Below the pieces are notes generated by a model, which was not told the origin of the DNA, searched no databases, and saw nothing but the letters and a program-made list of their open reading frames with translations. DNA of 64,000 bases from Anaerolineae bacterium. GTDB taxonomy: Bacteria > Chloroflexota > Anaerolineae > Epilineales > JAHCIE01. The stretch lies in NCBI GenBank assembly GCA_034431435.1, contig DAOUDG010000016.1, forward strand, positions 70,574 to 134,573, in the 5' to 3' direction. How positions within the stretch are numbered: the stretch's first letter is position 1; each line of letters starts with the position of its first letter. Both the position numbers and the translations under genes were made by a program. Below, piece after piece: positions 1-64,000 of this stretch.

Positions 1-2
1 TC

Positions 3-773
3 GTGCTGGAGAAGGCGTCGCGGGCCAAGATCGCCCAGATTCTGATGTACGGTCCGCGCCTGCGCGCCGTGCAGGGTCTGGGCGTGGACCGCGACGTAGA
101 GATTCAGACCTTCGCCAACGTCCTCGACCTGTGCGACCGCCACAACTGGATGATGCTGGTCACGGCCCGCAAGTTCAGCCCCTTCGGTATGGAGGGCTGC
201 AAGACCATCGCCTACGAGATCTGCGACCAGTTGGGGCGTGCGCCCGATGTGGTCTACGTGCCGGTCGGCGGGGGCGGCTTGCTGAGCAGCGTGTGGAAGG
301 GCTTCCAGGAGTGGGCAGCGCTGGGGCTGACCGACGGCCTGCCGCGCCTGGTGGCCGTGCAGGGCGAGGGCTGCGCGCCCGTGGTGGACGCCTACGCAGC
401 GGGGCGCGACGTGGAACCCATCGCCGCCTGCCACGGCACGATTTCGGGCCTGCAACTGGCCGCCCCGCCGGACGGGCAACTCGCGCTGCGCGCGGTGCGC
501 GAATCGGGGGGCTGGGCCATCGCCGCACCCGATCCCGACACCTACCGAGTGCATGGCGAACTCGCCGCGCGGGAGGGGCTGTTCGTCGAGCCAGCGGCGG
601 CCATCGTGGCGGCGGCAGTGGAACTCGACCGGGCGGCGGGCCGCCTCCACGGCGACGAGACGGTGGTATGCCTGCTGACAGGCATCGGCTTCAAGGTGAT
701 GGATGCCGTCAGCCGCGCGACGGAGACCGTCGAGATCCCACTGATTCGCGCCGAGGACATCCCAACCCTGTGA
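3..773 (+). CDS. Threonine synthase-family PLP-dependent enzyme, 5' end cut by the window edge
   Basis: Frame runs from the window start. Protein shows threonine-synthase-like PLP-fold motifs (GMEGCKTIAYEI, VPVGGGGLLS). Stop TGA at 771-773 lies inside the RBS GAGGAGG of the next gene. Confidence 0.55.
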   Translation: MLEKASRAKIAQILMYGPRLRAVQGLGVDRDVEIQTFANVLDLCDRHNWMMLVTARKFSPFGMEGCKTIAYEICDQLGRAPDVVYVPVGGGGLLSSVWKGFQEWAALGLTDGLPRLVAVQGEGCAPVVDAYAAGRDVEPIAACHGTISGLQLAAPPDGQLALRAVRESGGWAIAAPDPDTYRVHGELAAREGLFVEPAAAIVAAAVELDRAAGRLHGDETVVCLLTGIGFKVMDAVSRATETVEIPLIRAEDIPTL

Positions 774-782
774 GGAGGCGGC

Positions 783-2264
783 ATGCCGCGTATCGCCCTG
801 GGGGGCATCGTCCACGAGACCCACACCTTCGCGCCGACCGTCACGGGGCTGGCGGCCTTCGAGGACTACTTCCTCATCGAGGGCGACGCCATCCTCGACG
901 CCATGCGGGGCACGCGCACGCCTCTGGGCGGCGAGATTGCCGCGCTGGACGCCTTCGGCTACGAGATTGTGCCGCTGCTGTGGGCGACCGCGATGCCGTC
1001 GGGGCTGGTGACGGCGGAGGCGTGGGCCACGCTGCGTGACCGACTGCTGGCGCGACTGCGCGGGGCGGGGCCGGTGGACGGGGCGCTGCTGGCGCTGCAC
1101 GGCGCGATGGCCACCGAAGGCGCGAACGACCCCGAAGGCGAGCTTCTGCTTGCCATCCGCGACATTGTCGGGCCGGACGCGCCCATCGTATCGGCCCTGG
1201 ACATGCACGGCAACCTGAGCCAGGCGGCCGTGGACGCCGCCGACGCCCTGGTGGCCTTCGACACCAACCCCCACCTGGACACCTACGAGCGGGGGCGGGA
1301 GGCGGGCGACATCCTGCGCCGCATGGTCGAGGCGGGCCTGCGCACGGCCCGCGCCCTGCGCCGACCGCCGCTGCTGCTGAGCGCGCTGGCAACCTGGACG
1401 GAGCGCGCGCCACTGGCCCCGGTCCACACCCGCGCCCAGGCGATGGAGCAGGATCCGCGGGTGGTGGTCATCAGCGTCATGGGCGGCTTTGCCTACGCTG
1501 ACACGCCCCACACCGGGATGAGCGTTGCCGTCATCACCGACGGCGATCAGGCTCTTGCCGACCACTACGCCGAGGAGTTGGCCGACATCGCCTGGCAGCA
1601 TCGCGCGGCGGCGGCCTACAAGGGCGAACCCGTCGCCGACGCGGTGCGTCGCGCGATGGCCGCCCCACGCGGGCCGGTCATCCTGGCCGACGTGGCCGAC
1701 AACATCGGCGGCGGCAGTCCGGGCGACGGCACGGTCATCCTGCGCGCCCTGCTCGACGCCGACGCCCAGGACGCGGTCGTGGTCATCGCCGACACCGAGG
1801 CCGTGGCCCAGGCGTGGGCGGCGGGAGTCGGGGCGACCGTCGCGCTGACGGTGGGCGGCAAGACCGACCGCCAGCACGGCGCGCCGGTCCAGGTAGCGGG
1901 CGTGGTCGAGGGACTGACCGATGGCCGCTTCACGAACGAGGGAATCAACCACTTCTCGCAACTGTACGGTCACGAGATTCACATGGGGCCGTGCGCCGTC
2001 GTGCGCGTCGGCGGGGTACGCATCCTGCTCACGACGCGCCGCACGCCGCCGGGCGACCTGGCCCAACTACGCAGCCAGGGCATCGCGCCCGAAGCGCAGC
2101 GCATCATCGTCGTCAAGTCGCCGGTGGCGTTCCGTGGCGCGTACCAGCCCATCGCCGCCGAGATCATCGAGGTCGATACGCCGGGCCTGGTCACGGCCGA
2201 CCTGACGACCTTCGAGTACCGCCACCTGCCCCGCCCAATCTACCCCCTCGATCCCCTGGACTAG
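783..2264 (+). CDS. M81 family metallopeptidase, MlrC-like (DUF1485 N-domain + MlrC C-domain)
   Basis: 493-aa ORF. N-terminal MPRIALGGIVHETHTF is typical of DUF1485/MlrC proteins. RBS GAGGAGG 5 nt upstream of ATG 783. Confidence 0.6.
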   Translation: MPRIALGGIVHETHTFAPTVTGLAAFEDYFLIEGDAILDAMRGTRTPLGGEIAALDAFGYEIVPLLWATAMPSGLVTAEAWATLRDRLLARLRGAGPVDGALLALHGAMATEGANDPEGELLLAIRDIVGPDAPIVSALDMHGNLSQAAVDAADALVAFDTNPHLDTYERGREAGDILRRMVEAGLRTARALRRPPLLLSALATWTERAPLAPVHTRAQAMEQDPRVVVISVMGGFAYADTPHTGMSVAVITDGDQALADHYAEELADIAWQHRAAAAYKGEPVADAVRRAMAAPRGPVILADVADNIGGGSPGDGTVILRALLDADAQDAVVVIADTEAVAQAWAAGVGATVALTVGGKTDRQHGAPVQVAGVVEGLTDGRFTNEGINHFSQLYGHEIHMGPCAVVRVGGVRILLTTRRTPPGDLAQLRSQGIAPEAQRIIVVKSPVAFRGAYQPIAAEIIEVDTPGLVTADLTTFEYRHLPRPIYPLDPLD

Positions 2265-2292
2265 CCGCCGCGAGTGGCGAGAGGAGGCGACG

Positions 2293-3633
2293 TTGCCGGC
2301 CCCATCTATCGTCGTTGTTGGCGCGGGCATGGGAGGGCTGGTCGCCGCTCTTCAGGCGCAGACCCTCGGCGCGCGGGTGACGCTGCTGGAGAAAGGCCCG
2401 ACGCCCGGCGGCTCGCTGGCCCTGTCGGGGGGCACGCTGTGGTGCGCCCGCGACTACGACGATCTGCGCCGCCTCGTGCCGCGCGGCGACCCCGACCTGG
2501 GCCGGGCGCTCGTCGACGACTTCGCGGCGGGCGTCGAGTGGCTGCGCGGCCAGGGCGCAACCCCCACGCCGCTGCCATCGCCACCGGACCGCCGCGTCTA
2601 CTGGCTGGAACCAGGGCCGCCCGCCTTCGTCGCCCAGATGGTTGACCGCCTCCGCGCGGCCGGCGGCGCGCTGGTGATGAACGCGGCAGCGGCTGACCTC
2701 CGCCTGTCCTACAACGGGCGGGTGTCGGGGCTGCGCGCCCGCGTGAATGGCGGCGTCCAGAGCTACGACGCCGACGCGGTCATCCTGGCAAGCGGCGGAT
2801 TCCAGGCCAACCCGGAGATGCGGGCGCGCTACTTTGGGCCGTGGTCCGACCGCCTCGTGCTGCGCAGCAACGCGCACAGCACGGGCGACGGCTTCCACAT
2901 GGCGACGGCCATCGGCGCGCTGCCCAGCGCGGCCCTGGGCAGCTTCTACGGCCACCTCATGCCCGGCCCACCCGCCGCCGTGCCCGCCGACGACTTTATC
3001 GCCTACACCCAGTATCACAGCGGGCAGGCCGTGCTGCTCAACGCGCACGGTGAGCGCTTCACCGACGAGTCCCAGGGCGACGAGACCAACAACCAGGCGG
3101 TGCTGCGCCAGCCGGAGGCGCGCGCGGCGCTGGTCTACGATGACGTCGTGTACCGCGCCTTTGCCGTGCGCCCTGCCGGCGGTGGGGCGCGGGCCAGCGA
3201 CACATTCTACGAGGCCCAGGCCCTCGGCGCACCGGCCGCGACCGCTGACAGCCTGGCGGCCCTGACCGACGCGATGCAGGCGTGGGGTTACCACGCGCCG
3301 ACGGCTCTGGCGACGCTGGAGGAGTACAACGCGGCGGTGCGAGAGGGGCGGGCCGACCGGCTGCGCGTCCCGCGCCGCACCACCGCCAATCCCCTCACCA
3401 CGCCCCCCTTCTACGCCCTCGGCGTCGCGCCGGCCATCACCTTCACCCTGGGCGGGTTGCGCATCGACAGGGACGCGCGCGTGCTGGCTCGTGATGGGCA
3501 ACCCATCCCAGGGCTGTACGCCGTCGGCGCAGACACCGGCGGTATCTACAACGAGCAATACGCGGGTGGGCTGTGCCTGGGCCTCGTTTTCGGCCGCCGG
3601 GCGGCAGTTCACGCTGTGACAGGGGAGAGATAG
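2293..3633 (+). CDS. FAD-dependent oxidoreductase (FAD_binding_2, fumarate reductase/KstD-like flavoprotein)
   Basis: N-terminal dinucleotide fold VVVGAGMGGLVAALQA...LLEKG. TTG start at 2293 with RBS GAGGAGG at 2281-2287. C-terminal GADTGGIYNE is typical of this flavoprotein family. Confidence 0.6.
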   Translation: MPAPSIVVVGAGMGGLVAALQAQTLGARVTLLEKGPTPGGSLALSGGTLWCARDYDDLRRLVPRGDPDLGRALVDDFAAGVEWLRGQGATPTPLPSPPDRRVYWLEPGPPAFVAQMVDRLRAAGGALVMNAAAADLRLSYNGRVSGLRARVNGGVQSYDADAVILASGGFQANPEMRARYFGPWSDRLVLRSNAHSTGDGFHMATAIGALPSAALGSFYGHLMPGPPAAVPADDFIAYTQYHSGQAVLLNAHGERFTDESQGDETNNQAVLRQPEARAALVYDDVVYRAFAVRPAGGGARASDTFYEAQALGAPAATADSLAALTDAMQAWGYHAPTALATLEEYNAAVREGRADRLRVPRRTTANPLTTPPFYALGVAPAITFTLGGLRIDRDARVLARDGQPIPGLYAVGADTGGIYNEQYAGGLCLGLVFGRRAAVHAVTGER

Positions 3634-3634
3634 T

Positions 3635-4636
3635 ATGGCCCGCATCGAGCCGCTGGCGACTGTAGCCGTGGAGGCCTTCGACGTGCGGGATCTGGCGCAC
3701 GGGGCGAAACATTACCTGGCGCTAGACATCGCACCGCTGCCGGGTGGCGAGGAGTTGCGCTTGCCGCTGTTGGCCGCCGTCGGCGCGGAGCCGGGGCCAA
3801 CGGTGGTCGTGCTGGCGGGCGTCCACGGCGACGAGTACGAGGGGATGCTGGTCATCCCGCAGGTCTTCGCCGACCTGGACCCGACCGCGCTGCGGGGCCG
3901 GGCGCTGATGGTCCCGGTATGCAACGTGCCCGCCTTTGTGACCGCGCAACGCTCCAGCCCCATCGACGGCCTGAATCTGGCGCGGGTGTTCCCCGGCGAT
4001 CCCCACGGGACCATCACGCAGCGCATCGCCTACTGGCTGGGGCGCAAGGTCATTGCCGAGGCAGACCTGCTCATCGACCTGCACAGTGCGGGCCTGGCTT
4101 ACCACATTCCAACCCTGGTCGGCTATTACCACGCCGATACCGAGGCGGGGCGGGCATCCCAGCGGGTCGCCCGCCACTTCGGCGTCGATGTGCTGTGGGG
4201 CCATCCCGACGTGGCGGCGGGTCGGACCGTCTCCTTCGCCACCGAGCGCGGTATTCCCTGGGTGTATACGGAAGCGCCGGGGGCCGGCCGGGCGCGGTCT
4301 GAGGACGTGGCGGCCTTCACGCGGGGGGTGCGGAACAGCCTGCGGGTGATGGGCTTGCTTGAAGGCACAGTGGAGCCTGTGACACCCACGCATCATCTGC
4401 TAGGGTCAGGCGACCTGGACCGGTCGATTGCCGCCAACGCGGGCGGCCTGTTCGTGCCGGCCGTGGCGCTGCTGGACGACGTGCGGGCGGGGGACGTGCT
4501 GGGGGAGGTGCGCGACCCGCTGGGCCGCGCTCTGGAGGTCGTGCGCGCCCCCACGCCGGGTGTGGTCATCAGCATGCGCGGCCTGCTGCGCGTTCATCCC
4601 GGCGACGGCCTCTTCGCCCTGACAGGGCGGGCGTAG
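3635..4636 (+). CDS. Succinylglutamate desuccinylase/aspartoacylase (AstE/AspA) family zinc deacylase
   Basis: 333 aa with a GVHGDEYEG zinc-binding motif and M14-like fold features. ATG 3635 immediately follows the stop of the upstream gene (TAG 3631-3633). Confidence 0.6.
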   Translation: MARIEPLATVAVEAFDVRDLAHGAKHYLALDIAPLPGGEELRLPLLAAVGAEPGPTVVVLAGVHGDEYEGMLVIPQVFADLDPTALRGRALMVPVCNVPAFVTAQRSSPIDGLNLARVFPGDPHGTITQRIAYWLGRKVIAEADLLIDLHSAGLAYHIPTLVGYYHADTEAGRASQRVARHFGVDVLWGHPDVAAGRTVSFATERGIPWVYTEAPGAGRARSEDVAAFTRGVRNSLRVMGLLEGTVEPVTPTHHLLGSGDLDRSIAANAGGLFVPAVALLDDVRAGDVLGEVRDPLGRALEVVRAPTPGVVISMRGLLRVHPGDGLFALTGRA

Positions 4637-4646
4637 CCGAAGCTCG

Positions 4647-5507
4647 TCACGGCGTGCCGCTCGCCAGGGTCTGTTGCAGGCGGGACCAGTCGGCGAGGGT
4701 GAGGGTCTCGGCGCGGCGGGTGGGGTCGATGCCCGCTGCGCGCAGGGCCGCGTCGATATCGGCCGCCGGGCGGCGCAGGCCCTGGCTCAGCGAGTTGCGC
4801 AGCTGCTTGCGCTTCTGCCCGAAACCCGCCCGCGTCACCGCGAAGAAGCCCGCCACATCCGTCACGCCCTCGGCCGGCTGCGGGTAGACGTCGAGGCGCA
4901 CGATGGCCGAGTCGACCTTTGGCGGCGGGTAGAACGCGCCGGCCGGCACGCGGGCGACGATGCGCGGCGCGCCAAACAGTTGCACGCTGACCGCCAGCAG
5001 GCTCATGTCCGGCGGCCGGGCAACGATGCGCTCGGCCACCTCGCGTTGCACCAGCACGACGACCCGCGTCGGCGGGAGGGACGCCTCCAGGATGTGGCGC
5101 AGGACGGCGGAGGTGATGTAGTAGGGCAGGTTGGCAACGACCTTGTAGCGAGTCGCGCCGCGACTCGTGACCAGGTCGCGCAGGTCGGTCTGGAGAATGT
5201 CGCCCTGGACGACCTCGACCGCTCGCCCCGGCGTCACCTCGGCGCGCAGCAGGTCCACCATGCGCCCGTCCAGCTCGACGGCGATGACGCGCCCTGCCGC
5301 GTCGGCTAACTTGCGGGTCAGCGGACCGGGGCCGGGGCCAATCTCGACCACCGTGTCGTCGGAAGTCAGCTCGGCAGCGGCCACAATCTTGTCGAGCGCG
5401 GCGTGGTCCAGCAGGAAGTGCTGGCCCAGGCTCTTCCTGGCCCACAGGCCGTGGCGTTTGAGGAGGGCGGGCAGACTTTCGCGGTCCATGAGGTGGTGGG
5501 GAATCAA
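4647..5507 (-). CDS. rsmA: 16S rRNA (adenine1518-N6/adenine1519-N6)-dimethyltransferase RsmA/KsgA
   Basis: 286 aa. SAM motif VVEIGPGPGPLT, and KVVANLPYYITS is the RsmA/Erm hallmark. Confidence 0.85.
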   Translation of the reverse strand: MIPHHLMDRESLPALLKRHGLWARKSLGQHFLLDHAALDKIVAAAELTSDDTVVEIGPGPGPLTRKLADAAGRVIAVELDGRMVDLLRAEVTPGRAVEVVQGDILQTDLRDLVTSRGATRYKVVANLPYYITSAVLRHILEASLPPTRVVVLVQREVAERIVARPPDMSLLAVSVQLFGAPRIVARVPAGAFYPPPKVDSAIVRLDVYPQPAEGVTDVAGFFAVTRAGFGQKRKQLRNSLSQGLRRPAADIDAALRAAGIDPTRRAETLTLADWSRLQQTLASGTP

Positions 5508-5509
5508 TC

Positions 5510-5661
5510 GGCCCAGGGACTTATCTCGGTAATCGTGACCAAGGCTACCTGAGTCACCCAGCGGTGGCTGCTTACGGCTGCTCCCTTCCGGTCCTGACCG
5601 GGTTCACAGGCCGCTGCCGCTCAGGGCCCCCGTCCGTATTACCGAGATAAGCGCCTGGGCC
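5510..5661 (-). ncRNA. ffs: Signal recognition particle RNA (4.5S RNA, ffs)
   Basis: Minus-strand transcript contains CCCGGUCAGGACCGGAAGGGAGCAGCCGUAAGCAG, matching the universally conserved SRP domain IV core (GGUCAGGUCCGGAAGGAAGCAGCC). The termini pair (GGCCCAGG...CUUAUCUCGGUAAU with AUUACCGAGAUAAG...CCUGGGCC), giving the long closing helix of SRP RNA. Not detectable from the ORF track. Confidence 0.75.
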
Positions 5662-5665
5662 GATG

Positions 5666-5756
5666 TGGCGGAGAGGGGGGGATTTGAACCCCCGAGGGCT
5701 TTTGACCCAACACGATTTCCAGTCGTGCGCACTAGACCAGACTATGCGACCTCTCC
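5666..5756 (-). tRNA. tRNA-Ser (anticodon GGA), encoded CCA, long variable arm
   Basis: Reverse complement reads GGAGAGGTCGCATAGTCTGGTCTAGTGCGCACGACTGGAAATCGTGTTGGGTCAAAAGCCCTCGGGGGTTCAAATCCCCCCCTCTCCGCCA. Anticodon loop CTGGAAA, long extra arm, T-loop GGTTCAAATCC. Confidence 0.85.
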
Positions 5757-5849
5757 GTGGCGATGGCGCGCTCAATTATAGGCCGTGGACGCCGCTGCGT
5801 CAATCCATCGTCCGCCTGGCACTCATTCGACGCCTGGGTGTGACCCGTC

Positions 5850-6728
5850 TTACGCGGTCGGCGCGTCTGTGACGGGTCGCGTCGCTTCGAAGTCGGCGCG
5901 CTCCGCGCTCACGTCCACCTCGGGCATATGCTGTTCCACCACACGGAGCGTCTCGCCGATGAGGCTGTCGAGAACCGCGACGGCCTCGGCGGGCGGCCGG
6001 CGGAAGACGTCGGCCAGCCGCGCCGCCAGGTTGGGCGGGGCGATGGTCAGCTCGGCGGCCAGGCGATTCATCCAGCGGAAGCCCAGGTGTGGCAGGTAGA
6101 CGCGGTTCAAACCCATCAGGCTGAGCAGGATCGCCTTCTCGGCCTGCACGAAGTCGTCGTACAGGAGCAGGCGGTCGTCGCGGTATAGCATCTTCTGGCG
6201 CGCCCAGCGCGAGCGGAAGCCCAGATGCTCGCGGACCATCGCCTCCGCCAGGCCGTCGGGGTAGTCGGCGACCACCGCCCGCCACGCTGCGATGAGGTCG
6301 CCGCCGTGCAGGGGCAGGGCGTACTGGATGATGGCGATGAGGTCCTGCTTGACCAGCGCGGTATCGTAGCCCTCCACCACATCAGCCAGCCATTGCTCCG
6401 TCGCGACCACCAGGCGGTGGCTGACCTGGAACTCGATGCCCGCCACATGGACATCGTCCGACCACTCGGCGTTCTCGTCGTCATAGGGGTACAGGGTGGT
6501 GAGCGTGCCGACCTGGGCCGCGGCTGCGCGGCGCGCCTCATCGCGCGGCGCAGCGTCCCAGAAGACGGTCATTTCCACGTCGGAGAAGCGGTCGGCCCAA
6601 CCCCGTGCCACCGACCCGGCCAGTAGCACGGCCCGCACCCCCGGCAGGGCCGCGTAGGCGGGTGCGACACACTCCGCCAGGGCCAGCCGCCAGGCGCAGG
6701 CAGAATTGCGGTCGGCACGCTCGGCCAT
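5850..6728 (-). CDS. Nucleotidyltransferase-domain protein (Pol-beta-like NTase plus C-terminal helical domain)
   Basis: LLAGSVARGWADRFSDVEMTVF resembles the minimal NTase fold motif GS...D.E. Start ATG at 6728 overlaps the TGA of the upstream GNAT gene (TGATG), suggesting translational coupling. The track ORF extends to 6743. Confidence 0.5.
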   Translation of the reverse strand: MAERADRNSACAWRLALAECVAPAYAALPGVRAVLLAGSVARGWADRFSDVEMTVFWDAAPRDEARRAAAAQVGTLTTLYPYDDENAEWSDDVHVAGIEFQVSHRLVVATEQWLADVVEGYDTALVKQDLIAIIQYALPLHGGDLIAAWRAVVADYPDGLAEAMVREHLGFRSRWARQKMLYRDDRLLLYDDFVQAEKAILLSLMGLNRVYLPHLGFRWMNRLAAELTIAPPNLAARLADVFRRPPAEAVAVLDSLIGETLRVVEQHMPEVDVSAERADFEATRPVTDAPTA

Positions 6729-8083
6729 CAGTTGAGGCACCACACGTCAGACAGGGCCTTGGGGAACAGGACATCGGTCAGGACCCGCGCCGCCTGGCTA
6801 TCGGGGTAGCAGTCGGCGTAGGCCGCCTCGACTTCATCCAGCGAGCGGTAGCCAAACAACACCTGAAGGAAGGTCAGGTTTGGGAAGCGCACGTCACCCC
6901 CCTCCTCGCGCGACGGCTGCCAGGCCTCGACATGGCTCAGCCGGCCGTGCTCGAAGGTCAGGCACACCCCGCCGCGAAAGAAGCTGATGCGCAGGTCGCC
7001 GCTATGCCCGGCCGCGACGGAGGCGGCCAGCCGCGCTTCCAGGACAGGGCGGATGTGCAGCAGGAACCCCGCCACATCGGGGACGCGCATGTAGTAGGCG
7101 TAGGGCGCGCTGACACGTGGCAGGCGGTTGCCCAGAACGGTATACACCGGGTGGTCGCTGCCCAGCCAGAAGCCGAAGGACTGCATCGGCTGCCCGCCGC
7201 GTCTCGCCGCCAGCGCCTCGCCCGCCGCCCACAGGTAGCGGATGACCGACGGCGTGACGGCCAGCCACGACACACCCGGCTTGACTTCGTAGAGTTGCGC
7301 GGCGCACATGTCGCCCCACAGCCGCGGCGCGTGACCGACAAAGCCGACCCGCTGCCCGTCGGGGGTCTCAATGGCGCACCAGTCAAGGCGACCGCCGCTC
7401 TGCTCGCTCATGCCCAGCAACTCATAGCGCCAGATGTCCGCATCGCGCGGGCAACTGACCAGGTAGCGGCGCTGGCTGGCTGCGTACAGGTCATGGATGA
7501 AGGGCAAGTCGTCGACCGTCGCCGGGCGCACCCGATACGGCTCGGCCTCGCCGTCGCGCAGGCGTGGCACGTGGGAGACGTAGCCCGCCCGGCCACCGCC
7601 CAGCCCCAGGGCCAGGTCATAGCCGAACTGGCGGTAGTAGAAGGGGATGCCCGTGATGGCCTGGGCCAGATGGCCGCGCGCCGCGCTCCAGGCATGGACC
7701 ACCTCCATCTGGCGGCGCACCAGGCCGCGCCGCCGATACTCAGGCAGCGTACCCACCAATTCGACGCGGCCGACGCCGAAGGGAATATCGCCATAGGTCC
7801 ACGTCTGGGGGATGAGGTTCAGCGACGAGACAATGGTCCCGCTGTGGCGGTCTTCGACCAGGGTGAAGTCGTCGGGGCGCAGGGTGGGGTGGGGGCGGGT
7901 CAACAAATCGTGGGTCCATACGCCGGCCGCGATATCCGGCTCCGACGAGCCGGGGTTGCGGTGAATCTCGGCGTTGAAGGCCGCCAGCGCCGTCGCGTCG
8001 GACGCTCGGCCGCGCCTCAAGAGCAGGCCGTCGCCCAGGTCGCGCAAGATGTCGTGGTCAGTTGCGTGGCTCATACTGTCCAT
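6728..8083 (-). CDS. GNAT family N-acetyltransferase, Eis-like three-domain architecture
   Basis: 451 aa. N-terminal GNAT signature (RRRGLVRRQMEVVHAWSAARG), then a second GNAT-like domain and a C-terminal SCP2-like region, as in Eis acetyltransferases. Confidence 0.55.
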   Translation of the reverse strand: MDSMSHATDHDILRDLGDGLLLRRGRASDATALAAFNAEIHRNPGSSEPDIAAGVWTHDLLTRPHPTLRPDDFTLVEDRHSGTIVSSLNLIPQTWTYGDIPFGVGRVELVGTLPEYRRRGLVRRQMEVVHAWSAARGHLAQAITGIPFYYRQFGYDLALGLGGGRAGYVSHVPRLRDGEAEPYRVRPATVDDLPFIHDLYAASQRRYLVSCPRDADIWRYELLGMSEQSGGRLDWCAIETPDGQRVGFVGHAPRLWGDMCAAQLYEVKPGVSWLAVTPSVIRYLWAAGEALAARRGGQPMQSFGFWLGSDHPVYTVLGNRLPRVSAPYAYYMRVPDVAGFLLHIRPVLEARLAASVAAGHSGDLRISFFRGGVCLTFEHGRLSHVEAWQPSREEGGDVRFPNLTFLQVLFGYRSLDEVEAAYADCYPDSQAARVLTDVLFPKALSDVWCLN

Positions 8084-8095
8084 CCCCAGATGCGC

Positions 8096-9319
8096 CTAGC
8101 CGAAACGGGCCGGGTCGAAGGGCGACATGTCGCGGTCAGGGCCGCCACCGCACAACCACAGCGCCATCTGACGGCCCGCCTCGGCGGCAAAGGGCATGCC
8201 GTGGCCGGTGCAGCCCGCCGCCACCCACACGCCGCGCTCCAGTGGGCCAATGAGCGGGTTCGCGTCGGGCGTGAAGCCCATGACGCCACCCCAGCGATAG
8301 GCGACTGGCGCATCGGCCAGGGCAGGGAAGTTCTCGGCGGCGAAGCTGTCCAGGGCCGCCTGCACTTCCGCCCGCAGCGCGTTCGACCGGTAGCCGCGCT
8401 CGGCGTCGGCGGCGACGCGGCGCATCCCGCCCAGCGCCCACGTCCCGTCGGCCGTCTGCTGCCAATACTCGCCGCCCGCGTTGGCCGACCACGCGCCAGG
8501 GAAGACCCGCTGCGCCAGCGGGGCCGTCGCCCGCATCTGGCCGCGCACCGGCTCGATGACGCCCGCCAGGCCAGGGTAGACGCTGCCTGTATAGGCGTTC
8601 GTCGTCAGCACCACCTCATCGGCCCGGATGTCGCCCTGGTCGGTTTGCACCACCCCGCCGCGCACGTCGGCCACCGCGACCCCCTGGGCCACCCGCGCCC
8701 CATGACGGACGGCGGCCCTCGCTACCCCCCGCACCAGCCTGCCGGAGTGCAGCACGCCACCCCGTGGATTGAACCGTGCCCCGCGCCACGCCAGGGCCAG
8801 CGGCGTCCCGACCCGCGCCTGAAGTGTGTCGCGGTCGAGCCAGTCCAGGGCGAAGCCGTCGCGTGCCAGTTGCTCGACGGCCGCCTGATGGGCGGCCGCC
8901 TCCTCGGCCGATAGGGCGGCGGTATAGCTGCCCTCGGCGCGGAACTGGGCGTCGATGCCCTCCTCCGCCAGCAGGGCGCGCAGGCCCGCCGCGCCATCCT
9001 CGGTAAAGGCCCACACGGCGCGCGCCGCGTCCGCCCCCTGCTGCGCGCGAGTGGCCAGGTAATCCTCGGTTGTACCGGGCGACAGGATACCCGCGTTGCG
9101 CCCGGTCGCGCCGCTCGCCAGGTCGCCGCGCTCCACCAGGAGCACGTCAGCCCCCACGCGAGCCAGATGCAGCGCGGCGCACGCGCCGAACACGCCGCCG
9201 CCCACTACGACCACCTGGGCACGGTCGGGCAGCGGCGCATCGGCCGCGACGGCGGGGGCCGTCGCCAGCCAATAGGAGAGGGGGTTATCGTCGTTGTAGG
9301 TCGTCATAGCGGGAAGCAT
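8096..9319 (-). CDS. FAD-dependent oxidoreductase (DAO family: glycine/D-amino-acid oxidase or sarcosine oxidase beta-like)
   Basis: VVVVGGGVFGACAALHLARVGADVLLVERGD Rossmann motif. Real start likely ATG 9319 or 9307; the track ORF extends to 9445. Confidence 0.65.
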   Translation of the reverse strand: MLPAMTTYNDDNPLSYWLATAPAVAADAPLPDRAQVVVVGGGVFGACAALHLARVGADVLLVERGDLASGATGRNAGILSPGTTEDYLATRAQQGADAARAVWAFTEDGAAGLRALLAEEGIDAQFRAEGSYTAALSAEEAAAHQAAVEQLARDGFALDWLDRDTLQARVGTPLALAWRGARFNPRGGVLHSGRLVRGVARAAVRHGARVAQGVAVADVRGGVVQTDQGDIRADEVVLTTNAYTGSVYPGLAGVIEPVRGQMRATAPLAQRVFPGAWSANAGGEYWQQTADGTWALGGMRRVAADAERGYRSNALRAEVQAALDSFAAENFPALADAPVAYRWGGVMGFTPDANPLIGPLERGVWVAAGCTGHGMPFAAEAGRQMALWLCGGGPDRDMSPFDPARFG

Positions 9320-9686
9320 AGCAATGCGTAGCGAGCGCGTCAAGCGCCAGGCGACCGTGGTGAGCGCGCTCGCGGCGGATGTGGCCCGGTATCCTTGCCG
9401 CCCCTTGTCAGTGGGCGTATCATTGCCGTATCCAGCTAACTGCACCTCAGGGGCGCTTCACATGGCAGCGACTCTCGTCTCCCTCCTGCCCCTCATCATT
9501 GGCGCGGCCCTCGTGCCGCTGCTGATCATCGCGGCCATCCTGCTCCTGACGAGCGAGAAGCAGGGGCCGCTGAAAGCCGTCGCCTTCGTCGTCGGCATGA
9601 CCCTGGTTCGCCTCGCCCAGGGCCTGCTGTTCGGCTTCGTCTTCAACTCGATAGCTAGCAGAAACATAGGCGACAAGGAGGTCTCT

Positions 9687-11336
9687 ATGATCCGCCGCAG
9701 TCTCCCGCTGGCCCTGCTCACGGGCCTCATGCTGGCCCTGGCCGCCGCCCACGCGCCCGCCGCCAGCGCCGACTCCCCCATGTACCGCGCCTTCTGGGTC
9801 GATGCCTTCCACGATGGCATCAAGACCCCCGCCCAGGTCGACCGGCTCATCGCCGACCTGGACGCGGCCAACATGAACGCCATCGTCGTCCAGGTCGTGC
9901 GTCGCGGTGACTGCTACTGCAACCACGCCACCGCGCCCCGTACCCAGGACCCGCTGGTGACGCCCGGCTTCGACCCGCTGGCCTACCTGATCGAGAAGGC
10001 CCACGCGGCCAATCCCCCCATCGAGGTCCACGCCTGGATCATCGCCACCGCGATTTGGAACTCGGCGACCCCGCCCCTCGACCCCAGCCACGTCTTCAAC
10101 ACCCACGGCCCGACGGCAACGGGCCGCGACATGTGGCTGATGGTCCGCTCGGACGGCACGACGCGCCTGGGCAGCGACTGGTACGTCGACCCCGGCCACC
10201 CAGACGCCGCCGCCTACATCGCCAGCATCGCCACCAGCATCGTCCAGAACTACGACGTGGATGGCATCAACCTCGACCGCATCCGCTATCCCGACTCCAC
10301 TGTCGCCGGGCGGAGTTGGAGCTACAACCCGACCGCCGTCGCCCGCTTCAATGCCCGCTATGGCCGCACCGGGACACCCGACAACAGCGACCCCGACTGG
10401 CAGCAGTGGCGGCGTGACCAGGTGACGAGTCTCGTCCGCCGCATCTACCTGGCGACTACGGCCATCAAGCCGACGGTCAAGGTCAGCGCCGACACCATCA
10501 CTTACGGCTACGGCCCGACGACCTGGGCCGAGTGGCTCGCCAGCCGCACCTACAGTGAAGTCTATCAGGACTGGGTCGGCTGGATGGGCGAGGGCATTCT
10601 CGACCTCAACATCCCCATGAACTACAAGCGCGAGCACCTGGCCGCCAACTCACCCGCCGCCTGCGGCGGCAATCAGCAGCTCATGTTCGGCCAGTGGGAC
10701 GCCTGGGCCAGGGCGCAGCTGGGCGCGCGGCAGATGATTATGGGCAACGCGGCCTACCTCAACTACACCGAGAACACGGTGCGCCAGTTCCGCCAGTCCC
10801 TGACGCCCGATGCTGGCGGCCGCGCCGCCGTCGGTGTGGCCGCCTACTCCTACGGTGCGCCGGCCTTCAAGCCCGACCCGCCGACACGGGACTGCGGCGG
10901 CGTGACAGTGCCCCACGGCACGACCGTCGATAGCAACACCAACGTCGCCGAGGCCGACGCCTTCCGCGCCCAGCTGTCACAGCAGTTGACGACCGCTGAT
11001 CCCGACGGCCAGCCGCCGCTGTTCGCCGCGCCCGCCGCCATCCCCGCCATGCCCTGGAAGGAGACGCCCAGCCAGGGCCACCTGATGGGCTTCGTCAGCC
11101 GCCACGGCGAGGCGACCGAGAATCTCTTCGTTCAGATCATCAGCCTGCCCGGTAATCACATCGTCAGGACGGTCCAGACGGAGGCCAACGGCTTCTTCGG
11201 CGTCGTCGGCCTGACGCCAGGCGACTACCGCATCGTCACCTACGCCGACCCGTGGGATCCGCAAGCGTTTCCGCGCCGCCTGATCCGCCACGTCCACATC
11301 ATGGCGGGCCAGGTGGAGACGGTAACCTTCGAGTAG
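9687..11336 (+). CDS. Secreted glycoside-hydrolase-like GHL10 (DUF187, YngK-like) protein with C-terminal carboxypeptidase-regulatory-like beta-sandwich
   Basis: ATG 9687 preceded by a strong RBS AAGGAGG (9675-9681). Signal peptide MIRRSLPLALLTGLMLALAAAHAPAASA. FWVDAFHDG and NAIVVQV motifs match GHL10. C-terminal GDYRIVTYADPWD resembles CarboxypepD_reg. Confidence 0.6.
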   Translation: MIRRSLPLALLTGLMLALAAAHAPAASADSPMYRAFWVDAFHDGIKTPAQVDRLIADLDAANMNAIVVQVVRRGDCYCNHATAPRTQDPLVTPGFDPLAYLIEKAHAANPPIEVHAWIIATAIWNSATPPLDPSHVFNTHGPTATGRDMWLMVRSDGTTRLGSDWYVDPGHPDAAAYIASIATSIVQNYDVDGINLDRIRYPDSTVAGRSWSYNPTAVARFNARYGRTGTPDNSDPDWQQWRRDQVTSLVRRIYLATTAIKPTVKVSADTITYGYGPTTWAEWLASRTYSEVYQDWVGWMGEGILDLNIPMNYKREHLAANSPAACGGNQQLMFGQWDAWARAQLGARQMIMGNAAYLNYTENTVRQFRQSLTPDAGGRAAVGVAAYSYGAPAFKPDPPTRDCGGVTVPHGTTVDSNTNVAEADAFRAQLSQQLTTADPDGQPPLFAAPAAIPAMPWKETPSQGHLMGFVSRHGEATENLFVQIISLPGNHIVRTVQTEANGFFGVVGLTPGDYRIVTYADPWDPQAFPRRLIRHVHIMAGQVETVTFE

Positions 11337-11345
11337 CGTCTGAGA

Positions 11346-11369
11346 GCCGCGGCTGGGGCCAGCCGCGGC
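11346..11369 (+). terminator. GC-rich hairpin downstream of the GHL10 gene (GCCGCGGCTGG-gg-CCAGCCGCGGC)
   Basis: Perfect 11-bp inverted repeat 10 nt after the stop codon. No U-tract, so an intrinsic terminator is tentative. Confidence 0.3.
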
Positions 11370-11458
11370 GAGCGACTGCCTTCCCGCGCCCGCTATGTCG
11401 CCACGCCCCGTCGTTGACCCGTGCCCGGCGCGGTGCTATACTACGTTCGGGAGCCAGC

Positions 11459-12013
11459 ATGCGCGTGAGAGTGGGGCATGGCGTCATCGAGCTAGTCCAG
11501 GGTGACATCACCCGCGAGACCACCGACGCCATCGTGGACGCCGCCAACACCGCCCTCGTGCCTGGCGGCGGGGTCGATGGCGCGATAACCCGCGCCGCGG
11601 GGCCAATCGCCCTGGCCGCCCGCCAACAACTCGGTGGTTGCGCCACGGGCGACGCGAAGATTGGCCCTGGTGGCGACTTGCCTGCGCGCTACATTATCTA
11701 CGCGGTCGGGCCGGTCTATCGCGGCGGTGGAGGCGGCGAGGCCGCGTTGCTGGCGAGCGCGTATCGTCGCAGCCTCGAAGTCGCCGCCGCGCACGGACTG
11801 GGTAGTGTGGCCTTCCCGGCCATCAGTACCGGTATCTACGGCTACCCGATGGCCGAGGCGGCCGACGTCGCCCTGGCTGTCATTGCTGCGCACATGGGCC
11901 AGCACGCACAGCCCAGCCGGGTGCGCATCGTCCTCTTTGATAGTGACGCCTATGCCACCTGGTCCACTGCGCTCCGCAAACCCCAACAGGGTTGGACATG
12001 GCAGCCAGGGTAG
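11459..12013 (+). CDS. Macro-domain protein (O-acetyl-ADP-ribose deacetylase / ADP-ribose binding, YmdB-like)
   Basis: 184 aa. VQGDITRETTDAIVDAANTALVPGGGVDGAI and AFPAISTGIYGYP are canonical macro-domain motifs. Confidence 0.75.
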   Translation: MRVRVGHGVIELVQGDITRETTDAIVDAANTALVPGGGVDGAITRAAGPIALAARQQLGGCATGDAKIGPGGDLPARYIIYAVGPVYRGGGGGEAALLASAYRRSLEVAAAHGLGSVAFPAISTGIYGYPMAEAADVALAVIAAHMGQHAQPSRVRIVLFDSDAYATWSTALRKPQQGWTWQPG

Positions 12014-12072
12014 CCCAACCATCACGAGCGTTACGTGCATTCTGTCTAGCCTCTTAGCCCGAGGAGGGGTCC

Positions 12073-13755
<1,683 letters not shown>

Positions 13756-13760
13756 GGTCT

Positions 13761-14048
13761 ATGGCGACAGTGCGCGTGAAGATGGGCGAGCCGCTGTGGC
13801 GGGCCGTGGGCGAGCGCGAGGTGAGCGTTACCTGTCCCGATCCGGCGACCATCGCCGACGTGCTGGTGCGGCTGGCGAAGCATCCCGGCTTCCAGGCGGC
13901 CTACCAGGCCCACGCCAGCGGGCAGGGGCCAGAGTATGTCCTGTTCCTCAACGACGCAGCGTTGCCAGCCACGGCGGCGGCAGTCACGCCGTGCGCCGAT
14001 GGCGACACGCTGCGCATCCTGCTGCCCATCGCGGGCGGCTTCGACTGA
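13761..14048 (+). CDS. MoaD/ThiS-like beta-grasp (ubiquitin-like) small protein with a masked C-terminal GlyGly (ends ...IAGGFD)
   Basis: 95 aa, 5 nt after hutU. Length and hydrophobic pattern fit a sulfur-carrier fold. Diglycine is followed by two extra residues. Confidence 0.4.
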   Translation: MATVRVKMGEPLWRAVGEREVSVTCPDPATIADVLVRLAKHPGFQAAYQAHASGQGPEYVLFLNDAALPATAAAVTPCADGDTLRILLPIAGGFD

Positions 14049-14633
14049 ATGATTCTGCCACGCGATTTCTACGCCCGCCCGACGCTGGATGTAGCCCGCG
14101 ACCTGCTCGGTCGGCGGCTGGTGCGAATCATCGACGGCCTGCGGCTGAGTGGCCGCATCGTCGAGACCGAGGCCTATATTGGTGAGACCGACCAGGCCAG
14201 TCATGCCGCTCACGGTTGGCGCGAGCGGAACGCGGTTCTCTATGGGCCGCCGGGCCGGGCCTACGTGTACAGAATCTACGGCATCCACTACTCGCTGAAC
14301 ACGGTTGCCGAGAGGGACGGTTTCCCGGCCGGCGTGCTTATTCGCGGCCTCGCCCCCGAGGAGGGCATCGAGGTCATGCGCGAATGGCGCGCCGGGCGTC
14401 CCGACCGCGAGCTGACCAATGGCCCCGGCAAGCTGGCCCAGGCCCTGGGCATCGACCTGCGACTGAACGGGACGGACCTCACCCAGGCAGGCCCGCTGTT
14501 CATCGAGACCGGCCGGCCGGTGGCCGATGCCTGTGTGCGGCGCACCCCCCGCATCGGGGTGGTCGGCGATGAGACGGCGCGCACCGTCCCCTGGCGCTTT
14601 GTCGCCGATCTTTCCCTGGAGAAGCCTGCATGA
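14049..14633 (+). CDS. mpg: DNA-3-methyladenine glycosylase (Mpg/AAG family)
   Basis: ATG at 14049 overlaps the TGA of the previous gene (ATGA). Motifs GRIVETEAYIGETDQASHA and GPGKLAQALGI are typical of Mpg. Confidence 0.7.
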   Translation: MILPRDFYARPTLDVARDLLGRRLVRIIDGLRLSGRIVETEAYIGETDQASHAAHGWRERNAVLYGPPGRAYVYRIYGIHYSLNTVAERDGFPAGVLIRGLAPEEGIEVMREWRAGRPDRELTNGPGKLAQALGIDLRLNGTDLTQAGPLFIETGRPVADACVRRTPRIGVVGDETARTVPWRFVADLSLEKPA

Positions 14634-15262
14634 CCGCCGCGCACACTGCCCCCCAGCATGCCGACTTCCCTGGCCCGAACGGGCGCGGCCCCCGTCGCCC
14701 CAACATCGCCCTCGTGGGGTTCAGTACCACCGGCAAGTCCACTGTCGCCCGCCTGCTGGCCGACCGACTGGGCTGGAGTGCGGTGGACACCGATGCCCTG
14801 GTGGTCTGCCTGGCGGGTCGCCCTATCATCGACATCTTCCGCCGCGAGGGCGAGGCAGCCTTCCGCGCCCGCGAGACCGCGGCTCTGACCGGCGCCCTGG
14901 CGGGGCGCGGCAAGGTGGTCGCCACGGGCGGCGGCGTCGTCACCCAGGCGGTCAATGAGAACCTGTTGCGCGCCCGCTCTCTTATCATCTGCCTGACCGC
15001 CGAGCCGCTGACTATCCTGAAGCGGCTCGAGCGAGCGGCAGGGTCCGAACCGCGCCCCTTGCTGAAAGCGTCCGACCCCCTGGCGCGCATCCACGAGTTG
15101 CTGGCCGAGCGCCGCGCCGCCTATGCTCAGGCCGACCTGACCATCGCCACTGACGATCTCACACCCCAACAGGTGGCACAAGAGATTCTGGCCCGCCTGA
15201 CCGCCGCCGATCTGATGCCCGACCATGTTCTACCCCCCCAAGAGGCCATCGACGATGTTTGA
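14630..15262 (+). CDS. aroK: Shikimate kinase
   Basis: Walker A GFSTTGKST, and VATGGGVV shikimate-binding motif. Overlaps the mpg stop (ATGA). Confidence 0.75.
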   Translation: MTAAHTAPQHADFPGPNGRGPRRPNIALVGFSTTGKSTVARLLADRLGWSAVDTDALVVCLAGRPIIDIFRREGEAAFRARETAALTGALAGRGKVVATGGGVVTQAVNENLLRARSLIICLTAEPLTILKRLERAAGSEPRPLLKASDPLARIHELLAERRAAYAQADLTIATDDLTPQQVAQEILARLTAADLMPDHVLPPQEAIDDV

Positions 15263-18200
15263 GTTCCATATCTCCCGTCGCGCCCGCGACCGCTATCAGT
15301 TGGATGAGAGCCTCTTCTCCTTCGATGGGCGGGTCATACTGGGTAACCTACACGCCGCCCGCGAACTCGCCCACCGGCTCAATGACGAACGTGACCTGGT
15401 TACGTACCCCGAACAGGCGGTACGACCCGGCGACGTCAACGCGATGGGCCTCCTCGACGAGTTGCAGCATGTCCTCATCCGCCGCTACCAGGAGCAGGTC
15501 GGCCCCGATCTTATGGGGCGTGCGCTAGACGCATTAGCGACCCAGGTTGGGGCGGATAACGTCGAGCGCGTCCTGCGCGAGTTCGTCGATCAGTTCCCGC
15601 CGGTGGCCGTCTACCGAGGCGACCTCACGCCGGAGCAGTACCTGGCAGGCGAGACCCAGGGCCGCAGCCACCGCGAGCTGGCCGTCGAAGAGTTGATAGT
15701 ACTCAGTGTCGCCAACATGAATCCGGCCCTGGAACAATTTCGCGAACTCTTCGACGACAGCGCGCTACGCCGCAACCCAGCCTACTCCCAGGTGATCGTT
15801 GGCCTCGACCAGTTCTTCGACAGCCAGGCCACCGTCTTCACCGGCGGCCGACCCCTGACCCCCACCGCCAGCGCATCCCTCAGCGAACTGCGCGGATTCA
15901 ACCTGTTGGACCTGTTGCGCGCCCCGGCCCTCGCCTCCCCCTATCTCCTCGATGGCCAGCTCCAGTATTTTCAGGAGCGGTTCGGTGCGCTGCTGGGCGG
16001 CTTTCTGCTACGCCTCCTGACCGGTGTTGACTTGCTCAAGGAAGAGGGGCGCTACTTTCTCGCGCAGCAGGCAGGCCCCGGTGGCCCCGGCCCCATCGAG
16101 GCCCCCGACTTCAGCCTGCTGGCTGACGAGCCGGAACAATTCAGCCTCGACACCGAATGGATGCCGCGCCTGGTGCTGCTCGCCAAGAACTCCTATGTCT
16201 GGCTCGACCAGTTGTCCCGCGAGTACAATCGCTCCATCACCCGCCTCGACGAGATTCCCGACGAAGAATTGGAGCGCCTCGGCCGTTCCGGCTTCAGCGG
16301 CTTGTGGCTCATTGGCCTGTGGGAGCGCAGCCGCGCCTCCCAGACCATCAAGCAGCTCATGGGCAACACTGACGCCGTCGCTTCAGCCTACTCTCTGTTC
16401 GACTACGACATCGCCGAGGACCTGGGCGGCGAGGCGGCCTACCAGACACTCCGCGAGCGCGCCGCGCGCTACGGCGTGCGCCTCGCCAGCGACATGGTTC
16501 CCAATCACATGGGCATCGACTCGCCGTGGGTCGTGGCCCACCCCGACTGGTTCGTCCGCCGCGACGACGTGCCCTACCCCAGCTATACCTTCACTGGGCC
16601 AAACCTGTCCTGGCACGACGGCGTGGGCATCTATCTGGAAGACCATTACTTCGACAAGACTGACGCCGCCGTGGTCTTCAAGCGCATCGATCACGGCACG
16701 GGCCACACCATCTACATCTACCACGGCAACGACGGCACCACCATGCCGTGGAACGACACGGCCCAGCTCAACTATCTACACCCTGACGTACGCGAGGCCG
16801 TCATCCAGACCATCCTCAATGTCGCGCGGCGCTTCCCTGTCATCCGCTTCGACGCCGCCATGACACTCGCCAAGCGGCACTATCAACGCCTGTGGTTCCC
16901 GGAGCCAGGTACGGGCGGCTCCATCCCGTCGCGCTCCGAGTACGCTATGACCAAGGCCCAGTTCGACGAGGCGATGCCCGAAGAGTTCTGGCGCGAGGTC
17001 GTGGACCGCGTAGCCCGCGAAGCCCCCGACACCCTGCTGCTGGCCGAAGCGTTCTGGCTCATGGAGGGCTACTTCGTCCGCACCCTCGGTATGCACCGCG
17101 TGTACAACAGCGCGTTCATGAACATGCTGCGCGATGAGGATAACGCCAAGTATCGCTCTGTTATCAAGAACACCCTGGAGTTTGACCCTGAGGTTCTCAA
17201 GCGTTACGTCAACTTCATGAACAACCCCGACGAGCGCACCGCCGCCGAGCAGTTCGGCAAGGGCGACAAGTACTTCGGCATCGCCACCCTCATGTCCACC
17301 ATGCCCGGCCTGCCGATGTTCGGCCACGGCCAGGTCGAGGGCTACAGCGAGAAGTACGGCATGGAGTTCCGCCGCCCACTGTGGGACGAACGGCCTGAAG
17401 AGTGGCTTATCGCGCGCCACGAGCGCGAGATCTTCCCGCTGCTCCACCGCCGCGCCATCTTCGCCAATGTCGACAACTTCCTCCTCTACGACTTCTACAC
17501 CGCCGACGGCACGGTCGATGAGAACGTCTACGCCTACTCCAACCGCGTCGGCGACGATCGCGCCCTCGTCCTGTACCATAACGCCTATGGCGCCACGCGC
17601 GGCTGGATTCGGCTCTCGGCGGCCTACCTCGACCGTAGCTCACCCCCCGACAACCGCCGCCTGTTGCAGCGCACCCTGGCGGACGGTCTCGACCTGCAAG
17701 CGGGCGCGGATGCCTTCACCATCTTTCGCGACCAGTCCACCGGCCTGGAATACCTGCGTAACAATCAGGAGATGACCGACCGCGGCCTGTACATCGAGTT
17801 GGGCGCGTATCGCTACCACGTCTTCATGGACTTCCGCCAGGTGATGGACGATGAGCAGCGCCGCTATACGCGACTCGCCGACCGGCTGGAGGGGCGCGGC
17901 GTGCCCAGTATCGACGAGGCCCTCCAGGAGTTGCTGTACACGCCGGTGCGCCTGCCCTTCATGCAGGTCGTCAACGCGACGGACTTCCGCCGCCTGATTC
18001 GCGTCCTGGAGCCAACGCCGACGGGAGCCAGGCCCAACGCCGACCCCCACGAGACCCGCGATGAGGTGCTGGACGACATCGAGGCCAAGACCCGCGCCAC
18101 GCTGACCGCCGTCCGCGACTTCAGCCAGGGCCAGGGCGACCCCGCGAGCATCGCTGCCGACATTCGCCGCGAGTTGGAAGCTGTCGCTGACCTGCCCCAT

Positions 18201-18923
18201 CTGGCCCGGTCGTACCGCGCCCGCAAGGGATCCGACTTCCGGGCAGCGGCGGCCTACATCGAGGATGGGCTGGACGGCGATCCGGTGGTCTGGGGGGCGT
18301 TGCTGGCCTACGTCTTCACTCGTTCCCTGGGCAAGGTGGTGACTGCCGAGGGCTTCGAGCGCCAGAGTCGCTCATGGCTGGACGAGTGGCGACTGGGCAG
18401 CATCATCGCCCGCACCCTGCGTGACCTGGGTGCGACCGACGAGCAGGCGGCGCAGGCCGTGGCCGCCATCCACGTCTTCGTCGGTCAGCAGGCATCCTTC
18501 GAGCGCCAGGCGACACCCGAGCGCCAGGCCGCCCAGGTACTGGAGACGTGGCTCAAGGACCCCGAGGTGCAGAGTCTACTGCGCATCAACCGCTTCCAGG
18601 ATACACTCTGGTTCAACAGGGAGGCCTTCGAGCGGCTGCTGTGGGGGATGCTGATCCGCGCGGCGCTGCGCGCCACTGCCGACCCCAACCTGTCGCGCAA
18701 GGCGGTGGTCGACCTGATTGGCCGTCGCTACGACATCGTGCGCCGCCTGCAACAGGCCGTGGACCAGTCCGACTACAAGGTCAACCAGTTGCTGGCCGCC
18801 GCTCGCGGCGAAGAGCTTGTGGCGGACGCGCCCGCCAACAGCAAGGGAGCCGCGAACGCCGCCCCCGCCGACAAGGCGGACGGCAAGGGGAAGGTTGTCG
18901 ACGCCGAGGAGCCATCCCCTTGA
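15255..18923 (+). CDS. Large (1222-aa) alpha-amylase-family (GH13 catalytic domain) protein with long N- and C-terminal extensions
   Basis: Central region has GH13 signatures (SGFSGLWLIGLW, VRLASDMVPNHMGIDSPW, FRFDAAM). Start ATG 15255 overlaps the aroK stop (ATGTTTGA). The track ORF begins 30 nt earlier. Confidence 0.6.
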   Translation: MFEFHISRRARDRYQLDESLFSFDGRVILGNLHAARELAHRLNDERDLVTYPEQAVRPGDVNAMGLLDELQHVLIRRYQEQVGPDLMGRALDALATQVGADNVERVLREFVDQFPPVAVYRGDLTPEQYLAGETQGRSHRELAVEELIVLSVANMNPALEQFRELFDDSALRRNPAYSQVIVGLDQFFDSQATVFTGGRPLTPTASASLSELRGFNLLDLLRAPALASPYLLDGQLQYFQERFGALLGGFLLRLLTGVDLLKEEGRYFLAQQAGPGGPGPIEAPDFSLLADEPEQFSLDTEWMPRLVLLAKNSYVWLDQLSREYNRSITRLDEIPDEELERLGRSGFSGLWLIGLWERSRASQTIKQLMGNTDAVASAYSLFDYDIAEDLGGEAAYQTLRERAARYGVRLASDMVPNHMGIDSPWVVAHPDWFVRRDDVPYPSYTFTGPNLSWHDGVGIYLEDHYFDKTDAAVVFKRIDHGTGHTIYIYHGNDGTTMPWNDTAQLNYLHPDVREAVIQTILNVARRFPVIRFDAAMTLAKRHYQRLWFPEPGTGGSIPSRSEYAMTKAQFDEAMPEEFWREVVDRVAREAPDTLLLAEAFWLMEGYFVRTLGMHRVYNSAFMNMLRDEDNAKYRSVIKNTLEFDPEVLKRYVNFMNNPDERTAAEQFGKGDKYFGIATLMSTMPGLPMFGHGQVEGYSEKYGMEFRRPLWDERPEEWLIARHEREIFPLLHRRAIFANVDNFLLYDFYTADGTVDENVYAYSNRVGDDRALVLYHNAYGATRGWIRLSAAYLDRSSPPDNRRLLQRTLADGLDLQAGADAFTIFRDQSTGLEYLRNNQEMTDRGLYIELGAYRYHVFMDFRQVMDDEQRRYTRLADRLEGRGVPSIDEALQELLYTPVRLPFMQVVNATDFRRLIRVLEPTPTGARPNADPHETRDEVLDDIEAKTRATLTAVRDFSQGQGDPASIAADIRRELEAVADLPHLARSYRARKGSDFRAAAAYIEDGLDGDPVVWGALLAYVFTRSLGKVVTAEGFERQSRSWLDEWRLGSIIARTLRDLGATDEQAAQAVAAIHVFVGQQASFERQATPERQAAQVLETWLKDPEVQSLLRINRFQDTLWFNREAFERLLWGMLIRAALRATADPNLSRKAVVDLIGRRYDIVRRLQQAVDQSDYKVNQLLAAARGEELVADAPANSKGAANAAPADKADGKGKVVDAEEPSP

Positions 18924-20248
18924 CCGTCGCCGATCATCGCCTCGTGGCGCGCACGCTGGCCCATGCCGCCCTGGCCGCCGTCGACCCGGCCGCCGCCGTC
19001 CACGCCCACGTGCGCCGCGACGGCGACCGGCTGATCGTCGACGATCGCGAGTACGACCTGCGCCGTTATCGCCGCGTCTTCGTCGTCGGCGCGGGCAAGG
19101 CCAGCGCGCCGATGGCCGCCGCTCTGGCCGACATCCTCGGCGAACGACTGACGGGTGGCTGGATCAACGTCAAGCACGGTTTCGGCCTGCCCGTGCCAGG
19201 CGTCACCATCCACGAGGCCGGCCACCCTGTCCCCGACCAGGCGGGCGTGGACGGCACGCAGGCGATAGTGGAACTGATCCGATCGGCCGACGAGGACGAC
19301 CTGGTACTGTGCGCGCTATCGGGCGGCAGCTCGGCGCTGATGATGCGGCCCGCCGACGGCCTGACCCTGGCCGACTTCCAGGCCCTGACGGCTACCATGC
19401 TGCGTAGCGGCGCGACCATCAACGAGCTAAACGCGCTACGCAAGCACCTCGATCTGGTCAAGGGTGGTGGCCTGGCTCGGCTGGCCGCCCCCGCCACCCT
19501 GGTCGCCCTGATCCTGAGCGACGTGGTCGGCAATCCGCTCGACGTCATCGCCTCGGGGCCTACCGTAGCCGATACCACGACCTACGCCGCCGTGGCCCGC
19601 ATCTTGCAGCGCTATGACTTGTGGGACCAGTTGCCTACGCCCGTCGTCGCTCGCGTGCGCGCCGGCGTGGCGGGCGAGATCCCCGACACCCCCACAGCGG
19701 GCGACCCCATCTTCGACCGCGTGCAGAACGTCGTTGTCGGCAGCAACGGCCAGGCGGCCGAGGCTGCCCTGGCCCAGGCGCGCGAGTTAGGCTTCCACAC
19801 CCTGCTATTGACGACCTACGTCGAAGGCGAAGCCCGCGAAGTCGCCAAAGTCCTGGCCGCCATCGCCCGCGAGTTGGTCCACGAGGGACGCCCCCTACCC
19901 CGCCCCGCCTGCATCGTCCTCGGCGGCGAGACGACGGTCACGCTGCGCGGGCACGGCCGTGGCGGCCGCAATCAGGAGATGAGCCTGGCCGCCGCGCCGG
20001 CTCTGGCGGGGCTGGACGGCGCGCTGCTACTGACGCTGGCGACGGATGGCAACGATGGCCCGACCGATGCCGCCGGCGCCTTCGCCGACGGGACGACCGT
20101 CGCCCGCGCGGCGGCCCTCGGCCTCGACCCGGCGGCGTACCTGGCGAACAATGACGCCTACGCCTTCTTCGAGGCCCTGGGCGATCTGCTGATCACCGGC
20201 CCGACCCGCACCAATGTAAACGACCTGGCGTTCGTGCTCGTTTTCTAG
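18920..20248 (+). CDS. Glycerate kinase, MOFRL (GckA/TtuD) family
   Basis: VVGAGKASAPMA, LSGGSSALM and GGETTVTL motifs. Probable TTG start at 18920 overlaps the TGA of the upstream gene (cTTGAcc). The first in-frame ATG lies far downstream. Confidence 0.6.
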   Translation: MTVADHRLVARTLAHAALAAVDPAAAVHAHVRRDGDRLIVDDREYDLRRYRRVFVVGAGKASAPMAAALADILGERLTGGWINVKHGFGLPVPGVTIHEAGHPVPDQAGVDGTQAIVELIRSADEDDLVLCALSGGSSALMMRPADGLTLADFQALTATMLRSGATINELNALRKHLDLVKGGGLARLAAPATLVALILSDVVGNPLDVIASGPTVADTTTYAAVARILQRYDLWDQLPTPVVARVRAGVAGEIPDTPTAGDPIFDRVQNVVVGSNGQAAEAALAQARELGFHTLLLTTYVEGEAREVAKVLAAIARELVHEGRPLPRPACIVLGGETTVTLRGHGRGGRNQEMSLAAAPALAGLDGALLLTLATDGNDGPTDAAGAFADGTTVARAAALGLDPAAYLANNDAYAFFEALGDLLITGPTRTNVNDLAFVLVF

Positions 20249-20278
20249 CATCCAGCGCCCGCGCATAGAGGAACAGAC

Positions 20279-21265
20279 ATGAGGATTCTCGTCACCGGCG
20301 GCGCCGGCTACATCGGCAGCGTCGTGACCCGCCAGTTGATTGCCGCTGGCGACCAGGTGGTCGTCTACGACAGTCTGGTTCGCGGCCACCGCCACGCCGT
20401 CGCCCCGGCCGCCACCTTCATCGAAGGCGATGTGGCCGACCGCCCCCACGTCGAGCGCGCCCTGGCCGACCACGGCGTCGACGCCGTCATCCACTTCGCC
20501 GCCCTCATCGAGGCGGGCGAGAGCATGAAGCAGCCGGAAACCTACTTCCGCAACATCACGGCGGGCAGTCTATCGCTGCTGGAAGCCATGCTGGCGCAGG
20601 GGGTGAACAGAATCGTCTTCTCATCCACCGCCGCCGTGTATGGGACACCGGACAGTCTGCCCATCCGCGAGAACGCGCCGTTGCGCCCGACCAACGCCTA
20701 CGGCGCGGCCAAGCTCATGGTCGAGAACATGCTCGGCTGGTTCCACCAGATTCACGGCCTGCGCTACGCCGCGCTGCGCTATTTCAACGCCGCGGGCGCG
20801 GTCCCGCCGCTGGGCGAGGACCACCGACCGGAGAGCCACCTGATCCCGCTGGCGATACAAGCCGTCCTCGGCCAACGGCCACGCCTGCTACTGTTTGGGA
20901 CCGACTACCCGACGCGCGACGGCACATGCATCCGTGACTACATCCACGTGGGCGACCTGGCCTCGGCGCACCTGCTCGCCCTGCGCGCCCTGGATACTGG
21001 CAGCGGCCAGCTGATCTACAACCTGGGCAGCGAGCGCGGGTACACGAACCTGGAAGTCATCGAGGCCGTGGGCCGCGTGGCGGGCAAGCCCGTACCCTAC
21101 GAGGCCGCGCCCCGCCGCCGTGGCGACCCCGATGCCCTCGTCGCCAGCGCGGAGCGTATCCGCACCGAGTTGGGCTGGCAGCCCCAATACACCGACATCG
21201 AAGCCATCATCCGCACCGCCTGGGACTGGCGCGCCGAGCATCCCGACGGCTATGGCGACCGTTAG
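20279..21265 (+). CDS. galE: UDP-glucose 4-epimerase
   Basis: ILVTGGAGYIGS Rossmann motif, catalytic YGAAK, 328 aa. Confidence 0.8.
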   Translation: MRILVTGGAGYIGSVVTRQLIAAGDQVVVYDSLVRGHRHAVAPAATFIEGDVADRPHVERALADHGVDAVIHFAALIEAGESMKQPETYFRNITAGSLSLLEAMLAQGVNRIVFSSTAAVYGTPDSLPIRENAPLRPTNAYGAAKLMVENMLGWFHQIHGLRYAALRYFNAAGAVPPLGEDHRPESHLIPLAIQAVLGQRPRLLLFGTDYPTRDGTCIRDYIHVGDLASAHLLALRALDTGSGQLIYNLGSERGYTNLEVIEAVGRVAGKPVPYEAAPRRRGDPDALVASAERIRTELGWQPQYTDIEAIIRTAWDWRAEHPDGYGDR

Positions 21266-22439
21266 CCTGGCGCAGAGAGCCGCCGCCGACGCAGTCGGCG
21301 CGCTCTCCCGCACCAGCCTCGCCGTCAACGGCTACTTCTGGCCCATGCCCCACGTGGGCAGCGGGCAGTATCTGCACCAGCTACTGCCCGCGCTGGCGGA
21401 CCTGTCGCCGGCCGACGACCGCGCCCTGATGGTCATGGCCGACGTGGACACGCCGCCCCGTGGCGCGCGGGTCGTGGCCTGGCGGCCGCCCGTCAGCTCT
21501 GGCGTATTGGGCGACGCGGCCAAGACGTGGTTCGAGCAGGTCGCCTTCCCGCGCCTCGCGGCGCAGGCTGACCTGGCCTTCGTGCCCTACTTCGCGTCGC
21601 CCCTCAACCCGACTGTGCCGACCGTCGTCACGGTCCACGACTTGATTCCCCTGGCCCTGCCCGCCTATCGCGGCTCGCCCCTGGCCCGCGCCTACTTCCG
21701 GCTGGCGCAGGCGGCCCTGCCCCGCGCCGCCCACATCATCACCGATTCGGAGTTCAGCCGCCGCGATATCCTGCTGCGCTTCTCCATCCCGCCCGACCGC
21801 GTGACGGCCATCCCCCTCGCCCCGGCGGCGCGCTTCCGCCCCGCCGACTCCCACGCCATCGCCGCCGCCCGCGCCCGCTACGGCCTGCCCCAGGAGTTCA
21901 TCCTGTACATGGGTGGCTACGACGTGCGCAAGGAGGTCGGCACGCTCCTCACGGCCTACGCCCACCTGCGCGCGAGCGGCTGCGACGTGCCCCTCGTCTG
22001 CGCGGGTGGCCTGCCCACCGACAGCGCCGTCACGCCCGACCCACGCCGTCAGGCGGCAACCCTGGGCCTGACCGACGTGCTGTTCCCCGGCCGAATCCCC
22101 GCCGAGGATCAGCCTGCCCTGCTGAGCGCGGCCACCGTGTTCGTCTTCCCATCACGCTACGAAGGCTTCGGGCTGCCGCCCCTGGAAGCAATGGCCTGTG
22201 GCGTGCCCACCATCGTCGCCAACGCCACGTCGCTGCCCGAAGTCGTCGGCGATGCAGCGCTCCTGTTCGCCGCCCTCGACTGGGACGCGCTGGCGGAGAC
22301 CCTGCGCCGCGCCCTGGGCGACGCTGACCTGCGGGCCGACCTGCGCCGTCGCGGCCTGCAGCGAGCCGCGCGCTTCACCTGGGCTGCCACCGCCGCCCAG
22401 ACCCAGGCCGTCTTCGCCCGCGCCCTGGCGGGGCATTGA
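21252..22439 (+). CDS. Glycosyltransferase family 4 (GT-B, group 1)
   Basis: C-terminal [36 protein letters not shown] is typical of GT4. ATG 21252 overlaps the galE 3' end by 14 nt. The track ORF starts at 21120. Confidence 0.65.
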   Translation: MATVSLAQRAAADAVGALSRTSLAVNGYFWPMPHVGSGQYLHQLLPALADLSPADDRALMVMADVDTPPRGARVVAWRPPVSSGVLGDAAKTWFEQVAFPRLAAQADLAFVPYFASPLNPTVPTVVTVHDLIPLALPAYRGSPLARAYFRLAQAALPRAAHIITDSEFSRRDILLRFSIPPDRVTAIPLAPAARFRPADSHAIAAARARYGLPQEFILYMGGYDVRKEVGTLLTAYAHLRASGCDVPLVCAGGLPTDSAVTPDPRRQAATLGLTDVLFPGRIPAEDQPALLSAATVFVFPSRYEGFGLPPLEAMACGVPTIVANATSLPEVVGDAALLFAALDWDALAETLRRALGDADLRADLRRRGLQRAARFTWAATAAQTQAVFARALAGH

Positions 22440-22627
22440 CCGGCCCACGAGGGATGCAAGGTTCTGTGGTTGAGGCGGAACGGTTGGCGCTCGATGGTCG
22501 GTGACCACGCGAACACTTCTTCACGCCGGGTGTCGAATCCTCCCCGCTGCTAATCCCCAATCCAGGTATCCTGAGAGGCAATCGCAATCAATGCTCCAGA
22601 TTCTGTCCTCAGGAGGGACACGACGCC

Positions 22628-23938
22628 ATGAAACTCCAGGGCCTGGCCGAGCTTACCCACTTCCGGAGGGTGACGGCCGATGACGCAGTCTCCATTGTCC
22701 GCTCCGGTGATCGTGTGTTCATCCAGAGCGTCGCCGCCGCGCCCCAACAACTCGTCCAGGCGTTGGTCCGCCGCGCCCCCGAATTGCGCGACGTTGAAAT
22801 CGTTCACCTCATCACCAGCGGTGAGGCCCCCTACACCCGGTCCGAGTACCGCGAGAGTTTCCGCACCAATAGCGTCTTCATCGGTCCCAACATCCGCGAG
22901 GCCGTCGCCAGCGGTCAGGCCGACTACATCCCCGTCTTCCTGCGCGAGGTCCCCGGCCTCTTCCGCCAGCGCATCCTGCCCCTGGATGTGGCGATGATTC
23001 AAGTGTCGCCACCCGACCGTCACGGCTTCTGCTCGCTCGGCGTGTCGGTGGATATCTCCCGCGCCGCGGTCGAGATGGCGACCCACGTCATCGCCCAGGT
23101 CAACCCGCACATGCCGCGCACCCACGGCGACGGCCTCATCCATATGGGCCAGATCGACTACGCCGTAGAGGTGGACGACCCATTGCCAGAGCTGCCCAAG
23201 ATTCAGTTGAGCGACGTGGAACTGAAGATCGGCCAGAACTGCGCACAGCTGATCGAGGACGGCGCCACCATCCAGATGGGCATCGGCGCGATTCCCGATG
23301 CGGTGCTGGCCTCCCTGACCCATCACCGCAACCTCGGCGTCCACACCGAGATGTTCTCCGAGGGCGTCATCGACCTGGTAGAGCGCGGTGTCATCACGGG
23401 CCACAACAAGCGCACTCACCCTGGCAAGATCGTCGGCAGCTTCCTGATGGGCACACGCCGCCTGTACGACTTCGTCGATGATAACCCGCTGGTCGTCCTC
23501 CTCGACGTGGCCTACACCAACGACACGGCGGTCATCCGCCGCAACCCCAAAGTCACGGCCATCAACAGCGCCATCGAGATCGACCTGACGGGCCAGGTAT
23601 GCGCCGACTCCATCGGCGCGCGCATGTACTCCGGCGTCGGCGGCCAGATGGACTTCATGCACGGCGCGGCCCTGTCCGAGGGCGGTAAGCCCATCATTGC
23701 CCTGCCCTCGACCACCGGCCGCGGCGAGTCGCGCCTGGTCAACTACCTCAAGCAGGGCGCGGGCGTCGTCACCACCCGCTCCCACATCCACTACGTTGTT
23801 ACCGAGTACGGCTGCGCCTACCTGTACGGCAAGAACCTGCGCCAGCGCGCCCGCGCCCTCATCAACATCGCCCACCCGGACCACCGCGAGACGTTGGAGC
23901 GCGAGGCCCACGAACGCTTCAAGACCCTCGACTTCTAG
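22628..23938 (+). CDS. Acetyl-CoA hydrolase/transferase family protein (4-hydroxybutyrate CoA-transferase-like)
   Basis: 436 aa. SGDRVFIQSVAAAP N-terminus, and GIGAIPDAVL and EIDLTGQVCADSIG motifs of the AcetylCoA_hydro family. Confidence 0.7.
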   Translation: MKLQGLAELTHFRRVTADDAVSIVRSGDRVFIQSVAAAPQQLVQALVRRAPELRDVEIVHLITSGEAPYTRSEYRESFRTNSVFIGPNIREAVASGQADYIPVFLREVPGLFRQRILPLDVAMIQVSPPDRHGFCSLGVSVDISRAAVEMATHVIAQVNPHMPRTHGDGLIHMGQIDYAVEVDDPLPELPKIQLSDVELKIGQNCAQLIEDGATIQMGIGAIPDAVLASLTHHRNLGVHTEMFSEGVIDLVERGVITGHNKRTHPGKIVGSFLMGTRRLYDFVDDNPLVVLLDVAYTNDTAVIRRNPKVTAINSAIEIDLTGQVCADSIGARMYSGVGGQMDFMHGAALSEGGKPIIALPSTTGRGESRLVNYLKQGAGVVTTRSHIHYVVTEYGCAYLYGKNLRQRARALINIAHPDHRETLEREAHERFKTLDF

Positions 23939-24021
23939 CCCAGGCTTCACAGTCAGCCCCCCACAGGGGCGTGGGGCGCGCGATTGAGTGACTCAACCGC
24001 GCGCCCCGCGCCGTCTCCACC

Positions 24022-24050
24022 TTGCTAAACTAAATACTTTCGTATATAAT
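24022..24050 (+). promoter_or_regulatory. Sigma70-like promoter (TTGCTA-17-TATAAT inside TATATAAT) in an AT-rich island before the alpha/beta hydrolase gene
   Basis: AT-rich 60-bp patch (ctaaactaaatactttcgtatataatctaagc) in an otherwise very GC-rich context, followed by RBS AGGAGG and ATG 24085. Confidence 0.4.
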
Positions 24051-24084
24051 CTAAGCGCATTAGTAATCAGGAGGACTTGAGCGT

Positions 24085-24927
24085 ATGCACACCAACACTA
24101 CCCTGGCCACCCGTGTCCTGACCCTGCCGGCTGGCTGCCTTGCCTATGAGGACAGCGGCGGACCGGGGCCACTGGTCGTCGCCATCCCCGGCCTCGGCGA
24201 CGTGCGCCAGGAGTACCGCTTCCTCGCCCCGCGTCTCATCGCGGCGGGCTACCGCGTCGTGACCCTGGACTTGCGCGGCCACGGCGAGTCGAGCGTCGGC
24301 TGGCCTGACTACCTCACCCAGAGCGTCGGCGCTGACATCCTCGCCCTGGTGGAGAGTCTGAACGCGGGACCGGCCCTGCTCATCGGCACATCAATGGCCG
24401 GCGGCGCGATCGCCTGGGCCGCTGCCGAGCGCCCCGATCGGGTGGTGGGGCTGGTCCTCATCAACCCCTTCGTTCGCCCGCTGCCAGGCTCAGTCGTTCA
24501 GACCCTGATGGTCAAGACCCTCATGCGTCGCCCCTGGGGACCGACTGCCTGGGGCTACTACTACCAGACCCTCTACCCCACCCAGCGCCCCGCCGACTTC
24601 GACCGCTACAAGGCGGCCCTAGTTGCCAACCTCAAGCAGCCGGGCCGCTTCGAGGCCGCGGTGGCGATGATGAACGACGATAAGGCGGCCATCGAGCCGC
24701 GACTGGGGGAGGTGCACGCGCCGGCCCTGGTACTTATGGGCAGCGAGGACCCCGACTTTCCCGACCCTCTCGCCGAGGGGCGTCTCGTCGCCGAGCGGCT
24801 GCACGGCGCGATGGATGTCATCGATGGCGCGGGCCACTATCCCCACGTCGAGTTCCCCGAGCCAACGGCGGCGCGCACCCTGGCCTTCCTGGCTGAGGCG
24901 CGCGAGGCGGCGTTGCATGGCGTCTAG
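24085..24927 (+). CDS. Alpha/beta-fold hydrolase
   Basis: 280 aa. HG oxyanion region (VVAIPGLGDV), nucleophile elbow GTSMAGG, and a C-terminal GHYPHVE histidine. Confidence 0.65.
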   Translation: MHTNTTLATRVLTLPAGCLAYEDSGGPGPLVVAIPGLGDVRQEYRFLAPRLIAAGYRVVTLDLRGHGESSVGWPDYLTQSVGADILALVESLNAGPALLIGTSMAGGAIAWAAAERPDRVVGLVLINPFVRPLPGSVVQTLMVKTLMRRPWGPTAWGYYYQTLYPTQRPADFDRYKAALVANLKQPGRFEAAVAMMNDDKAAIEPRLGEVHAPALVLMGSEDPDFPDPLAEGRLVAERLHGAMDVIDGAGHYPHVEFPEPTAARTLAFLAEAREAALHGV

Positions 24928-25498
24928 GGCGCGGCTGAACAGGGCGGCGGTGGTGCGCGCGGCGGTGGCGCTGGCCGATAGCGAGGGCCTGGAGGCAGTG
25001 ACATTGACGCGGCTGGCTGCCGAGCTGGGTGTGCGCCCGCCCTCCCTCTACAACCATGTCGCAGGGCAGGAAGGCATCCGTCACGAGTTGGCTCTGTATG
25101 GGGTGCGCGAACTGGGGCGGCGGCTAGAGCGGGCAGCGGTGGGCAAGTCGAGGGATGAGGCGCTACGCGCGGTGGCCCACGCCTACCGCGCCTTCGCTCA
25201 CGAGCATCCCCGCCTGTACGCGGCGACGCTGCGCGCCCCCACGCCGGACGATGCCGAGCTGCGCGCGGTCAGCGAGGATCTGCTGGCCGTCATCGCCGCC
25301 ATCTTCGCAGGCTTCGGCCTGGCCGGCGACGACGCGCTGCACGCCACCCGCGCCCTGCGCAGCCTCACCCACGGCTTCGTCGCCATGGAAGCAGCGGGCG
25401 GCTTCGGCCTGCCCCTCGACCTGGACGAGAGCTACCACCGCCTGGTGGACATCTTCATCGCTGGTCTGCACGCGACAGGCCCGCCAGGGCGACCCTGA
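24917..25498 (+). CDS. TetR/AcrR family transcriptional regulator
   Basis: N-terminal HTH (VTLTRLAAELGVRPPSLYNHV) and a TetR_C-like C-terminal domain. ATG 24917 overlaps the end of the hydrolase gene. Confidence 0.65.
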   Translation: MASRARLNRAAVVRAAVALADSEGLEAVTLTRLAAELGVRPPSLYNHVAGQEGIRHELALYGVRELGRRLERAAVGKSRDEALRAVAHAYRAFAHEHPRLYAATLRAPTPDDAELRAVSEDLLAVIAAIFAGFGLAGDDALHATRALRSLTHGFVAMEAAGGFGLPLDLDESYHRLVDIFIAGLHATGPPGRP

Positions 25499-25526
25499 CG
25501 GCGGCGATCCTGGGCCTGTCGCCGCC

Positions 25527-26726
25527 CTAGCGCATCCGCCCCTTGAGGCTCCACGTCAGCCCGAACAGGGCGACACCACTGACGCCGACCATCAGCAGCG
25601 CCGCCTGGAGCGAGAACAGCTCGGCAATCCAGCCGATAATGGGCGACCAGATGACGAAGCTAGTATAACAGGCGGCCATCATCGCCCCCGCGACGGCCCC
25701 GCTATGGTCCGGCATCGCCTGGGCGGCCGCGCTCAGCACCGTCGGTACCACGCCGGCCACCGCGACGCCCAGTACCACGAAGGCCAAGACGGCCATGGGC
25801 ACGCCGCCGGGGATAAACAGCAACCCATTGGCGACCACCAGCAGCACCGCCGAGGTCAGCAGGGACGTCAGCACGCCGCGCCGCTGTACCAGCGAGGCGT
25901 TGCCGATGCGGCCAACAAACATGGCGGCGTTGAACAGGGCGAAGGCCAGACCGCCGACGACCACCGCTGCCCCCAGGTCGCGCAGGTAGATGACCGAGTA
26001 GACGTTGGCGACCGTCTCGGCCAGCGGGCCAATGATGGCGATAAGAGCCAGCGTCATCATCACTCGCCCGCTGAACAGAATCTTGATGGTATCGGCCGGG
26101 CGAGACTTCTCGCGACCGTCCAGGGTGGGCGGGAAGCGGGTCGGCAGCGTGGCGAGGAAGACAAGCACCGCGAACACCGCCAGCAGCGTGAGTACCTGCT
26201 GGTACGTCCAGCCCCAGCCGCGTAGCAGGCCCGCGCCCAGCGCGCCGAGCACCGCCCCGCCGCTGTAGCCGGCGTGCATGTAGTTCATGGCATGGCGGCC
26301 CGTCGCTCGCTCCCAGTCCAGCGTCCCCCCATTGACCGAGATCTCCATCAGGCCATTGGCCACACCCGCGACCACCAGGCCCGCTACCAGTCCAGCCAGC
26401 CCGCCCGCCGCCGCCAGGGCCAGGACGGCCGCGCCCTCCAGAGCGATCGACATGAGACCCAGGCGCTTCTTGCCGCCCCACGCCGACAGCGACGCGCCGA
26501 AGAGCAGGATGACCACCGCCACCAGGGGCGACACGAGCTGCGCCGTGCCGAACACACCCAGGCTGATGCCCAGGGCAGGCACGATGTCTGCCCACAACAC
26601 GCCCAACGAGCCGATGATAAGGCCAAGCAGCAGAAAGAAGCTGATAAACAACGAGAAGACGACGCCGGGATGCCACTCCGACCGCGCGACACGAGAAACG
26701 CTCATATCATCCCTTTTGACAATCAT
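25527..26726 (-). CDS. MFS transporter
   Basis: About 12 predicted hydrophobic helices across 399 aa. Alternative start at 26705. Confidence 0.65.
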   Translation of the reverse strand: MIVKRDDMSVSRVARSEWHPGVVFSLFISFFLLLGLIIGSLGVLWADIVPALGISLGVFGTAQLVSPLVAVVILLFGASLSAWGGKKRLGLMSIALEGAAVLALAAAGGLAGLVAGLVVAGVANGLMEISVNGGTLDWERATGRHAMNYMHAGYSGGAVLGALGAGLLRGWGWTYQQVLTLLAVFAVLVFLATLPTRFPPTLDGREKSRPADTIKILFSGRVMMTLALIAIIGPLAETVANVYSVIYLRDLGAAVVVGGLAFALFNAAMFVGRIGNASLVQRRGVLTSLLTSAVLLVVANGLLFIPGGVPMAVLAFVVLGVAVAGVVPTVLSAAAQAMPDHSGAVAGAMMAACYTSFVIWSPIIGWIAELFSLQAALLMVGVSGVALFGLTWSLKGRMR

Positions 26727-26788
26727 CGAATTTCGCCGATACTAGCGTCACCGTATTATAGCACAGCCTCCACTTTTCGCGGCTCCGC

Positions 26789-27541
26789 ATGTACCAGGTC
26801 ACCTTTCGCTTCTATGCTGAATTGAACGACTTCCTCCCGTCGCAGCGCGGTCGAGACGTCGTCTATCGCTTCGCGCGCCGCGCTTCGGTCAAGGACGCCA
26901 TCGAGGCCCTCGGCGTGCCCCACACCGAGGTCGATCTCATTCTGGTCAACGGCGTGTCCGTCGATTTCGCCTATCGCATCCAGCCCGGTGACCGCATCAG
27001 CGTCTACCCCATCTTCGAGACCATCGACATCACGCCCCTGGTTCGCCTGCGGCCCCGCCCCTTGCGCGAGCCGCGTTTCGTTCTGGACGTGCACCTGGGC
27101 AAGCTGGCGACCTACCTGCGCTTGCTCGGTTTCGACTGCCTCTACAGCAACGACGCCCACGATAGCGACCTGGCGCGCACTTCCAGCCAGGAGAACCGCA
27201 TCCTCCTCACCCGCGACCGGGGCCTGCTCAAACGTGGCGAAGTCAGCCACGGCTACTTCGTGCGCGCCATCGAGCCACTCGCCCAGACCATCGAGGTCGC
27301 GCGCCGCTTCGACCTGTTCGACACAGTCCAACCCTTCCACCGCTGTGTGCGCTGCAACGGCCTGGTCACAGCGGCCCCAAAGGCTACGGTGCTGGACCAG
27401 CTGCTGCCCAAGACCCGCCTGTACTTTGACGAGTTCCACCGCTGCGAGGCGTGCGGGCGCGTCTACTGGCGCGGCTCCCACTATGAGCGCATGCGACGCA
27501 TCATCGACATGGTACAGGCAGCGCGACCATCCGACGGGTGA
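26789..27541 (+). CDS. Mut7-C RNase-domain protein with N-terminal ubiquitin-like (Ub-Mut7C, MoaD-fold) domain and C-terminal zinc ribbon
   Basis: N-terminal MYQVTFRFYAELNDFLP...GDRISVYP beta-grasp. Central PIN-like Mut7-C region (ILLTRDRGLLKRG). C-terminal CVRCNG...CEACGR zinc ribbon. Confidence 0.6.
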   Translation: MYQVTFRFYAELNDFLPSQRGRDVVYRFARRASVKDAIEALGVPHTEVDLILVNGVSVDFAYRIQPGDRISVYPIFETIDITPLVRLRPRPLREPRFVLDVHLGKLATYLRLLGFDCLYSNDAHDSDLARTSSQENRILLTRDRGLLKRGEVSHGYFVRAIEPLAQTIEVARRFDLFDTVQPFHRCVRCNGLVTAAPKATVLDQLLPKTRLYFDEFHRCEACGRVYWRGSHYERMRRIIDMVQAARPSDG

Positions 27542-27640
27542 ACACATCGTTCCGCCGGGTGAAGCCTTCTGCCACGCTATCAACCCCCCGCTTGTCGTAT
27601 ACTGCTATACTGAGGGAGAATCCCTCGGGAGGCAGCTATT

Positions 27641-29851
27641 ATGAAGCAGATTCTGGTCATTGACCTCAACCACGGCGACGAGACGTCGCCGGTCAAGGTA
27701 TTGGGATACGAGATGGAAATTCGGCGCGTCGGTTCGGGCGGTGATCCGGATCGCGTGCGCGCCCTCATCGCCGAGAACGACGGTCAGGTGGATGTCATCG
27801 CCCTGGAAGGCATGCCTGCCACGCTGCAACTCGGCCCGGCCCGCCGCCCCCACGCCGTCGGCGCATCGCTGCGCGAGGTGGCCCAGGTCACGCCGGTCAT
27901 CGACGGCTCTGGCATCCGCGACGGCATCTCGCGCTGGGGCATCATTCTGGCCGACCGCGCCCAGCCAGGCATCTTCGCCCAGAAGCGCATCCTGATGACG
28001 CCCGGCCTCAATCACATGGGCATGGCCCAGGCGCTCACCCGCCGCAGCGCGGATGTGCGCTACGCCGACCCCATTGTCTATTTCGCCCTGCCCGACGCGC
28101 CCGGTGTCGGCAGCAAGACCACCCTCGAGCAGGCGGCCGGCCCGACCCTGGAGCAACTCAAGGACGCCCCCTTCCGCCGCCTCAACCCGCAGCTCGGCCA
28201 CCCTGGTACGCCCCGCGCGGAGCACCCCTTCGAGTGGGCCGACGTGCTGGCGGGCGATATCAACACCATTCGCCGCTACGCTCCGCCGCTCCTGCGCCGC
28301 AAGACCATTGTCGTCGAGTCGGCCCAGGAAGAGGACCTTGACGACATGCGGCGGCGCGGCGCGTCCATCGTCGTGACGCTGATGCCGTCCCTCGAAGCAA
28401 AGGGTAGCCTGGGCCGCTGGTCGCCCGCCGTCATCGAGGGCGTGCTGGTCGCGGCGCGCTCCGACCCCAATCTGCCCCTCAACGAGGACACCTACCTCGA
28501 CCTCATGGCGGGATTGGACTGGACGCCCCACATCCGCTATTTGCAGCCCGACGAGGTAGGCATCAACAAGTTTGCCTTCGTCATCCACCCCCTGGACGTG
28601 AGCTTCATCCGCAGCCACCCCATGCTGCATTGGACACGCTATCTACCGGACGAGGTCGTCGAGACCACGGCGGCATATATGCCGCCTCTCTTCGTCGGTA
28701 AGATCACCGGCGGCCAGTCGCCCGCGACCGGCCAGAAGATCGAGGGCTATCTCATCTCCCTTGGGGCGACCCCGCGCCAGATGCTAAAGCACGACGAGAA
28801 GTTCACCTACGAGCGACTGAATCAGGCGGCCAAGATGTCAGAGCGGCTGGGCGCGCGCATCATGGGCCTCGGCGCGTTCACCTCGGTCGTGGGTGATGCG
28901 GGCATCACCGTCGCCCACGAGACCGACATTGCCATCACCAGCGGCAACAGCCTGACGGTGGCGGCGACCCTGGAGGCGGCCAAGCAGGCCGTCATCAAGA
29001 TGGGCGCGACCGACCTGACCCAGGGCAAGGCCATGATCATCGGCGCGACTGGCTCCATCGGCTCGGTGTGCGCCCGTCTCATCGCCCAGGCCATCGGCAA
29101 CGTGGTACTCGTATCCATCGAGCCGGAGCGCCTCATCGACTTGAAGCGCACCATCGAAGCCGAGACGCCCGGCGCCCAGGTCACCATCTCCACCACGGCC
29201 GGTGACCTGTCCACCGACTGTGACCTCATCGTGACCGCCACATCCGCCTTCGGTCAGCGCATCATCGATATCACCCGCTGCAAGCCGGGCGCGGTCATCT
29301 GCGACGTGGCTCGCCCGCCCGACATCAACCCCGCCGAGGCCGCCCTACGCCCCGACGTGCTGGTCATCGAGAGCGGCGAGGTGCGCATCCCCGGCGACAT
29401 CGACATCACCTATCCCATCGGCCTGCCGCCCAAGACCGTCTACGCCTGCCTGGCCGAGACATCGCTGCTGGCGATGGAGGGGCGCTTCGAGGACTACACC
29501 CTGGGCCGCAACATCACCATGGAGCGCGTCAAGGAGATCTATCACCTGTTCAAGAAGCACGACTATCAGCTGGCCGGGCTGCGCTCCTTCGGTAAGTACA
29601 TCACCGACGAGGACGTGGCCGCCAAGCGCGCCCTGGCCGAGGAGCTACGCAACGACCCCGAGCGGTTCGCCCAGGTCAAGGCCGAGGCGAGCGCGAAGCT
29701 GGCCGACATCCCCATCATGGCAAAGGGCGTCAAGGCCAGCAACGGCTCGACGCTGAAGAAGGTCGCCGTGCCCGTCGCCGCCGCCACCGCTGCCACCGCC
29801 GCCGCCGTCGCTGTCACGCGCCGCCGGCGGACGAAAGAACCTGCCTCGTAG
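27641..29851 (+). CDS. Two-module protein: uncharacterized ~310-aa N-terminal domain fused to an acyl-ACP-reductase (AAR)-like NAD(P)-binding reductase domain, with an Ala/Thr-rich hydrophobic tail and RRRR at the C-terminus
   Basis: Residues ~312-700 align by eye with cyanobacterial AAR: [137 protein letters not shown] cannot assign the N-terminal 310 aa to any family from memory. Confidence 0.55.
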
Positions 29852-29870
29852 CCGGACAGGCGCGCACACG

Positions 29871-29928
29871 ATTTACAGGATGAACAGGATTGCAGGTAAT
29901 ATTCTGTTCTTGTTCGTCCTGTAAATCC
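29871..29928. repeat. Nested inverted repeat in an AT-rich intergenic spacer (GATTTACAGGA ... TCCTGTAAATC, inner GAACAG/CTGTTC)
   Basis: 11-bp perfect arms at 29871-29881 and 29918-29928, separated by 36 nt that contain a second palindromic pair. Local AT content is far above the window average. Confidence 0.5.
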
Positions 29929-29951
29929 TGTCTGGCCTCTTCGTGGTCGCC

Positions 29952-31067
29952 ATGCGCGTATTGATGCTGTCCAAGGCCCTCGTCGTCGGCGCGTACCAGC
30001 GCAAGGTCGAGGAGCTGGCCGCCCTGCCCGACGTAGACCTGACCGTGGTCGTGCCGCCTGCCTGGCGCGAGGGCACGACCACGCTGACTCTCGACCGCGC
30101 CTACACCCACGGCTACCGCCTGGTGGTCGAGCCGCTGCGCTTCAACGGTCGCCATCACGTCCATACCTACCCCGGCCTGGGTCGCCGTCTGGACGAGGCG
30201 CGCCCCGACATCCTCCACATCGACGAGGAACCCTACAACCTCGTCACGGGCCACACCCTGTGGCTCGCCCAGCGGCGCGGCATCCCGGCCCTCTTCTTCA
30301 CCTGGCAGAACATCCTGCGCCAGTACCCGCCGCCGTTCCGTCTCATCGAGCGCTATAGCTACCGCACCGCGCGCCACGCCCTGGCTGGCAACCGCGAGGC
30401 GGCCGACGTGCTGCGCGCCAAGGGCTACCGCGGCCCCGTCAGCGTCATTCCCCAGTTCGGTGTCGATCCGGAACAGTTCAAGCCTGCCCAGCGCGACGGC
30501 GACGGTCCCTTCCGTATCGGCTATCTGGGGCGTTGGGAGCCGTACAAGGGCGTGGACCTGCTGCTGGACGCAGCGGCCGGGCTGCCCGATGACTGGCGTG
30601 TCGAGCTACGCGGTGGCGGCTCGGCCGGTGACGCCCTGCGCGCCCAGGCCGCGCGCCTCGGCATCGCCGACCGCGTCGACTTCGCTCCCTACGCGCCCTC
30701 TACCGACGTGCCGCGCTACATGGCCCGCCTGGACGCGCTGATCCTCCCGTCGCGGACGACGGCGTCGTGGAAGGAGCAGTTTGGCCGCGTGCTCATTGAG
30801 GCGATGGCCAGCGGCGTGCCGGTGGTGGGGTCGGATAGCGGGGAGATCCCGAATGTCATCGGCGACGCGGGGCTGATCTTCCCCGAAGGCGATGCGCTCG
30901 CCCTGCGCGAGCGCCTGGCGCGGCTCATGGCCGACGCCGCCCTACGGCGCGACCTGGCCGCCCGCGGCCGCGCCCGCGTCCTGGCCCACTACACCCACGC
31001 ACAGATCGCCCGCGAGACGTGGCAGGTGTACCAGACGCTGCTGGAGGCCCCTTCTCCCCCTGGGTGA
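29952..31067 (+). CDS. Glycosyltransferase family 4
   Basis: GT4 C-terminal motif (IEAMASGVPVVGSDSGEIPNVIGDAGLIF). ATG 29952, with an alternative GTG at 29943. Confidence 0.65.
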   Translation: MRVLMLSKALVVGAYQRKVEELAALPDVDLTVVVPPAWREGTTTLTLDRAYTHGYRLVVEPLRFNGRHHVHTYPGLGRRLDEARPDILHIDEEPYNLVTGHTLWLAQRRGIPALFFTWQNILRQYPPPFRLIERYSYRTARHALAGNREAADVLRAKGYRGPVSVIPQFGVDPEQFKPAQRDGDGPFRIGYLGRWEPYKGVDLLLDAAAGLPDDWRVELRGGGSAGDALRAQAARLGIADRVDFAPYAPSTDVPRYMARLDALILPSRTTASWKEQFGRVLIEAMASGVPVVGSDSGEIPNVIGDAGLIFPEGDALALRERLARLMADAALRRDLAARGRARVLAHYTHAQIARETWQVYQTLLEAPSPPG

Positions 31068-31082
31068 GGGTCCTGGCGTCGC

Positions 31083-32009
31083 CTACTTCTTCTTTTTCTT
31101 CTCTGGCTGGGGTTGGGGAGTCGGGGGGGGTGTGGGGGTCGGGGTAGCTTCGATCTCCGCGACGGCGCGGCTGGCGGCGTAGTCCGTGTGAACAGGCACG
31201 TAAGGCAGGCCTTCCCAGTCCCGCTGCATCTGCTCGTAGACGGCGGTTGCCATCCACGCTGAGCCTGCCCACGTCAGATGCACACCATCATTGGAACGAA
31301 CCTGCATCCATTCACCGTCTCGATTGGGCAGCGAGCCAGCGTATTCGCCATTGTCGTCGGTGAAGAGCGGCCAGACATCCACCACATGCACCCAGGGGCG
31401 GCTGGCGGCGGCCTGCTGGATGGCCTCGTTGACCAGAACCATCGTCTCGTTGCGGAAGGGGTCAGCCATGCTCGGCGCGCTGACCCAGTACATCACCGCG
31501 CCGCCCTGGTGGGCCAGGTCCATCATGTAGCCTGCGCGGTCGATGTACTCTTGCTGCCAGCCCGGTGTGCCCACGTGGACCACGCGGCCGTCGCGGCGCA
31601 TAGTCAAGATATCGTTCGTGCCCAGCGAGACGACGAGCGCCTCTGGCCCTTGTGTGGCCAGGAGATAGCTAAGGCGCGACGGCCAGTCGAAGTAGGGGGG
31701 GTAGGCAAGGCCCGAACCGACGCGGAAATCGCGCGTGACGCGCAGCATGCCGTCGTGCCGCGCGAGGCCCACCATCGCGGTGGCGAGGGGGCCAGCGAGC
31801 GAGTCGCCGACAATGAGCACATTCAGCGGCGCGGCGGGGGACACGTCGCGGCCGAAAAAGGCAACGGGGGCGGGGGGTGGGCCTTCGGCGGCGGCCGGGA
31901 CGGCCGCGAGGCCGGCCAACAGGGCCAACGCAGCCACCAGGAGCGCGCAGAGCGCGATGAGGGACGCCGACGGCCGTATCTGTGCGGCGGGACGATGCGG
32001 GTCAGGCAT
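31083..32009 (-). CDS. Secreted SGNH/GDSL-family hydrolase with Pro/Thr-rich linker and C-terminal penta-lysine tail
   Basis: Signal peptide from ATG 32009 (MPDPHRPAAQIRPSASLIALCALLVAALALLAGLAAVPAAA). VLIVGDSLAG nucleophile motif, and VSLGTNDI block II. C-terminus is TPTPTPPPTPQPQPEKKKKK. Confidence 0.6.
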   Translation of the reverse strand: MPDPHRPAAQIRPSASLIALCALLVAALALLAGLAAVPAAAEGPPPAPVAFFGRDVSPAAPLNVLIVGDSLAGPLATAMVGLARHDGMLRVTRDFRVGSGLAYPPYFDWPSRLSYLLATQGPEALVVSLGTNDILTMRRDGRVVHVGTPGWQQEYIDRAGYMMDLAHQGGAVMYWVSAPSMADPFRNETMVLVNEAIQQAAASRPWVHVVDVWPLFTDDNGEYAGSLPNRDGEWMQVRSNDGVHLTWAGSAWMATAVYEQMQRDWEGLPYVPVHTDYAASRAVAEIEATPTPTPPPTPQPQPEKKKKK

Positions 32010-32136
32010 GGCTGGTATTGTACCCCCATCGCGGCGCGCGGGCAAGTGACGGAGTCGTTCGGCCTTCCCGCTTGGGGCGATTCGGCGGTATACTTGGGCC
32101 ATTCGCGCCCACCTTCTCGACCAGCGAGGACTCACC

Positions 32137-33471
32137 ATGACCGCGCCTGTTGACGCCGCCGCGCGCCCCTGGGTGCCCGGCCCCCTTGAGACTGCCATCC
32201 AGGAGCGCGCAGCCACCTACCGCACCCTGGACGCCGATGCCGTCGAGGCCGAGGTCCACCGCCTCCTCGACGACCACGAACGCTACATGGACCACGAGTG
32301 CATCAGCCTGTATGCGGGGACCAACGTCATGAACCCACGGGCGGTGCGTCTCCTGGCGACCAGCGTCGGTAGCCGCCCCAGCCTCGGCTACCCCGGCGAC
32401 AAGTACGAGATGGGCATGCAATATGCCGAGCAGCTCGAAATCCTGGCCGCCGAGGTGCTCAAGGACCTGTTCCACGCCCGCTACGTTGAGTATCGCGTTG
32501 GCAGCGGCTCCCTCGCCAACCTGTACGCCTACATGGTCTGTGCGCGCCCCGGCGACCTGATGCTGGCCTTCCCGCCAGAAGCGGCCGGTCACGTCGGCCA
32601 TCACGAGGGCGGCGCGGCCGGGTTGTACGGGCTGGACGTACGCACTGTCCCCTTCGACGGCCGGCGCATGGCCGTCGACCTGGACGGCCTGGCCCGCGAG
32701 GCGCGGGCGTTGAAGCCCAAGATTATCATGGTCGCAGGCAGCATGTGCCTGTTCCCCTACGACGTGCCCGCCGTGCGCGCGATTGCCGACGAGGTCGGCG
32801 CGTATGTGGTATACGACGCGGCCCATATGTCGGGCCTCATCGCCAGCGGCGCGTTCCAGCAGCCCCTGGCCGAGGGCGCGCACCTACTGACTTGCTCAAC
32901 GTATAAGTCCTTCGGTGGCCCGCCATCGGGCCTGGTGCTCACCAACGACGCCGAGCTGGCCCAGCGGCTCGAGTATGTCGCCTACCCCGGCATGACGGCT
33001 AACTTTGACCTGAGCAAGACGGCGGCGCTGATTGTCGCGGCCCTGGACCTGCGCGAGCATGGCCCGGCCTATGCTCAGATGTGCATCGACAACGCCGTAG
33101 CCCTGGCGACCGCTCTGGACGCCAAGGGCGTGCCGGTGTATCACGTCGAGGGACGGGGCTTTACGGCCAGCCAGCACGTCGGCCTGCCCGCCCAACGTTA
33201 CGGCGGCGGCACGCCCGGCTCGCGCCTTCTCGAGCGCGCCAACATCCTGGTCAGCGGCATCGGGCTGCCGGGGCCGACATGTCCGAATGATTTCAACGCC
33301 ATCCGCATCGGCACCCAGGAGGTCACCCGCTGGGGCATGACGCCCGACAGCATGGTCGAGGTGGCGAAGCTGATGGCCCGCGTCCTGGTCGGCGGTGGCG
33401 ACCCGGCCGCCGTGCGCGAGGACGTGATCGCCCTGCGGCGCAACTACCAGACGCTGCACTACCTTCGCTAG
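32137..33471 (+). CDS. Serine hydroxymethyltransferase-family PLP enzyme (divergent)
   Basis: SHMT family landmarks are present but altered: LYAGTNVMN (vs LIASENYTS), GYPGDKYEMG (vs GYPGKRYYGG), and TCSTYKSFGGPPSG with the PLP lysine (vs TTTTHKTLRGPRGG). Confidence 0.6.
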   Translation: MTAPVDAAARPWVPGPLETAIQERAATYRTLDADAVEAEVHRLLDDHERYMDHECISLYAGTNVMNPRAVRLLATSVGSRPSLGYPGDKYEMGMQYAEQLEILAAEVLKDLFHARYVEYRVGSGSLANLYAYMVCARPGDLMLAFPPEAAGHVGHHEGGAAGLYGLDVRTVPFDGRRMAVDLDGLAREARALKPKIIMVAGSMCLFPYDVPAVRAIADEVGAYVVYDAAHMSGLIASGAFQQPLAEGAHLLTCSTYKSFGGPPSGLVLTNDAELAQRLEYVAYPGMTANFDLSKTAALIVAALDLREHGPAYAQMCIDNAVALATALDAKGVPVYHVEGRGFTASQHVGLPAQRYGGGTPGSRLLERANILVSGIGLPGPTCPNDFNAIRIGTQEVTRWGMTPDSMVEVAKLMARVLVGGGDPAAVREDVIALRRNYQTLHYLR

Positions 33472-33658
33472 CCGCGCGCCTCTACGTAGGGGGCGGGCCG
33501 CTGTCTGCGTGGTACAATGCCCAGGGAACTGAGGTGGGTCGCGCTGCTACGGAACTGATGGCCAGTGTCCGTCTCGACCAGGTCACAGGCTCAAATTGCG
33601 CCATAACGAATGGCGCTGCATTTCCCCACCGCCGAGGATTCAGCCATAGGAGGCACAT

Positions 33659-34084
33659 ATGAACAAGGAAACTCTGATCCAACGCCTGAACGAAGACTTG
33701 GCCGGCGAGCTGGGGGCCATTATCCAGTACATCACCTACGCCGCCAAGGCCACCGGGCCGTATCGCCCCCAATTGTCTCAGTTCTTCCTGACCGAGGTGG
33801 CCGACGAGCAGCTGCACGCCCAGTTCCTCGCCAACAAGATCGTCGCCCTGGGCGGCGAGCCGACCACCACACCGCGCCCCGTGCCCGCTGCACGCACCAA
33901 TCGCGAGATGCTGGAGGCGGTGCTGGTCGCCGAGCGCCAGGCGACCCGCGACTACTCGCAGCGCGCCGACGAAGCGGCCGAGTACGGCGACAAGGGCTTG
34001 CAGGTGCAGTTGGAGGACATGGTGCGCGACGAGAGCGGCCACTCCGAGGAGACCGAGCGCATCCTGCGCGACTGGCCGCTGTAG
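33659..34084 (+). CDS. Ferritin-like domain protein (bacterioferritin/rubrerythrin-like four-helix bundle)
   Basis: 141 aa. E...EQLH and E...H spacing fits a ferritin-like di-metal site (EVADEQLHAQ...ESGHSEETE). RBS AGGAGG 7 nt upstream. Confidence 0.55.
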   Translation: MNKETLIQRLNEDLAGELGAIIQYITYAAKATGPYRPQLSQFFLTEVADEQLHAQFLANKIVALGGEPTTTPRPVPAARTNREMLEAVLVAERQATRDYSQRADEAAEYGDKGLQVQLEDMVRDESGHSEETERILRDWPL

Positions 34085-34143
34085 ATTTCGCTCGCCCGCT
34101 CGTCTTGAAAAGGCGGGCGCATGTGGTATAATCAGAAGTTGTT

Positions 34144-35373
34144 ATGGAAGGTTCTACCCGGCGGCGAGGACCAGGCGTGGCCTCGCCACGCCCGCGTATC
34201 GGCCTGAGCGCGCATCTGCTGTCCCTATCGGAGGACTACCGAGGCGCGGGTATCAACCGCTACATCTACGGGCTGCTGACCCACCTACCCGCCGCAGCGC
34301 CGCACCTGGCGTTCACGGCCTTTGTGGCCGACCGCCGCCTGGCCGACGACCCACCGAACGGCCTGGCGCTGGCTTTTCCGCGCTGGCCGACCCAGTCGCG
34401 GCGGGCGGCGCGTATCGCCTGGGAACAGGTCGCCCAGCCGCTGGCCCTACGCCGCGAGGGGGTGGACCTGGTCCACGGCTTGGCCTACGCCCTGCCCGCC
34501 CTGCGCGGGGCGCGAAGCGTGGTGACCGTCCACGACCTGACCGTCTTGCTGTATCCCGAAGCTTTCAACAGGACGAACCGCCTCTACGTGTCCACCATCA
34601 CCCGCGAGTCCGTCCGCCGCGCGGACGCCATCATTGCCGACTCCGCCAACACCCGCGCCGACATCATTCGGCTGCTGGGTGTCGCGCCGGACAGGGTCGT
34701 CGCTATTCCGCTGGGCATCGATGCCCAGTACCGTCCCGCTCCCCCCGCCGAGGTCGAGGCGTTGCGGCAGCGGTATGGCTTGCCCCCGCGTTTCATCCTC
34801 TATCTCGGCACGCTGGAACCGCGCAAGAACATCGAGACGCTGGTCAGGGCCTACGCCGCGCTCCGGCGGCAGGACCCTGCCGCGCCCCAGCTGGTCATCG
34901 CGGGTGGCGCGGGCTGGCGCTATCAGGCTGTATTTGAGTTGGTCGAAGCTCTGGGCCTGAAGGACAGGGTTCTCTTCCCCGGCTTTGTGCCCCAGGCCGA
35001 GCTACCCACCTGGTACAGTGCGGCCGAGCTGTTCGTGTATCCCTCGCGGTATGAGGGCTTCGGCCTGCCACCCCTGGAGGCGATGGCCTGCGGCGCGCCG
35101 GTCATCACCTCCACCGCTTCATCGCTGCCAGAGGTCGTCGGCGACGCGGGCATGCAGGTCGAGGCGACGGACGTTGACGCGCTGGCCGAAGCCGTGCGCG
35201 GGGCGCTGGCCGACGTTGACCTGCGCGCCGACCTGCGGGCGCGGGGGCTGGCGCGGGCGGCAACCTTCACCTGGCAGCGCACCGCCCAGGCGACGGCGGC
35301 CGTGTACGATGCGGTGCTGGCGGGCCGCACCCTGCCCCACCGGGCGGCGGCCACGGCGGGGGGCGGCGCGTGA
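34144..35373 (+). CDS. Glycosyltransferase family 4
   Basis: [33 protein letters not shown] motif. Stop overlaps the start of the next gene. Confidence 0.7.
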
Positions 35374-36797
35374 ACCCCGACTTTCGCCGCCGCTGGAAGG
35401 TCGCCACTGTCATCGGCGACGCGATTCTGATTCTGGTAGGCTTTGCCCTGGCCTACTGGCTGCGCTACCACGTCCAATGGATTGAGCCGGTCGATGAGGC
35501 GAACTTCGTCGAGTTCAGCGCGTACTATGGGTCGGCGCTGCTGCTGCTGGTCATTCTGCTGCTGGCCTACAAGATCGAGGGCCTGTACGACCAGCGCCGC
35601 ACCGCGTCCTGGCTGGACTCGGTCTATCTCATCTTCAGCGGAACCGTGGTGGGTGTCGCCGCCCTCATCGTCTGGTACTTCTCCTCGCGCCCCCTGGCCG
35701 TCTCGCGCCTCATGCTCCTCTACGCCGCCGTCATCATCGTCGTGCTTGTCTCCCTCAGCCGCCTGGTAGGGGGGGCGATCCGCCGCTCGCTACACCGGCG
35801 CGGCGTCGCCACCGACCGCCTGCTCATCGTTGGGGCGGGCGAGGTCGGCCGCGCCATCATGGGCAACATCGTCGCCCAGCCGGGCCTGGGCTATCAGGTC
35901 ATCGGTTACGTCGACGATGACCCCGAGAAGGCCGGCGGCTCCATCGGCCGCTTCCCATCCCTCGGCACGATTGCCGATACAACTGGCGTGCTTAGGGATT
36001 ACCAGATTGACGACGTGATTATCACCCTGCCCTGGTACGCCCGCGATAGCATCCACCGCGTACTGGAAGCGTGTGAGAGGATGGGCGTCCGGACGCGCAT
36101 CGTGCCCGACATGTTTCAGATGCGCCTGAACCAGGTGCACATTGAGACCATCAACGGCATCCCGCTCATTGGCGTCCGCGACACCAACATTCGCGGCTGG
36201 AATCGCGCCGTCAAGCGCGGCCTGGACGTGGCGCTGGCCTCGCTGGCCGTCCTCGTCACCTCACCCATCATGGCGCTCGTCGCAGCCGCCATCAAGCTCG
36301 ACTCGCCGGGGCCGGTCCTGTATCGACAGACACGGGTGGGCATGAATGGCCACGAATTCACGGTCTACAAGTTCCGCTCGATGCGTGTTGACGCCGACCA
36401 GGAGCTTGTCAAGCTCCAGGCTCACAACGAGGCCAGCGGACCCCTGTTCAAGATGCGCGACGACCCGCGCCGCACCCGCGTCGGCCGCTTCCTGCGCCGC
36501 ACCAGCCTGGATGAGCTGCCCCAGTTCTTCAATGTCCTGCTGGGCGACATGAGCCTGGTCGGCCCACGCCCCCCCGTGCCCAACGAAGTTGAGCAGTACG
36601 ACGACTGGCATCGGCGGCGGCTCGAAGTGGCGCCCGGCATCACCGGCCTGTGGCAGGTGAGCGGCCGCAGCAACCTGACCTTCGACGAGATGGTTATGCT
36701 GGACCTGTACTACGCGGAGAACTGGTCGCTGGGCCTGGACATGAAGATTCTGCTGCGCACCATCCCCACCGTCCTCCTGGGCGATGGCGCGTACTGA
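35370..36797 (+). CDS. Polyprenyl-phosphate hexose-1-phosphate transferase (bacterial sugar transferase, WbaP/CpsE-like priming enzyme)
   Basis: N-terminal TM helices, a Rossmann-like middle, and a C-terminal Bac_transf domain with [13 protein letters not shown] and LDLYY motifs. Confidence 0.75.
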
Positions 36798-36892
36798 CGT
36801 AAGACTCCTCGCCTGTCGCGGCTCAAACAAGCAGCAGAATGGGGCGCCGTCGGCCGCGGGCCGGCGGCTAGCATGTTTTGAGGGTACAAGCC

Positions 36893-37189
36893 GTGCCAAC
36901 GTACGTTTACGAATGCAAGACGTGTGGCGAGTTCGAGAAGTGGCAGTCGTTCAGTGAGAATGCGCTGGCGGTCTGTCCCACCTGTGGGGGGGCGGTCCGC
37001 CGACTGATCACACCCGCGCCCATCGTGTTCAAGGGATCGGGCTGGTACAGCACCGACAAGGCAGGCAGTTCGTCCAAGACCGTGGGAACAAGCGGCGAGA
37101 AGAAGAGCGATACCGTAGCCACCAACGGCGCCGAGAAGAAGAGCGAGACGCCCGCGGCCAGCGAGGCTCCAGCGCCCGCGAGCGAGTGA
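36893..37189 (+). CDS. FmdB-family zinc-ribbon protein
   Basis: VPTYVYECKTCGEF...CPTCGG CxxC...CxxC ribbon. Probable GTG start 36893; the track ORF starts at 36878. Ser/Lys-rich acidic tail. Confidence 0.6.
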   Translation: MPTYVYECKTCGEFEKWQSFSENALAVCPTCGGAVRRLITPAPIVFKGSGWYSTDKAGSSSKTVGTSGEKKSDTVATNGAEKKSETPAASEAPAPASE

Positions 37190-37288
37190 CGTTGACAGGC
37201 CGCGCCGGATAGCCATCACCCACCGCAAGCGAAGCGCGGGATGTGACCATCCCGCGCGAGCCTATCCATTCTGCCTCGTCTGTCGCCC

Positions 37289-37585
37289 CTAGACCACCGT
37301 GTCGAGGGGCACGATCTTGAAGCGGAAGTTGGTCACAAACTCGCCCAACTGCTCGTGGAGGCTGCGCCACTCGCGCGTGTTCATGATGCGTAGCGCCGTG
37401 GGCCGGTCCTCGGCCGCCCAGCCAATGCTCATCTGCGGCACATCCTGACCATACAGGGTTGACCAGATATCGATCAGCCGCATGTCCAGCCGCACCATGC
37501 GCGGGATGAACGTCTTGGCGACAAACTCAATGTGAGGCTCTTCCTTGCCTGGCCGGACATCCCAAGTCATCAGCAGTTTGACCAT
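37289..37585 (-). CDS. Hypothetical protein (98 aa)
   Basis: Complete ORF with lower GC and a balanced amino-acid composition, unlike the GC-artefact ORFs. No family recognised. Confidence 0.4.
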   Translation of the reverse strand: MVKLLMTWDVRPGKEEPHIEFVAKTFIPRMVRLDMRLIDIWSTLYGQDVPQMSIGWAAEDRPTALRIMNTREWRSLHEQLGEFVTNFRFKIVPLDTVV

Positions 37586-37704
37586 AGCCTATCCTCGTGG
37601 CGGGCGGCCCGACTGGCGACCGCCGGGGAAATGATAATCTGTTCCCGGTGATTATGCAAACGATTGTCATGCGAAGGACGGATGATGCGGCGGCAGACGG
37701 CTGA

Positions 37705-37733
37705 TTGACAGCCGCTCGGCCTGGGTGTACAAT
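37705..37733 (+). promoter_or_regulatory. Consensus sigma70 promoter TTGACA-17-TACAAT driving the valS leader
   Basis: Perfect -35 hexamer and a near-perfect -10 with 17-nt spacing, about 7 nt before the start of the T-box leader. Confidence 0.5.
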
Positions 37734-37739
37734 ACGTGG

Positions 37740-38022
37740 CAAGCTAATAGCGCAGGACTGGGAACAGGAGGAGTACGCGTCGCCTGCCCGCTAGAGAAGG
37801 AGGGCCACCGGCTGGAAGCCCGCCACGGGAAGGGACGCCGAAGGTCGCCTGGGAGTCGGTGGACTGAAGCGGGCGCGCGCCGTGGGTAAGTCCACCCGGG
37901 TCAGCCCGTTATCGCTTCGAGCGCTCGGCGACGAGGGCGGCCCACCGGCCGCGCCGCCGGGAAGCAAGGTGGTACCACGCGAGGTTTCAGCCCCTCTCGT
38001 CCTTGAGACGAGGGGGGTTTTG
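37740..38022 (+). promoter_or_regulatory. T-box riboswitch leader (tRNA-sensing), presumably tRNA-Val specific, with intrinsic terminator
   Basis: T-box motif AAGCAAGGTGGTACCACGCG at 37961-37981 (consensus AANNNGGGTGGNACCGCG). F-box CCGTTA at 37906-37911. AGAGA-containing Stem I region at about 37790. Terminator hairpin CCCCTCTCGTC-cttga-GACGAGGGGGG followed by TTTT at 37990-38020. Candidate GUC specifier at about 37840. Confidence 0.6.
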
Positions 38023-38104
38023 TATTTCGACCACTGACGAAGGACGACTGGGCCGCGCGCCGCTGGCCCTTCACCCCGAGCCCCGGGTCGAACCAGGAGG
38101 CTGT

Positions 38105-40837
<2,733 letters not shown>

Positions 40838-40893
40838 CGACATCGGGCTGGGCGCGAGTCTGCTGTGCTGTTTGCGCGCTGAGGTCACGAAGC

Positions 40894-40962
40894 CCACCCA
40901 GGACACGGAGCGGAGAACCGAACTTCATCGCCTTGTGTCCTGGGTGGGCCTGGTGCGTTTTC
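40894..40962 (+). terminator. Putative valS terminator: 14-bp inverted repeat CCCACCCAGGACAC / GTGTCCTGGGTGGG followed by GCGTTTTCT
   Basis: Perfect 14-bp arms with a long (28-nt) loop, 57 nt after the valS stop. U-run at 40958-40962. Confidence 0.4.
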
Positions 40963-41126
40963 TGGTTGGCATGCACCCGACATCTCGCGCCTGGAGAGTC
41001 TCGGTTGCCAGCCCAGCCTGTTCTATGGTATAGTGTCTATCAGGATGGACATCGCGCTATGATATGATGAAGCTCAGACGCTTCCGCGCCTGCCGAGTCT
41101 CGCTCTTCTATACCCGGAGGTGAGCC

Positions 41127-42155
41127 ATGTCGAAACGCAGCAAGGCCAAGCCGCACGACGCGAACGGCGCGCCCGGCCACACCGACGGCGCAGCGAAGGA
41201 GAAACCTGTCCCCAACGCCGCCGCGTCGCCCCTGACACCCCCTTCAGCAGCGGCATCCTCGCTGCCCGCGTCGCCGCCACCCGCTACTCCGCCCACCCAC
41301 TCGCCTGACACCCGCACCCGGCGCGGCAAGAAGGGCGCGTCCGCCCGCCAGGTCGGCCACGACCCCGACCGCCGCCGGGAGAAGCTCGACAACCGCGCCT
41401 ACGCGCGTGAGCTGGCGCGGCTGCAAGTCGAGCTGGTCAAGCTCCAGGAGTGGGTCAAGTACCAGGGCCTCAGAGTCGTGGTACTCTTTGAGGGCCGCGA
41501 CGCAGCGGGCAAGGGCGGCGCCATCAAGCGCATCACCGAGACCCTCAACCCGCGTTACTGCCGCATCGCCGCCCTACCTGCGCCCACCGACCGCGAGAAG
41601 ACGCAATGGTACTTCCAGCGCTACATCACCCATCTGCCCGCCGCGGGCGAGATGGTTCTCTTCGACCGCAGCTGGTACAACCGCGCCGGGGTCGAGCGGG
41701 TGATGGGCTTCTGCAGCGACGAGGAATACTGGGAGTTCCTGCGCTCGTGTCCAGAGTTCGAGCGGATGCTCATTCGTTCCGGCATCATCCTCATCAAGTA
41801 CTGGTTCTCAGTCAGCGACGAGGAGCAAGAGCGACGCTTCCAGGACCGTATCGATGACCCCACCAAACGCTGGAAGCTCAGCCCGATGGATATGGAGTCG
41901 CGCGCCCGCTGGGTCGAATACTCCAAGGCCAAAGACACCATGTTCGCCTATACTGACACCAAGCAGTCGCCGTGGTTCGTGGTCGACGCCGACGACAAGA
42001 AACGCGCGCGCCTCAACTGCATCGCCCACCTGCTAACCTTGATCCCCTACGAAGACCTGACGCCGCCGCCCCTGGCCCTCCCGCCCCGCCAGCAGGACAA
42101 GGGCTACGTGCGGCCCCCCATCAACGAACAAAGTTGGGTGCCGGACATCCTCTAG
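41127..42155 (+). CDS. ppk2: Polyphosphate kinase 2 (PPK2) with ~100-aa low-complexity N-terminal extension
   Basis: Core has PPK2 Walker A FEGRDAAGKGG and lid region DRSWYNR. The N-terminal 100 aa is Pro/Ala/Ser/Thr-rich. Confidence 0.75.
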   Translation: MSKRSKAKPHDANGAPGHTDGAAKEKPVPNAAASPLTPPSAAASSLPASPPPATPPTHSPDTRTRRGKKGASARQVGHDPDRRREKLDNRAYARELARLQVELVKLQEWVKYQGLRVVVLFEGRDAAGKGGAIKRITETLNPRYCRIAALPAPTDREKTQWYFQRYITHLPAAGEMVLFDRSWYNRAGVERVMGFCSDEEYWEFLRSCPEFERMLIRSGIILIKYWFSVSDEEQERRFQDRIDDPTKRWKLSPMDMESRARWVEYSKAKDTMFAYTDTKQSPWFVVDADDKKRARLNCIAHLLTLIPYEDLTPPPLALPPRQQDKGYVRPPINEQSWVPDIL

Positions 42156-42179
42156 CCTGTCCGGCCCAGGAGCGCCAGC

Positions 42180-44384
42180 ATGGCCCGCAATCGACGCCGC
42201 GACAAGCATAACGGGCGAGAGCCAGAACTCCGAACCGTCGTCGTGTCCCGCAACGGGCGCAAGAAAGACCCACCCGTGCCGTCGGACGCGGCGCGCTACG
42301 TCAACCGTGAGCTGAGTCTCATCGACTTCTCACGGCGCGTGTTGGAGGAGGCCGAGGATACGCGCAACCCGCTGCTGGAGCGGGTCAAGTTTCTCGCCAT
42401 CGTCAGCTCCAACCTGGCCGAAGTCTTCATGGTGCGGGTTGCGGGCCTCAAGCAGCAAATCGAGGCCGGTGTCACCGAGCGCTCGATGGACGGCCTCACG
42501 CCGGCCGAGCAACTCATCGCCGTGCGTGAGGCCGCCTGGCAACTGATGGTCGACACGCGCCGCGCCTACCAGGCGTTGTTGCCCCAGCTCAACGCCGCCG
42601 GCATCCACATTCTCACCTACGCTGAGTTGAATGATGAGCAGCGCGCCGCGGCCGACGCCTATTTCCAGGAAATCGTCTTCCCGGTTCTGACCCCGCTCGC
42701 GAATGATCCCGGCCGCCCCTTTCCTCACATCTCCAACATGAGCCTGAGCCTGGCCATCATGATCCGCGACCAGGCGGGGGTAGAGCGTTTCGCCCGCATC
42801 AAAGTCCCCAACACCCTGCCGCGCCTGCTGGAGGTCCCGGCCGCGGACCCCAGCCCCACCCAACATACCTTCGTGTGGCTGGAGCACGTGATCGCCGCCA
42901 ACATGGGCATCCTCTTCCCCGGTATGGAGGTCGTCGAATCCCACCCCTTCCGCACCACCCGCGATGCCGAGATGGTGATCCAGGAGTTGGAGGCGGAAGA
43001 CCTGTTGGACACCGTGGAGCGTGGCGTCCGCCAGCGGCGCTTCGGCTCGGTAGTTCGCCTCACCATCGAGCCGTTCATGCCGAGCTACATCCGCGAGATT
43101 CTGGTCGAGAACATGGACATCGACCCCGGCGACATCTACACTCTGGATCCGCCGCTGGGCATCAGTGACCTGATGGTGTTGGCCCGCGTCGACCGCCCCG
43201 ACTTGAAATTCAAGCCCTTCACCCCTGCCATCCCGCCGGTCGTCGAGGACGAGGCCGACATCTTCACCGCCATTCGGCAGCAGGACATCATCCTCCATCA
43301 CCCCTACGACTCCTTCGAGCCGGTGGTCGAGCTGATCGACACGGCCGCCCATGACCCCAACGTGCTGGCCATCAAGATGACGCTGTATCGGGTGGGGCGG
43401 AATGCGCCTGTCGTGCGCGCGCTGCTCGATGCGGCGCGCAACGGCAAGCAGGTGGCCGTGCTGGTGGAACTGAAAGCCCGTTTCGACGAGGAGAGCAACA
43501 TCGAGTGGGCAAGGCAACTGGAGAGTGAGGGCGTCCACGTCATCTATGGCCTGGTCGGCCTCAAGACTCACTCGAAGATAGCCCTGGTAGTGCGCAAGGA
43601 AGGCGACCGCCTGCGCCGCTATGTTCACCTCTCGACAGGCAACTACAACGCCGTCAGCGCCCAGCTCTATACCGACCTCGGCCTGCTGACCGACGACGAG
43701 GCGATGGGGGCCGACGCCTCCGACCTGTTCAACTATCTGACCGGTTACTCGGCCAAGCGCGACTATCGCCGCTTCGTCGTCGCCCCTGTCAACATGCGCT
43801 CGCAACTCACCACGCTTATCGAGCGCGAGATTCAGCGCCAGCAGGAGGGCCAGGTCGGGTATCTCATCTTCAAGACCAACTCCCTCGTCGACAAGGATAT
43901 GATCAACCTGCTCTACCGCGCCTCCCAGGCGGGCGTCAAGATCGACCTGCTGGTGCGCGGTATGTGCTCGCTGCGCCCCGGCGTACCCGGTCTCAGCGAC
44001 AACATCCGCATTCTCAGCATCCTGGGCCGCTTTCTGGAGCACAGCCGCATCTACTACTTCAGCAACGGTGGCCAGGAGGAAATCTATCTCGGCAGCGCCG
44101 ACATGCGCACTCGCAACCTCGACCGCCGTGTCGAGATTCTCTTCCCCATTTGCGACGCTGCCAATGTGCGTTACCTGCGCGACGTGGTGTTGGCCGCGTA
44201 TCTGGCAGACACCGCCAAGGTGCGCCTGATGCAGCCCGATGCCACCTACACGCGGCGGCTGCCCGCCCCCGGCGAGGCCGAGTTCAACGCCCAGGAGTGG
44301 TTCATCCAGACCCGCGATTGGCGCGACCACGACACGCTGCCTGCCCCGCCCGTCGCATCGTCGCAGCCTACCTCAACCGGCTAG
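42180..44384 (+). CDS. ppk: Polyphosphate kinase 1
   Basis: 734 aa with PPK1 N, head and two PLD-like C domains. Conserved RYVHLSTGNYN histidine-autophosphorylation region. Confidence 0.85.
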   Translation: MARNRRRDKHNGREPELRTVVVSRNGRKKDPPVPSDAARYVNRELSLIDFSRRVLEEAEDTRNPLLERVKFLAIVSSNLAEVFMVRVAGLKQQIEAGVTERSMDGLTPAEQLIAVREAAWQLMVDTRRAYQALLPQLNAAGIHILTYAELNDEQRAAADAYFQEIVFPVLTPLANDPGRPFPHISNMSLSLAIMIRDQAGVERFARIKVPNTLPRLLEVPAADPSPTQHTFVWLEHVIAANMGILFPGMEVVESHPFRTTRDAEMVIQELEAEDLLDTVERGVRQRRFGSVVRLTIEPFMPSYIREILVENMDIDPGDIYTLDPPLGISDLMVLARVDRPDLKFKPFTPAIPPVVEDEADIFTAIRQQDIILHHPYDSFEPVVELIDTAAHDPNVLAIKMTLYRVGRNAPVVRALLDAARNGKQVAVLVELKARFDEESNIEWARQLESEGVHVIYGLVGLKTHSKIALVVRKEGDRLRRYVHLSTGNYNAVSAQLYTDLGLLTDDEAMGADASDLFNYLTGYSAKRDYRRFVVAPVNMRSQLTTLIEREIQRQQEGQVGYLIFKTNSLVDKDMINLLYRASQAGVKIDLLVRGMCSLRPGVPGLSDNIRILSILGRFLEHSRIYYFSNGGQEEIYLGSADMRTRNLDRRVEILFPICDAANVRYLRDVVLAAYLADTAKVRLMQPDATYTRRLPAPGEAEFNAQEWFIQTRDWRDHDTLPAPPVASSQPTSTG

Positions 44385-44400
44385 CGGAGAACGCACACAG

Positions 44401-44437
44401 CGCCAGGCGGAACATCGTTGGGATGTTCCGCCTGGCG
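44401..44437. terminator. Perfect 16-bp inverted repeat CGCCAGGCGGAACATC-gttgg-GATGTTCCGCCTGGCG (putative bidirectional terminator)
   Basis: Lies 17 nt after the ppk stop, between convergent transcription units. No U-tract. Confidence 0.4.
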
Positions 44438-44709
44438 CTTGCCTTGCCTGTCGGAGCGGGCGCCGCCGTGGTGACGGCGGCGGAGGCAGCCTCCGCTGCG
44501 GTCGACTGCGCGAAGGCGGGTCGACTTCCTTACTAGACGATGGCGCGCCGGCGCAGGAAGGCCATCACCGCCAGGATCGCGCCCCCGATGATCAGCACCC
44601 AGCCAATGATGGTGGTAACCGTGCTGACGACGGCTGGTCCCTGGAACAACACGTACAGCGCAGCCACGCCTCCGTACTTTAGATAGTCTAGATAGTCTCG
44701 GCCCGTGCG

Positions 44710-45000
44710 TCAGGGGTTAGCCCCGCTCGTGTTCATCCCCGATGGCGCGGCCTCGGCCGCCCTGTAGACGGACAAGAGCGGCAGGCCCACGCCGTGAAGC
44801 TCATTGAGCATCGCGATGAGGTCATTCTGGTGGGTGATCTGCAGCAGGAGCGTCGTCACGGGCCGCCCATCCGCGTCATAGCCAATAGCGACCTCGACCA
44901 CGTGGGGGAGCGAGAGCCAATCCGGCGACAGGTGCGACTCGACACTGACGCGATAGGAGCGCGGTAAGGAGGTAATTGGCGTATCCCCGTCGCAATGCAT
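44710..45000 (-). CDS. Hypothetical protein (96 aa)
   Basis: Only the C-terminal 96 codons (from ATG 45000) of the 311-aa track ORF look protein-like. The upstream part is Arg/Gly/Pro-rich and overlaps the phosphatase gene out of frame. Confidence 0.35.
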   Translation of the reverse strand: MHCDGDTPITSLPRSYRVSVESHLSPDWLSLPHVVEVAIGYDADGRPVTTLLLQITHQNDLIAMLNELHGVGLPLLSVYRAAEAAPSGMNTSGANP

Positions 45001-45161
45001 GGCTGCCTCACGACCCAGGCCATTCCACAGCTCGTCCTCCAAGAGTGTACCAGAAAACAGGGCGCCACGCCCGGTACATGCCGCCGACATGTGTACCACT
45101 GTGTACCGGCCAGGAACGCCGAGCGGCTGCCGAGGCTCGCGTCGTGGCGCCCGTGGCGCGG

Positions 45162-45716
45162 TCAGCCCGCGCCAGGTGGGTCGCTCGCGGCCGCCTGCCG
45201 TTGCCAGCGGGCGGCAAAGAGGCGAATCCGAGGTTGGACGTGCCATGCATAAGGATCGGCGAGGGGCCGGGCTTCCTTGATCAGGCGCATCGCCTCGTCG
45301 GGCGACCGGCCCTCGGCAATGAGGATGCAGGCCGCCACGGCCACGCTGCGATGAACACCCCCGCGACAGTGCACCAGGACCGGCCGCCCGGCGGCCACCT
45401 CCGGCCGCGCGGCCCGCACGCCGCGCTCCAGCAGCGAGAGCGGCAGCGGGAACAGGGGCGAGTCGGGCCAGGTCAGGCGCAAGACACGAAACGGGCTGCG
45501 ATAGTAGGCGGACGGTGGTCGTTGGAAACTGAGGGAGATAATCAGCCGCACCCCAAGCGCCGCCAATGGGGCCGCCTGCTCGGGGCGTGGCAGCGCGCCA
45601 ACATACAGGCTCTCGGTCACGCGCGAGACCACGGGCGCCCGCCACACGTCCGGCAAGCCGTCAGTGGCGGGGCCCGGCGTGGGCGAGGCCGTCGCGGGGA
45701 GCCACCACCGCCTCAC
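45162..45716 (-). CDS. Dual-specificity/protein-tyrosine phosphatase (CX5R family)
   Basis: Active-site loop VHCRGGVHRSVAV (HCxxGxxRS) and an upstream general-acid region. Start uncertain (ATG 45716 or internal). Confidence 0.6.
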   Translation of the reverse strand: MRRWWLPATASPTPGPATDGLPDVWRAPVVSRVTESLYVGALPRPEQAAPLAALGVRLIISLSFQRPPSAYYRSPFRVLRLTWPDSPLFPLPLSLLERGVRAARPEVAAGRPVLVHCRGGVHRSVAVAACILIAEGRSPDEAMRLIKEARPLADPYAWHVQPRIRLFAARWQRQAAASDPPGAG

Positions 45717-46435
45717 GGCGCTCTAAACCGGATCTGCCAGTGACTGCCGTCACAGAAGGGCTTGTTCTGCGACTGGCCGCAGCGACACAAAAGCTGGCGG
45801 TTGCGCACCTCGTAGGTGAAGCCGTCGGGGCCGGTCACGGGGATGCCGCCCAGCACCCAATAGGCGCCATTGACGATGGTGGCGATGGTCGGCTCGTAGG
45901 GCAGCTCCACCGCCCCCTGGGCGCGCTCGATGAGGTATTGGAGGCGACCGCTGGGGCACAGTTGAATCTGGGCCTTGAGCCGCTCGCGGACTTCGGGATC
46001 GGCGGTGTGCTTGATTTCCTCCCACACGCTGCCGAAGCGATCACAGAAGGCATAGCCGGCGCACAACGTTTCGTCGTCGGTCATGGTCATCCCGACGCCC
46101 TCGAACTCCTGCCGTCGGCTGTCGGTCGGCGCGTGGTCGGCGGTCAACGTGCCATCCCACTCGATGGTCTTGTGGGTACTATCGCAGAAAGGCTTGTTAG
46201 ATGAGTGGCCGCAGCGGCAGAGGAGATACGTCGAGTGCTTCGGCTCCCAATCTGGTCCCGCCTGCCAGGCGACCGCTTCCCCCTGGGCGTTGAGGACGCG
46301 AATACGCTGGGTCAATTTAGGACCGCCGGTAACCACATACGGGCCTTGTTCCTGAATCTTGATGTGCGGCTGCGGAGCCTGGCCGGCAACCGGATGTTCA
46401 GCAGAGTCAGGCGCGGGGGTAGCTTGGTCGGGCAT
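45713..46435 (-). CDS. Protein with two CDGSH-type iron-sulfur domains
   Basis: Two CDGSH-type motifs, CRCGHSSNKPFCDSTH and CRCGQSQNKPFCDGSH. Start ATG 46435. Stop overlaps the start of the phosphatase gene. Confidence 0.7.
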   Translation of the reverse strand: MPDQATPAPDSAEHPVAGQAPQPHIKIQEQGPYVVTGGPKLTQRIRVLNAQGEAVAWQAGPDWEPKHSTYLLCRCGHSSNKPFCDSTHKTIEWDGTLTADHAPTDSRRQEFEGVGMTMTDDETLCAGYAFCDRFGSVWEEIKHTADPEVRERLKAQIQLCPSGRLQYLIERAQGAVELPYEPTIATIVNGAYWVLGGIPVTGPDGFTYEVRNRQLLCRCGQSQNKPFCDGSHWQIRFRAP

Positions 46436-46675
46436 GCATAGCTTCCTTTCCAGGCGAGTAGAACCAGCGCGGTCGATGCGCCGCAGGCGCGCGGCGCGTA
46501 GGGCGATCGCGTCGGTAGACGGCCTACTATAGCCCCAGCCGCTGCGAACGTCAACCCGGCGATTCGGGGTGCATTTGGCATTTGGGCGGCTGAGCGTTAG
46601 CATTTGAGGGTGATGACAGAACAGTGGCAAACCCGACGCCTGTTTCGCCCACACCTGGACACATCAGGAGCGCGT

Positions 46676-47683
46676 ATGCGAAAGGTTATGGTATGGCTGC
46701 TGCTCCTCGCAGGGCTGCTAGCCACGATCACGTCGCCGGTCGCGGCGGACTCAACGGTCGCCGCCCCGCCCGCTCAGGGTGGAGCCAATGGTGGGGACAG
46801 GCCCCCAGTCTTCGCCACGTATGCGCGCGTCGAGCGTAGCACCTACGCCTACTCTGCACCCAACGGCGAACCGCGACAGGCCCTGGACGGCAACCAGTCG
46901 TGGTGGATCAGCGTCCGAGGTCAGCAGGTCGTCAACGGCGAGACGTGGTATCGCACGGCGGAGAACCTGTGGGTACGCGCCAGCGACGTGCGCGTCCTGG
47001 GCCCGGCGCGCTTTCGCGGCGCATACTGGAACGGTCTCTACGACGACGGCGCGATGCCTGACCGCTTCGGCTTCGTCACCAACTATGATACCCACGTCCA
47101 CGGCGCGCCCGACCCCGACGCCAACGATCTCGACTACTACCAGAAATACACCTGGGTTCCACTCAACGACATGCAGAATGGCTGGTGGAACATGGGCGAC
47201 AACGCCTGGGTCTCCTCCAACTTTGTTCGCCCGATGCGCTACCAGGCGCGGCCGGCCGGCGTCGGCCCCGGCCAGAAGTGGATCGACGTAGACCTGACGC
47301 AGCAGACGGTGGCCGCCTACGAGGGCGACCGCATGGTCTTCGCCACCCTGATGTCGTCGGGGAAGCGCACGACGCCGACCGTCACCGGCCTGTTCGCCGT
47401 CCACTCCAAGTATGTCAGCCACACCATGAAGGGTATGTCAGAGACTGGCACGTACTACCTGGAGGAAGTGCCGTGGTCGATGTACTTCCACCAGGCCTAC
47501 GCCCTCCACGGCGCGTACTGGCATGATGGCTTTGGCTGGATTCGCAGTGCGGGCTGCGTCAACCTGTCGCCCGTCGACGCCAAGTGGCTGTTCGGCTGGG
47601 CCGGCCCAATCGTCCCGCCGGGCGCCAACTCGGTATTTGCCTCGCCCGCGAATCCGGGTACATGGGTATGGGTACATTACTAG
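46676..47683 (+). CDS. L,D-transpeptidase (YkuD domain) with signal peptide
   Basis: Catalytic HGAYWHDGFGWIRSAGCVNL motif. Signal peptide MRKVMVWLLLLAGLLATITSPVAA. RBS AGGAG before ATG 46676. Confidence 0.7.
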   Translation: MRKVMVWLLLLAGLLATITSPVAADSTVAAPPAQGGANGGDRPPVFATYARVERSTYAYSAPNGEPRQALDGNQSWWISVRGQQVVNGETWYRTAENLWVRASDVRVLGPARFRGAYWNGLYDDGAMPDRFGFVTNYDTHVHGAPDPDANDLDYYQKYTWVPLNDMQNGWWNMGDNAWVSSNFVRPMRYQARPAGVGPGQKWIDVDLTQQTVAAYEGDRMVFATLMSSGKRTTPTVTGLFAVHSKYVSHTMKGMSETGTYYLEEVPWSMYFHQAYALHGAYWHDGFGWIRSAGCVNLSPVDAKWLFGWAGPIVPPGANSVFASPANPGTWVWVHY

Positions 47684-47750
47684 CCCGACCCCCTTCAATG
47701 CAGCCGTGGCCCGCGCGGGCGGTTACGAGTAGACATCGGCTCTTCACCCA

Positions 47751-48701
47751 GTGAGCATAGACGAGGAGGCTACGCCCATGTGTCTGGACGGTAACAACCA
47801 TCCCCCCATCGCCTATGTCATCGATGAGTACGAGCACGGTTCAATTGGTCGGCGCGAGTTCCTGCGCCGCGCCACCGCCCTGGTCGGGGCGGCTGGCGCG
47901 GCGGCCCTGTTGGCGGCCTGCTCGCCCCAGGCGATGACATCGCCGGCGGCTGGCGCGCAGCCAACGGTTCCACCCCTGGGGACCGTGCCCGCCGACGCCG
48001 CTAACATCCAGGCCGAGACCGTGACCTTCCCCAGTGAAGGCGGCGCCCAGATCAAAGGCTACCTGGCGCGGCCCACCGGCCCCGGCGCCCACCGGGCCGT
48101 TATCATCATCCACGAGAATCGCGGCCTCACGCCCCACCAACAGGACCTGGCGCGGCGCTATGCCAGCGCGGGCTTTGTCGCGCTGGCCGTCGACCTGCTC
48201 AGCCGCCAGGGTGGAACGGACAAGTTCGCCTCGGCACAGGAGGCCACCGCCGCCATCGGTCGCGTGACCGATGAGCAGGCCACCGCCGACCTCAACGCCG
48301 CCGTCGCCTACCTCAAGGGCCACGACGCCGTCAAGGGGCAGAAGATCGGCGTGACGGGTCACTGTTGGGGCGGGGCGCGCACCATCCTGCTCGCCCTGCG
48401 CAACCCCGATATCGCTGCCGCCGTGCCCTACTACGGCAGCAGTCCCCAGAGCCTGGACGAGGTCAACAATCTCAAGGGGGCATTGCTGGGCATCTACGCC
48501 GGCAACGACCAGCGCATCAACGCTGGGGTGCCGCCCTTCGAGGAGAAGCTCAAAGCGGCAGGCAAGACCTACGAGATCAAGACCTACGATGGCGCGAATC
48601 ACGCCTTCTTCAACGACACGGGCGCCAACTTCAAGGTTGACACGGCCCAGGATGCCTGGGCGCGCACCATCGCCTGGTTCAACAAGTACCTGCGGAGCTG
48701 A
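47751..48701 (+). CDS. Dienelactone hydrolase family protein, Tat-exported lipoprotein
   Basis: Twin-arginine motif RREFLRR followed by lipobox LAAC. DLH fold with GHCWGG nucleophile elbow. Confidence 0.7.
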   Translation: MSIDEEATPMCLDGNNHPPIAYVIDEYEHGSIGRREFLRRATALVGAAGAAALLAACSPQAMTSPAAGAQPTVPPLGTVPADAANIQAETVTFPSEGGAQIKGYLARPTGPGAHRAVIIIHENRGLTPHQQDLARRYASAGFVALAVDLLSRQGGTDKFASAQEATAAIGRVTDEQATADLNAAVAYLKGHDAVKGQKIGVTGHCWGGARTILLALRNPDIAAAVPYYGSSPQSLDEVNNLKGALLGIYAGNDQRINAGVPPFEEKLKAAGKTYEIKTYDGANHAFFNDTGANFKVDTAQDAWARTIAWFNKYLRS

Positions 48702-48708
48702 CATCTCG

Positions 48709-49332
48709 ATGGACGACTTCCTATCGATGTTCCCACCCAAGCTAGCGCGACGCATGCGTGCCGCAGGTGTGACAGGCCCCTCCAGCCTGCTTGAGATTCT
48801 GCAAGCGAATGAGGCCCTGGAACGAGAGTTCACTCGCTACGCACAGAAGCACCCCGACGTGGTGCTTACCCTGACCCTCGGCGCGCTGCTGGAGCAATTC
48901 CTGCTGGCCGAAACGCCCGCGGAACTGCTCGCGGTCTACCTGGCCGCGCCGCCCGAGGTCCGCCCGATCTTCCCGATGGCTGTCGCGGAGGTGGCGGACT
49001 CCCTCGAAGCGGAGGGCCATGATGACGAGGCAGAGGAGATGCGCGACCGCCTCGACGAGCTAGATAGCTTGATCGCGGCCCTCGACAACCCACTGATGGC
49101 CGCCGTCGGCAAGTTCTTGAGCGCGCCCAACGAAGCGGCGGCGCGGGCGGTCTACCGGCGCCGCCATCGGGTCTTGCAGACAATTCAGGCTCAGCGGGTG
49201 CTCGACAGCGACGAGACGATGGCGGTAGCGCCGGTCCCAGAGCAACTCGAGGCGCGGCGCGAGCTGCTGCGCGAGCTACGCGCCGCTGGCTCGCCCCACG
49301 CGCCGCGCCGCCGCCTCAGAGAGCATCGCTAA
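48709..49332 (+). CDS. Hypothetical acidic helical protein (207 aa)
   Basis: ATG 48709 lies 8 nt after the stop of the preceding gene. Coding-like composition; no family recognised. Confidence 0.4.
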   Translation: MDDFLSMFPPKLARRMRAAGVTGPSSLLEILQANEALEREFTRYAQKHPDVVLTLTLGALLEQFLLAETPAELLAVYLAAPPEVRPIFPMAVAEVADSLEAEGHDDEAEEMRDRLDELDSLIAALDNPLMAAVGKFLSAPNEAAARAVYRRRHRVLQTIQAQRVLDSDETMAVAPVPEQLEARRELLRELRAAGSPHAPRRRLREHR

Positions 49333-49356
49333 CAAGCGGATAATTGCGCTTCGGTC

Positions 49357-50307
49357 ATGCCTGAACTACCCGGCGCACTGCGCCTGCAATCCGAGTATCG
49401 CGACTACGTGTGGGGCGGCCGCAAACGGCTGCGGCCCGGCCAGCTGACGGCCGAGGCGTGGGTCGTCTATGAGCGCGACCCTATCGAGGGCGGCCCCCTG
49501 GCGGGGCGAACCCTGGCCGACGTCGCCGCCGAGTACGGCGCGGCGTTGCTCGGCTGCCGCGCCGTCGCCCGCACCGGAACCCGCTTCCCCCTCCTCATCA
49601 AGCTGCTTGACTGCGAGCAGTGGCTTTCCCTCCAGGTGCATCCCAACGACGAGCAGGCGGCGCGGCTGGAGGGTGAGGGCCACTTCGGCAAGACCGAGGC
49701 CTGGCACATCCTGGACGCTGACCCCGGCGCGACGCTCATCGCGGGCGTTCGCCCCGGCACGACCCAGGCCGCCCTGGCGGCGGCGATTCGAGACGGCAGC
49801 GTCATCGACCTGGCCGAATCGCTCGCAGTCAACCCCGGTGACACTGTGGTGATGCGGGCGGGTACGATGCACGCCCTGGGACCGGGCCTGTTCGTCTACG
49901 AAGTCCAGCAGACCTCCGATCTGACCTACCGTGTCTACGACTGGGGCCGACCGCCGACCGCCTCCCGGAGCCTGCACATCGACCAGTCCATCGCCGTCAC
50001 CGACCCGCTGGCGCTCGCCAACGCCACGCCTGCCCCTGACCTGGGCGATGGCGAGGGCGGCGTTCTGTGCCGCACCGAATATTTCACGCTGGCGATGTTG
50101 CAGAGCCAGGGGCGCGCCTGCGACCTGGACACGGCGGGGGAGACCTTCCACGCCCTGACCGTCATCAACGGCGCGGCGCGGCTGATCATCGGTGGCGCGG
50201 AGGTGTGCTCGCTCGGTGAGTACGCCAGCGTCGTCATCCCCGCCGCCACCGGCGCGTATCGGCTCGAACCGGCGCCGACGTTCCGCGCCCTCAAGGCGAG
50301 CCTGTAG
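49357..50307 (+). CDS. manA: Class I mannose-6-phosphate isomerase-like cupin
   Basis: FPLLIKLLDCEQWLSLQVHP matches the type I PMI zinc-ligand region, and GEGHFGKTEAWHIL the second ligand block. Confidence 0.6.
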   Translation: MPELPGALRLQSEYRDYVWGGRKRLRPGQLTAEAWVVYERDPIEGGPLAGRTLADVAAEYGAALLGCRAVARTGTRFPLLIKLLDCEQWLSLQVHPNDEQAARLEGEGHFGKTEAWHILDADPGATLIAGVRPGTTQAALAAAIRDGSVIDLAESLAVNPGDTVVMRAGTMHALGPGLFVYEVQQTSDLTYRVYDWGRPPTASRSLHIDQSIAVTDPLALANATPAPDLGDGEGGVLCRTEYFTLAMLQSQGRACDLDTAGETFHALTVINGAARLIIGGAEVCSLGEYASVVIPAATGAYRLEPAPTFRALKASL

Positions 50308-50447
50308 CGCCTCCCGAACAACACATTCCCCTGTTCGTGGCGGATGTGACCGTCCGCCGCCTCGTATCCGCGACTGGCCACCGCCGCTTACCCGTGGCGG
50401 TATCCCCGTCGCACCCCGACAGGCGTCTACAAGGAGTCTGGTGTACC

Positions 50448-51434
50448 ATGATCGGAATCGCCGAGTACCTGCCGCCCAGCCCCTCCCCGCTGTGGAAGCT
50501 CGCCAGGCAAGGCGGAGCTGACTACGCCGTCGGCGGCCTGCCCTACGACGACCCCTGGCTCGGCGACGACCGCCCGTGGGATTATATGCCTCTGCTGCGC
50601 ATGAAGCAGCGCTACGAAGACGGCGGGTTCCAACTGGCCGTCATCGAAGCCCGCCCACCCTACAACAAGGTAAAGCGTGGGCAGGCAGGCCGCGACGAGG
50701 AGATTCAGGGCATCTGCACCCTCATCGAGAACATGGGGCGGCTGGGTATTCCCGTCTGGTGCTACGAGTGGATGACCGACTTCAACTGGCTGCGCACCTC
50801 GACCATCACGCCATCGCGTGGCGGCTCGGTCGTCACCAGCTTCGACAACAGCCTGATGCAGGGCGCGCCCGACACCGACGAGGGGCCAATCTCCGAGACG
50901 GAACTCTGGGACAACCTGGCCTACTTCCTGCGCCGCGTCCTACCCGTCGCCGAGCAGTGGGGCGTCAGGCTCGCCATGCATCCCGACGACCCGCCCCTGT
51001 CGCCCATTCGCGGCGTCGCCCGCATCATGCGGAGCGTCGAGAATTTCCAGCGGCTCATCGACACGGCCCCCAGCCCGGCCAATGGCATTGCCCTCTGCCA
51101 GGGCAACTTCACGCTGATGACCGACGACCTGCCGGGCGTGATTCGCGCTTTTGGCCGCCAGGACAAGATTTACTTCGTCCACTTCCGCGACGTGTTGGGC
51201 ACGCCAGACAAGTTCAAAGAAACCTGGCACGACGAAGGCAAAACCGACATGTTCGCCTGCATGCAGGCGTATAAAGATATCGACTTTGACGGCGTTTTGC
51301 GCCCCGATCACGTGCCGACCGTCGAAGGCGACCGCAATGATGCCGCCGGCTACTCCTCGTACGGTCGGCTCTACGCCCTGGGCTACATCCGTGGCCTACG
51401 TGAGGCTGTGTACGGCAGAGCCAGCGGACACTGA
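50448..51434 (+). CDS. uxuA: Mannonate dehydratase
   Basis: 329 aa. MIGIAEYLPP start, and HPDDPP and CQGNF motifs of the UxuA TIM barrel. RBS AAGGAG 11 nt upstream. Confidence 0.75.
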   Translation: MIGIAEYLPPSPSPLWKLARQGGADYAVGGLPYDDPWLGDDRPWDYMPLLRMKQRYEDGGFQLAVIEARPPYNKVKRGQAGRDEEIQGICTLIENMGRLGIPVWCYEWMTDFNWLRTSTITPSRGGSVVTSFDNSLMQGAPDTDEGPISETELWDNLAYFLRRVLPVAEQWGVRLAMHPDDPPLSPIRGVARIMRSVENFQRLIDTAPSPANGIALCQGNFTLMTDDLPGVIRAFGRQDKIYFVHFRDVLGTPDKFKETWHDEGKTDMFACMQAYKDIDFDGVLRPDHVPTVEGDRNDAAGYSSYGRLYALGYIRGLREAVYGRASGH

Positions 51435-51449
51435 GAGTTGCCGGCGCAA

Positions 51450-51490
51450 GGGGGGAGCAGGCGGATCGGCCGTCTGCTCCCCCCTTGCGT
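51450..51490 (+). terminator. Hairpin GGGGGGAGCAG-(13 nt)-CTGCTCCCCCC followed by TTGCGTT
   Basis: Perfect 11-bp GC-rich stem 16 nt after the uxuA stop. Confidence 0.45.
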
Positions 51491-51623
51491 TACAGGTTGT
51501 TGTCTGAGTGAAGGGCGCGAGTGACAGCGACGAAACTAAGGGTCGCTTGAGGCGGCAACACGCCGACAGCGTAGCGGCCCTAAACATGACTGGGTTACGA
51601 AATAGATATCAAATAGTCAGGCA

Positions 51624-51652
51624 TTGACGGGGCGGCACAGTTGTGATAGAAT
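51624..51652 (+). promoter_or_regulatory. Sigma70-like promoter TTGACG-17-TAGAAT upstream of the large regulator gene
   Basis: Located in an AT-enriched 100-bp stretch (gaaatagatatcaaatagtcaggcattgacgg...tagaataagg). Confidence 0.45.
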
Positions 51653-51744
51653 AAGGGTGAAGCGCGCCGATCAGCAGCGAGACCGCGCCGCGCCGCCTGG
51701 GCCCAACTCACAGAGGGATTCTCGACCCACCCTGGGGGGGGACT

Positions 51745-54700
51745 GTGTCGAAGGCGAACACGCATTACCCAAAGCCGCCGCACCGTGTCCGCGAGCTTAC
51801 GCCCAATACGCATACCGTTCAACGCTCGGCGTTGGCCGCCGCTCGCGGGCAGGATGACAGCGGCTCGACCAAAAACCTACGCCACTTCCGTGGGCCAACA
51901 CGCATCCTCTCGCGCTCGGGCGCCCCCGACCGGGGCAATGCCAGCGCCCTCAGCAACCTGCCCCCCCCGGCGATCCCTCTCATTGGCCGCGACCATGAAC
52001 TGGCCGAGCTGCGTGCGCTACTCACCGAGTCGGAGGCGCGTCTCGTTACTCTGACCGGCGCGGCCGGCTGCGGCAAGTCCCGCCTGGCCCTGGAAGTCGC
52101 CGCCTCGGTCATGTCAGCCTATCCTGATGGTGTCTGGTGGGTCGACCTGGCGCACACGCCTGACGCCGACGAGGTTGTGACCCGCATCCGCGCGACGCTT
52201 CAGATGGACGAGGACGCCGACGAGTCCCCCACCGCCGTGCTGTCGCACCTTGAATCGAAGCGCCTCCTGCTCCTTCTCGATGACTGTGAGCCGCTGACGC
52301 GCGCCACGGCGGATGTGATTCACCATATCCTGGCAGCGGCTCGCGCCGTCACCATCCTGGCCACCAGCCGCGAGCCGCTGCGCCTGCCCGACGAGCGAAC
52401 CTGGCACACCCAGGCGCTGGCCGTCCCGACGGCAGCCGAGATCACCACAGGCGTCGATGCCATGCCGCCGGACGACCAGGCCCGCTATGTTGAGAGTCTG
52501 GCCGAGTACGACGCTGTCCGCCTGTTCGTGGCGCGCGCCCAGGCGGCGCGGCCCGGCTTTGCGCTGACGCCCGCGACGGTCAGCCTGGTCGGCGACATCT
52601 GCCGGCAGTTGGAAGGCCGACCGCGCGCCATCCTATTGGCCGCCGAGCGTAGCCGCGTCCTGTCGGTCGTCCAGATTGCCTCGACCCTCGGCGATCTGAT
52701 TCGCCCGCCTCGTCCCCGCGCTCGCCAGGCCGCCAGTGCTGAACAGAGCCTGCGCGCCGGCCTGGAGTGGAGCCACGCCCGACTCAGCCCCCCCGACCAG
52801 CGCGTCTTCCGTAGCCTGGCGGTATTCGAGGGCAGCGCCTCACTGGAAGCCGTCGAGGCCGTCTGCGCGCCCGCTGAGCTATCGACCCTCGAAGTCCTCG
52901 ACAGCCTGGTGGAATTAGTCGATGCCTACTTGCTGCAGGTCGAGAGCCAGTTGGGCGCCGCGCGCTATCGGTTGCCCGTCCTCAGCCGCACCTACGCGGC
53001 CGAGAAGCTCACCGCCGCCGGCGAGGGCGACACGGTGCGCGCGGCCCACGCCGCCTTCTTCGCCTGCCTGGCCGAGGCTGCCCTGCCCCACCTGGACGGC
53101 CCACAGCAGATTCAATGGATGGCGCGGCTTGACCTGGACCGGGACAATCTGCACGCGGCCCTGGCCTGGTCGCTCGAAGTCGGGGATGCCCAGACGGCGC
53201 TGCGGCTGTCGGCCTCGCTGTGGCCCTATTGGCAGGCGCGGGGCGTCAGCGACGAAACACGCCAGTTCCTCGACGCTGCCCTGGCGCTGTCGGGCACGAA
53301 TGTGGCAGAGCTTCACATCCGCACGCTCGACGGCGCGGCGACCCTCGCCTACCTCCAGGGCGACGGCGAGCGCGCCGAAACCCTGCACACGCGCAGCCTG
53401 GCCCTCAAGCGCGAGAGCGGCGATGAGGCCCGGCAGACGCCTTCGCTGTGCGCCCTGGCCGCCCTCAGCATCGACCGGCGCGACTACGAGCGGGCAGAAA
53501 CGCTGTGTCAGGAGGCCCTTAGCCTGAGCCGGGAGCGCCGCGACCGCCGCGCCACGGCCTACGCCCTCCTCCATCTCGGTCGGCTGCGTCATGCCTGCTG
53601 CGACTACCGCGCGGCGACTGCCCTGTTCGACGAGGCCGTCGCAGCCTACCGGGTATTGGGCGACGCGCGGGGGCTGGCTCTGGCCTTGAGCGCGCACGCC
53701 GCCACGGCGAGCGTCCAGGGTCGCCGCGACGAAGCGCGGACGCTCGCTGACGAGGCGCTCGGCTTGCGGCGCGAGCTTCACGACGAGATGGGCATCGCCG
53801 CCTCCCTTGCCGATCTGGGCGCGCTGGCGCGAGACAGCGGCCACCTGGATCACGCCGCCGAGTTGCTGCACGATAGCCTGACGCGCTACCGCCACCTCCG
53901 CGCGCGAGGGGGCGTCGCCCGCGTGCTGGCCGACCTGGCGCTATTGGCTGTCTACCAGGACAACCCTGCCCACGCACGGATGACCTGCGCCGAGAGCCTG
54001 ACCCTCTACGAGGAACTGGGCGCCAGCGACGGCATCGCCACGGCGCTCAGCATCCAGGCGCTCGTCACGCTCCATGACGGCGATAGCCCGCGCGCTCTGG
54101 CCCTGGCCCACAGGGCGCTAGAGATGCGCCGCAGCCAGCGCGATCAGCACGGCATCGCCGAGTGCCTCGACATCGCGGCCGCCATTTACGCCACGACCGG
54201 CCCCCTGGAGCATGCGCCCCGGCTAGAGGGCATCGCCGCCGCCTTGCGCGAGACCATCGGCGCGCCCCGCCCACCGGCCTTCGACGCCGATCTGCGGTGT
54301 CGCCTGTCCCCGGCGGTTTGTGGCCTGGGCGCAGAGCCGTATGAGGCTCTCCGCCACCAGGCGCACAGCGCCCCCTTCGAGGAACTCGACCGGTTGGCGT
54401 GCACGGAGCCGGCGCTCGCGGTTCCCGACCAGCGCGCCACGCGGCCGTCACCTGTCGTGGCGGTGGCCGCGCCGCCAGCCGCCGACTCCGGCCCCGATCT
54501 GCGCGTGCTGGCCCTCGGCCAGAGCAAGGTCTATCGTGACGAGCGACTGCTGTCCACCGCCGACTGGACCTACGCCAAGCCGCGTGAGATGCTTTTCTTC
54601 CTGCTGTCGCACCCACCGCGCACCAAGGAGCAAATCGGCGTGATGCTGTGGCCGGACGCATCGCCCAATCAGCTCCGCGCCGCGCTGCACCCGGCCCTGT

Positions 54701-55257
54701 ATCATCTGCGGCGCACCCTGGGCGACCGCCGGCGCGTCGTGACCCGCCAGGACAGCTACTCGTTCAACCGCGATATCCCCTACTACTTCGATGTTGACGA
54801 GTTTGAGTCCCTCGTGACGCAAGCCCGCCGCTACGCCGAGAAAGCCCCCAACCAGGCAATTGCGGACCTCAAGGCGGCAGTGGCCCTGTATCAGGGTGAC
54901 TTCCTCGCCGACATGACGGTCACCAGTGAGTGGGCGCTCATCCGCCGCGAGGAACTGCGCCAGACCTTCCTGGAGGCCCTGCTCCTGCTCGGGCGATTGC
55001 TCCTCGAGGCGCAACGCTACACAGAAGCGGCGGATATCTATCGGCGCGCCATCGCCCAGGATAGCTACCTGGAGGTCGCTCATCGCGAGTTGATGCGCTG
55101 CTATCAGCTGCAAGGCGAGATCAGTCGCGCCCTCAAGCACTATCAGGGCCTTGTGGAGTACCTCCGCACGGAGATGGCATCGGTCCCCGCGCCCGAGACG
55201 ACGGCCCTTTTCCAGCGCCTGGCCGCCCAGGTTGCGTATACATCTAGCGGCAAATAG
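51745..55257 (+). CDS. Large (~1170-aa) signal-transduction regulator: N-terminal NB-ARC/AAA-type ATPase, central TPR array, C-terminal OmpR-type winged helix + BTAD (SARP domain order inverted)
   Basis: Walker A TGAAGCGKSRLALEV and hhhhD Walker B LLLLLDDCEPL. Many TPR-like repeats (residues 400-800). C-terminal LRVLALGQSKVYRDERLLS...YHLRRTLGD (wHTH) followed by a BTAD helical region. Start (GTG 51745) uncertain. Confidence 0.6.
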   Translation: MSKANTHYPKPPHRVRELTPNTHTVQRSALAAARGQDDSGSTKNLRHFRGPTRILSRSGAPDRGNASALSNLPPPAIPLIGRDHELAELRALLTESEARLVTLTGAAGCGKSRLALEVAASVMSAYPDGVWWVDLAHTPDADEVVTRIRATLQMDEDADESPTAVLSHLESKRLLLLLDDCEPLTRATADVIHHILAAARAVTILATSREPLRLPDERTWHTQALAVPTAAEITTGVDAMPPDDQARYVESLAEYDAVRLFVARAQAARPGFALTPATVSLVGDICRQLEGRPRAILLAAERSRVLSVVQIASTLGDLIRPPRPRARQAASAEQSLRAGLEWSHARLSPPDQRVFRSLAVFEGSASLEAVEAVCAPAELSTLEVLDSLVELVDAYLLQVESQLGAARYRLPVLSRTYAAEKLTAAGEGDTVRAAHAAFFACLAEAALPHLDGPQQIQWMARLDLDRDNLHAALAWSLEVGDAQTALRLSASLWPYWQARGVSDETRQFLDAALALSGTNVAELHIRTLDGAATLAYLQGDGERAETLHTRSLALKRESGDEARQTPSLCALAALSIDRRDYERAETLCQEALSLSRERRDRRATAYALLHLGRLRHACCDYRAATALFDEAVAAYRVLGDARGLALALSAHAATASVQGRRDEARTLADEALGLRRELHDEMGIAASLADLGALARDSGHLDHAAELLHDSLTRYRHLRARGGVARVLADLALLAVYQDNPAHARMTCAESLTLYEELGASDGIATALSIQALVTLHDGDSPRALALAHRALEMRRSQRDQHGIAECLDIAAAIYATTGPLEHAPRLEGIAAALRETIGAPRPPAFDADLRCRLSPAVCGLGAEPYEALRHQAHSAPFEELDRLACTEPALAVPDQRATRPSPVVAVAAPPAADSGPDLRVLALGQSKVYRDERLLSTADWTYAKPREMLFFLLSHPPRTKEQIGVMLWPDASPNQLRAALHPALYHLRRTLGDRRRVVTRQDSYSFNRDIPYYFDVDEFESLVTQARRYAEKAPNQAIADLKAAVALYQGDFLADMTVTSEWALIRREELRQTFLEALLLLGRLLLEAQRYTEAADIYRRAIAQDSYLEVAHRELMRCYQLQGEISRALKHYQGLVEYLRTEMASVPAPETTALFQRLAAQVAYTSSGK

Positions 55258-55273
55258 CCTGGTGGTCGTCCGA

Positions 55274-55384
55274 ATGCAGTATCAGTTACGCAACATGGCT
55301 GTGAAGGCCTACTTCACGACCAAAATTCAAGCAGTTCCACAAGCAGTTCCGCAAGCGGCAGGCATTACACTAAAAATTGAGTAG
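55274..55384 (+). CDS. Putative 36-aa small ORF (MQYQLRNMAVKAYFTTKIQAVPQAVPQAAGITLKIE)
   Basis: Sits in an AT-rich island 17 nt after the regulator stop. Contains a tandem CAAGCAGTTCC repeat, translated as AVPQAVPQ. Coding status unproven. Confidence 0.2.
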   Translation: MQYQLRNMAVKAYFTTKIQAVPQAVPQAAGITLKIE

Positions 55385-55968
55385 ACGGTTCTTGTGTCTA
55401 CCCAGAGGATGACCGCACCAGCGTTGGTGCATACGTTGGGCCAGGACTGCCGGCGGGGGGTCGGTGGTACGCCTGAGTATAGGTGGTCCTGTGGGACACA
55501 AGCCCTCGGTCAATGGCGACCGCGGTCTCCAAATTCGGGATAACGTCGGACTTCACGCACCTCACACTCCCGAGCCTATTCCCCCCTTACCGCTGGCTCC
55601 TGCCCATGTCGGCGTAACTGAGCCTCAGTCGCCTGGTCTTGACGGCACGTCTGGATCGATGCCGTGTTCCGTGTCCTCGTCGGAGCTATCCCGCGCGGGC
55701 AGGGACGCCGGCGTCACGTTGGTCGCTGTTCCCAGCGCCCACAACGAGCGTCGTGCGCTCGCCCATAGGTGGTACGCTCAGTGCGGCATAGTCATGCACG
55801 CATGGGCGGAGCCTACCCGTCGCCCGCGACACTCTGTATATCCTCGGCAGTTCCTGCCCCGTTCGGTCCCCAACCGGCACGGATGGGCGGAGCCTGCCCA
55901 ACGGCCCTAGTCGCCTCTCTCTCCGCCCTGGCCCACAGCATTCCGGTTCCCTTTCACGACTAGCGAGG

Positions 55969-56508
55969 ATGGAAGACCTTATGGCTATGCCTGCTTTCGC
56001 ACCCACCAACTCAGTTGACGTGCCTACCTGGTACGCACTTCACACCAAGCCCCACGCTGAGCAGCAGGTGACGACGGCGTTGCAGGCGCGCGGCTTCGAG
56101 GCCTATCTGCCCACGATTCCCGTCTGGCGCGCCCGGCGCCGCCGAACCGAGGCCGAGCCGTTCTTCGCCTGCTACAGCTTCGTGCGGGTCGCCCTCTCGA
56201 CCGTGGGCCTGTCGGCTATCACCTGGGTCCCCGGCCTCCGCGCAGTCGTCAGCAGCGAGGGTCACCCCATCCCCATCGCCCCGACTGTCATTGACACGAT
56301 CCAGCGCCACCTGGGCGACCTGCCGGTGACCGGGCCGCGCCGCCTGGAGCCTGGCGATCGCGTCGAGATTACCGCTGGCCCGCTGCAAGACCTGGAGGGC
56401 ATCTTCCAGGGCCACCTGTCGAGTGTCGAGCGCGCCCAGGTACTGGTCAACGTTTTGGGGCGAATGACCCGTGTCGAGATTCGGGAGAACTGGCTCAGGA
56501 GGATCTGA
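55969..56508 (+). CDS. Specialised NusG paralog (NGN + KOW; LoaP/UpxY/TaA-like processive antiterminator)
   Basis: NGN motif WYALHTKPHAEQQVTTALQARGFEAYLP, C-terminal KOW (GDRVEITAGPLQDLEGIF). Small (179 aa) and positioned as first gene of a glycan cluster, as for cluster-specific NusG paralogs. Confidence 0.7.
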   Translation: MEDLMAMPAFAPTNSVDVPTWYALHTKPHAEQQVTTALQARGFEAYLPTIPVWRARRRRTEAEPFFACYSFVRVALSTVGLSAITWVPGLRAVVSSEGHPIPIAPTVIDTIQRHLGDLPVTGPRRLEPGDRVEITAGPLQDLEGIFQGHLSSVERAQVLVNVLGRMTRVEIRENWLRRI

Positions 56509-56509
56509 G

Positions 56510-57583
56510 ATGCTCATCGCACGAGCGCCGGTCCGCATCAGCCTCGGCGGTGGCGGAACTGACCTGGCCGCCTACTATCGCCCCTACGGGGGTATGGTCA
56601 TCAGCGCGGCCATCGACAAGTACTTCTATACCTTCATCTCGCGCGGCGCGCAGGACGAGGGGGTGCAGGTCATCTCCTCCGACTATCGAACGTTCTACCG
56701 CCACGACCCGCGCCAGCCCTTCTTCTGGGACGGCAACCTGCAGCTGCCGCGCGCCATCCTGCACCACTTCGGCGTCGAGCGTGAGTACAACGTGTTCCTG
56801 GCGTCCGAAGTCCCGCCCGGCACCGGCCTCGGCTCGTCGGGCAGCGTGGCCGTCACCCTCGTGCGCGCCCTGAGTACCCTGGCCGACATCCCCATGTCGC
56901 GACAGGAAATTGCCGAGACCGCCGCGTACATCGAGGTCGAGAAGATGGGCATGCCGGTCGGTAAGCAAGATCAGTACATCGCCGCCTTCGGCGGCGTAAA
57001 GGTGATCACCTTTAGCGCCGACGGCGTCACCGTCGAGCCGTTGCGCCTCGATGACGCCACGCTGGGACGCCTGGAGAGCCGTCTCATCCTGTTCTTCACC
57101 GGCAGTAGCCGCGAGTCATCCAACATCCTGGAGCATCAGAAGCAGGCAAGCGAGAAGCGTGATCCCGTCGTCATCGACGCCTTGCACACGATCAAGGCGC
57201 TGGCCCACGACATGCGCAGCTTCCTGGAACTGGGCGACCTGGACGGTTTCGGCCAACTGCTGGACGAGTCGTGGCGCGAGAAGAAGAAACTCGCCCCGAA
57301 CGTCTCCTCGTCGGGCATCGACCGCTGGTATGCGCTGGCTCGTCAGCACGGCGCGATTGGCGGCAAGGTGACCGGCGCGGGCGGTGGCGGCTTCCTGATG
57401 CTCTACTGCCCCATCGATCGCCAGGCCGCCGTCACTCAAGCCCTCGAAGCCGATGGCCTCGTTCGCATGAACTTCCGCTTCGACTTCCAGGGCGCAACCG
57501 TCCTCCTAAACACCCTATCACGTACGAACGGAGTCCAGACGCAGCCCTCATGGGCGACGGCGCGTAGCGCCGCCCTCCGATAG
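56510..57583 (+). CDS. GHMP-family sugar kinase, D-glycero-D-manno-heptose 7-phosphate kinase (HddA)-like
   Basis: N-terminal APVRISLGGGGTDL, and GHMP ATP motif PPGTGLGSSGSVAV. ATG 56510 four nt after the NusG-paralog stop, with RBS AGGAGG. Confidence 0.7.
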   Translation: MLIARAPVRISLGGGGTDLAAYYRPYGGMVISAAIDKYFYTFISRGAQDEGVQVISSDYRTFYRHDPRQPFFWDGNLQLPRAILHHFGVEREYNVFLASEVPPGTGLGSSGSVAVTLVRALSTLADIPMSRQEIAETAAYIEVEKMGMPVGKQDQYIAAFGGVKVITFSADGVTVEPLRLDDATLGRLESRLILFFTGSSRESSNILEHQKQASEKRDPVVIDALHTIKALAHDMRSFLELGDLDGFGQLLDESWREKKKLAPNVSSSGIDRWYALARQHGAIGGKVTGAGGGGFLMLYCPIDRQAAVTQALEADGLVRMNFRFDFQGATVLLNTLSRTNGVQTQPSWATARSAALR

Positions 57584-57603
57584 TCCCCCCTAAGGAGGTG
57601 TTC

Positions 57604-58254
57604 GTGAGAGTCGTATTTCTCGATCGCGATGGCGTCATCAACGAGAACCGCCCCGATCACGTCAAGGCGTGGTCAGAGTTCCAGTTCCTGCCGGGTGCGC
57701 TCGACGCTCTGCGTCTCCTGCGCGAGGCGGGCTGGCGGGCCATCGTGGTCACTAACCAGGCCATCATTCACCGCAATGTCGTCCCGCGTGCCACCGTGGA
57801 TGACATCAACCAGCGTATGCGCGAGACCGTCGAGATTCACGGCGGCCGCATCGATGCCGTGATGTGCTGCCCCCACCGGCCTGAAGAGAACTGCGACTGC
57901 CGCAAGCCGCGCCCTGGCCTGCTCCAACAGGCCGCGACCCAATTCAACCTGCCGCTGGACCAGTGCTACATCATCGGCGACGCCTACAGCGACATTCAGG
58001 CCGGTCGCGCCGTCGGCTGCCGCACCATCATGGTGAAGACGGGTCGGGGCTTGCAGCAGATGATGACCGCGCCGCCCTTGTCCCTGCGGCCCCATCAAGT
58101 GGCGAGCGACCTCGCCGACGCCGCCACGTGGATGGTCCGCGCTGAGCGTCGTCGCCTGCTCTTGCGTGTCTCCGACTCGGGCCTGCCCATTGGTGTGCCT
58201 GCCATCACCCCGCCCACCCTCTTTCCGTGGTCAAGCAACTCCGCCTCTACATGA
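57604..58254 (+). CDS. HAD-superfamily D,D-heptose 1,7-bisphosphate phosphatase (GmhB)-like
   Basis: FLDRDGVIN motif I, VVTNQ motif II, and zinc-binding C...H...CDCRKP loop typical of GmhB/HisB-N. GTG 57604 with RBS AAGGAGG. Confidence 0.65.
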
Positions 58255-58970
58255 TGCGGCAGGCGGCCAGCCTGCGCTACTATCTCATCGAACAGACGAT
58301 CATGACGCTCTTCGGGTGGATGCCGACCATCGTCGGCATCGGCCTGCGGAGCGTCGTGTATCGCCTGATTCTGCGCATGGACGGCACGGCCGCCATCGAG
58401 AACGGGGTGCGGCTGCGCTTCGCCAGCAACATCCGCCTGGGCCACGGCGCGTACCTTGACCACGGTGTCTACCTGCACGCCTGCCCCAACGGCATCAGCA
58501 TCGGCCCCAACAGCCTGGTGATGCATGGCTCCGTGCTGCACGTCTACAACTTCCGCCACATGCCCCATTCTGGCATCCACATTGGCCGCGATAGCTTGAT
58601 CGGCGAGTACAACGTGCTGCGCGGCCAGGGTGGCGTCACGATCGGCGATCGGGTCTATACCTCACCGCTCGTCCAGATGCTGGCGGTAAATCACCTCTTC
58701 GACGACCCCACGCGACCCTTCGTCAGTCAAGGCATCACGGCCCAGGGCATCGTGGTGGAGGATGACGTCTGGATTGGCGGCGGCGCCATCATCACCGACG
58801 GCGTGCGCATCGGCCGCGGCTCAGTGGTGGCGGCCGGCGCCGTCGTGACGAAGGATGTGCCGCCTCACACCGTCGTCGCCGGCGTTCCCGCCCGTATCGT
58901 TCGCCATATCGTCGCCAACGGCGCGCAGTCACGCGCCGAGACTGTGTATTACTCTCAGGGGGACGCATGA
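58251..58970 (+). CDS. Left-handed beta-helix (hexapeptide-repeat) acyl/acetyltransferase
   Basis: Repeated [LIV]G-x4 hexapeptides (IGDRVY..., [27 protein letters not shown]). ATG overlaps the stop of the upstream gene (ATGA). Confidence 0.65.
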
Positions 58971-60241
58971 CTGTAGACGCCGCGCTTCGACCCATCGACT
59001 TCGCCCGGCCCGCCGTCGCCGCGCCGCTGCTACCGCCGGTCACGCTGTCGGTGGTGATCCCCGCGCTCAACGAGGAAGACGGCATCGCCGACATCGTCCA
59101 CCGCATCCAGGCCGTCGCGCCTGCCTTGCGCGAGGTGGGCGTCGAGCATCTCGAAGTTATCGTCGTGGACGACGGTTCCACCGACCGGACCGCTGAGATT
59201 GTGCAGAGTATACCCGGCGCGCGCCTGGTCCGCCATCCCGTCAATCGCGGCTATGGTGCGGCCATCAAGACCGGCTTCCTCGCCGCGCATGGCGAGTTGC
59301 TCGCCTTCACCGACGCCGACGGGACGTACCCACCCGAGCGTTTCCCCAGCCTGTGCCAGGCCGCGCTCGTCGATGGGGCGGACGTGGCCGTGGGGTCGCG
59401 CCGCTCTGGGGCCGAGAGTCACATGCCGATGGTGCGGCAGGTGGGCAACTTCATCTGGTCCAACCTGGTCAGCGTCATCGGCAACCAGCGCGTGGCGGAC
59501 CCCGCCAGTGGCATGCGCGTGGTGCGCCGCGACGCGCTGGCGCAGCTGTACCCGCTGCCCGATGGCCTCAACTTTACCCCGGTGATGAGTACGCGCTCGG
59601 TCCACGAGGGCCTCAAGGTGGTCGAGATTCCCATCGCCTACAGCGAGCGCGTCGGTCGCTCCAAGCTCAGCGTGGTCAGGGACGGGACGCGCTTCCTCAA
59701 GACCATTCTCTGGACCTCGCTGGAGTATAACCCAGCGCGCCTGCTGGGCATGGTGGGGCTGGCCTGCCTTGTCGTGGCCGCCATCCTGGCGGCCGGCCTT
59801 GTCGCGCTGCGCGCCCAGGGCGTCACGCAGCTTGGACCGTGGGGCGTGTTCTGCCTGTTCACGGCGATGGTGCTCAGCTTCGTCGGCGTGAGCACGTTCT
59901 CCCTCGGCGCGACCTTCAACTATCTCGTGTCGCTCTTCCGCAAGGAGCCGGTGCGGGTGGGCCTCTTTGGGCGACCCGTCTTCAAGACGCCGCTGGATCG
60001 CCACTTCTGGTGGATGGGGCTACTGGCGGGGGCGTTGGGCGCTGCCCTCGCCGTGGTGGCTCTGGTCCTGGGTCTCCAGGGCTGGGAGATTTCGCGCTCA
60101 TGGTTCTGGATGCTGACCAGCGCTTTCCTGGCGCTGATCGGTTTGCAACTGTTCATCTCGTGGATTCTGATGCGCGTGCTAGAGGCGCTGAGCGAGCGCG
60201 AGGTGCGTATCAGCCAGGAAATGGCCCGCGCCACGCCGTAG
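58967..60241 (+). CDS. GT2 polyprenyl-phosphate glycosyltransferase (DPM1/ArnC/GtrB-like) with C-terminal membrane helices
   Basis: [11 protein letters not shown]...[12 protein letters not shown] and DADG motifs. Four C-terminal TM segments. ATGA overlap with the previous gene. Confidence 0.75.
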
Positions 60242-60280
60242 ACATCGGTCAGCGTTGCGATAGACGATCGAGGAGGGGGC

Positions 60281-61957
60281 ATGGCAGTTACCCACAATGG
60301 CATCAAGCCCGAGGACATCAAGACTCGGGACGAGCTACGTCACAACCTGGGCACGCGCCCTGTCAAAGCGCCGCGTCCGCCCGACTTTCCCGACGCGGGC
60401 GCGGCGGTACGCGACCTGACCCACACGCGGCCCTCGACGGCCGTCGATGTGCTGCTGGTCAATCCCCCGTCCCCCGACGGCGGCATCTGGATTCGCACCC
60501 AGCACCGCGTCGGGCGACGCAGCCGCGAGGAGATGGTGTGGCCACAATGCTCCCTGGCGCAGCACGCCGCGATGCTGCACCCGGAGTACAGCATCGCCAT
60601 CGTCGACTGCATCGCCGAGCGCATGTCGTGGCAGGACTTCGAGACGCTGCTGCGCGAAAAGGCGCCCAAGTACTACTTCACCCAGGTCACCGCGCCCACC
60701 CTGACCAACGACATGTACGGGGTCATGCTCGCCAAGAGCCTGGGCGCGATCACGATGGCCTTTGGCACGCATGTCACCGCCATGCCCACCGAGACGATGC
60801 GCGACTTCCCGGCGCTGGACTTCGTGATTCGCGGCGAGCCGGAGCTGACCTTCCGCGAGCTAATCGACGTCCTCGAAGGCCGCGAGACCGACCGCGCCGA
60901 GTGGGTCCAGGCGATTCTGGAGAAGTCCGATCCGTGGTGGAAGCCCGTCGGCCATCATGGCCCGCAGAACGGAACCCCCATCGACCTGACGAACCTCAAG
61001 GGGCTGGTGTGGCGCAAGGATGGCGTCATCACCATGAACGCCACGCGCCCCTGGATCGCCAACCTGGACGATCTGCCCATTCCCCTCTACCACCTGCTGC
61101 CGCTGGACAAGTACCGTATGCCCTTGATGAAGGGGCCGTTCGTGTTCATGGTCACCAGCCGCGGCTGCACGGCCGGCTGCAAGTACTGCATCAAGCACGT
61201 CACCTACCAGTGGTCGGTGCGCCTGCACTCGCCAGAGCGCATCCTCCAGGAGATGTGGCTACTCCACGACCTGGGCATCCACAACATCCACATCTACGCC
61301 GACCTCTTCACCATCAACCGCGAGCAGGTGGTCCAGCTGTGTCAGCTGATCATCAAGGAGGGATTGAAGGTCAAGTGGACCTGCAATAGCCGCGTCGACT
61401 ACGTGGACGAAGAGATGCTCAAGCTCATGGGCCGTGCGGGCTGCTGGATGATCTCGTGGGGCATCGAAAGCGGTAACGAGGCCATCCTCAAGCGCGCCGC
61501 CAAGGGCGCCGATCCCAAGAAGGCGAAGCAGGCCCTGACCTGGGCGCGGCAGGCCGGCATCAAGAACTGGGGCTACTTCATCATCGGCCTGCCCGGCGAG
61601 ACGGTCGAGACCATCCGCCAGACCATCGACTTTTCCAAGTCGCTGCCGCTGGAACTGGCGCTGTTCCACATTGCCGCCCCCTACCCCGGCACGCCCTTCT
61701 TCTTCGAGGTGGTCGAGAATGGCTGGTTCAAGCCCGGCACCAAGTGGGAGGAAGTCGATATGGACAAGGGCACCGTCCTCCAATACGACAACCTCTCCGC
61801 CGAGGACCTGATGTACTGGCAGAAACAGGCTTTCAAGGAGTGGGCCTTGCGGCCCGGCCCGGCCAAGACCTACGCCAGGATGCTGGTAAGTGATAGCGCC
61901 ACCTTCAAGCGCGCCGTTCGTGTCGGGATGGAACATCTCCAGTGGGTGCTGCGGTAG
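60281..61957 (+). CDS. Cobalamin-binding radical SAM enzyme (class B rSAM)
   Basis: N-terminal B12-binding Rossmann-like domain (VLLVNPPSP...), and rSAM cluster motif CTAGCKYC (CxxxCxxC) within FMVTSRGCTAGCKYCIK. 558 aa. Confidence 0.75.
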   Translation: MAVTHNGIKPEDIKTRDELRHNLGTRPVKAPRPPDFPDAGAAVRDLTHTRPSTAVDVLLVNPPSPDGGIWIRTQHRVGRRSREEMVWPQCSLAQHAAMLHPEYSIAIVDCIAERMSWQDFETLLREKAPKYYFTQVTAPTLTNDMYGVMLAKSLGAITMAFGTHVTAMPTETMRDFPALDFVIRGEPELTFRELIDVLEGRETDRAEWVQAILEKSDPWWKPVGHHGPQNGTPIDLTNLKGLVWRKDGVITMNATRPWIANLDDLPIPLYHLLPLDKYRMPLMKGPFVFMVTSRGCTAGCKYCIKHVTYQWSVRLHSPERILQEMWLLHDLGIHNIHIYADLFTINREQVVQLCQLIIKEGLKVKWTCNSRVDYVDEEMLKLMGRAGCWMISWGIESGNEAILKRAAKGADPKKAKQALTWARQAGIKNWGYFIIGLPGETVETIRQTIDFSKSLPLELALFHIAAPYPGTPFFFEVVENGWFKPGTKWEEVDMDKGTVLQYDNLSAEDLMYWQKQAFKEWALRPGPAKTYARMLVSDSATFKRAVRVGMEHLQWVLR

Positions 61958-61993
61958 CGTTCGGATCGACTTGACTACGGGGGGGGTTCGTGG

Positions 61994-63604
61994 ATGACCG
62001 ATTATACGCCCGACGCACGCGAGAAGGCGCTCGCGTTGCCGTCGTTGCTGCCGCCGCAGCTCCTTGTCCGCGAGCTGGCCTGCTTCGCCGTCGCGTTTGT
62101 CGGCGCTCTTCTCCTCTATGTGCCGTTCCTATCGATTCAGTTCGATGTCAATGGGATCATCGAAGCCCAGGCGGTGGAGCGCGGCGGAACGTTCCTGTTC
62201 TCCCCTAATCGGCTGTTGTATCGAGCCATAGGAGCGCTGGGGTACGAGCTGGCGCTACGGAGTTCCGGCCCATCGTTGCCGCTGTTGCAGTTCCTGAGCG
62301 CGTTCCTGTCGAGCGTAGCCATCGCGGTGTTCTGCGTCGTGGCTTTTCGGCTCACGAAGAGCATGACCGCATCGCTCTGGGCCACGGCCCTGTTGGCGAC
62401 ATCGTGGTCGTTCTGGGCCTACAGCACCGATGCCTATTACATCACCCCGGCCGCGCTGGCCATCTTCTGCGCCCTGGCGCTGCTCATTCCAGCGACGACC
62501 AGCCTGCGAGCAGCCATCGGCGCGGCGGTGTTTGTCAGTGTGGGTATCCTGTTGTGGCAGGCCAACATCTTCGCCATTCCCTTGTGCCTCGGCCTCCTGC
62601 TCTTCTACGCGCCGCGCCGCGCCCGACGCCGACGGCGGACAAACGCTCTGGCCTTCCTGGTGGTCGTCGGCGGCCTGACCGCAGCCAGCTATCTCACCGT
62701 GGCGGTCGCTGTCCATGGCCTCGGTGATGGGAAGGCGCTGCTCGACTGGCTGCTATCCCACGGCAGCGATGAATTCGGTCGCCCGCCGATCTGGGGCGTC
62801 TGGTCCCTCGACCGGGTCCCGGCCGCCGCCGTGGCGGCCATCTCTAGCTGGATTCCCGTGTGGGATGGTCTGGGCTTGAGGAAGTTAGCCCAGGGTCAGT
62901 TCCAGCTGCACAAGCTCGTCCCCCAGCTCTCCCTGGTCTCGCTGGGTATGCTGGCTGCCCTCCTGAGCCACGAGCCTACCCGCTGGAAACCAGCGCGCCC
63001 CGAATGGCGGCGGCTGGGGTGGCTGCTACTGGCCGGCTATCTTCTCTATATGCCCTTCGTGGTGTGGTGGGATCCGGCTCCCAAGTGGTTCGTCATCCCC
63101 AACGCCTTCCTGGTGTTGGGCGCCGCCCTCATGCTGTCCAGGCGCCTGCACCGCAGGAATCCAGGCCCCGTGTTCTTGTACGCCAGCCTGGTCGCCATCG
63201 TCGCGGCGGCCAACTTCACCACCTCCGTGTATCCGCGTCACACCATGTCCGGCCCGGAGATTCCCGTCGCGGAGTGCTTTGTGCAGGCGACCACGCCGCA
63301 GGATGCGCTGGTCCCGCTCGACTGGGCCTGGACGGAGTACGCGACGTATCTGTTTGGCTATCAAGGCAGGATCCTCGGACTCCCGCCGAATCTATCGGCC
63401 GTAGGCCCTATCCGCGCCGCCATCGAGAGCGCTGAGAGGTCCGGCGGCAGTGTGTACGTTGTGGACAGGCGCGACGCCCCGGCCGACGTCAAGCAGCGCA
63501 TCCGTGACACCGGCTATGCGCTCGATGCCGTCCTGGTGTTTGAGCACGAGCCTGCCTTCTCGTGTGGCGACATACACTTTTCGCGGTTACGAGCCACTCC
63601 CTAG
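61994..63604 (+). CDS. Multi-pass membrane protein, candidate GT-C-fold (ArnT/PMT-like) glycosyltransferase
   Basis: About 10-12 hydrophobic segments. Acidic first extracytoplasmic loop (FDVNGIIEAQAVERG). Basic loop PRRARRRRRTN. Large C-terminal soluble domain. The family call is inference. Confidence 0.45.
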   Translation: MTDYTPDAREKALALPSLLPPQLLVRELACFAVAFVGALLLYVPFLSIQFDVNGIIEAQAVERGGTFLFSPNRLLYRAIGALGYELALRSSGPSLPLLQFLSAFLSSVAIAVFCVVAFRLTKSMTASLWATALLATSWSFWAYSTDAYYITPAALAIFCALALLIPATTSLRAAIGAAVFVSVGILLWQANIFAIPLCLGLLLFYAPRRARRRRRTNALAFLVVVGGLTAASYLTVAVAVHGLGDGKALLDWLLSHGSDEFGRPPIWGVWSLDRVPAAAVAAISSWIPVWDGLGLRKLAQGQFQLHKLVPQLSLVSLGMLAALLSHEPTRWKPARPEWRRLGWLLLAGYLLYMPFVVWWDPAPKWFVIPNAFLVLGAALMLSRRLHRRNPGPVFLYASLVAIVAAANFTTSVYPRHTMSGPEIPVAECFVQATTPQDALVPLDWAWTEYATYLFGYQGRILGLPPNLSAVGPIRAAIESAERSGGSVYVVDRRDAPADVKQRIRDTGYALDAVLVFEHEPAFSCGDIHFSRLRATP

Positions 63605-63906
63605 CGCCACTCGCGCCCGGCCCTGAAGTATCCTGGCGCCACCCCCTAGCGCGCCGTCCGTGTCAGCCCGGAACGCCTCCAGCAGGCGCGCCGGGCAGGC
63701 GCGGGCGGGGAGAGCGGGACAGATGCGCGTGAGCCCATTCGTCCCCCCCGGTGGGTTCACATCCCCCTGGACGTCTGTCCCGCACCTCTCCCCTTAGCCC
63801 CCGCCTCATCTGACTTTGCTGCTGGTTCCCGGTCGGTTGCGCCGCGCTGGCTTGACTGGCCCCCAAGACACTCCTGACCCCCGTGAGACCCTGGAGTTAC
63901 GCACTA

Positions 63907-64000
63907 TGGACCTCTCGATCATCGTCCCGTGCTACAACGAAGCCGAGAACACCGACAAGCTGCGGCGCGAACTATTCCCCGTCCTGGCGGAACTGGCGCA
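63907..64000 (+). CDS. GT2 glycosyltransferase, 3' truncated by the window edge
   Basis: MDLSIIVPCYNEAENTDKL is the canonical GT2 N-terminus (DXD-family). Confidence 0.55.

Follow-up and report, generated by a model that had tools for sequence, protein, structure and literature searches.

A STAND-class regulator from Chloroflexota with a C-terminal SARP module and a candidate 12-nucleotide repeat box just past its gene

Introduction

In the literature that we searched, SARPs are actinomycete activators of antibiotic pathways whose DNA-binding module is N-terminal, and we found no description of an architecture with a C-terminal SARP or BTAD. A review that distinguishes small, medium, large, and SARP-LAL classes presents N-terminal arrangements only (PMC10972967). 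The stretch of DNA analysed here, 64,000 nucleotides long and hereafter called the window, comes from an uncultured member of the Anaerolineae (Chloroflexota) rather than from an actinomycete, and carries a gene for a large regulator in which this order is reversed. How is such a protein built, and does it act on the genes that follow it? An earlier note on this DNA had proposed an inverted ATPase-TPR-wHTH-BTAD order for the product and, from the position of the gene, a role as activator of a biosynthetic cluster led by a NusG paralog.

The regulator gene

51624 to 51652, + strand: sigma-70-like promoter of the regulator gene (TTGACG, 17 nucleotides, TAGAAT, with a TG extension)
51745 to 55257, + strand: regulator ORF, 1170 amino acids, GTG start, with a conserved G-run (Shine-Dalgarno-like) before the GTG

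The 1170-amino acid product is called identically in public assemblies of the same MAG. In the first 240 nucleotides after the GTG, codon positions 1, 2, and 3 carry 24, 20, and 40 substitutions, respectively, and indels are absent, a pattern that is consistent with a coding start region. The predicted promoter matches the consensus at 10 of 12 positions (shuffles of the region give an expectation of 0.5 such sites), and orthologous loci (L005, L009, and L010) retain both hexamers. No paralogue of the regulator was found among the other large ORFs scanned in the window, which include genes for valyl-tRNA synthetase, urocanase, and a GHL10-family protein, as well as two without a Pfam match.

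Domain architecture of the regulator

51970 to 53016, + strand: nucleotide-binding oligomerisation domain (NOD; NBD, helical, and winged-helix domains) of the NB-ARC/AfsR type, amino acids 76-424
52057 to 52080, + strand: Walker A P-loop GAAGCGKS, amino acids 105-112
53026 to 54399, + strand: arm and TPR sensor region, amino acids 428-885, about 23 helices
54400 to 54498, + strand: Pro/Ala-rich flexible linker, amino acids 886-918
54499 to 54789, + strand: OmpR-type winged helix-turn-helix (SARP DNA-binding domain), amino acids 919-1015, with recognition helix NQLRAALHPALYHLRRTLG
54790 to 55239, + strand: BTAD (bacterial transcriptional activation domain), amino acids 1016-1165, with a match to the Pfam model and structural matches to AfsR and EmbR

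From the N- to the C-terminus, the regulator consists of a disordered segment (amino acids 1-66, as predicted in the full-length model), an NB-ARC-type NTPase, about 10 TPR pairs, a flexible linker, and a SARP module. Pfam NB-ARC scores 37.9 bits at amino acids 91-209 (cut-off 23.5). The NOD profile, A7, matches the NOD of AfsR best (E=9e-21, profile positions 1-342 with AfsR residues 289-622), followed by Apaf-1 and plant NLRs. Both Walker motifs can be read off the sequence, with the Walker B motif LLLLDDCE at about amino acids 174-182, and Walker A is retained by 73 of the 74 homologues that share this architecture, whose Walker B-like motif is recognizable in 69. The regulator therefore has what defines a STAND NTPase of the NB-ARC/AP-ATPase kind, namely a P-loop NTPase with Walker A and B motifs followed by helical and winged-helix domains. 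When the full-length model was compared with the PDB, the best match was the STAND-TPR protein 6mfv, followed by Apaf-1 and CED-4.

One feature of AfsR-like proteins is not found. The F/Y-H-D activation-switch motif (bioRxiv 10.64898/2026.09.02.748808) is absent from the winged-helix domain of the regulator, where RYRFHDLVRLYA of AfsR is aligned with RYRLPVLSRTYA, and with RYRLLETvRQYA in the family consensus. The 'HD' switch RYRFHDL of AfsR thus corresponds to RYRLPVL in the regulator and to RYRLLET in the family, suggesting that the switch of the regulator may work differently.

The region that follows is modelled as regular helix pairs with pLDDT >90, and Pfam finds six TPR_12 matches and TPR_MalT at about amino acids 570-800, as well as TPR_10; TPR_MalT scores 37.6 bits, under its cut-off of 45. 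The linker is poorly ordered in the same model, with pLDDT <50 at amino acids 890-914.

The earlier note had made its reading depend on whether the C-terminal region scores as Trans_reg_C and BTAD, and only the BTAD part of this expectation was borne out by Pfam. The BTAD model scores 91.9 bits at amino acids 1015-1159 (cut-off 22.1), directly after the wing, as is typical of SARPs. The Trans_reg_C model does not detect the winged helix of the regulator (amino acids 919-1015) and reaches E<=0.031 in just 2 of 25 family members. This model is unsuited to recognizing the winged helix of the subfamily, and profile and structure tests were used in its place. Family profiles were needed because searches of solved structures with the single sequence returned TPR proteins and a marginal EmbR match, and nothing else.

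A profile of 25 C-terminal modules matches the SARP domain of AfsR end to end (8hvr_I, E=5e-20, profile positions 3-252 with chain residues 39-286) and also EmbR (2fez, E=1e-14). When the profile is restricted to the winged helix, it still finds the DNA-binding domain of AfsR (E=3e-4), then EmbR weakly (E=0.16), and no other match. An AlphaFold2 model of amino acids 910-1170 (pLDDT 93.6) superimposes on the AfsR SARP 8k60_J with TM scores of 0.78/0.82 over 251 columns and on EmbR with a TMq of 0.79. An OmpR-type winged helix is therefore recognized by profile and structure, not by Pfam Trans_reg_C. The N-terminal placement of the module with extra domains after it, as in other SARPs, is not observed. 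Instead, the complete module (winged helix and BTAD) occupies amino acids 919-1165 of 1170 and stops 5 residues short of the C-terminus, with the NOD and TPR region preceding it. Pfam, the family profile, and the AlphaFold models thus agree on the inverted order that had been proposed.

A large family with the module at the C-terminus

The ATPase-TPR-wHTH-BTAD architecture is that of a very large family, not a singleton. It is found in 74 of the best 120 homologues, and 36 of these 120 have the classical order. A search of 1.84 billion representative proteins gave 12,748 strong matches, and the module is at the extreme C-terminus in all but one of the best 150. Among 80 genome loci gathered with an alignment of 9 closer sequences, the distance from the module to the end of the protein is at most 21 amino acids, except at L057, whose frame runs off the contig. 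The hosts of the family are for the most part Chloroflexota. The homologue set also includes relatives in which a GerE, HTH_3, or cyclase domain replaces the SARP module.

Many STAND-TPR proteins of bacteria serve as sensors in anti-phage defence (PMC13581612), and the regulator could by analogy be an NLR-like defence or death protein whose C-terminal module is an effector that does not act on DNA, or its unusual order could be an artefact of assembly or fusion. We consider these possibilities highly improbable. PADLOC models give a generic TPR match and nothing specific, including no match to a known defence-system model for anti-phage STAND proteins (Avs and similar), whereas the C-terminal module can be aligned along its whole length with a DNA-bound transcription activator. 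An artefact is further at odds with the recurrence of the fusion, which thousands of independent sequences and several assemblies of the host have in common.

Among characterized systems, AfsR is the closest solved relative of both the SARP module and the NOD of the regulator. AfsR and the other 'large' Streptomyces SARPs are composed of the same three blocks (SARP, NB-ARC NOD, and TPR) and have the same P-loop switch, but AfsR has its SARP module first whereas the regulator has it last, on a disordered linker. The NOD and TPR parts of AfsR exert an inhibition that is relieved by ATP binding (PMC10936776). The SARP-LAL proteins PimR, FilR, and SanG likewise join a SARP module to a large ATP-binding regulatory half, although in these the module is N-terminal (PMC10972967). 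EmbR of Mycobacterium tuberculosis shares the SARP fold, but its SARP module is N-terminal and paired with an FHA domain, and it has neither the NTPase nor TPRs.

MalT and other LAL proteins have the same topology as the regulator, with a switch, a sensor, and then a C-terminal DNA-binding effector, and the activation of MalT is cited in PMC10936776 as needing both ligand and ATP. However, their effector is a LuxR/GerE HTH, whereas the regulator carries a SARP module and an NTPase of the NB-ARC/AfsR clade. The regulator is not a member of this group, as Pfam finds no GerE/LuxR domain, the NOD profile misses MalT, and nothing but the order of the domains is in common.

A repeat box and a promoter-like element past the stop codon

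55328 to 55363, + strand: tandem direct repeats with a 12-nucleotide period (CAAGCAGTTCCA / CAAGCAGTTCCG / CAAGCGGcaggc), a candidate box for the SARP module
55366 to 55371, + strand: -10-like hexamer TACACT, 7 nucleotides after the CAAGCGG core of the third repeat
55378 to 55968, + strand: long untranslated leader of the downstream operon (inferred), about 590 nucleotides, placed from the -10 position

The spacer behind the regulator gene contains tandem 12-nucleotide repeats followed by a -10-like TACACT, and this arrangement is kept in relatives down to 55% identity of the SARP module. The repeats begin 71 nucleotides past the stop codon and consist of two copies of CAAGCAGTTCC and a partial third. 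No exact tandem copy of the repeat 11-mer occurs elsewhere in the window, and the units are nearly invariant among L005, L009, and L010. When the locus is aligned with the orthologue of 74% identity, the first 165 nucleotides past the stop are 87% identical without gaps, compared with 78% for the regulator gene and 66% for the remaining spacer in the same pair. In the distant locus L012, whose SARP module is 55% identical, the repeats and the -10 element persist though the spacer around them has diverged. There the units are AAAGCGATTCCT / CAAGCGATTCCT / AAAGC with unchanged spacing, the hexamer is TATACT, and the same change from AG to GA is present in both full copies.

A consensus -35 element is absent before TACACT, and the repeats fill its position. 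A sigma-70 scan finds no full promoter at this element, as expected for a promoter that depends on an activator. In published SARP promoters, direct repeats with a period of 11 or 22 nucleotides overlap the -35 region, and the 3' repeat lies 8 bp from the -10 element (PMC10936776). The geometry of the putative target, with repeats over the -35 position and 7 nucleotides from the hexamer, resembles these promoters, including those of AfsR with direct repeats over the -35 and spacer region, and differs in its period of 12 rather than 11.

Sites over the -35 and spacer region can repress as well as activate, and the regulator might therefore bind the repeats to block access of RNA polymerase, or have a dual role. 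Among the SARPs named in the review PMC10972967 is Atr32, which has an NB-ARC domain and acts negatively. We regard repression as quite unlikely, since the missing -35 consensus is what activator-dependent SARP promoters typically show, the SARP itself standing in for the -35 contact (PMC10936776), and the BTAD is fully conserved. The conserved element between the regulator and the NusG paralog, together with its recurrence at other loci of the family, lends independent support to a role as activator of the downstream genes, which strengthens the earlier suggestion of a cluster activator.

The putative leader appears to be noncoding, as all ORFs within it are broken by indels between orthologues. 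No Rfam family matches were found in the spacers, and predicted folding at the start of the leader is not significant (z = -0.76). We also considered a conserved leader element, GGCGGAGCCTG, that can be likened to the ops site of RfaH. With one mismatch allowed, this 11-mer is found 3 times in the window against 5.6 expected; it is ordinary in such GC-rich DNA and is a lead at most.

Period-12 repeats in other members of the family

A tandem repeat with a period of exactly 12 is found within 400 nucleotides after the regulator stop codon in 13 of 52 family loci (25%) when a clean repeat is defined as at least 10 of 11 matching positions, and in 17 of 52 (about 33%) when the threshold is lowered to at least 9 of 11. 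Under the same criterion, each of the other periods from 8 to 17 occurs in 0 to 4 of the 52 loci. Shuffled sequences give a mean of 0.17 loci with period 12 (maximum 2), and other 400-nucleotide windows of the same loci give 3.6%. Periods divisible by 3 are overrepresented in coding DNA, although the repeats counted in this survey lie between genes. They always precede the first long downstream ORF, except that L059 has no downstream ORF in the available sequence. A TAnnnT hexamer follows the repeats in 16 of 17 loci, 29 to 43 nucleotides from the start of the first unit. The sequence of the repeats varies from locus to locus, and recognition helices cluster according to the class of repeat.

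With a clean repeat at 25% of loci, the period-12 rule is not universal. Four relatives with the classical domain order, a sample that is too small for comparison, comprise one (L092) with a perfect repeat of 11-nucleotide period upstream, one with a period of 14, and two with none. A metagenome scan with AAGCNNTTCCNNAAGCNNTTCCNNAAGC for more orthologous boxes returned at least 120 matches, among which L158 is the sole true orthologue. Almost all others are generic 12-nucleotide tandem or coding repeats from unrelated organisms, and the scan is thus uninformative on concerted evolution.

These data bear on the possibility that the protein is a global or remote regulator like AfsR, in which case its adjacency to the downstream operon would be incidental and the repeats would be the site of another factor or the result of neutral slippage. 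AfsR and 58% of actinomycete AfsR-like proteins are not cluster-situated (bioRxiv 10.64898/2026.09.02.748808), gene order is informative among close relatives only, metagenomes are generally rich in 12-nucleotide tandem repeats, and three quarters of the family loci (75%) lack a clean repeat. However, what is constant across the 13 period-12 loci is the regulator and not the downstream gene. The first downstream gene could be identified for 8 of 10 loci scanned, and these code for two NHL propellers, a P450, an AzlC protein, three DUF5317 proteins, and a PD40/Big_2 protein. Moreover, the fixed distance of the repeats from a -10-like hexamer, the grouping of recognition helices with repeat class, and the concerted change in L012 amid a diverged spacer are difficult to reconcile with an unrelated site. 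Overall, remote regulation seems unlikely, and local activation remains the reading that we favor.

The downstream operon

55969 to 56508, + strand: NusG paralog, first gene of the operon (public gene calls begin at 55981)
56471 to 63604, + strand: glycan-type biosynthetic genes, including an HddA-like GHMP kinase, a GmhB-like HAD phosphatase, and a hexapeptide acetyltransferase

The gene directly downstream of the regulator had been described as a NusG paralog, and a Pfam NusG score of 59.8 bits upholds this. The NGN domain is present, but the protein falls under the NCBIfam cut-offs for RfaH (81.3 against 144.5), UpxY (61.4 against 100), and LoaP (37.4 against 125), and also under that for NusG (52.7 against 135.7), and it is not assigned to the RfaH, UpxY, or LoaP groups. 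The regulator gene and the NusG paralog remain neighbours in L005-L008, L010, and L012, the last of which also retains the kinase downstream, whereas L015 and L021 (55% module identity) have no NusG paralog within 6 kb.

The biosynthetic genes further code for a GT2 polyprenyl-phosphate glycosyltransferase-like protein, a B12-binding radical SAM enzyme, and a 536-amino acid protein without an assigned function, and genes for more GT2 proteins, EamA, and UDP-GlcNAc 2-epimerase lie past the edge of the window. Judged from these genes, the operon is predicted to serve glycan synthesis. The NusG-led cluster that had been anticipated is therefore present, but it is of a sugar or glycan type and not a polyketide, peptide, or other classical secondary-metabolite cluster. 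In this respect the regulator also differs from AfsR, as its putative adjacent target is a glycan operon and not afsS or an antibiotic cluster. Polysaccharide operons led by NusG paralogs include the RfaH-dependent operons of enterobacteria and the UpxY-led capsule loci of Bacteroides (see also PMC2871177). As here, the NusG paralog comes first, with a long leader and genes for glycan synthesis. We found no description of a STAND-SARP activator upstream of a NusG-paralog operon in the literature searched.

Proposed mechanism

We conclude that the regulator is probably a signal-gated STAND-class activator of the adjacent NusG-led glycan operon, or in effect an AfsR whose modules have been rearranged. 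If it works as AfsR and MalT do, its SARP module would be held in check by the NOD and TPR parts, and release would require both ATP binding and recognition of a ligand by the TPR region. Once released, two or three such modules could bind side by side on the repeats at 55328-55363, which would take the -35/spacer position of a promoter whose presumed -10 element is TACACT (55366-55371). The bound modules would recruit RNA polymerase, and the predicted transcript would cross the leader of about 590 nucleotides before reaching the NusG paralog and the genes for glycan synthesis. Elongation across the long operon is then probably sustained by the NusG paralog itself.

A broader proposal, which we offer tentatively and with less confidence, is that the large and mainly Chloroflexota family of STAND proteins with C-terminal SARP modules is a collection of 'regulator plus private promoter' cassettes, in which every paralog would activate the next gene, whatever it is, through its own box of 12-bp period and -10 element past the stop codon. 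The period of 12 bp, compared with 11 bp for classical N-terminal SARPs, might reflect an altered arrangement of SARP modules that are tethered C-terminally to an oligomerising NOD. At the locus described here, such a cassette would be combined with a NusG-paralog antiterminator, and the glycan operon would be controlled at two levels, first initiation and then elongation.

Implications

Proteins with the same SARP module at the C-terminus number in the thousands and form a family that is found in Chloroflexota and in several further phyla, and this family has an apparent rule for finding its targets, a 12-nucleotide tandem box and -10 element just past the gene. If this rule is true, the regulons of these mostly uncultured organisms could be deduced from their DNA. 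Expression of the isolated C-terminal module suggests a route to the activation of silent operons, as with the SARP domain of AfsR. The family is also a natural experiment on how domain order relates to auto-inhibition in NLR-like switches.

Domain architecture of the regulator

The regulator gene and its features are as follows.

51624-51652, + strand: strong sigma-70-like promoter of the regulator (TTGACG-17-TAGAAT), conserved, 5′ of the ORF
51745-55257, + strand: regulator ORF, GTG start, 1170 aa, with coordinates that agree with the earlier note
aa 105-112 of the product: Walker A motif GAAGCGKS, intact
same product: Walker B motif LLLLDDCE, intact

The order ATPase-TPR-wHTH-BTAD, the inverse of the AfsR arrangement, had been proposed from the DNA, and Pfam, profiles and predicted structures confirm it. 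Pfam places NB-ARC at aa 91-209 (37.9 bits, cut-off 23.5), six stretches of TPR_12 plus a sub-threshold TPR_MalT match at about aa 570-800, and BTAD at aa 1015-1159 (91.9 bits, cut-off 22.1). Between the TPRs and BTAD, Pfam Trans_reg_C has no match in the regulator or in most relatives. The earlier note had made its proposal depend on the C-terminal region scoring as Trans_reg_C/BTAD; BTAD scores and Trans_reg_C does not, and therefore this test, at face value, was only half passed.

Three independent tests nevertheless establish a winged helix at this position. In the first, a profile built from 25 C-terminal modules matched, along its full length, the AfsR SARP domain (8hvr_I; profile 3-252 to chain 39-286, E=5e-20) and EmbR (E=1e-14). 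For a profile of the ~105 residues before BTAD, searched against the whole PDB sequence set, the AfsR DNA-binding domain is the sole match (E=3e-4), the next being EmbR at E=0.16. An AlphaFold2 model of aa 910-1170 (pLDDT 93.6) has a beta-sheet, three-helix, beta-hairpin topology and superposes on AfsR SARP (TM 0.78/0.82, 251 columns) and also on EmbR.

Among solved structures, the best relative of the N-terminal NTPase profile is the AfsR nucleotide-binding oligomerisation domain, or NOD (E=9e-21, profile 1-342 to AfsR 289-622), followed by Apaf-1 and plant NLRs, and MalT is unmatched. The AfsR 'HD' switch motif RYRFHDL (bioRxiv 10.64898/2026.09.02.748808) is replaced by RYRLPVL in the regulator and by RYRLLET in the consensus of the family, a conspicuous departure from AfsR. 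The full-length model (pLDDT 85) runs from the NBD through a helical domain, a winged-helix domain, ~23 TPR/arm helices and a linker to the SARP module, with predicted disorder at aa 1-66 and in the linker (aa 890-914). Module identities, their order and the intact P-loop are direct observations. Because of the domain matches and their order in Pfam, profiles and the full-length model, the regulator is AfsR with the SARP module shifted from the N- to the C-terminus.

The closest PDB structure to the full-length model is archaeal 6mfv, a STAND-TPR protein, with Apaf-1 and CED-4 next. The same 1170-aa product is called in several public assemblies of this uncultured Chloroflexota organism (G+C about 67%), for example on contig CAZAPX010000001.1 of MAG GCA_964487095.1, where the same neighboring genes are present. 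That the product is a non-transcriptional STAND protein, or the ORF an assembly or fusion artefact, is highly improbable. Of the species representatives found, 'Anaerolineae bacterium TGS_CHL1' is the nearest (C-terminal module 91% identical). The annotated start is plausible because the GTG and the G-run immediately 5′ of it are kept in three related species, and substitutions in the first 240 nt after the GTG number 24/20/40 at codon positions 1/2/3 among the related species compared, with zero indels.

Distribution of the inverted order

The inverted architecture is common. A homology search with the regulator yielded 7297 proteins at E<=1e-5. When the regulator's own segments were mapped onto each of the best 120, 74 had the inverted order, 36 the classical AfsR order and 10 no detectable BTAD, the last with GerE/LuxR, HTH_3 or nucleotide-cyclase domains among their precomputed Pfam lists. 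With the C-terminal module as query, an exhaustive HMM search recovered 12,748 proteins at E<=1e-30 from 1.84 billion cluster representatives; in the best 150 the module lies at the extreme protein end in all but one, and ~90 of these have a length of 940 aa or more.

A scan of species-representative genomes found 80 loci, mostly from Chloroflexota (Anaerolineae, Thermoflexales, Ktedonobacterales, Chloroflexia, Promineifilaceae and Caldilineaceae) but also from Rubrobacteraceae, Gemmatimonadota, Acidimicrobiales, Streptosporangiaceae and Acidobacteria. No more than 21 aa separate the module from the stop, except in L057, where the frame runs off the contig. Several MAGs carry at least two paralogues, and some family members have a more divergent N-terminal NTPase (NPHP3_N/AAA_22-like) ahead of the TPRs. 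Most inverted proteins group in a single block when the NOD is placed on a rough neighbor-joining tree, which requires at least five order changes. Classical-order SARP-NOD-TPR paralogues occur in some genomes as adjacent pairs, tandem or convergent (L091, L093).

The automatic JGI name is already 'predicted ATPase/DNA-binding SARP family transcriptional activator'. A SARP review (PMC10972967) and recent AfsR papers (PMC10936776, bioRxiv 10.64898/2026.09.02.748808) present N-terminal SARP arrangements only, and we found no description of the permuted, C-terminal form in the literature searched. The regulator is a member of a huge, experimentally untouched family and a permuted variant of the AfsR type.

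Neighboring genes

A PMI-like gene and UxuA, both sugar-catabolic, lie upstream of the regulator. The uxuA stop codon is immediately followed by a long GC-rich hairpin (GCAAGGGGGGAGCAGGCGG ... CCGTCTGCTCCCCCCTTGC, 51446-51489), and a similar one is present in the related locus L005; the hairpin looks like a terminator that separates the sugar-catabolic genes from the regulator. The downstream genes are as follows.

after a 711-nt spacer: NusG paralog with an NGN domain, scoring below the RfaH, UpxY and LoaP cut-offs
next: HddA-like GHMP kinase; GmhB-like phosphatase; hexapeptide acetyltransferase
further downstream: GT2 polyprenyl-phosphate glycosyltransferase-like protein; B12-binding radical SAM enzyme; 536-aa protein
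beyond the window: another GT2; EamA protein; UDP-GlcNAc 2-epimerase

The regulator thus sits upstream of a NusG-paralog-led biosynthetic cluster, as the earlier note had it, with the spacer between. The cluster is of the glycan type (surface polysaccharide or glycoconjugate), not polyketide or peptide.

Compared with the next species (L005-L008), the regulator is only 74% identical in protein sequence and the cluster genes 85-96% (51745-63604); the regulator evolves much faster than its presumed targets. The 536-aa protein (61994-63604) has no family match; its counterpart in an assembly of this organism from another sample (L001, 20252-21859) is only 88% identical, against 99-100% for all neighbors. 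It looks like a strain-level variable gene within the glycan cluster. Elsewhere in the window, a small SRP RNA of the bacterial type (73 bits) adjoins a tRNA gene at 5535-5633 (-) and 5669-5756 (-), and Pfam gives no hit at E<=1e-5 for the putative ORFs 15225-18923 (+; 1232 aa) and 6605-8914 (+; 769 aa).

A promoter-like element in the spacer

The spacer includes two adjoining features.

55328-55363: repeats CAAGCAGTTCCA, CAAGCAGTTCCG and CAAGCGG, period 12, starting 71 nt after the regulator stop
55366-55371: hexamer TACACT, 3′ of the repeats

A sigma-70 scan found no -35 consensus at the TACACT candidate promoter. Against an orthologue whose protein is 74% identical, the 165 nt that follow the stop align ungapped at 87% identity; for the same pair, the regulator gene is 78% identical and the remaining spacer 66%, with many gaps. 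The distant locus L012 (SARP module 55% identical) also has a NusG paralog (57%) and the kinase (74%) downstream of its regulator. Its spacer has diverged except for AAAGCGATTCCT, CAAGCGATTCCT, AAAGC and TATACT, which keep the same register, and both full copies carry an AG-to-GA change. This conservation of the box-plus-hexamer, observed directly, exceeds that of the surrounding spacer and supports a function for it.

The element appears promoter-like and fits a SARP target. If TACACT is the -10, the repeat units span about -50 to -15, with 7 nt between the last core and the -10. At published SARP promoters, direct repeats overlap the -35, with 8 bp between the 3′ repeat and the -10, and AfsR binds as a side-by-side dimer to two 11-bp repeats at -40 to -19 (PMC10936776). 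The period here is 12, whereas the published spacing is 11 or 22 bp.

The conserved box-plus-hexamer between regulator and NusG paralog argues for the earlier reading of an activator of the adjacent cluster; the observation behind that reading is confirmed, and the interpretation is supported with corrections. Action as a remote or global regulator is unlikely, and a repressor or dual role is more doubtful still.

As an activator, the regulator would be held in check by its NOD and TPR parts, by analogy with AfsR and MalT biochemistry (PMC10936776), and the same analogy suggests that ligand sensing by the TPRs together with ATP binding would release the SARP module. Two or three modules might then occupy the 12-bp units and substitute for the missing -35 contact, recruiting RNA polymerase. 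Transcription would then pass through a leader of about 590 nt before reaching the NusG paralog and the glycan genes.

Within the putative leader, 5′ of the NusG paralog, a 30-nt element, GCACG(C/G)ATGGGCGGAGCCT(A/G)CCC, is present in two copies, at 55796-55825 and 55877-55906, 81 nt apart. Both are kept in close relatives, and the first also occurs in L012 as GTGCACGGATCGGCGGAGCCTGG. The core GGCGGAGCCTG is reminiscent of the RfaH ops site (GGCGGTAG..., PMC2871177), and its 11-mer by itself is statistically not unusual in this window. The NusG paralog may load at this element. A small hairpin, GTAGAC-ggttcttgt-GTCTAC (55382-55402), lies where the leader is predicted to begin, and two substitutions in relatives retain G-U pairs in it; the region folds no better than shuffles (z = -0.76).

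Period-12 repeats across the family

The survey covered 52 genome loci whose sequence extends at least 200 nt past the regulator. Repeats of period exactly 12, with at least 10 of 11 positions matching, occur within 400 nt of the stop in 13 of the 52 loci (8 match 11/11), and all other periods from 8 to 17 in 0-4 loci each. The region 5′ of the open frame gave 1-3 loci, and mononucleotide shuffles a mean of 0.17 (maximum 2). Period 12 is present in 25% of loci after the regulator stop versus 3.6% of other 400-nt windows of the same loci, with the caveat that periods 9, 12 and 15 are enriched in coding DNA. The counted repeats all precede the first long ORF downstream; at L059 the locus sequence contains no ORF after the regulator.

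At 9/11 matches or better, period 12 is seen in 17 of the 52 loci. A TAnnnT hexamer follows the repeats in 16 of 17 loci, 29-43 nt from the first-unit start. Repeat sequences fall into a dozen classes, and a shared class goes with a shared recognition helix: both CGTTTACCCC loci have KVKATFHTTKFR, and the three TTTCCTATAC loci have LR(A/S)ALYHLR. The first downstream genes vary by locus (NHL propellers, P450, AzlC, DUF5317 three times, PD40/Big_2), and therefore the constant partner of the repeats is the regulator rather than the target.

The 5′ spacer of a classical-order relative (P0076; L092, about 2867-2900) has a perfect repeat of period 11, GCAGCGTCCCG twice with a third copy nearby. This single case agrees with the 11-bp rule in the literature, unlike the C-terminal family with its 12-nt period. 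The family-wide 12-nt box, computational in its basis, is the most useful new result.

Follow-up and report, generated by a model that had tools for sequence, protein, structure and literature searches.

The analyzed window comprises 64,000 nucleotides of the genome of an uncultured member of the Anaerolineae (Chloroflexota). All seven genes predicted between positions 55969 and 64000 by an earlier reading of the sequence alone (the sequence-only reading) were present on the plus strand, from a NusG paralog to a GT-C membrane protein (Table 1). The gaps separating these genes are, in order, 1, 20, −4, −4, 39, and 36 nt, the packing expected of one operon, and no terminator was detected above chance in the cluster. 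The start of a second GT2 gene close to position 64000 indicates that the cluster is cut by the window edge, and it continues for at least 18 kb. We read the region as the 5′ half of a glycan cluster of the cell envelope that spans at least 36 kb and appears to be transcribed as a long operon.

Table 1. Location of the features discussed in the text and principal match of each
Feature	Position	Strand	Match or remark
STAND-type regulator candidate (NB-ARC ATPase, TPR repeats, C-terminal BTAD)	51745..55257	+	Pfam BTAD 91.9, NB-ARC 37.9, TPR_12 72.2 bits
Long non-coding leader 5′ of the NusG paralog	55258..55980	+	Repeats; no Rfam match
NusG paralog (NGN + KOW), first operon gene	55981..56508	+	Pfam NusG 59.8 bits (NGN domain)
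HddA-type GHMP sugar kinase	56510..57583	+	Best NCBIfam match NF049969 (HddA), 199 bits vs cutoff 600
GmhB-type HAD-IIIA phosphatase	57604..58254	+	PRK08942 (GmhB model), 178.2 bits vs cutoff 178
Hexapeptide-repeat sugar O-acetyltransferase (hex), trio member 1	58251..58970	+	Pfam Hexapep 50.3 bits
Polyprenyl-phosphate GT2 (ArnC/GtrB/DPMS type), trio member 2	58967..60241	+	Glycos_transf_2 110.6 bits
Class B radical SAM enzyme, uncharacterized family, trio member 3	60281..61957	+	Radical_SAM 99.6 bits
GT-C-fold membrane glycosyltransferase, 536 aa, C-terminal soluble alpha/beta domain (~420-536)	61994..63604	+	Fold by structure
Second GT2, soluble, DPM1/ArnC-like, 257 aa in full	63906..64000 (cut at window edge)	+	Translation MDLSIIVPCYNEAENT...; opens downstream module

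Identical contigs that extend past position 64000 encode the second GT2 (complete at 11913 to 12686 of contig L001; Glycos_transf_2, 100 bits), together with a small ArnF-like membrane protein, WecB, an FAD oxidoreductase, a further two GT-C-like membrane proteins, of which one matches PMT_2, and an acyltransferase resembling OatA. A contig at 97% identity contributes one further PMT_2 GT-C. The extended cluster comprises three GT-C enzymes backed by fold or Pfam and two further GT-C-like membrane proteins. Extension downstream, which had been suggested as a way of finding flippase genes, did reveal a flippase-like relative of ArnF/ArnE just past the window (0.9 kb downstream), with a score of 55.6 that is below the curated cutoff of 99.

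The gene for the BTAD-containing regulator candidate is located upstream of position 55969. No DNA-binding domain of the OmpR type was detected in the N terminus or linker of this protein, and its synteny is restricted to the nearest relative of the cluster (L007). The case for SARP-like control made by the sequence-only reading is therefore weak, and the link of the regulator to the cluster is uncertain. The leader that follows contains a 12-nt tandem repeat, CAAGCAGTTCC[A/G], at positions 55328 to 55351, adjoining an AT-rich TAAAAAT; two copies of GGTGGTACGC (55463 and 55768), where 0.15 would be expected across the entire window; and a direct repeat of 30 nt (55796 to 55825 and 55877 to 55906). 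The leader contains no detected terminator, no exact ops, and no conserved ops-like element; a perfect GGCGGTAGnnTG is found just 5′ of the NusG paralog in two acidobacterial relatives of the cluster. A 148-codon open reading frame at positions 55464 to 55910 was rejected as a gene, with 18, 20, and 19 substitutions relative to L007 at the three codon positions.

The NusG paralog does stand at the head of the operon, as proposed, and aligns over its full length with the structures of RfaH and NusG. It has the NGN plus KOW architecture of RfaH, UpxY, and LoaP but scores below the curated cutoff of each subfamily (RfaH, 81 bits; UpxY, 61; NusG, 53; LoaP, 37). UpxY and RfaH are established NusG paralogs located at the head of polysaccharide operons (PMC11685472 and PMC7819879). 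Like UpxY (PMC11685472), the protein leads a long polysaccharide operon behind a long leader; unlike with UpxY, no UpxZ-like partner follows. We presume that it is an operon-specific processivity or antitermination factor.

Comparative analysis of the cassette, as recommended by the sequence-only reading, was based on 80 related loci, 67 of which were informative. The order hex, GT2, radical SAM was kept across phyla in 56 of the 67 loci, and this uncharacterized trio is the conserved unit of the cluster. The hex gene is upstream of the radical SAM gene in 57 loci (55 to 95% identity), and the GT2 gene directly precedes it in 63. The best-conserved member is the radical SAM enzyme (61 to 96% identity over Chloroflexota, Acidobacteriota, and Acidimicrobiia), whose family is represented in the genomes of at least 558 species. 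Since Acidobacteriota are diderms, the trio is not the monoderm specialty that had been envisaged.

The best NCBIfam matches of the hex protein are Maa, WcaF, and LacA; among solved structures, 3ect, Maa, and LacA match it best, with coverage limited to residues 107 to 229; the N-terminal region (~100 aa) is family specific. Assignment of the GT2 as a polyprenyl-phosphate transferase of the ArnC kind was borne out by family matches (AglJ, dolichyl-P hexose transferase, and ArnC) and by structural matches to ArnC over residues 23 to 336, followed by DPMS (5mlz) and GtrB (5eke). Four membrane helices are predicted at its C terminus. In the radical SAM enzyme, the motif C296-x3-C300-x2-C303 is invariant, and the B12-binding domain scored 24.4 bits, which is under its cutoff. 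The nearest curated family is HpnJ (222 bits, E = 1e-65, versus a cutoff of 577.6), and the closest of its ~470-aa relatives are not HpnJ either. The nearest structure, by both sequence and fold, is that of AprD4, followed by TsrM, MgmA, OxsB, CysS, and TokK.

The trio is usually found within polysaccharide loci of the Wzz/Wzy/WbaP type, with Wzz/tyrosine kinase, Wzy_C, Bac_transf, GT4, and PMT_2 genes as neighbors, a surface polysaccharide setting that speaks against the resemblance to a natural-product cluster. The five-gene order kinase, phosphatase, hex, GT2, radical SAM recurs in an independent lineage (L092). In another locus (L091), GT2 and radical SAM genes occur without hex amid PqqD, NTP_transf_5, transglutaminase-core, and Asn-synthase genes. 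The unannotated protein encoded after the radical SAM gene does have the anticipated GT-C fold and presumably moves a lipid-linked sugar onto an extracytoplasmic acceptor. Only 9 homologs were found. In most related loci, the radical SAM gene is followed by a gene for Wzy_C (41 loci) or a phosphoglycosyl transferase (Bac_transf, 23 loci) with no recognizable GT-C, indicating that the handover from the trio to a GT-C enzyme is lineage specific or not obligatory.

Homology searches left the kinase and phosphatase in the HddA and GmhB families in which they had been placed, and synteny was retained in some relatives. The best solved structures for the kinase are heptokinases, namely, WcbL (4usk; E = 4e-55, residues 3 to 324), then 3k85 and 4n3o. 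In comparison with the WcbL/HddA heptokinases (PMC4691232), the kinase is alignable over its full length and keeps the catalytic residues Arg13 and Asp163 of WcbL. The phosphatase is closest to GmhB, both by the PRK08942 model and by solved structures (4pnh, 3l8h, and 3l8e), contains a DRDG motif and a CPH...CDCRKP zinc-loop motif, and is presumed to be a heptose 1,7-bisphosphate 7-phosphatase. The kinase gene was found near the trio in 15 of the 67 informative loci and the phosphatase gene in 23, most copies of the trio having no heptose gene within 10 kb. The HddA/GmhB-type genes are thus an optional accessory to the trio cluster, and nothing ties the polyprenyl-linked sugar to heptose.

Relatives add genes for a GmhA-like isomerase and an SDR beside the kinase and phosphatase genes. 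In 10 related trio loci, the GmhA-like SIS gene directly adjoins the kinase gene, which supports heptose-1-phosphate synthesis. The scores of these GmhA-like proteins (111 to 125 versus a cutoff of 209), like that of the kinase, indicate family relationships that do not fix the exact substrate. Neither the 64-kb window nor the ~18 kb of sequence obtained beyond it yielded a GmhA gene. No HddC-type nucleotidyltransferase was detected by a motif scan of the window or among the annotated genes of relatives. The heptose-1-phosphate branch proposed previously therefore stands with respect to its enzyme families and its GmhA-like neighbor in relatives, but it is incomplete, lacking GmhA and HddC in the regions searched.

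Directly observed were the family or fold to which each protein belongs, the operon-like packing, the conserved trio, and the polysaccharide setting. On this basis, we favor, with moderate confidence, an antiterminator-headed extracytoplasmic glycosylation system of the three-component style, with a new tailoring of the sugar donor. In the order of steps that we infer, the NusG paralog would presumably keep RNA polymerase processive along the long operon, and the ArnC/DPMS-type GT2 would place one sugar on polyprenyl phosphate at the cytoplasmic face. The Maa/WcaF-type O-acetyltransferase and the class B radical SAM enzyme would then tailor this sugar, the latter perhaps by C-methylation, deoxygenation, or ring rearrangement. 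Tailoring would most likely occur on the lipid-linked, still cytoplasmic sugar, because SAM, the reductant, and acetyl-CoA are cytoplasmic; the two enzymes could alternatively act on the nucleotide sugar ahead of the GT2. ArnD is a precedent for an auxiliary enzyme acting on a lipid-linked sugar. Three-component systems have been described in which lipid-linked donors are tailored by auxiliary enzymes, among them epimerases that diversify the sugar (PMC11127046). The donor would be flipped, with the ArnF-like protein as a candidate, and the GT-C enzyme, whose gene immediately follows that of the radical SAM enzyme, would hand the sugar to an extracytoplasmic polymer or protein. HddA and GmhB would form an accessory feeder, providing heptose-1-phosphate for the trio step or for another step of the same glycan.

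The sugar carried by polyprenyl phosphate might itself be D-glycero-D-manno-heptose, a possible but doubtful alternative. HddA and GmhB would produce heptose-1-phosphate, an unlinked nucleotidyltransferase would activate it, the GT2 would form polyprenyl-phosphate-heptose, and the product would be modified by the radical SAM enzyme and acetyltransferase before installation by the GT-C enzyme. Translational coupling of the kinase and phosphatase genes to hex, GT2, and radical SAM, both here and in L092, argues for this pathway, as do the intact catalytic residues, the family membership, and the GmhA-like gene of the 10 relatives. The scarcity of heptose genes around the trio, the lack of an HddC-type motif in the window and of an HddC-type gene among those annotated in relatives, and the lack of GmhA in the cluster of this lineage weigh against it, and we know of no polyprenyl-phosphate-heptose donor.

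It is unlikely that the trio makes no donor but a membrane glycolipid as its end product. On the model of hopanoid HpnI (GT2) and HpnJ (radical SAM) or of archaeal calditol synthase, a lipid-linked hexose would be converted by the radical SAM enzyme, through rearrangement, to a head group of the cyclitol type. HpnJ and Cds have been proposed to contract lipid-linked sugars (PMC13459092), and the GT2-radical SAM pair parallels HpnI-HpnJ, the nearest curated radical SAM family being HpnJ. Yet the score is far under the HpnJ cutoff, hopanoid genes are absent from the neighborhood, the closest solved structure, AprD4, is a sugar diol dehydratase, and the setting is polysaccharide assembly by Wzz, Wzy, WbaP, and GT-C. 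A secondary-metabolite cluster under a BTAD regulator and a LoaP-like antiterminator, producing, for example, a heptose-containing or aminoglycoside-like compound, is highly improbable. The BTAD/NB-ARC/TPR protein upstream and the structural proximity of the radical SAM enzyme to AprD4, an aminoglycoside enzyme, could be cited in its favor, and heptose genes are present in some antibiotic pathways. However, no scaffold-forming enzymes accompany the two polyprenyl-phosphate-type GT2s, the flippase-like protein, the GT-C enzymes, and the OatA-like O-acetyltransferase of the extended cluster; relatives lie in Wzz/Wzy loci; no DNA-binding domain could be detected in the regulator, whose synteny is confined to L007; and LoaP is the weakest NusG-family match.

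Compared with known heptose pathways, the HddA/GmhB pair differs by the lack of an isomerase in the cluster and of an HddC-type motif in the window. The radical SAM enzyme shares class B architecture with HpnJ and AprD4, both of which act on sugars, that of HpnJ being lipid linked. It is only ~20% identical to AprD4 in structural alignment, and the genomic contexts differ. The preferred reading, three-component-style glycosylation, was compared with GtrA/GtrB/Gtr*, ArnC/ArnEF/ArnT, GacI/K/L, and the Citrobacter pentofuranose systems (PMC11127046). As in these systems, an ArnC/GtrB-type GT2, which should make a polyprenyl-phosphate monosaccharide, is accompanied nearby by a GT-C-fold transferase and an ArnF/ArnE-like small membrane protein. 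Unlike in these systems, the auxiliary enzymes are a class B radical SAM enzyme and a hexapeptide acetyltransferase, which flank the GT2 in a fixed order and are far better conserved than the GT-C enzyme; a literature search found no described three-component system with a radical SAM partner. The additional GT-C-like membrane proteins and the two GT2s bring the cluster nearer to mycobacterial arabinan and mannan assembly than to the addition of a single side chain.

The cluster consists of seven plus-strand genes with intergenic spacings of −4 to +39 nt (Table), an operon-like packing, in a window of ~67% G+C. Family searches upheld the gene calls of the sequence-only reading, i.e., a NusG paralog with an NGN domain, a GHMP kinase, a HAD-IIIA phosphatase, a hexapeptide acetyltransferase, a GT2 glycosyltransferase, and a radical SAM enzyme. 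The acetyltransferase is of the Maa/WcaF/LacA kind, and the GT-C fold of the seventh product was recognized from structure only. The cluster proteins recur identically on many metagenome contigs, and the closest species-level genome is MAG TGS_CHL1 (locus L007), with 96% identity for the radical SAM enzyme. The window edge cuts the cluster, which was followed downstream on an identical contig (L001) and on a 97%-identical contig (L094). The last ORF begun on the latter has an N-terminus that, judged by eye, looks like that of an ABC-2 (Wzm/TagG) permease.

Table. Positions of the cluster genes, leader elements, and other features in the window and in related loci
Feature	Location	Strand	Remarks
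1,232-aa ORF	window 15225-18923		1,222-aa gene on matching contig; no Pfam family recorded
SDR epimerase/dehydratase and GT4 genes	window 20279-22439
GT4 and WbaP-type Bac_transf phosphoglycosyl transferase genes	window 34144-36797
PPK2 and PPK1 polyphosphate kinase genes	window 41127-44384		side by side
Type I phosphomannose isomerase gene	window 49357-50307		just 5' of STAND/BTAD gene
STAND/BTAD protein gene	window 51745-55257
Leader	window 55258-55980		723 nt, upstream of NusG paralog; non-coding by substitution pattern
12-nt tandem repeat CAAGCAGTTCC[A/G]	window 55328-55351		immediately 5' of AT-rich TAAAAAT
GGTGGTACGC, two copies	window 55463-55472, 55768-55777		0.15 expected in window; both altered in L007
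148-codon leader ORF	window 55464-55910		rejected as a gene
30-nt direct repeat	window 55796-55825, 55877-55906		81 nt apart
NusG paralog	window 55981-56508	+
HddA-type kinase	window 56510-57583	+
GmhB-type phosphatase	window 57604-58254	+
Hexapeptide acetyltransferase	window 58251-58970	+
GT2	window 58967-60241	+
Radical SAM enzyme	window 60281-61957	+
GT-C protein	window 61994-63604	+
Second GT2, soluble, DPM1/ArnC-like	window 63906 onward; L001 from 11913	+
ArnF/ArnE-like (EamA/SMR-like) membrane protein, 136 aa	L001 12677-13087		best match ArnF, 55.6 bits vs cutoff 99
WecB	L001, downstream		above curated cutoff, 299 vs 210
FAD oxidoreductase, PRK07233-type	L001, downstream
DMFA2_C-domain protein	L001, downstream
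Two paralogous polytopic membrane proteins, GT-C-like	L001, downstream		one a PMT_2 match, the other 31% identical to it
OatA-like acyltransferase, Acyl_transf_3 and SGNH	L001, downstream (downstream genes on L001 together, 11913-21611)
Further polytopic membrane protein; another PMT_2 GT-C; TAT-signal dockerin-bearing GH38-like protein	L094 1-8358
ops match GGCGGTAGCCTG	L028 4437-4448	+	<90 nt 5' of NusG-paralog start
ops match GGCGGTAGCATG	L031 4902-4913	+	<90 nt 5' of NusG-paralog start
GGCGGCAGCTTG	L033 around 4395		place equivalent to L028 and L031 ops
Fused ATP sulfurylase/APS kinase and two Phosphodiest (alkaline-phosphatase superfamily) proteins	L087 15534-21175		Ardenticatenaceae; 3' of acetyltransferase-GT2-radical SAM genes
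GT2-radical SAM genes without acetyltransferase	L091 1-13163		JGI soil contig; protein labeled Isosphaeraceae by NCBI

The radical SAM enzyme carries the hallmarks of class B, namely, a CX3CX2C motif (C296, C300, and C303, all invariant) and a predicted cobalamin-binding domain. The latter scored 24.4 against the Pfam B12-binding model (cutoff, 32.1) and is recorded for many homologs. The modeled fold is nearest to the class B enzymes AprD4, TsrM, MgmA, OxsB, CysS, and TokK. An exhaustive search returned 6,318 representatives at E values of ≤1e-30. The window enzyme belongs to a compact family, the full-length representatives of which share 59, 48, 46, and 43% identity with it. Beyond this family lies a large cloud of ~470-aa proteins (33 to 38% identity) resembling HpnJ and BchE; a curated cutoff ruled out that these relatives are true HpnJ. 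More than 100 homologs share at least 73% identity with the window enzyme, and family-specific peptide patterns revealed that it is carried by the genomes of at least 558 species. The best 80 of these belong to the Anaerolineae, Ardenticatenales, and Promineifilaceae, to many Acidobacteriota (Bryobacterales and Vicinamibacterales), and to one member of the Acidimicrobiia.

All cluster proteins were compared by tblastn with these 80 loci, and synteny was counted over the 67 loci with enough upstream sequence. An ArnC-type GT2 gene was present immediately 5' of the radical SAM gene in 63 of the 67 loci, the acetyltransferase gene was upstream in 57, and the full order acetyltransferase, GT2, radical SAM was found in 56. 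Among the same 67 loci, the kinase was detected in 15, the phosphatase in 23, both in 12, and the NusG paralog in 23. The MAG TGS_CHL1 locus was the only other one with either the STAND/BTAD protein or the GT-C protein. Clustering of the neighboring ORFs and annotation of representatives revealed that the gene following the radical SAM gene is usually Wzy_C, often fused to TPR (41 loci), or a WbaP-type Bac_transf (23 loci). Genes for Wzz/tyrosine-kinase, GT4, PMT_2, and carbamoyltransferase proteins lie around these, and pre-annotated contigs agreed. The Wzy_C, Bac_transf, and Wzz neighbors therefore indicate that the acetyltransferase, GT2, and radical SAM genes form a module of surface-polysaccharide loci. 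The sequence-only reading had likened the cluster, with its antiterminator and SARP-like activator, to a natural-product cluster, and this comparison was rejected on grounds of genomic context. Nor are the three genes a specialty of monoderms, the setting assumed in that reading, since they are found in diderm phyla too. The literature searched contained no description of a polysaccharide module combining a GT2, a radical SAM enzyme, and an acetyltransferase.

The kinase and phosphatase had been taken to suggest a heptose-1-phosphate branch. The kinase aligned over its full length with the heptokinases WcbL (E = 4e-55), 3k85, and HddA 4n3o and retains the equivalents of the WcbL catalytic residues R13 and D163. 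It scored 199 bits against the HddA model NF049969 (cutoff, 600), and its best matches are all heptokinases. The phosphatase marginally qualified as GmhB with PRK08942 (178.2 versus a cutoff of 178) and scored 103 against TIGR00213, under the cutoff of 149.6; its closest solved structures are GmhB, and the translation contains the HAD motifs and a Cys/His zinc loop. Homology searches thus did not reassign the pair to unrelated pathways, and it is syntenic in some relatives. A recurrent order in the Anaerolineae is NusG paralog, Bac_transf, SDR, kinase, SIS protein, phosphatase, acetyltransferase, GT2, radical SAM enzyme, and Wzy_C-TPR. The best match of these SIS proteins is GmhA (111 to 125 bits versus a cutoff of 209). 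The SIS gene adjoins the kinase gene in 10 loci and is present in an eleventh; one of these loci is from an Ardenticatenaceae genome, and its kinase shares 69% identity with that of the window.

The established heptose pathway requires all four enzymes (PMC7705670). No GmhA or SIS-domain homolog was detected in the 64-kb window (tblastn) or in the 18 kb downstream (Pfam), and the isomerase is absent from the cluster both in the window's lineage (L001, L007, and L008) and in L092, an independent lineage with the kinase-phosphatase-acetyltransferase-GT2-radical SAM order. GmhA may be encoded elsewhere in the genome. As for HddC, no frame of the window contains a G-x-G-T-R-L-type nucleotidyltransferase motif, and no HddC-type or NTP_transferase gene was seen among the annotated or clustered related loci or, by Pfam, in the downstream stretch. 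The downstream extension that had been proposed for finding GmhA, HddC, and a flippase yielded neither of the two enzymes but did reveal the ArnF-like protein. The kinase-phosphatase pair can reasonably be read as a heptose-1-phosphate branch, although neither an isomerase nor HddC was detected in the window or the downstream stretch, and in the majority of the loci with the three-gene module, no heptose gene lies within 10 kb. We concluded that the role of the heptose genes is that of an accessory feeder. No result identifies the polyprenyl-linked sugar as a heptose, and the emphasis previously placed on heptose should be reduced. The window also encodes a type I phosphomannose isomerase. Such enzymes catalyze a ketose-to-manno-aldose isomerization analogous to the GmhA reaction; that it substitutes for the missing isomerase is pure speculation.

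The GT2 aligned over its full length with ArnC structures (E = 1e-24), followed by DPMS and GtrB, and its best NCBIfam matches are AglJ, Dol-P hexose transferase, and ArnC. Its translation contains the motifs VVDDGS and TDADG, and four C-terminal membrane helices are predicted. These features place it with the polyprenyl-phosphate glycosyltransferases of the ArnC/GtrB/DPMS type, which combine a GT-A domain and a DXD motif with C-terminal membrane helices. The GT-C protein has the GT-C fold, and its first external loop contains an acidic residue. Outside MAG TGS_CHL1, no relatives of this protein were found when it was compared by tblastn and blastp with the 80 loci and with the GT-C and Wzy_C proteins encoded downstream. 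The window contains no flippase gene, the nearest candidate being the ArnF-like protein, below cutoff, just past its edge. The best-supported model, of which we infer the substrate, the order of steps, and the acceptor, is extracytoplasmic glycosylation in the style of the three-component pathway (PMC11127046). In this model, the GT2 would make a polyprenyl-phosphate sugar, which would be tailored by the acetyltransferase and the radical SAM enzyme and then used by the GT-C enzyme. Candidate reactions for the radical SAM enzyme are methylation, deoxygenation, and rearrangement. With its several GT-C enzymes, the larger cluster probably serves to build or decorate a cell-wall polymer.

The downstream GT2, WecB, and FAD-oxidoreductase genes occur together again in three loci (L040, L085, and L056), with ArnF-like and/or GT-C genes, and look like a separable ManNAc-type three-component module. 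Elsewhere in the window, either glycan gene pair (GT4 with the WbaP-type transferase or SDR with GT4) could initiate the polymer decorated by the cluster. The polyphosphate kinase genes fit a polyphosphate-handling lifestyle, because the related contigs derive from wastewater-type metagenomes. In the Ardenticatenaceae, the genes found in locus L087 hint that the glycan of this lineage may be sulfated or phospho-modified. The neighbors in the soil contig L091 encode PqqD, NTP_transf_5, a Transglut_core3 protein, a NusG paralog, an Asn-synthase homolog, a 47-aa ORF, and an ABC transporter, a gene set akin to lasso-peptide or HPr-rel-A-type systems.

Regulation of the cluster had been attributed to an antiterminator and a SARP-like activator. 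The 1,170-aa protein encoded upstream of the leader comprises NB-ARC, TPR, and then a C-terminal BTAD domain (residues 1015 to 1159); a search for DNA-binding domains, Trans_reg_C included, detected none in it, even at an E value of 10. With BTAD at the C terminus and no OmpR-type N-terminal DNA-binding domain, this protein falls outside the SARP definition, and less weight should be given to the claim of SARP-type control. The NusG paralog consists of NGN and KOW domains and can be aligned with RfaH over its full length. Its scores are below every cutoff (RfaH, 81.3 versus 144.5; UpxY, 61.4 versus 100; LoaP, 37.4 versus 125; housekeeping NusG, 52.7 versus 135.7). Antitermination by this protein is best regarded as putative. 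The 148-codon leader ORF displays substitutions without codon periodicity and has no family match. No Rfam family was detected in the leader at permissive E values, and promoters or terminators above shuffled expectation were found neither there nor across the entire extended cluster. The tandem repeat and the adjoining TAAAAAT are a possible activator site and −10 box. The leaders of the window and of MAG TGS_CHL1 are 91% identical, too close for picking out functional blocks, and in a k-mer search covering 17 loci with a NusG paralog, the upstream regions had no 9- to 12-mer in common beyond the closest relatives.

The exact ops sequence GGCGGTAGnnTG is absent from the window leader. This E. 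coli RfaH consensus is matched perfectly upstream of the NusG paralog in L028 and L031, two Acidobacteriota loci with the acetyltransferase-GT2-radical SAM order, and only one further match occurs in all 90 fetched loci. The acidobacterial ops sequences support an RfaH-like mode of action for this paralog group, not for the window specifically, and suggest RfaH-type ops control outside the Proteobacteria.

Although Chloroflexota and Acidobacteriota abound in soils and wastewater treatment, their envelope glycans are, to our knowledge, almost unstudied. Identity of the radical SAM enzyme across phyla is 61 to 96%, well above the norm for polysaccharide genes. This conservation, together with the large number of species-level genomes, points to a specific, selectively important, undescribed sugar modification. 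For radical SAM enzymologists, the module offers a defined target of three genes whose class of substrate can be predicted and, for glycobiologists, a marker of a new flavor of extracytoplasmic glycosylation. We tentatively raise the possibility, on balance an unlikely one, that the three genes represent a widespread unrecognized pathway in which a class B radical SAM enzyme subjects a polyprenyl-phosphate-linked sugar to C-H chemistry, be it C-methylation, deoxygenation, or ring contraction. The product, a previously unseen sugar, would be installed by GT-C or Wzy-type enzymes in the envelope glycans of the Chloroflexota, the Acidobacteriota, and further phyla found in soil and wastewater. 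If this is true, a lipid-linked glycosyl donor tailored by a radical SAM enzyme would be a first. The nearest curated family is HpnJ, but the window enzyme scores 222 bits versus a TIGR03471 cutoff of 577.6, and neither the window nor the related loci contain hopanoid genes. HpnJ and AprD4, the nearest family and the nearest structure, respectively, both act on sugars, that of HpnJ being lipid-linked.

Follow-up and report, generated by a model that had tools for sequence, protein, structure and literature searches.

Which substrate is modified by the radical SAM (rSAM) enzyme whose gene lies among glycosyltransferase genes in this 64,000-nt stretch of DNA (hereafter the window)? The enzyme probably remodels a sugar, because its near-constant neighbour is a lipid-carrier sugar transferase in surface-polysaccharide clusters. 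A sequence-only reading of the window had placed a class B (cobalamin) rSAM gene between a polyprenyl-phosphate GT2 gene and a GT-C transferase gene, and this arrangement is real, with the GT-C label given by predicted fold. The features of the window are listed in Table 1.

Table 1 Features around the rSAM gene in the window and the evidence for each.
Feature	Coordinates	Strand	Evidence
Large regulator, NB-ARC/AAA + TPR + C-terminal BTAD (SARP/AfsR-like)	51745..55257	+	Pfam BTAD 91.9 bits, TPR_12, NB-ARC
12-nt tandem repeat CAAGCAGTTCCA x2.4, then AT-rich stretch	55328..55356	.	Tandem Repeats Finder score 51
NusG paralog (RfaH/UpxY-like specialised antiterminator), first operon gene	55969..56508	+	Pfam NusG 59.8 bits
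GHMP sugar kinase, HddA-like (D-glycero-D-manno-heptose 7-phosphate kinase-like)	56510..57583	+	Pfam GHMP_kinases_N and _C
HAD-IIIA phosphatase, GmhB-like (heptose 1,7-bisphosphate phosphatase)	57598..58254	+	NCBIfam NF006506 178.2 bits, cut-off 178
Hexapeptide-repeat acyltransferase, MAT/WcaF-like	58227..58970	+	Pfam Hexapep 50.3 bits
Polyprenyl-phosphate glycosyltransferase, GT2, ArnC/DPMS/GtrB/AglJ-like	58967..60241	+	Pfam Glycos_transf_2 110.6 bits
rSAM enzyme (main finding)	60281..61957	+	Soluble, two domains: Rossmann B12-type N-domain + rSAM barrel; HpnJ/BchE-like clade
Lineage-restricted polytopic membrane protein, predicted GT-C fold	61994..63604	+	Foldseek on AlphaFold model
Second, short GT2 gene, start only (truncated by window edge)	63906..64000	+	tblastn, residues 1-31 of the 257-aa GT2 of L005, 94% identity

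The rSAM ORF encodes 558 aa, starts with ATG preceded by GGAGG 7 nt 5′, and has a third-position GC of 0.90 versus approximately 0.67 GC for the window. Its product is assigned to the radical SAM superfamily by its cysteine motif and an above-threshold core match: residues 290–451 matched Pfam Radical_SAM (PF04055) with 99.6 bits (GA 29.5), and all three cysteines of the CxxxCxxC motif (C296-x3-C300-x2-C303) were invariant across 35 family members. Hydropathy analysis found no membrane segments, and the protein is classed as soluble. Pfam B12-binding matched residues 91–194 with 24.4 bits, below its GA of 32.1, and is recorded in about half of the close homologues; we know of no diagnostic sequence motif for base-off cobalamin binding in class B rSAM enzymes. 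The AlphaFold model comprises a five-strand beta/alpha N-domain (beta-alpha units at 57–198) followed by the rSAM barrel, and structure comparison matched it to the two-domain class-B-type folds of AprD4, MgmA, TsrM, OxsB, CysS and TokK. The matches to TsrM, OxsB, TokK, CysS and MgmA are to cobalamin-bound proteins; the best match by fold was AprD4 (E 3e-23, TM 0.75 on the target), which works without cobalamin and, among solved structures, also lies nearest in sequence (6fd2, E 8e-27, 22% identity). We infer only that the enzyme may bind cobalamin. Of the class B assignment made in the sequence-only reading, the radical SAM part has held, and cobalamin use is putative. Two further features of the protein were considered and dropped. 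C354, C368 and C388, candidates for an auxiliary cluster, are common to the wider HpnJ/BchE-like group and not family-specific, and residues 66–88 after strand 1 (HxxG motif), a candidate family-specific insertion, have a counterpart of similar length in that group.

Judged by sequence, the enzyme belongs to a distinct, highly conserved and uncharacterised clade, which is tight (60–96% identity) across Chloroflexota and Acidobacteriota. The family, with the sequence signatures WE[EQ]VDMD and [GA]IWIRTQH, has at least 558 matching stretches in species-representative genomes; the best genome matches are all uncultured MAGs, and one database protein is 100% identical to the enzyme in the window. 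No NCBIfam curated family cut-off was reached. The best match was HpnJ (TIGR03471; E 1.4e-65, 222 bits versus a cut-off of 577.6), with an alignment covering the rSAM core alone (model positions 141–467), and the nearest sequence neighbours scored 109–291 bits on the same model, none of them being HpnJ. Below the RiPP enzyme ApyD in second place (149 bits versus 750), the AprD4 diol dehydratase model (NF033070) scored 115.1 bits against a cut-off of 500. The B12-rSAM methyltransferase models PhpK (116/600), Sden_1168 (110/575), MgmA (99/360), KedN5 (53/700), HpnR (53/650) and the TsrM type (27.5/500) also stayed below their cut-offs. The earlier reading had set membership of the BchE or HpnP clades, with relatives outside any glycan context, against a role in glycans. 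BchE (TIGR02026) scored 136.7 bits versus a cut-off of 481; GenK, Fom3, MoeK5 and HpnP were not among the best 25 of the 33 NCBIfam families matched, and the relatives keep the rSAM gene in glycan loci. No hopanoid genes (hpnI, hpnK and related) were present among the Pfam-annotated genes at 12–64 kb of the window, and the 82 related loci are polysaccharide loci. A literature search turned up no paper about this rSAM family, nor one describing a radical SAM step within a polyprenyl-phosphate glycosylation system.

The rSAM gene is part of a co-directional series running from the NusG paralog through the HddA-like kinase, GmhB-like phosphatase, hexapeptide acyltransferase and GT2 to the rSAM gene and the membrane protein with the predicted GT-C fold. 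The operon is tight, with intergenic overlaps or gaps of ≤40 nt and a strong rSAM ribosome-binding site; the start of the GT2 gene overlaps the acyltransferase stop. The GT2 had AglJ, dolichyl-P-hexose transferase and ArnC as its best NCBIfam matches, and among PDB structures it matched full-length ArnC (9hwj, E 9.5e-25, over residues 23–336), followed by P. furiosus DPMS and GtrB; hydropathy indicated four C-terminal hydrophobic segments. The acyltransferase is probably an O-acetyltransferase, judging from its best NCBIfam matches, maltose O-acetyltransferase and the WcaF family. For the kinase, the best NCBIfam match was HddA (199 bits versus a cut-off of 600), and comparison with the 357-aa product in L005 makes the ATG at 56510 its likely start. 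The NusG paralog scored 81 bits for RfaH and 61 bits for UpxY, both under the cut-off. Upstream of the operon, the regulator gene keeps its position in the 96%-identical relatives (L005–L007), and the region of the CAAGCAGTTCCA repeat, which falls within a 36-codon ORF (55274–55384), may serve the operon as a promoter or as a binding site for a regulator. An Rfam scan of 49–64 kb gave nothing at E up to 0.1, with no riboswitch, cobalamin included, in the long leader, and a promoter and terminator scan found no excess over the shuffled expectation.

The 536-aa membrane protein downstream of the rSAM gene has no Pfam or NCBIfam match and 9 homologues only, in which S47, D51, N53 and E57 are invariant, Asp51 being in the first loop. 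Profile–profile comparison detected no relationship to Wzy_C and PMT_2-like proteins from other loci; its GT-C assignment came from structure prediction. The best 16 PDB matches of its AlphaFold model (pLDDT 72, pTM 0.75) in Foldseek were all GT-C proteins (E 4.8e-6 to 1.1e-3, TM 0.34–0.48), including PglB (E 4.8e-6) and ArnT (TM 0.48). It is predicted by fold to be a GT-C transferase, and probably one using a lipid-linked sugar. No small flippase of the GtrA, ArnE/F or EamA type was found in the window, which ends 400 nt past the GT-C gene. The gene context outside the window was taken from a 96% relative and others, as no contig is on record for the exact-sequence matches. In the 96% relatives, the second GT2 gene is followed by genes for a small EamA-type membrane protein, a UDP-GlcNAc 2-epimerase, an FAD oxidoreductase and further GT-C-like proteins. 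The EamA-type protein (136 aa, two genes past the GT-C gene) is a candidate flippase; small EamA proteins occur in 8 related loci and also beside a 45% relative.

The glycan context read from the window alone proved to be conserved well beyond this genome. An ArnC-like GT2 gene is co-directional with and upstream of the rSAM gene in 74 of the 77 related loci whose flanks are long enough, and in 65 it lies no more than 300 nt away; a hexapeptide acyltransferase gene stands upstream of the GT2–rSAM pair in 59 of 69. This arrangement is still kept in a 46%-identical relative (L087). The gene order is compatible with either sequence of events: the rSAM enzyme could modify the nucleotide sugar ahead of the GT2, or work once the GT2 has acted. 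Polysaccharide genes surround the rSAM gene in the relatives. A census of the neighbourhoods counted Wzy_C-type proteins in 42 loci (mostly encoded directly downstream), Bac_transf in 24, a NusG paralog in 21, Wzz/tyrosine kinase in 16, GT4 in 14 and Wzm/Wzt in 8, with heptose genes alongside in 17–18 of the 82 loci only. Judged from gene content and order, the acyltransferase, ArnC-like GT2 and rSAM genes form a mobile three-gene cassette within cell-surface polysaccharide loci, and this cassette is conserved in more than one phylum. In most relatives the membrane protein downstream of the rSAM gene is of the Wzy_C type, and the donors used by Wzy_C proteins characterised so far are linked to polyprenyl diphosphate, not to the monophosphate. 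Divergence of the GT2 tracked that of the rSAM enzyme weakly (Spearman 0.35, p 0.003), whereas acyltransferase divergence did not track that of the rSAM enzyme at all, and we therefore draw no co-evolution argument for the cassette.

From these data we infer the substrate, the order of the steps and the chemistry of a pathway. We lean towards a role for the rSAM enzyme in tailoring a polyprenyl-phosphate-linked monosaccharide before flipping and transfer, as an Arn/Gtr-type system with an added radical step. The membrane-anchored GT2 would transfer a monosaccharide from a nucleotide sugar to polyprenyl phosphate on the cytoplasmic face; at the window locus, this sugar may be a heptose supplied by the HddA- and GmhB-like enzymes. 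The [4Fe-4S] cluster of the rSAM enzyme would cleave SAM, and the resulting 5′-deoxyadenosyl radical would take a hydrogen from the lipid-linked sugar, yielding an altered sugar that the acyltransferase may then acetylate. The small EamA-type protein, encoded just past the window in the 96% relatives, would flip the product, and an acceptor beyond the membrane, either a glycan or a protein, would receive the sugar from the GT-C-fold protein. Tailoring of a polyprenyl-phosphate-linked sugar ahead of flipping has an established precedent in ArnD of the Arn pathway.

Modification of a nucleotide-activated sugar in the cytoplasm (C-methylation, deoxygenation or epimerisation), which the GT2 would then load, is in our judgement unlikely, although the GT2–rSAM adjacency fits such an order equally, the rSAM protein carries no membrane segment, and AprD4, which it matches best by structure, has a soluble aminoglycoside sugar as its substrate. 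The operons also include sugar-nucleotide genes, namely HddA and GmhB, to which relatives add GmhA and an NTP_transferase. Set against this are the identity of the near-obligate partner, which is a polyprenyl-phosphate GT2 and not any sugar-nucleotide enzyme, and the proposals that HpnJ, the closest defined family, and Cds rework lipid-attached sugars; we also know of no B12-type rSAM enzyme that acts on an NDP-sugar. If the target were instead the polyprenyl carrier or another membrane lipid glycosylated by the GT2, the enzyme would methylate, cyclise or saturate it; isoprenoid lipids are the substrates of many B12-type rSAM enzymes (HpnP/HpnR, GDGT ring synthases, ladderane enzymes). We consider this highly unlikely: the NCBIfam matches to a ladderane-type lipid rSAM (71 bits) and HpnR are far weaker than the HpnJ match, isoprenoid or lipid biosynthesis genes are absent from the loci, and a dedicated modification of the carrier lipid would hardly be found tied to one GT2 and an acetyltransferase.

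The sequence-only reading had offered a RiPP as an alternative substrate, with the 36-codon ORF at 55274 as precursor; the GT2 could also be cast as a peptide glycosyltransferase. Some relatives do point this way. L003/L004, L009 and L011 interleave the cassette with a complete lasso-peptide set, made up of PqqD, NTP_transf_5, Transglut_core3, Asn synthase, an ABC transporter, an HPr-kinase-like protein and a precursor of 47 aa. In a relative of 37% identity, genes for PqqD, a fragment of Transglut_core3, the GT2 and the rSAM enzyme follow one another, and ApyD, the second-best NCBIfam match, is a RiPP enzyme. However, lasso genes stand beside the cassette in approximately 5 of the 82 loci, and a tblastn search of the 64-kb window for PqqD, Transglut_core3 and lasso-type Asn synthase genes was negative. 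The GT2 is of the ArnC type and anchored in the membrane. The ORF itself lies 5 kb upstream of the rSAM gene, beyond the regulator gene, contains the tandem DNA repeat, and is kept in L005–L007 only, where 5 of its 36 residues differ through mostly non-synonymous changes; it is absent from all other related loci. A RiPP substrate is accordingly the least probable of the readings weighed here and finds no support at the window locus.

Returning to tailoring of the lipid-linked sugar, the reaction could take several forms. The sequence-only reading had named C-methylation alongside other radical chemistry, and methylation is one candidate here; the closest defined family (HpnJ) is one proposed not to methylate, and AprD4, the nearest solved structure, dehydrates a sugar diol. 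That reading had also counted Fom3 among sugar-acting enzymes, a small error; the substrate of Fom3 is a cytidylylated hydroxyethylphosphonate, not a sugar carbon. C-methylation via methylcobalamin is still plausible, if somewhat less than probable. We give slightly less weight to an HpnJ/OxsB-type ring rearrangement, and the same to AprD4-type dehydration or something else; rearrangement or dehydration fits the data as well as C-methylation does. In a published similarity network, HpnJ co-clusters with the methylases Fom3 and MoeK5 (PMC9204698), and similarity therefore cannot settle the chemistry of this enzyme.

More tentatively, we propose an unrecognised, widespread four-component route in Chloroflexota and Acidobacteriota, in which the rSAM enzyme might perform carbon-skeleton chemistry (either C-branching or, following the proposals for HpnJ and Cds, contraction of the ring to a carbocycle) on a polyprenyl-phosphate-linked monosaccharide. 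To our knowledge, only simple reactions, for example deformylation, deacetylation or epimerisation, tailor such sugars. Radical SAM chemistry on a carrier-linked sugar would, if true, be of a new type for bacterial glycan assembly and would predict unknown envelope sugars in two phyla that are abundant in soil and wastewater but poorly cultured. The four-component route, if true, would place an unusual sugar in cell-surface glycans and would be the first case known of radical tailoring on the universal carrier lipid of bacterial glycans. The family is conserved and common and has no curated model, and its strict pairing with a GT2 gives rSAM enzymologists a concrete candidate substrate, which is usually missing for orphan class B enzymes.

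Among known systems, AprD4, the radical SAM 1,2-diol dehydratase of apramycin biosynthesis, shares the two-domain layout and a sugar substrate, but it acts on a soluble pseudodisaccharide and has the low sequence identity given above. GenK and MoeK5, B12 rSAM enzymes that C-methylate sugars, are of the same enzyme class; GenK methylates C-6′ of gentamicin X2 (PMC4039129) and MoeK5 of the moenomycin pathway is listed among the class members (PMC9204698), whereas both belong to antibiotic pathways and the enzyme described here to surface-glycan loci. Cds, the radical SAM calditol synthase of Sulfolobus, has been proposed to turn a hexose bound to a lipid into a five-membered carbocycle (PMC13459092). 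It is comparable by idea, as radical chemistry on a lipid-linked sugar; it is archaeal and its lipid is a GDGT. The HpnJ/HpnI pair of the hopanoid cyclitol-ether pathway likewise combines a B12-type rSAM enzyme with a GT2 that loads a sugar on a lipid, and HpnJ is proposed to rework the sugar attached by HpnI through ring contraction (PMC13459092, PMC9204698). The GT2 here, however, is ArnC-like with no NCBIfam match to an HpnI model, an acyltransferase stands where the hopanoid pathway has the deacetylase HpnK, and the context is that of polysaccharide loci. The three-component systems (GtrA/GtrB/GtrC, CsbB/GtcA/YfhO and ArnC/ArnD/ArnE-F/ArnT) follow a common logic of polyprenyl-phosphate GT2, small flippase and GT-C transferase. 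The present system differs from them in that tailoring would be by a radical SAM protein and an acetyltransferase, which is undescribed for Gtr/Arn systems, most relatives have a Wzy_C-type and not a GT-C protein downstream, and the flippase candidate lies outside the window. It resembles them in its membrane-anchored polyprenyl-phosphate GT2, with matches to ArnC, DPMS and GtrB and four C-terminal segments, in a transferase with a predicted GT-C fold (ArnT, PglB) and, as with ArnD in the Arn pathway, in a lipid-linked sugar that would be tailored before it is flipped.

The radical SAM gene of the window (rSAM) encodes a 558-aa protein from an ATG with GGAGG 7 bases 5′ of it, and its third-position GC was 0.90 against a window GC of approximately 0.67. 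Pfam detected a Radical_SAM core at residues 290–451 (99.6 bits) and a B12-binding domain at residues 91–194 scoring below the threshold (24.4 against 32.1 bits). The cluster motif C296-x3-C300-x2-C303 was unchanged among 35 family members, and no hydrophobic segment was found in the protein. The AlphaFold model (mean pLDDT 70, pTM 0.75) comprised a five-strand beta/alpha N-domain (residues 57–198) followed by the radical SAM barrel. AprD4 was the top PDB match both by sequence and by Foldseek (6fd2, E 3e-23, TM 0.75 on target), and the next fold matches were MgmA, TsrM, OxsB, CysS, and TokK, which are cobalamin-dependent two-domain enzymes. The model has two domains and resembles two-domain enzymes, which supports the class B architecture proposed in the sequence-only reading at the level of predicted structure; the cobalamin binding that was part of the same proposal is inferred.

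All NCBIfam matches of rSAM fell below their cut-offs: HpnJ (222 bits; cut-off 577.6), ApyD (149; 750), BchE (137; 481), PhpK (116; 600), and AprD4 (115; 500). No curated NCBIfam model covering the family was found, and a literature search found no paper on it. The protein falls outside HpnJ, BchE, AprD4, PhpK, MgmA, and the other curated families tested, and it is predicted to work in the manner of two-domain radical SAM enzymes of class B or AprD4 type.

The genes around rSAM are co-directional and tightly packed. The gene directly upstream encodes a GT2 that aligned over nearly its full length with ArnC structures (9hwj, E 9.5e-25, residues 23–336), followed by P. furiosus dolichol-phosphate mannose synthase and GtrB; its top NCBIfam matches were AglJ, dolichyl-phosphate hexose transferase, and ArnC, and four hydrophobic segments lie at its C-terminal end. 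On all tests applied, its sequence is that of a predicted polyprenyl-phosphate glycosyltransferase. The 536-aa polytopic membrane protein downstream of rSAM matched no Pfam or NCBIfam family and had only nine database homologues, and Asp51 in its first loop was invariant. Its AlphaFold model (pLDDT 72, pTM 0.75) returned GT-C enzymes as all 16 top PDB fold matches (E 4.8e-6 to 1.1e-3, TM 0.34–0.48), including PglB, STT3, AglB, ArnT, DPY19, AftA, ALG9, and AftD, so that the GT-C label given to it earlier is supported only through the predicted fold. In the 96% identical relatives, the short GT2 gene that follows precedes genes for a 136-aa EamA-type protein, a UDP-GlcNAc 2-epimerase, an FAD oxidoreductase, and additional proteins resembling GT-C enzymes. 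About 20 kb upstream lies a second group of polysaccharide genes, which also contains a ferritin-like gene; valyl-tRNA synthetase and housekeeping genes lie between it and the rSAM operon.

Features of the window, and gene sets of related loci (L-numbers) in locus coordinates
Feature	Position	Strand	Remark
Further epimerase and GT4	20279–22439
Second polysaccharide gene group	27641–36797
GT4	29943–31067		Second group
SHMT/aminotransferase-like	32137–33471		Second group
GT4	34144–35373		Second group
Bac_transf priming transferase	35370–36797		CoA_binding_3 domain; second group
PPK2	41127–42155		Adjoins PPK1
PPK1, polyphosphate kinase	42180–44384		Adjoins PPK2
Large BTAD/NB-ARC/TPR regulator	51745–55257		Upstream of rSAM operon
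36-codon ORF	55274–55384		Directly after regulator, ~600 nt before NusG paralog
12-nt tandem repeat	55328–55356		CAAGCAGTTCCA x2.4, inside 36-codon ORF
NusG paralog	55969–56508	+	Top NCBIfam matches RfaH, UpxY
GHMP kinase, HddA-like		+	After NusG paralog
HAD phosphatase, GmhB-like		+	After kinase; 178.2 bits, cut-off 178 (NCBIfam)
Hexapeptide acyltransferase, MAT/WcaF-like	58227–58970	+
GT2	58967–60241	+	Start overlaps acyltransferase stop; 39 nt to rSAM
rSAM	60281–61957	+
Polytopic membrane protein, 536 aa	61994–63604	+	36-nt gap after rSAM
Short GT2, start only	63906 to window end
Lasso-peptide set	L003 1–13163; L011 6187–19647		Also L009, L012, L014, L062
Second recurrent gene set	L005 13626–21677		Also L040, L085

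The acyltransferase, GT2, and rSAM genes form a cassette, whose neighbourhood was compared across 82 non-redundant loci using tblastn with reference proteins and clustering of ORF calls. Of the 77 loci whose upstream sequence extended to 1.5 kb or more, 74 had an ArnC-like GT2 gene upstream of rSAM in the same direction, 65 of them no more than 300 nt away; the acyltransferase gene lay upstream in 59 of the 69 with sufficient flank. The commonest gene directly 3′ of rSAM encoded a Wzy_C-type (O-antigen ligase/polymerase-like) membrane protein, often TPR-fused; Pfam placed such proteins in 30 + 12 loci. Other neighbours were the Bac_transf priming transferase (24 loci), NAD-dependent epimerase/dehydratase (22), NusG paralog (21), GmhB-like HAD (18), HddA-like kinase (17), Wzz/tyrosine-kinase (16), GT4 (14), GmhA-like SIS (10), Wzm/Wzt ABC transporter, carbamoyltransferase, small EamA proteins, and PMT_2-like GT-C proteins (8 each), and an NTP_transferase accompanying the GmhA/GmhB/HddA-like group (6). 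Minimal loci such as L046 and L061 held hardly more than the acyltransferase, GT2, rSAM, and Wzy_C-TPR genes; a 46% identical relative kept the cassette, followed by Wzm/Wzt and GT4 genes, and a 45% relative had a small EamA gene directly upstream. Since cassette and polysaccharide neighbours recur across related loci, the glycan context is a property of the rSAM family and no accident of the window genome. The placement among glycosyltransferases noted earlier is conserved. The condition named there as refuting, membership of the BchE/HpnP clades with relatives outside any glycan context, did not hold: rSAM scored below the BchE cut-off, HpnP was absent from the 25 best NCBIfam families listed, and relatives keep the gene in glycan loci.

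In eight Promineifilaceae-type loci, including L046, L057, L061, and L075, the Wzy_C-TPR gene is followed by genes for a predicted membrane protein of 76 aa and a carbamoyltransferase of 620 aa that looks NodU/CmcH-like in sequence, which suggests that the same glycan is carbamoylated. Another gene set (257-aa GT2, small EamA, UDP-GlcNAc 2-epimerase, DAO-type FAD oxidoreductase, 535-aa protein, and PMT_2) is also recurrent: in the 96% relatives it lies downstream of the cassette, and two distant loci carry it alongside. The set resembles a further system of polyprenyl-phosphate-sugar decoration. By hhalign, its 535-aa protein shows a weak relation (probability 50%) to PMT_2-like proteins.

A homologue search of 5.8 billion proteins gave 72–84% identity throughout the first 120 matches, whose named sources were Chloroflexota (Ardenticatenaceae, Caldilineaceae) and one bin labelled Isosphaeraceae. 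Among 50%-identity representatives the family dropped steeply to few full-length clusters at 40–48% and, below these, many ~470-aa proteins at 33–38%; none of these neighbours attained the HpnJ cut-off. Three full-length homologues at 40–48% (P0123, P0133, P0136) have lost CxxxCxxC, which excludes radical SAM activity of the usual kind. Five proteins of 1,900–2,600 aa (P0137, P0142, P0160, P0172, P0259) each matched rSAM in three to four separate stretches, which suggests that several B12-type radical SAM modules are fused in them. When genomes, one for each species, were scanned with two family-specific peptide patterns, at least 599 stretches matched, and at least 558 of them were confirmed. 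The best 80 of these were from Chloroflexota, chiefly Anaerolineae, and from Acidobacteriota, with one from Acidimicrobiia; almost every source was a metagenome-assembled genome and none was clearly a cultured isolate. The nearest among the matches listed was an Anaerolineae MAG (96% identity), so a related Anaerolineae genome is the most likely origin of the window. The window rSAM was 69–76% identical to the Acidobacteriota/Acidimicrobiia versions (L020–L038) and only 62–66% to many from Chloroflexota (Anaerolineales, Promineifilaceae; L039–L086), which suggests that the cassette has moved between phyla. One bin label may be wrong, because homologue P0065 (Isosphaeraceae) and locus L011 (Chloroflexota) are closely related.

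The alternative of a peptide (RiPP) substrate, raised for the window in view of the small ORF at 55274, has some basis among the more distant and close relatives of rSAM. L003/L004, L009, and L011, whose rSAM is 76–81% identical to that of the window, carry a full set of lasso-peptide genes, divided into two blocks that are interleaved with the cassette. One block, PqqD and NTP_transf_5, lies between acyltransferase and GT2; the other comes after rSAM and consists of Transglut_core3, NusG, Asn synthase, a precursor of 47 aa (leader PxLxxxGxxxxxT), an HPr-kinase-like protein, and an ABC transporter. Some lasso-linked loci have NTP_transf_5 only, with or without PqqD, between acyltransferase and GT2, and a 37% relative (L093) encodes PqqD, a Transglut_core3 fragment, GT2, and rSAM in series. 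At the window locus the alternative was not supported: a tblastn search of the window for PqqD, Transglut_core3, and lasso-type Asn synthase genes was negative for all three, and the 36-codon ORF was kept only in the 96% relatives, with 5 of 36 residues differing and most nucleotide changes non-synonymous, and was absent from all other loci compared. The tandem repeat within it is followed by TAAAAAT and an AT-rich stretch, and the region may more simply be a regulator-binding or promoter region with a long leader, in which no Rfam family matched.

As for a sugar substrate, HpnJ, the nearest defined family, is encoded with the GT2 HpnI, as rSAM is with its GT2. From genetics only, HpnJ is proposed to contract the ring of glucosamine already on bacteriohopanetetrol, and similar chemistry is proposed for Cds on GDGT-bound hexose (PMC13459092; PMC9204698). 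Given these parallels, we lean towards action on a lipid-linked sugar; action on a nucleotide sugar before the GT2 step seems improbable. Heptose is the candidate sugar suggested by the HddA- and GmhB-like genes of the operon and, in some relatives, by GmhA and a nucleotidyltransferase, although such genes accompany the cassette in only about one-fifth of loci. Similarity alone cannot tell the chemistry. BchE and OxsB are non-methylases, HpnJ is a proposed non-methylase, and AprD4 is a sugar dehydratase, yet a published similarity network groups HpnJ with the methylases Fom3 and MoeK5 (PMC9204698). On these grounds C-methylation is plausible at somewhat below even odds, and ring rearrangement, like dehydration or another reaction, is only slightly less likely. 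The finding is firm as an observation, and an abundant orphan radical SAM clade gains a concrete candidate substrate, with its function entirely predicted.

The locus has the same layout as Gtr/Csb/Arn-type systems. There, a GT2 loads a single sugar onto polyprenyl phosphate on the cytoplasmic side, the product is flipped by a small protein, and transfer by a GT-C enzyme takes place outside the membrane; in the Arn pathway, ArnD tailors the carrier-linked sugar before flipping. By analogy, the GT2 here would load the carrier in this way, rSAM and the acetyltransferase would tailor the carrier-linked sugar, and flipping by a small protein and external transfer by the GT-C enzyme would follow. 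The system is predicted to work like Arn/Gtr three-component glycosylation with an added radical step, which is not described for those systems.
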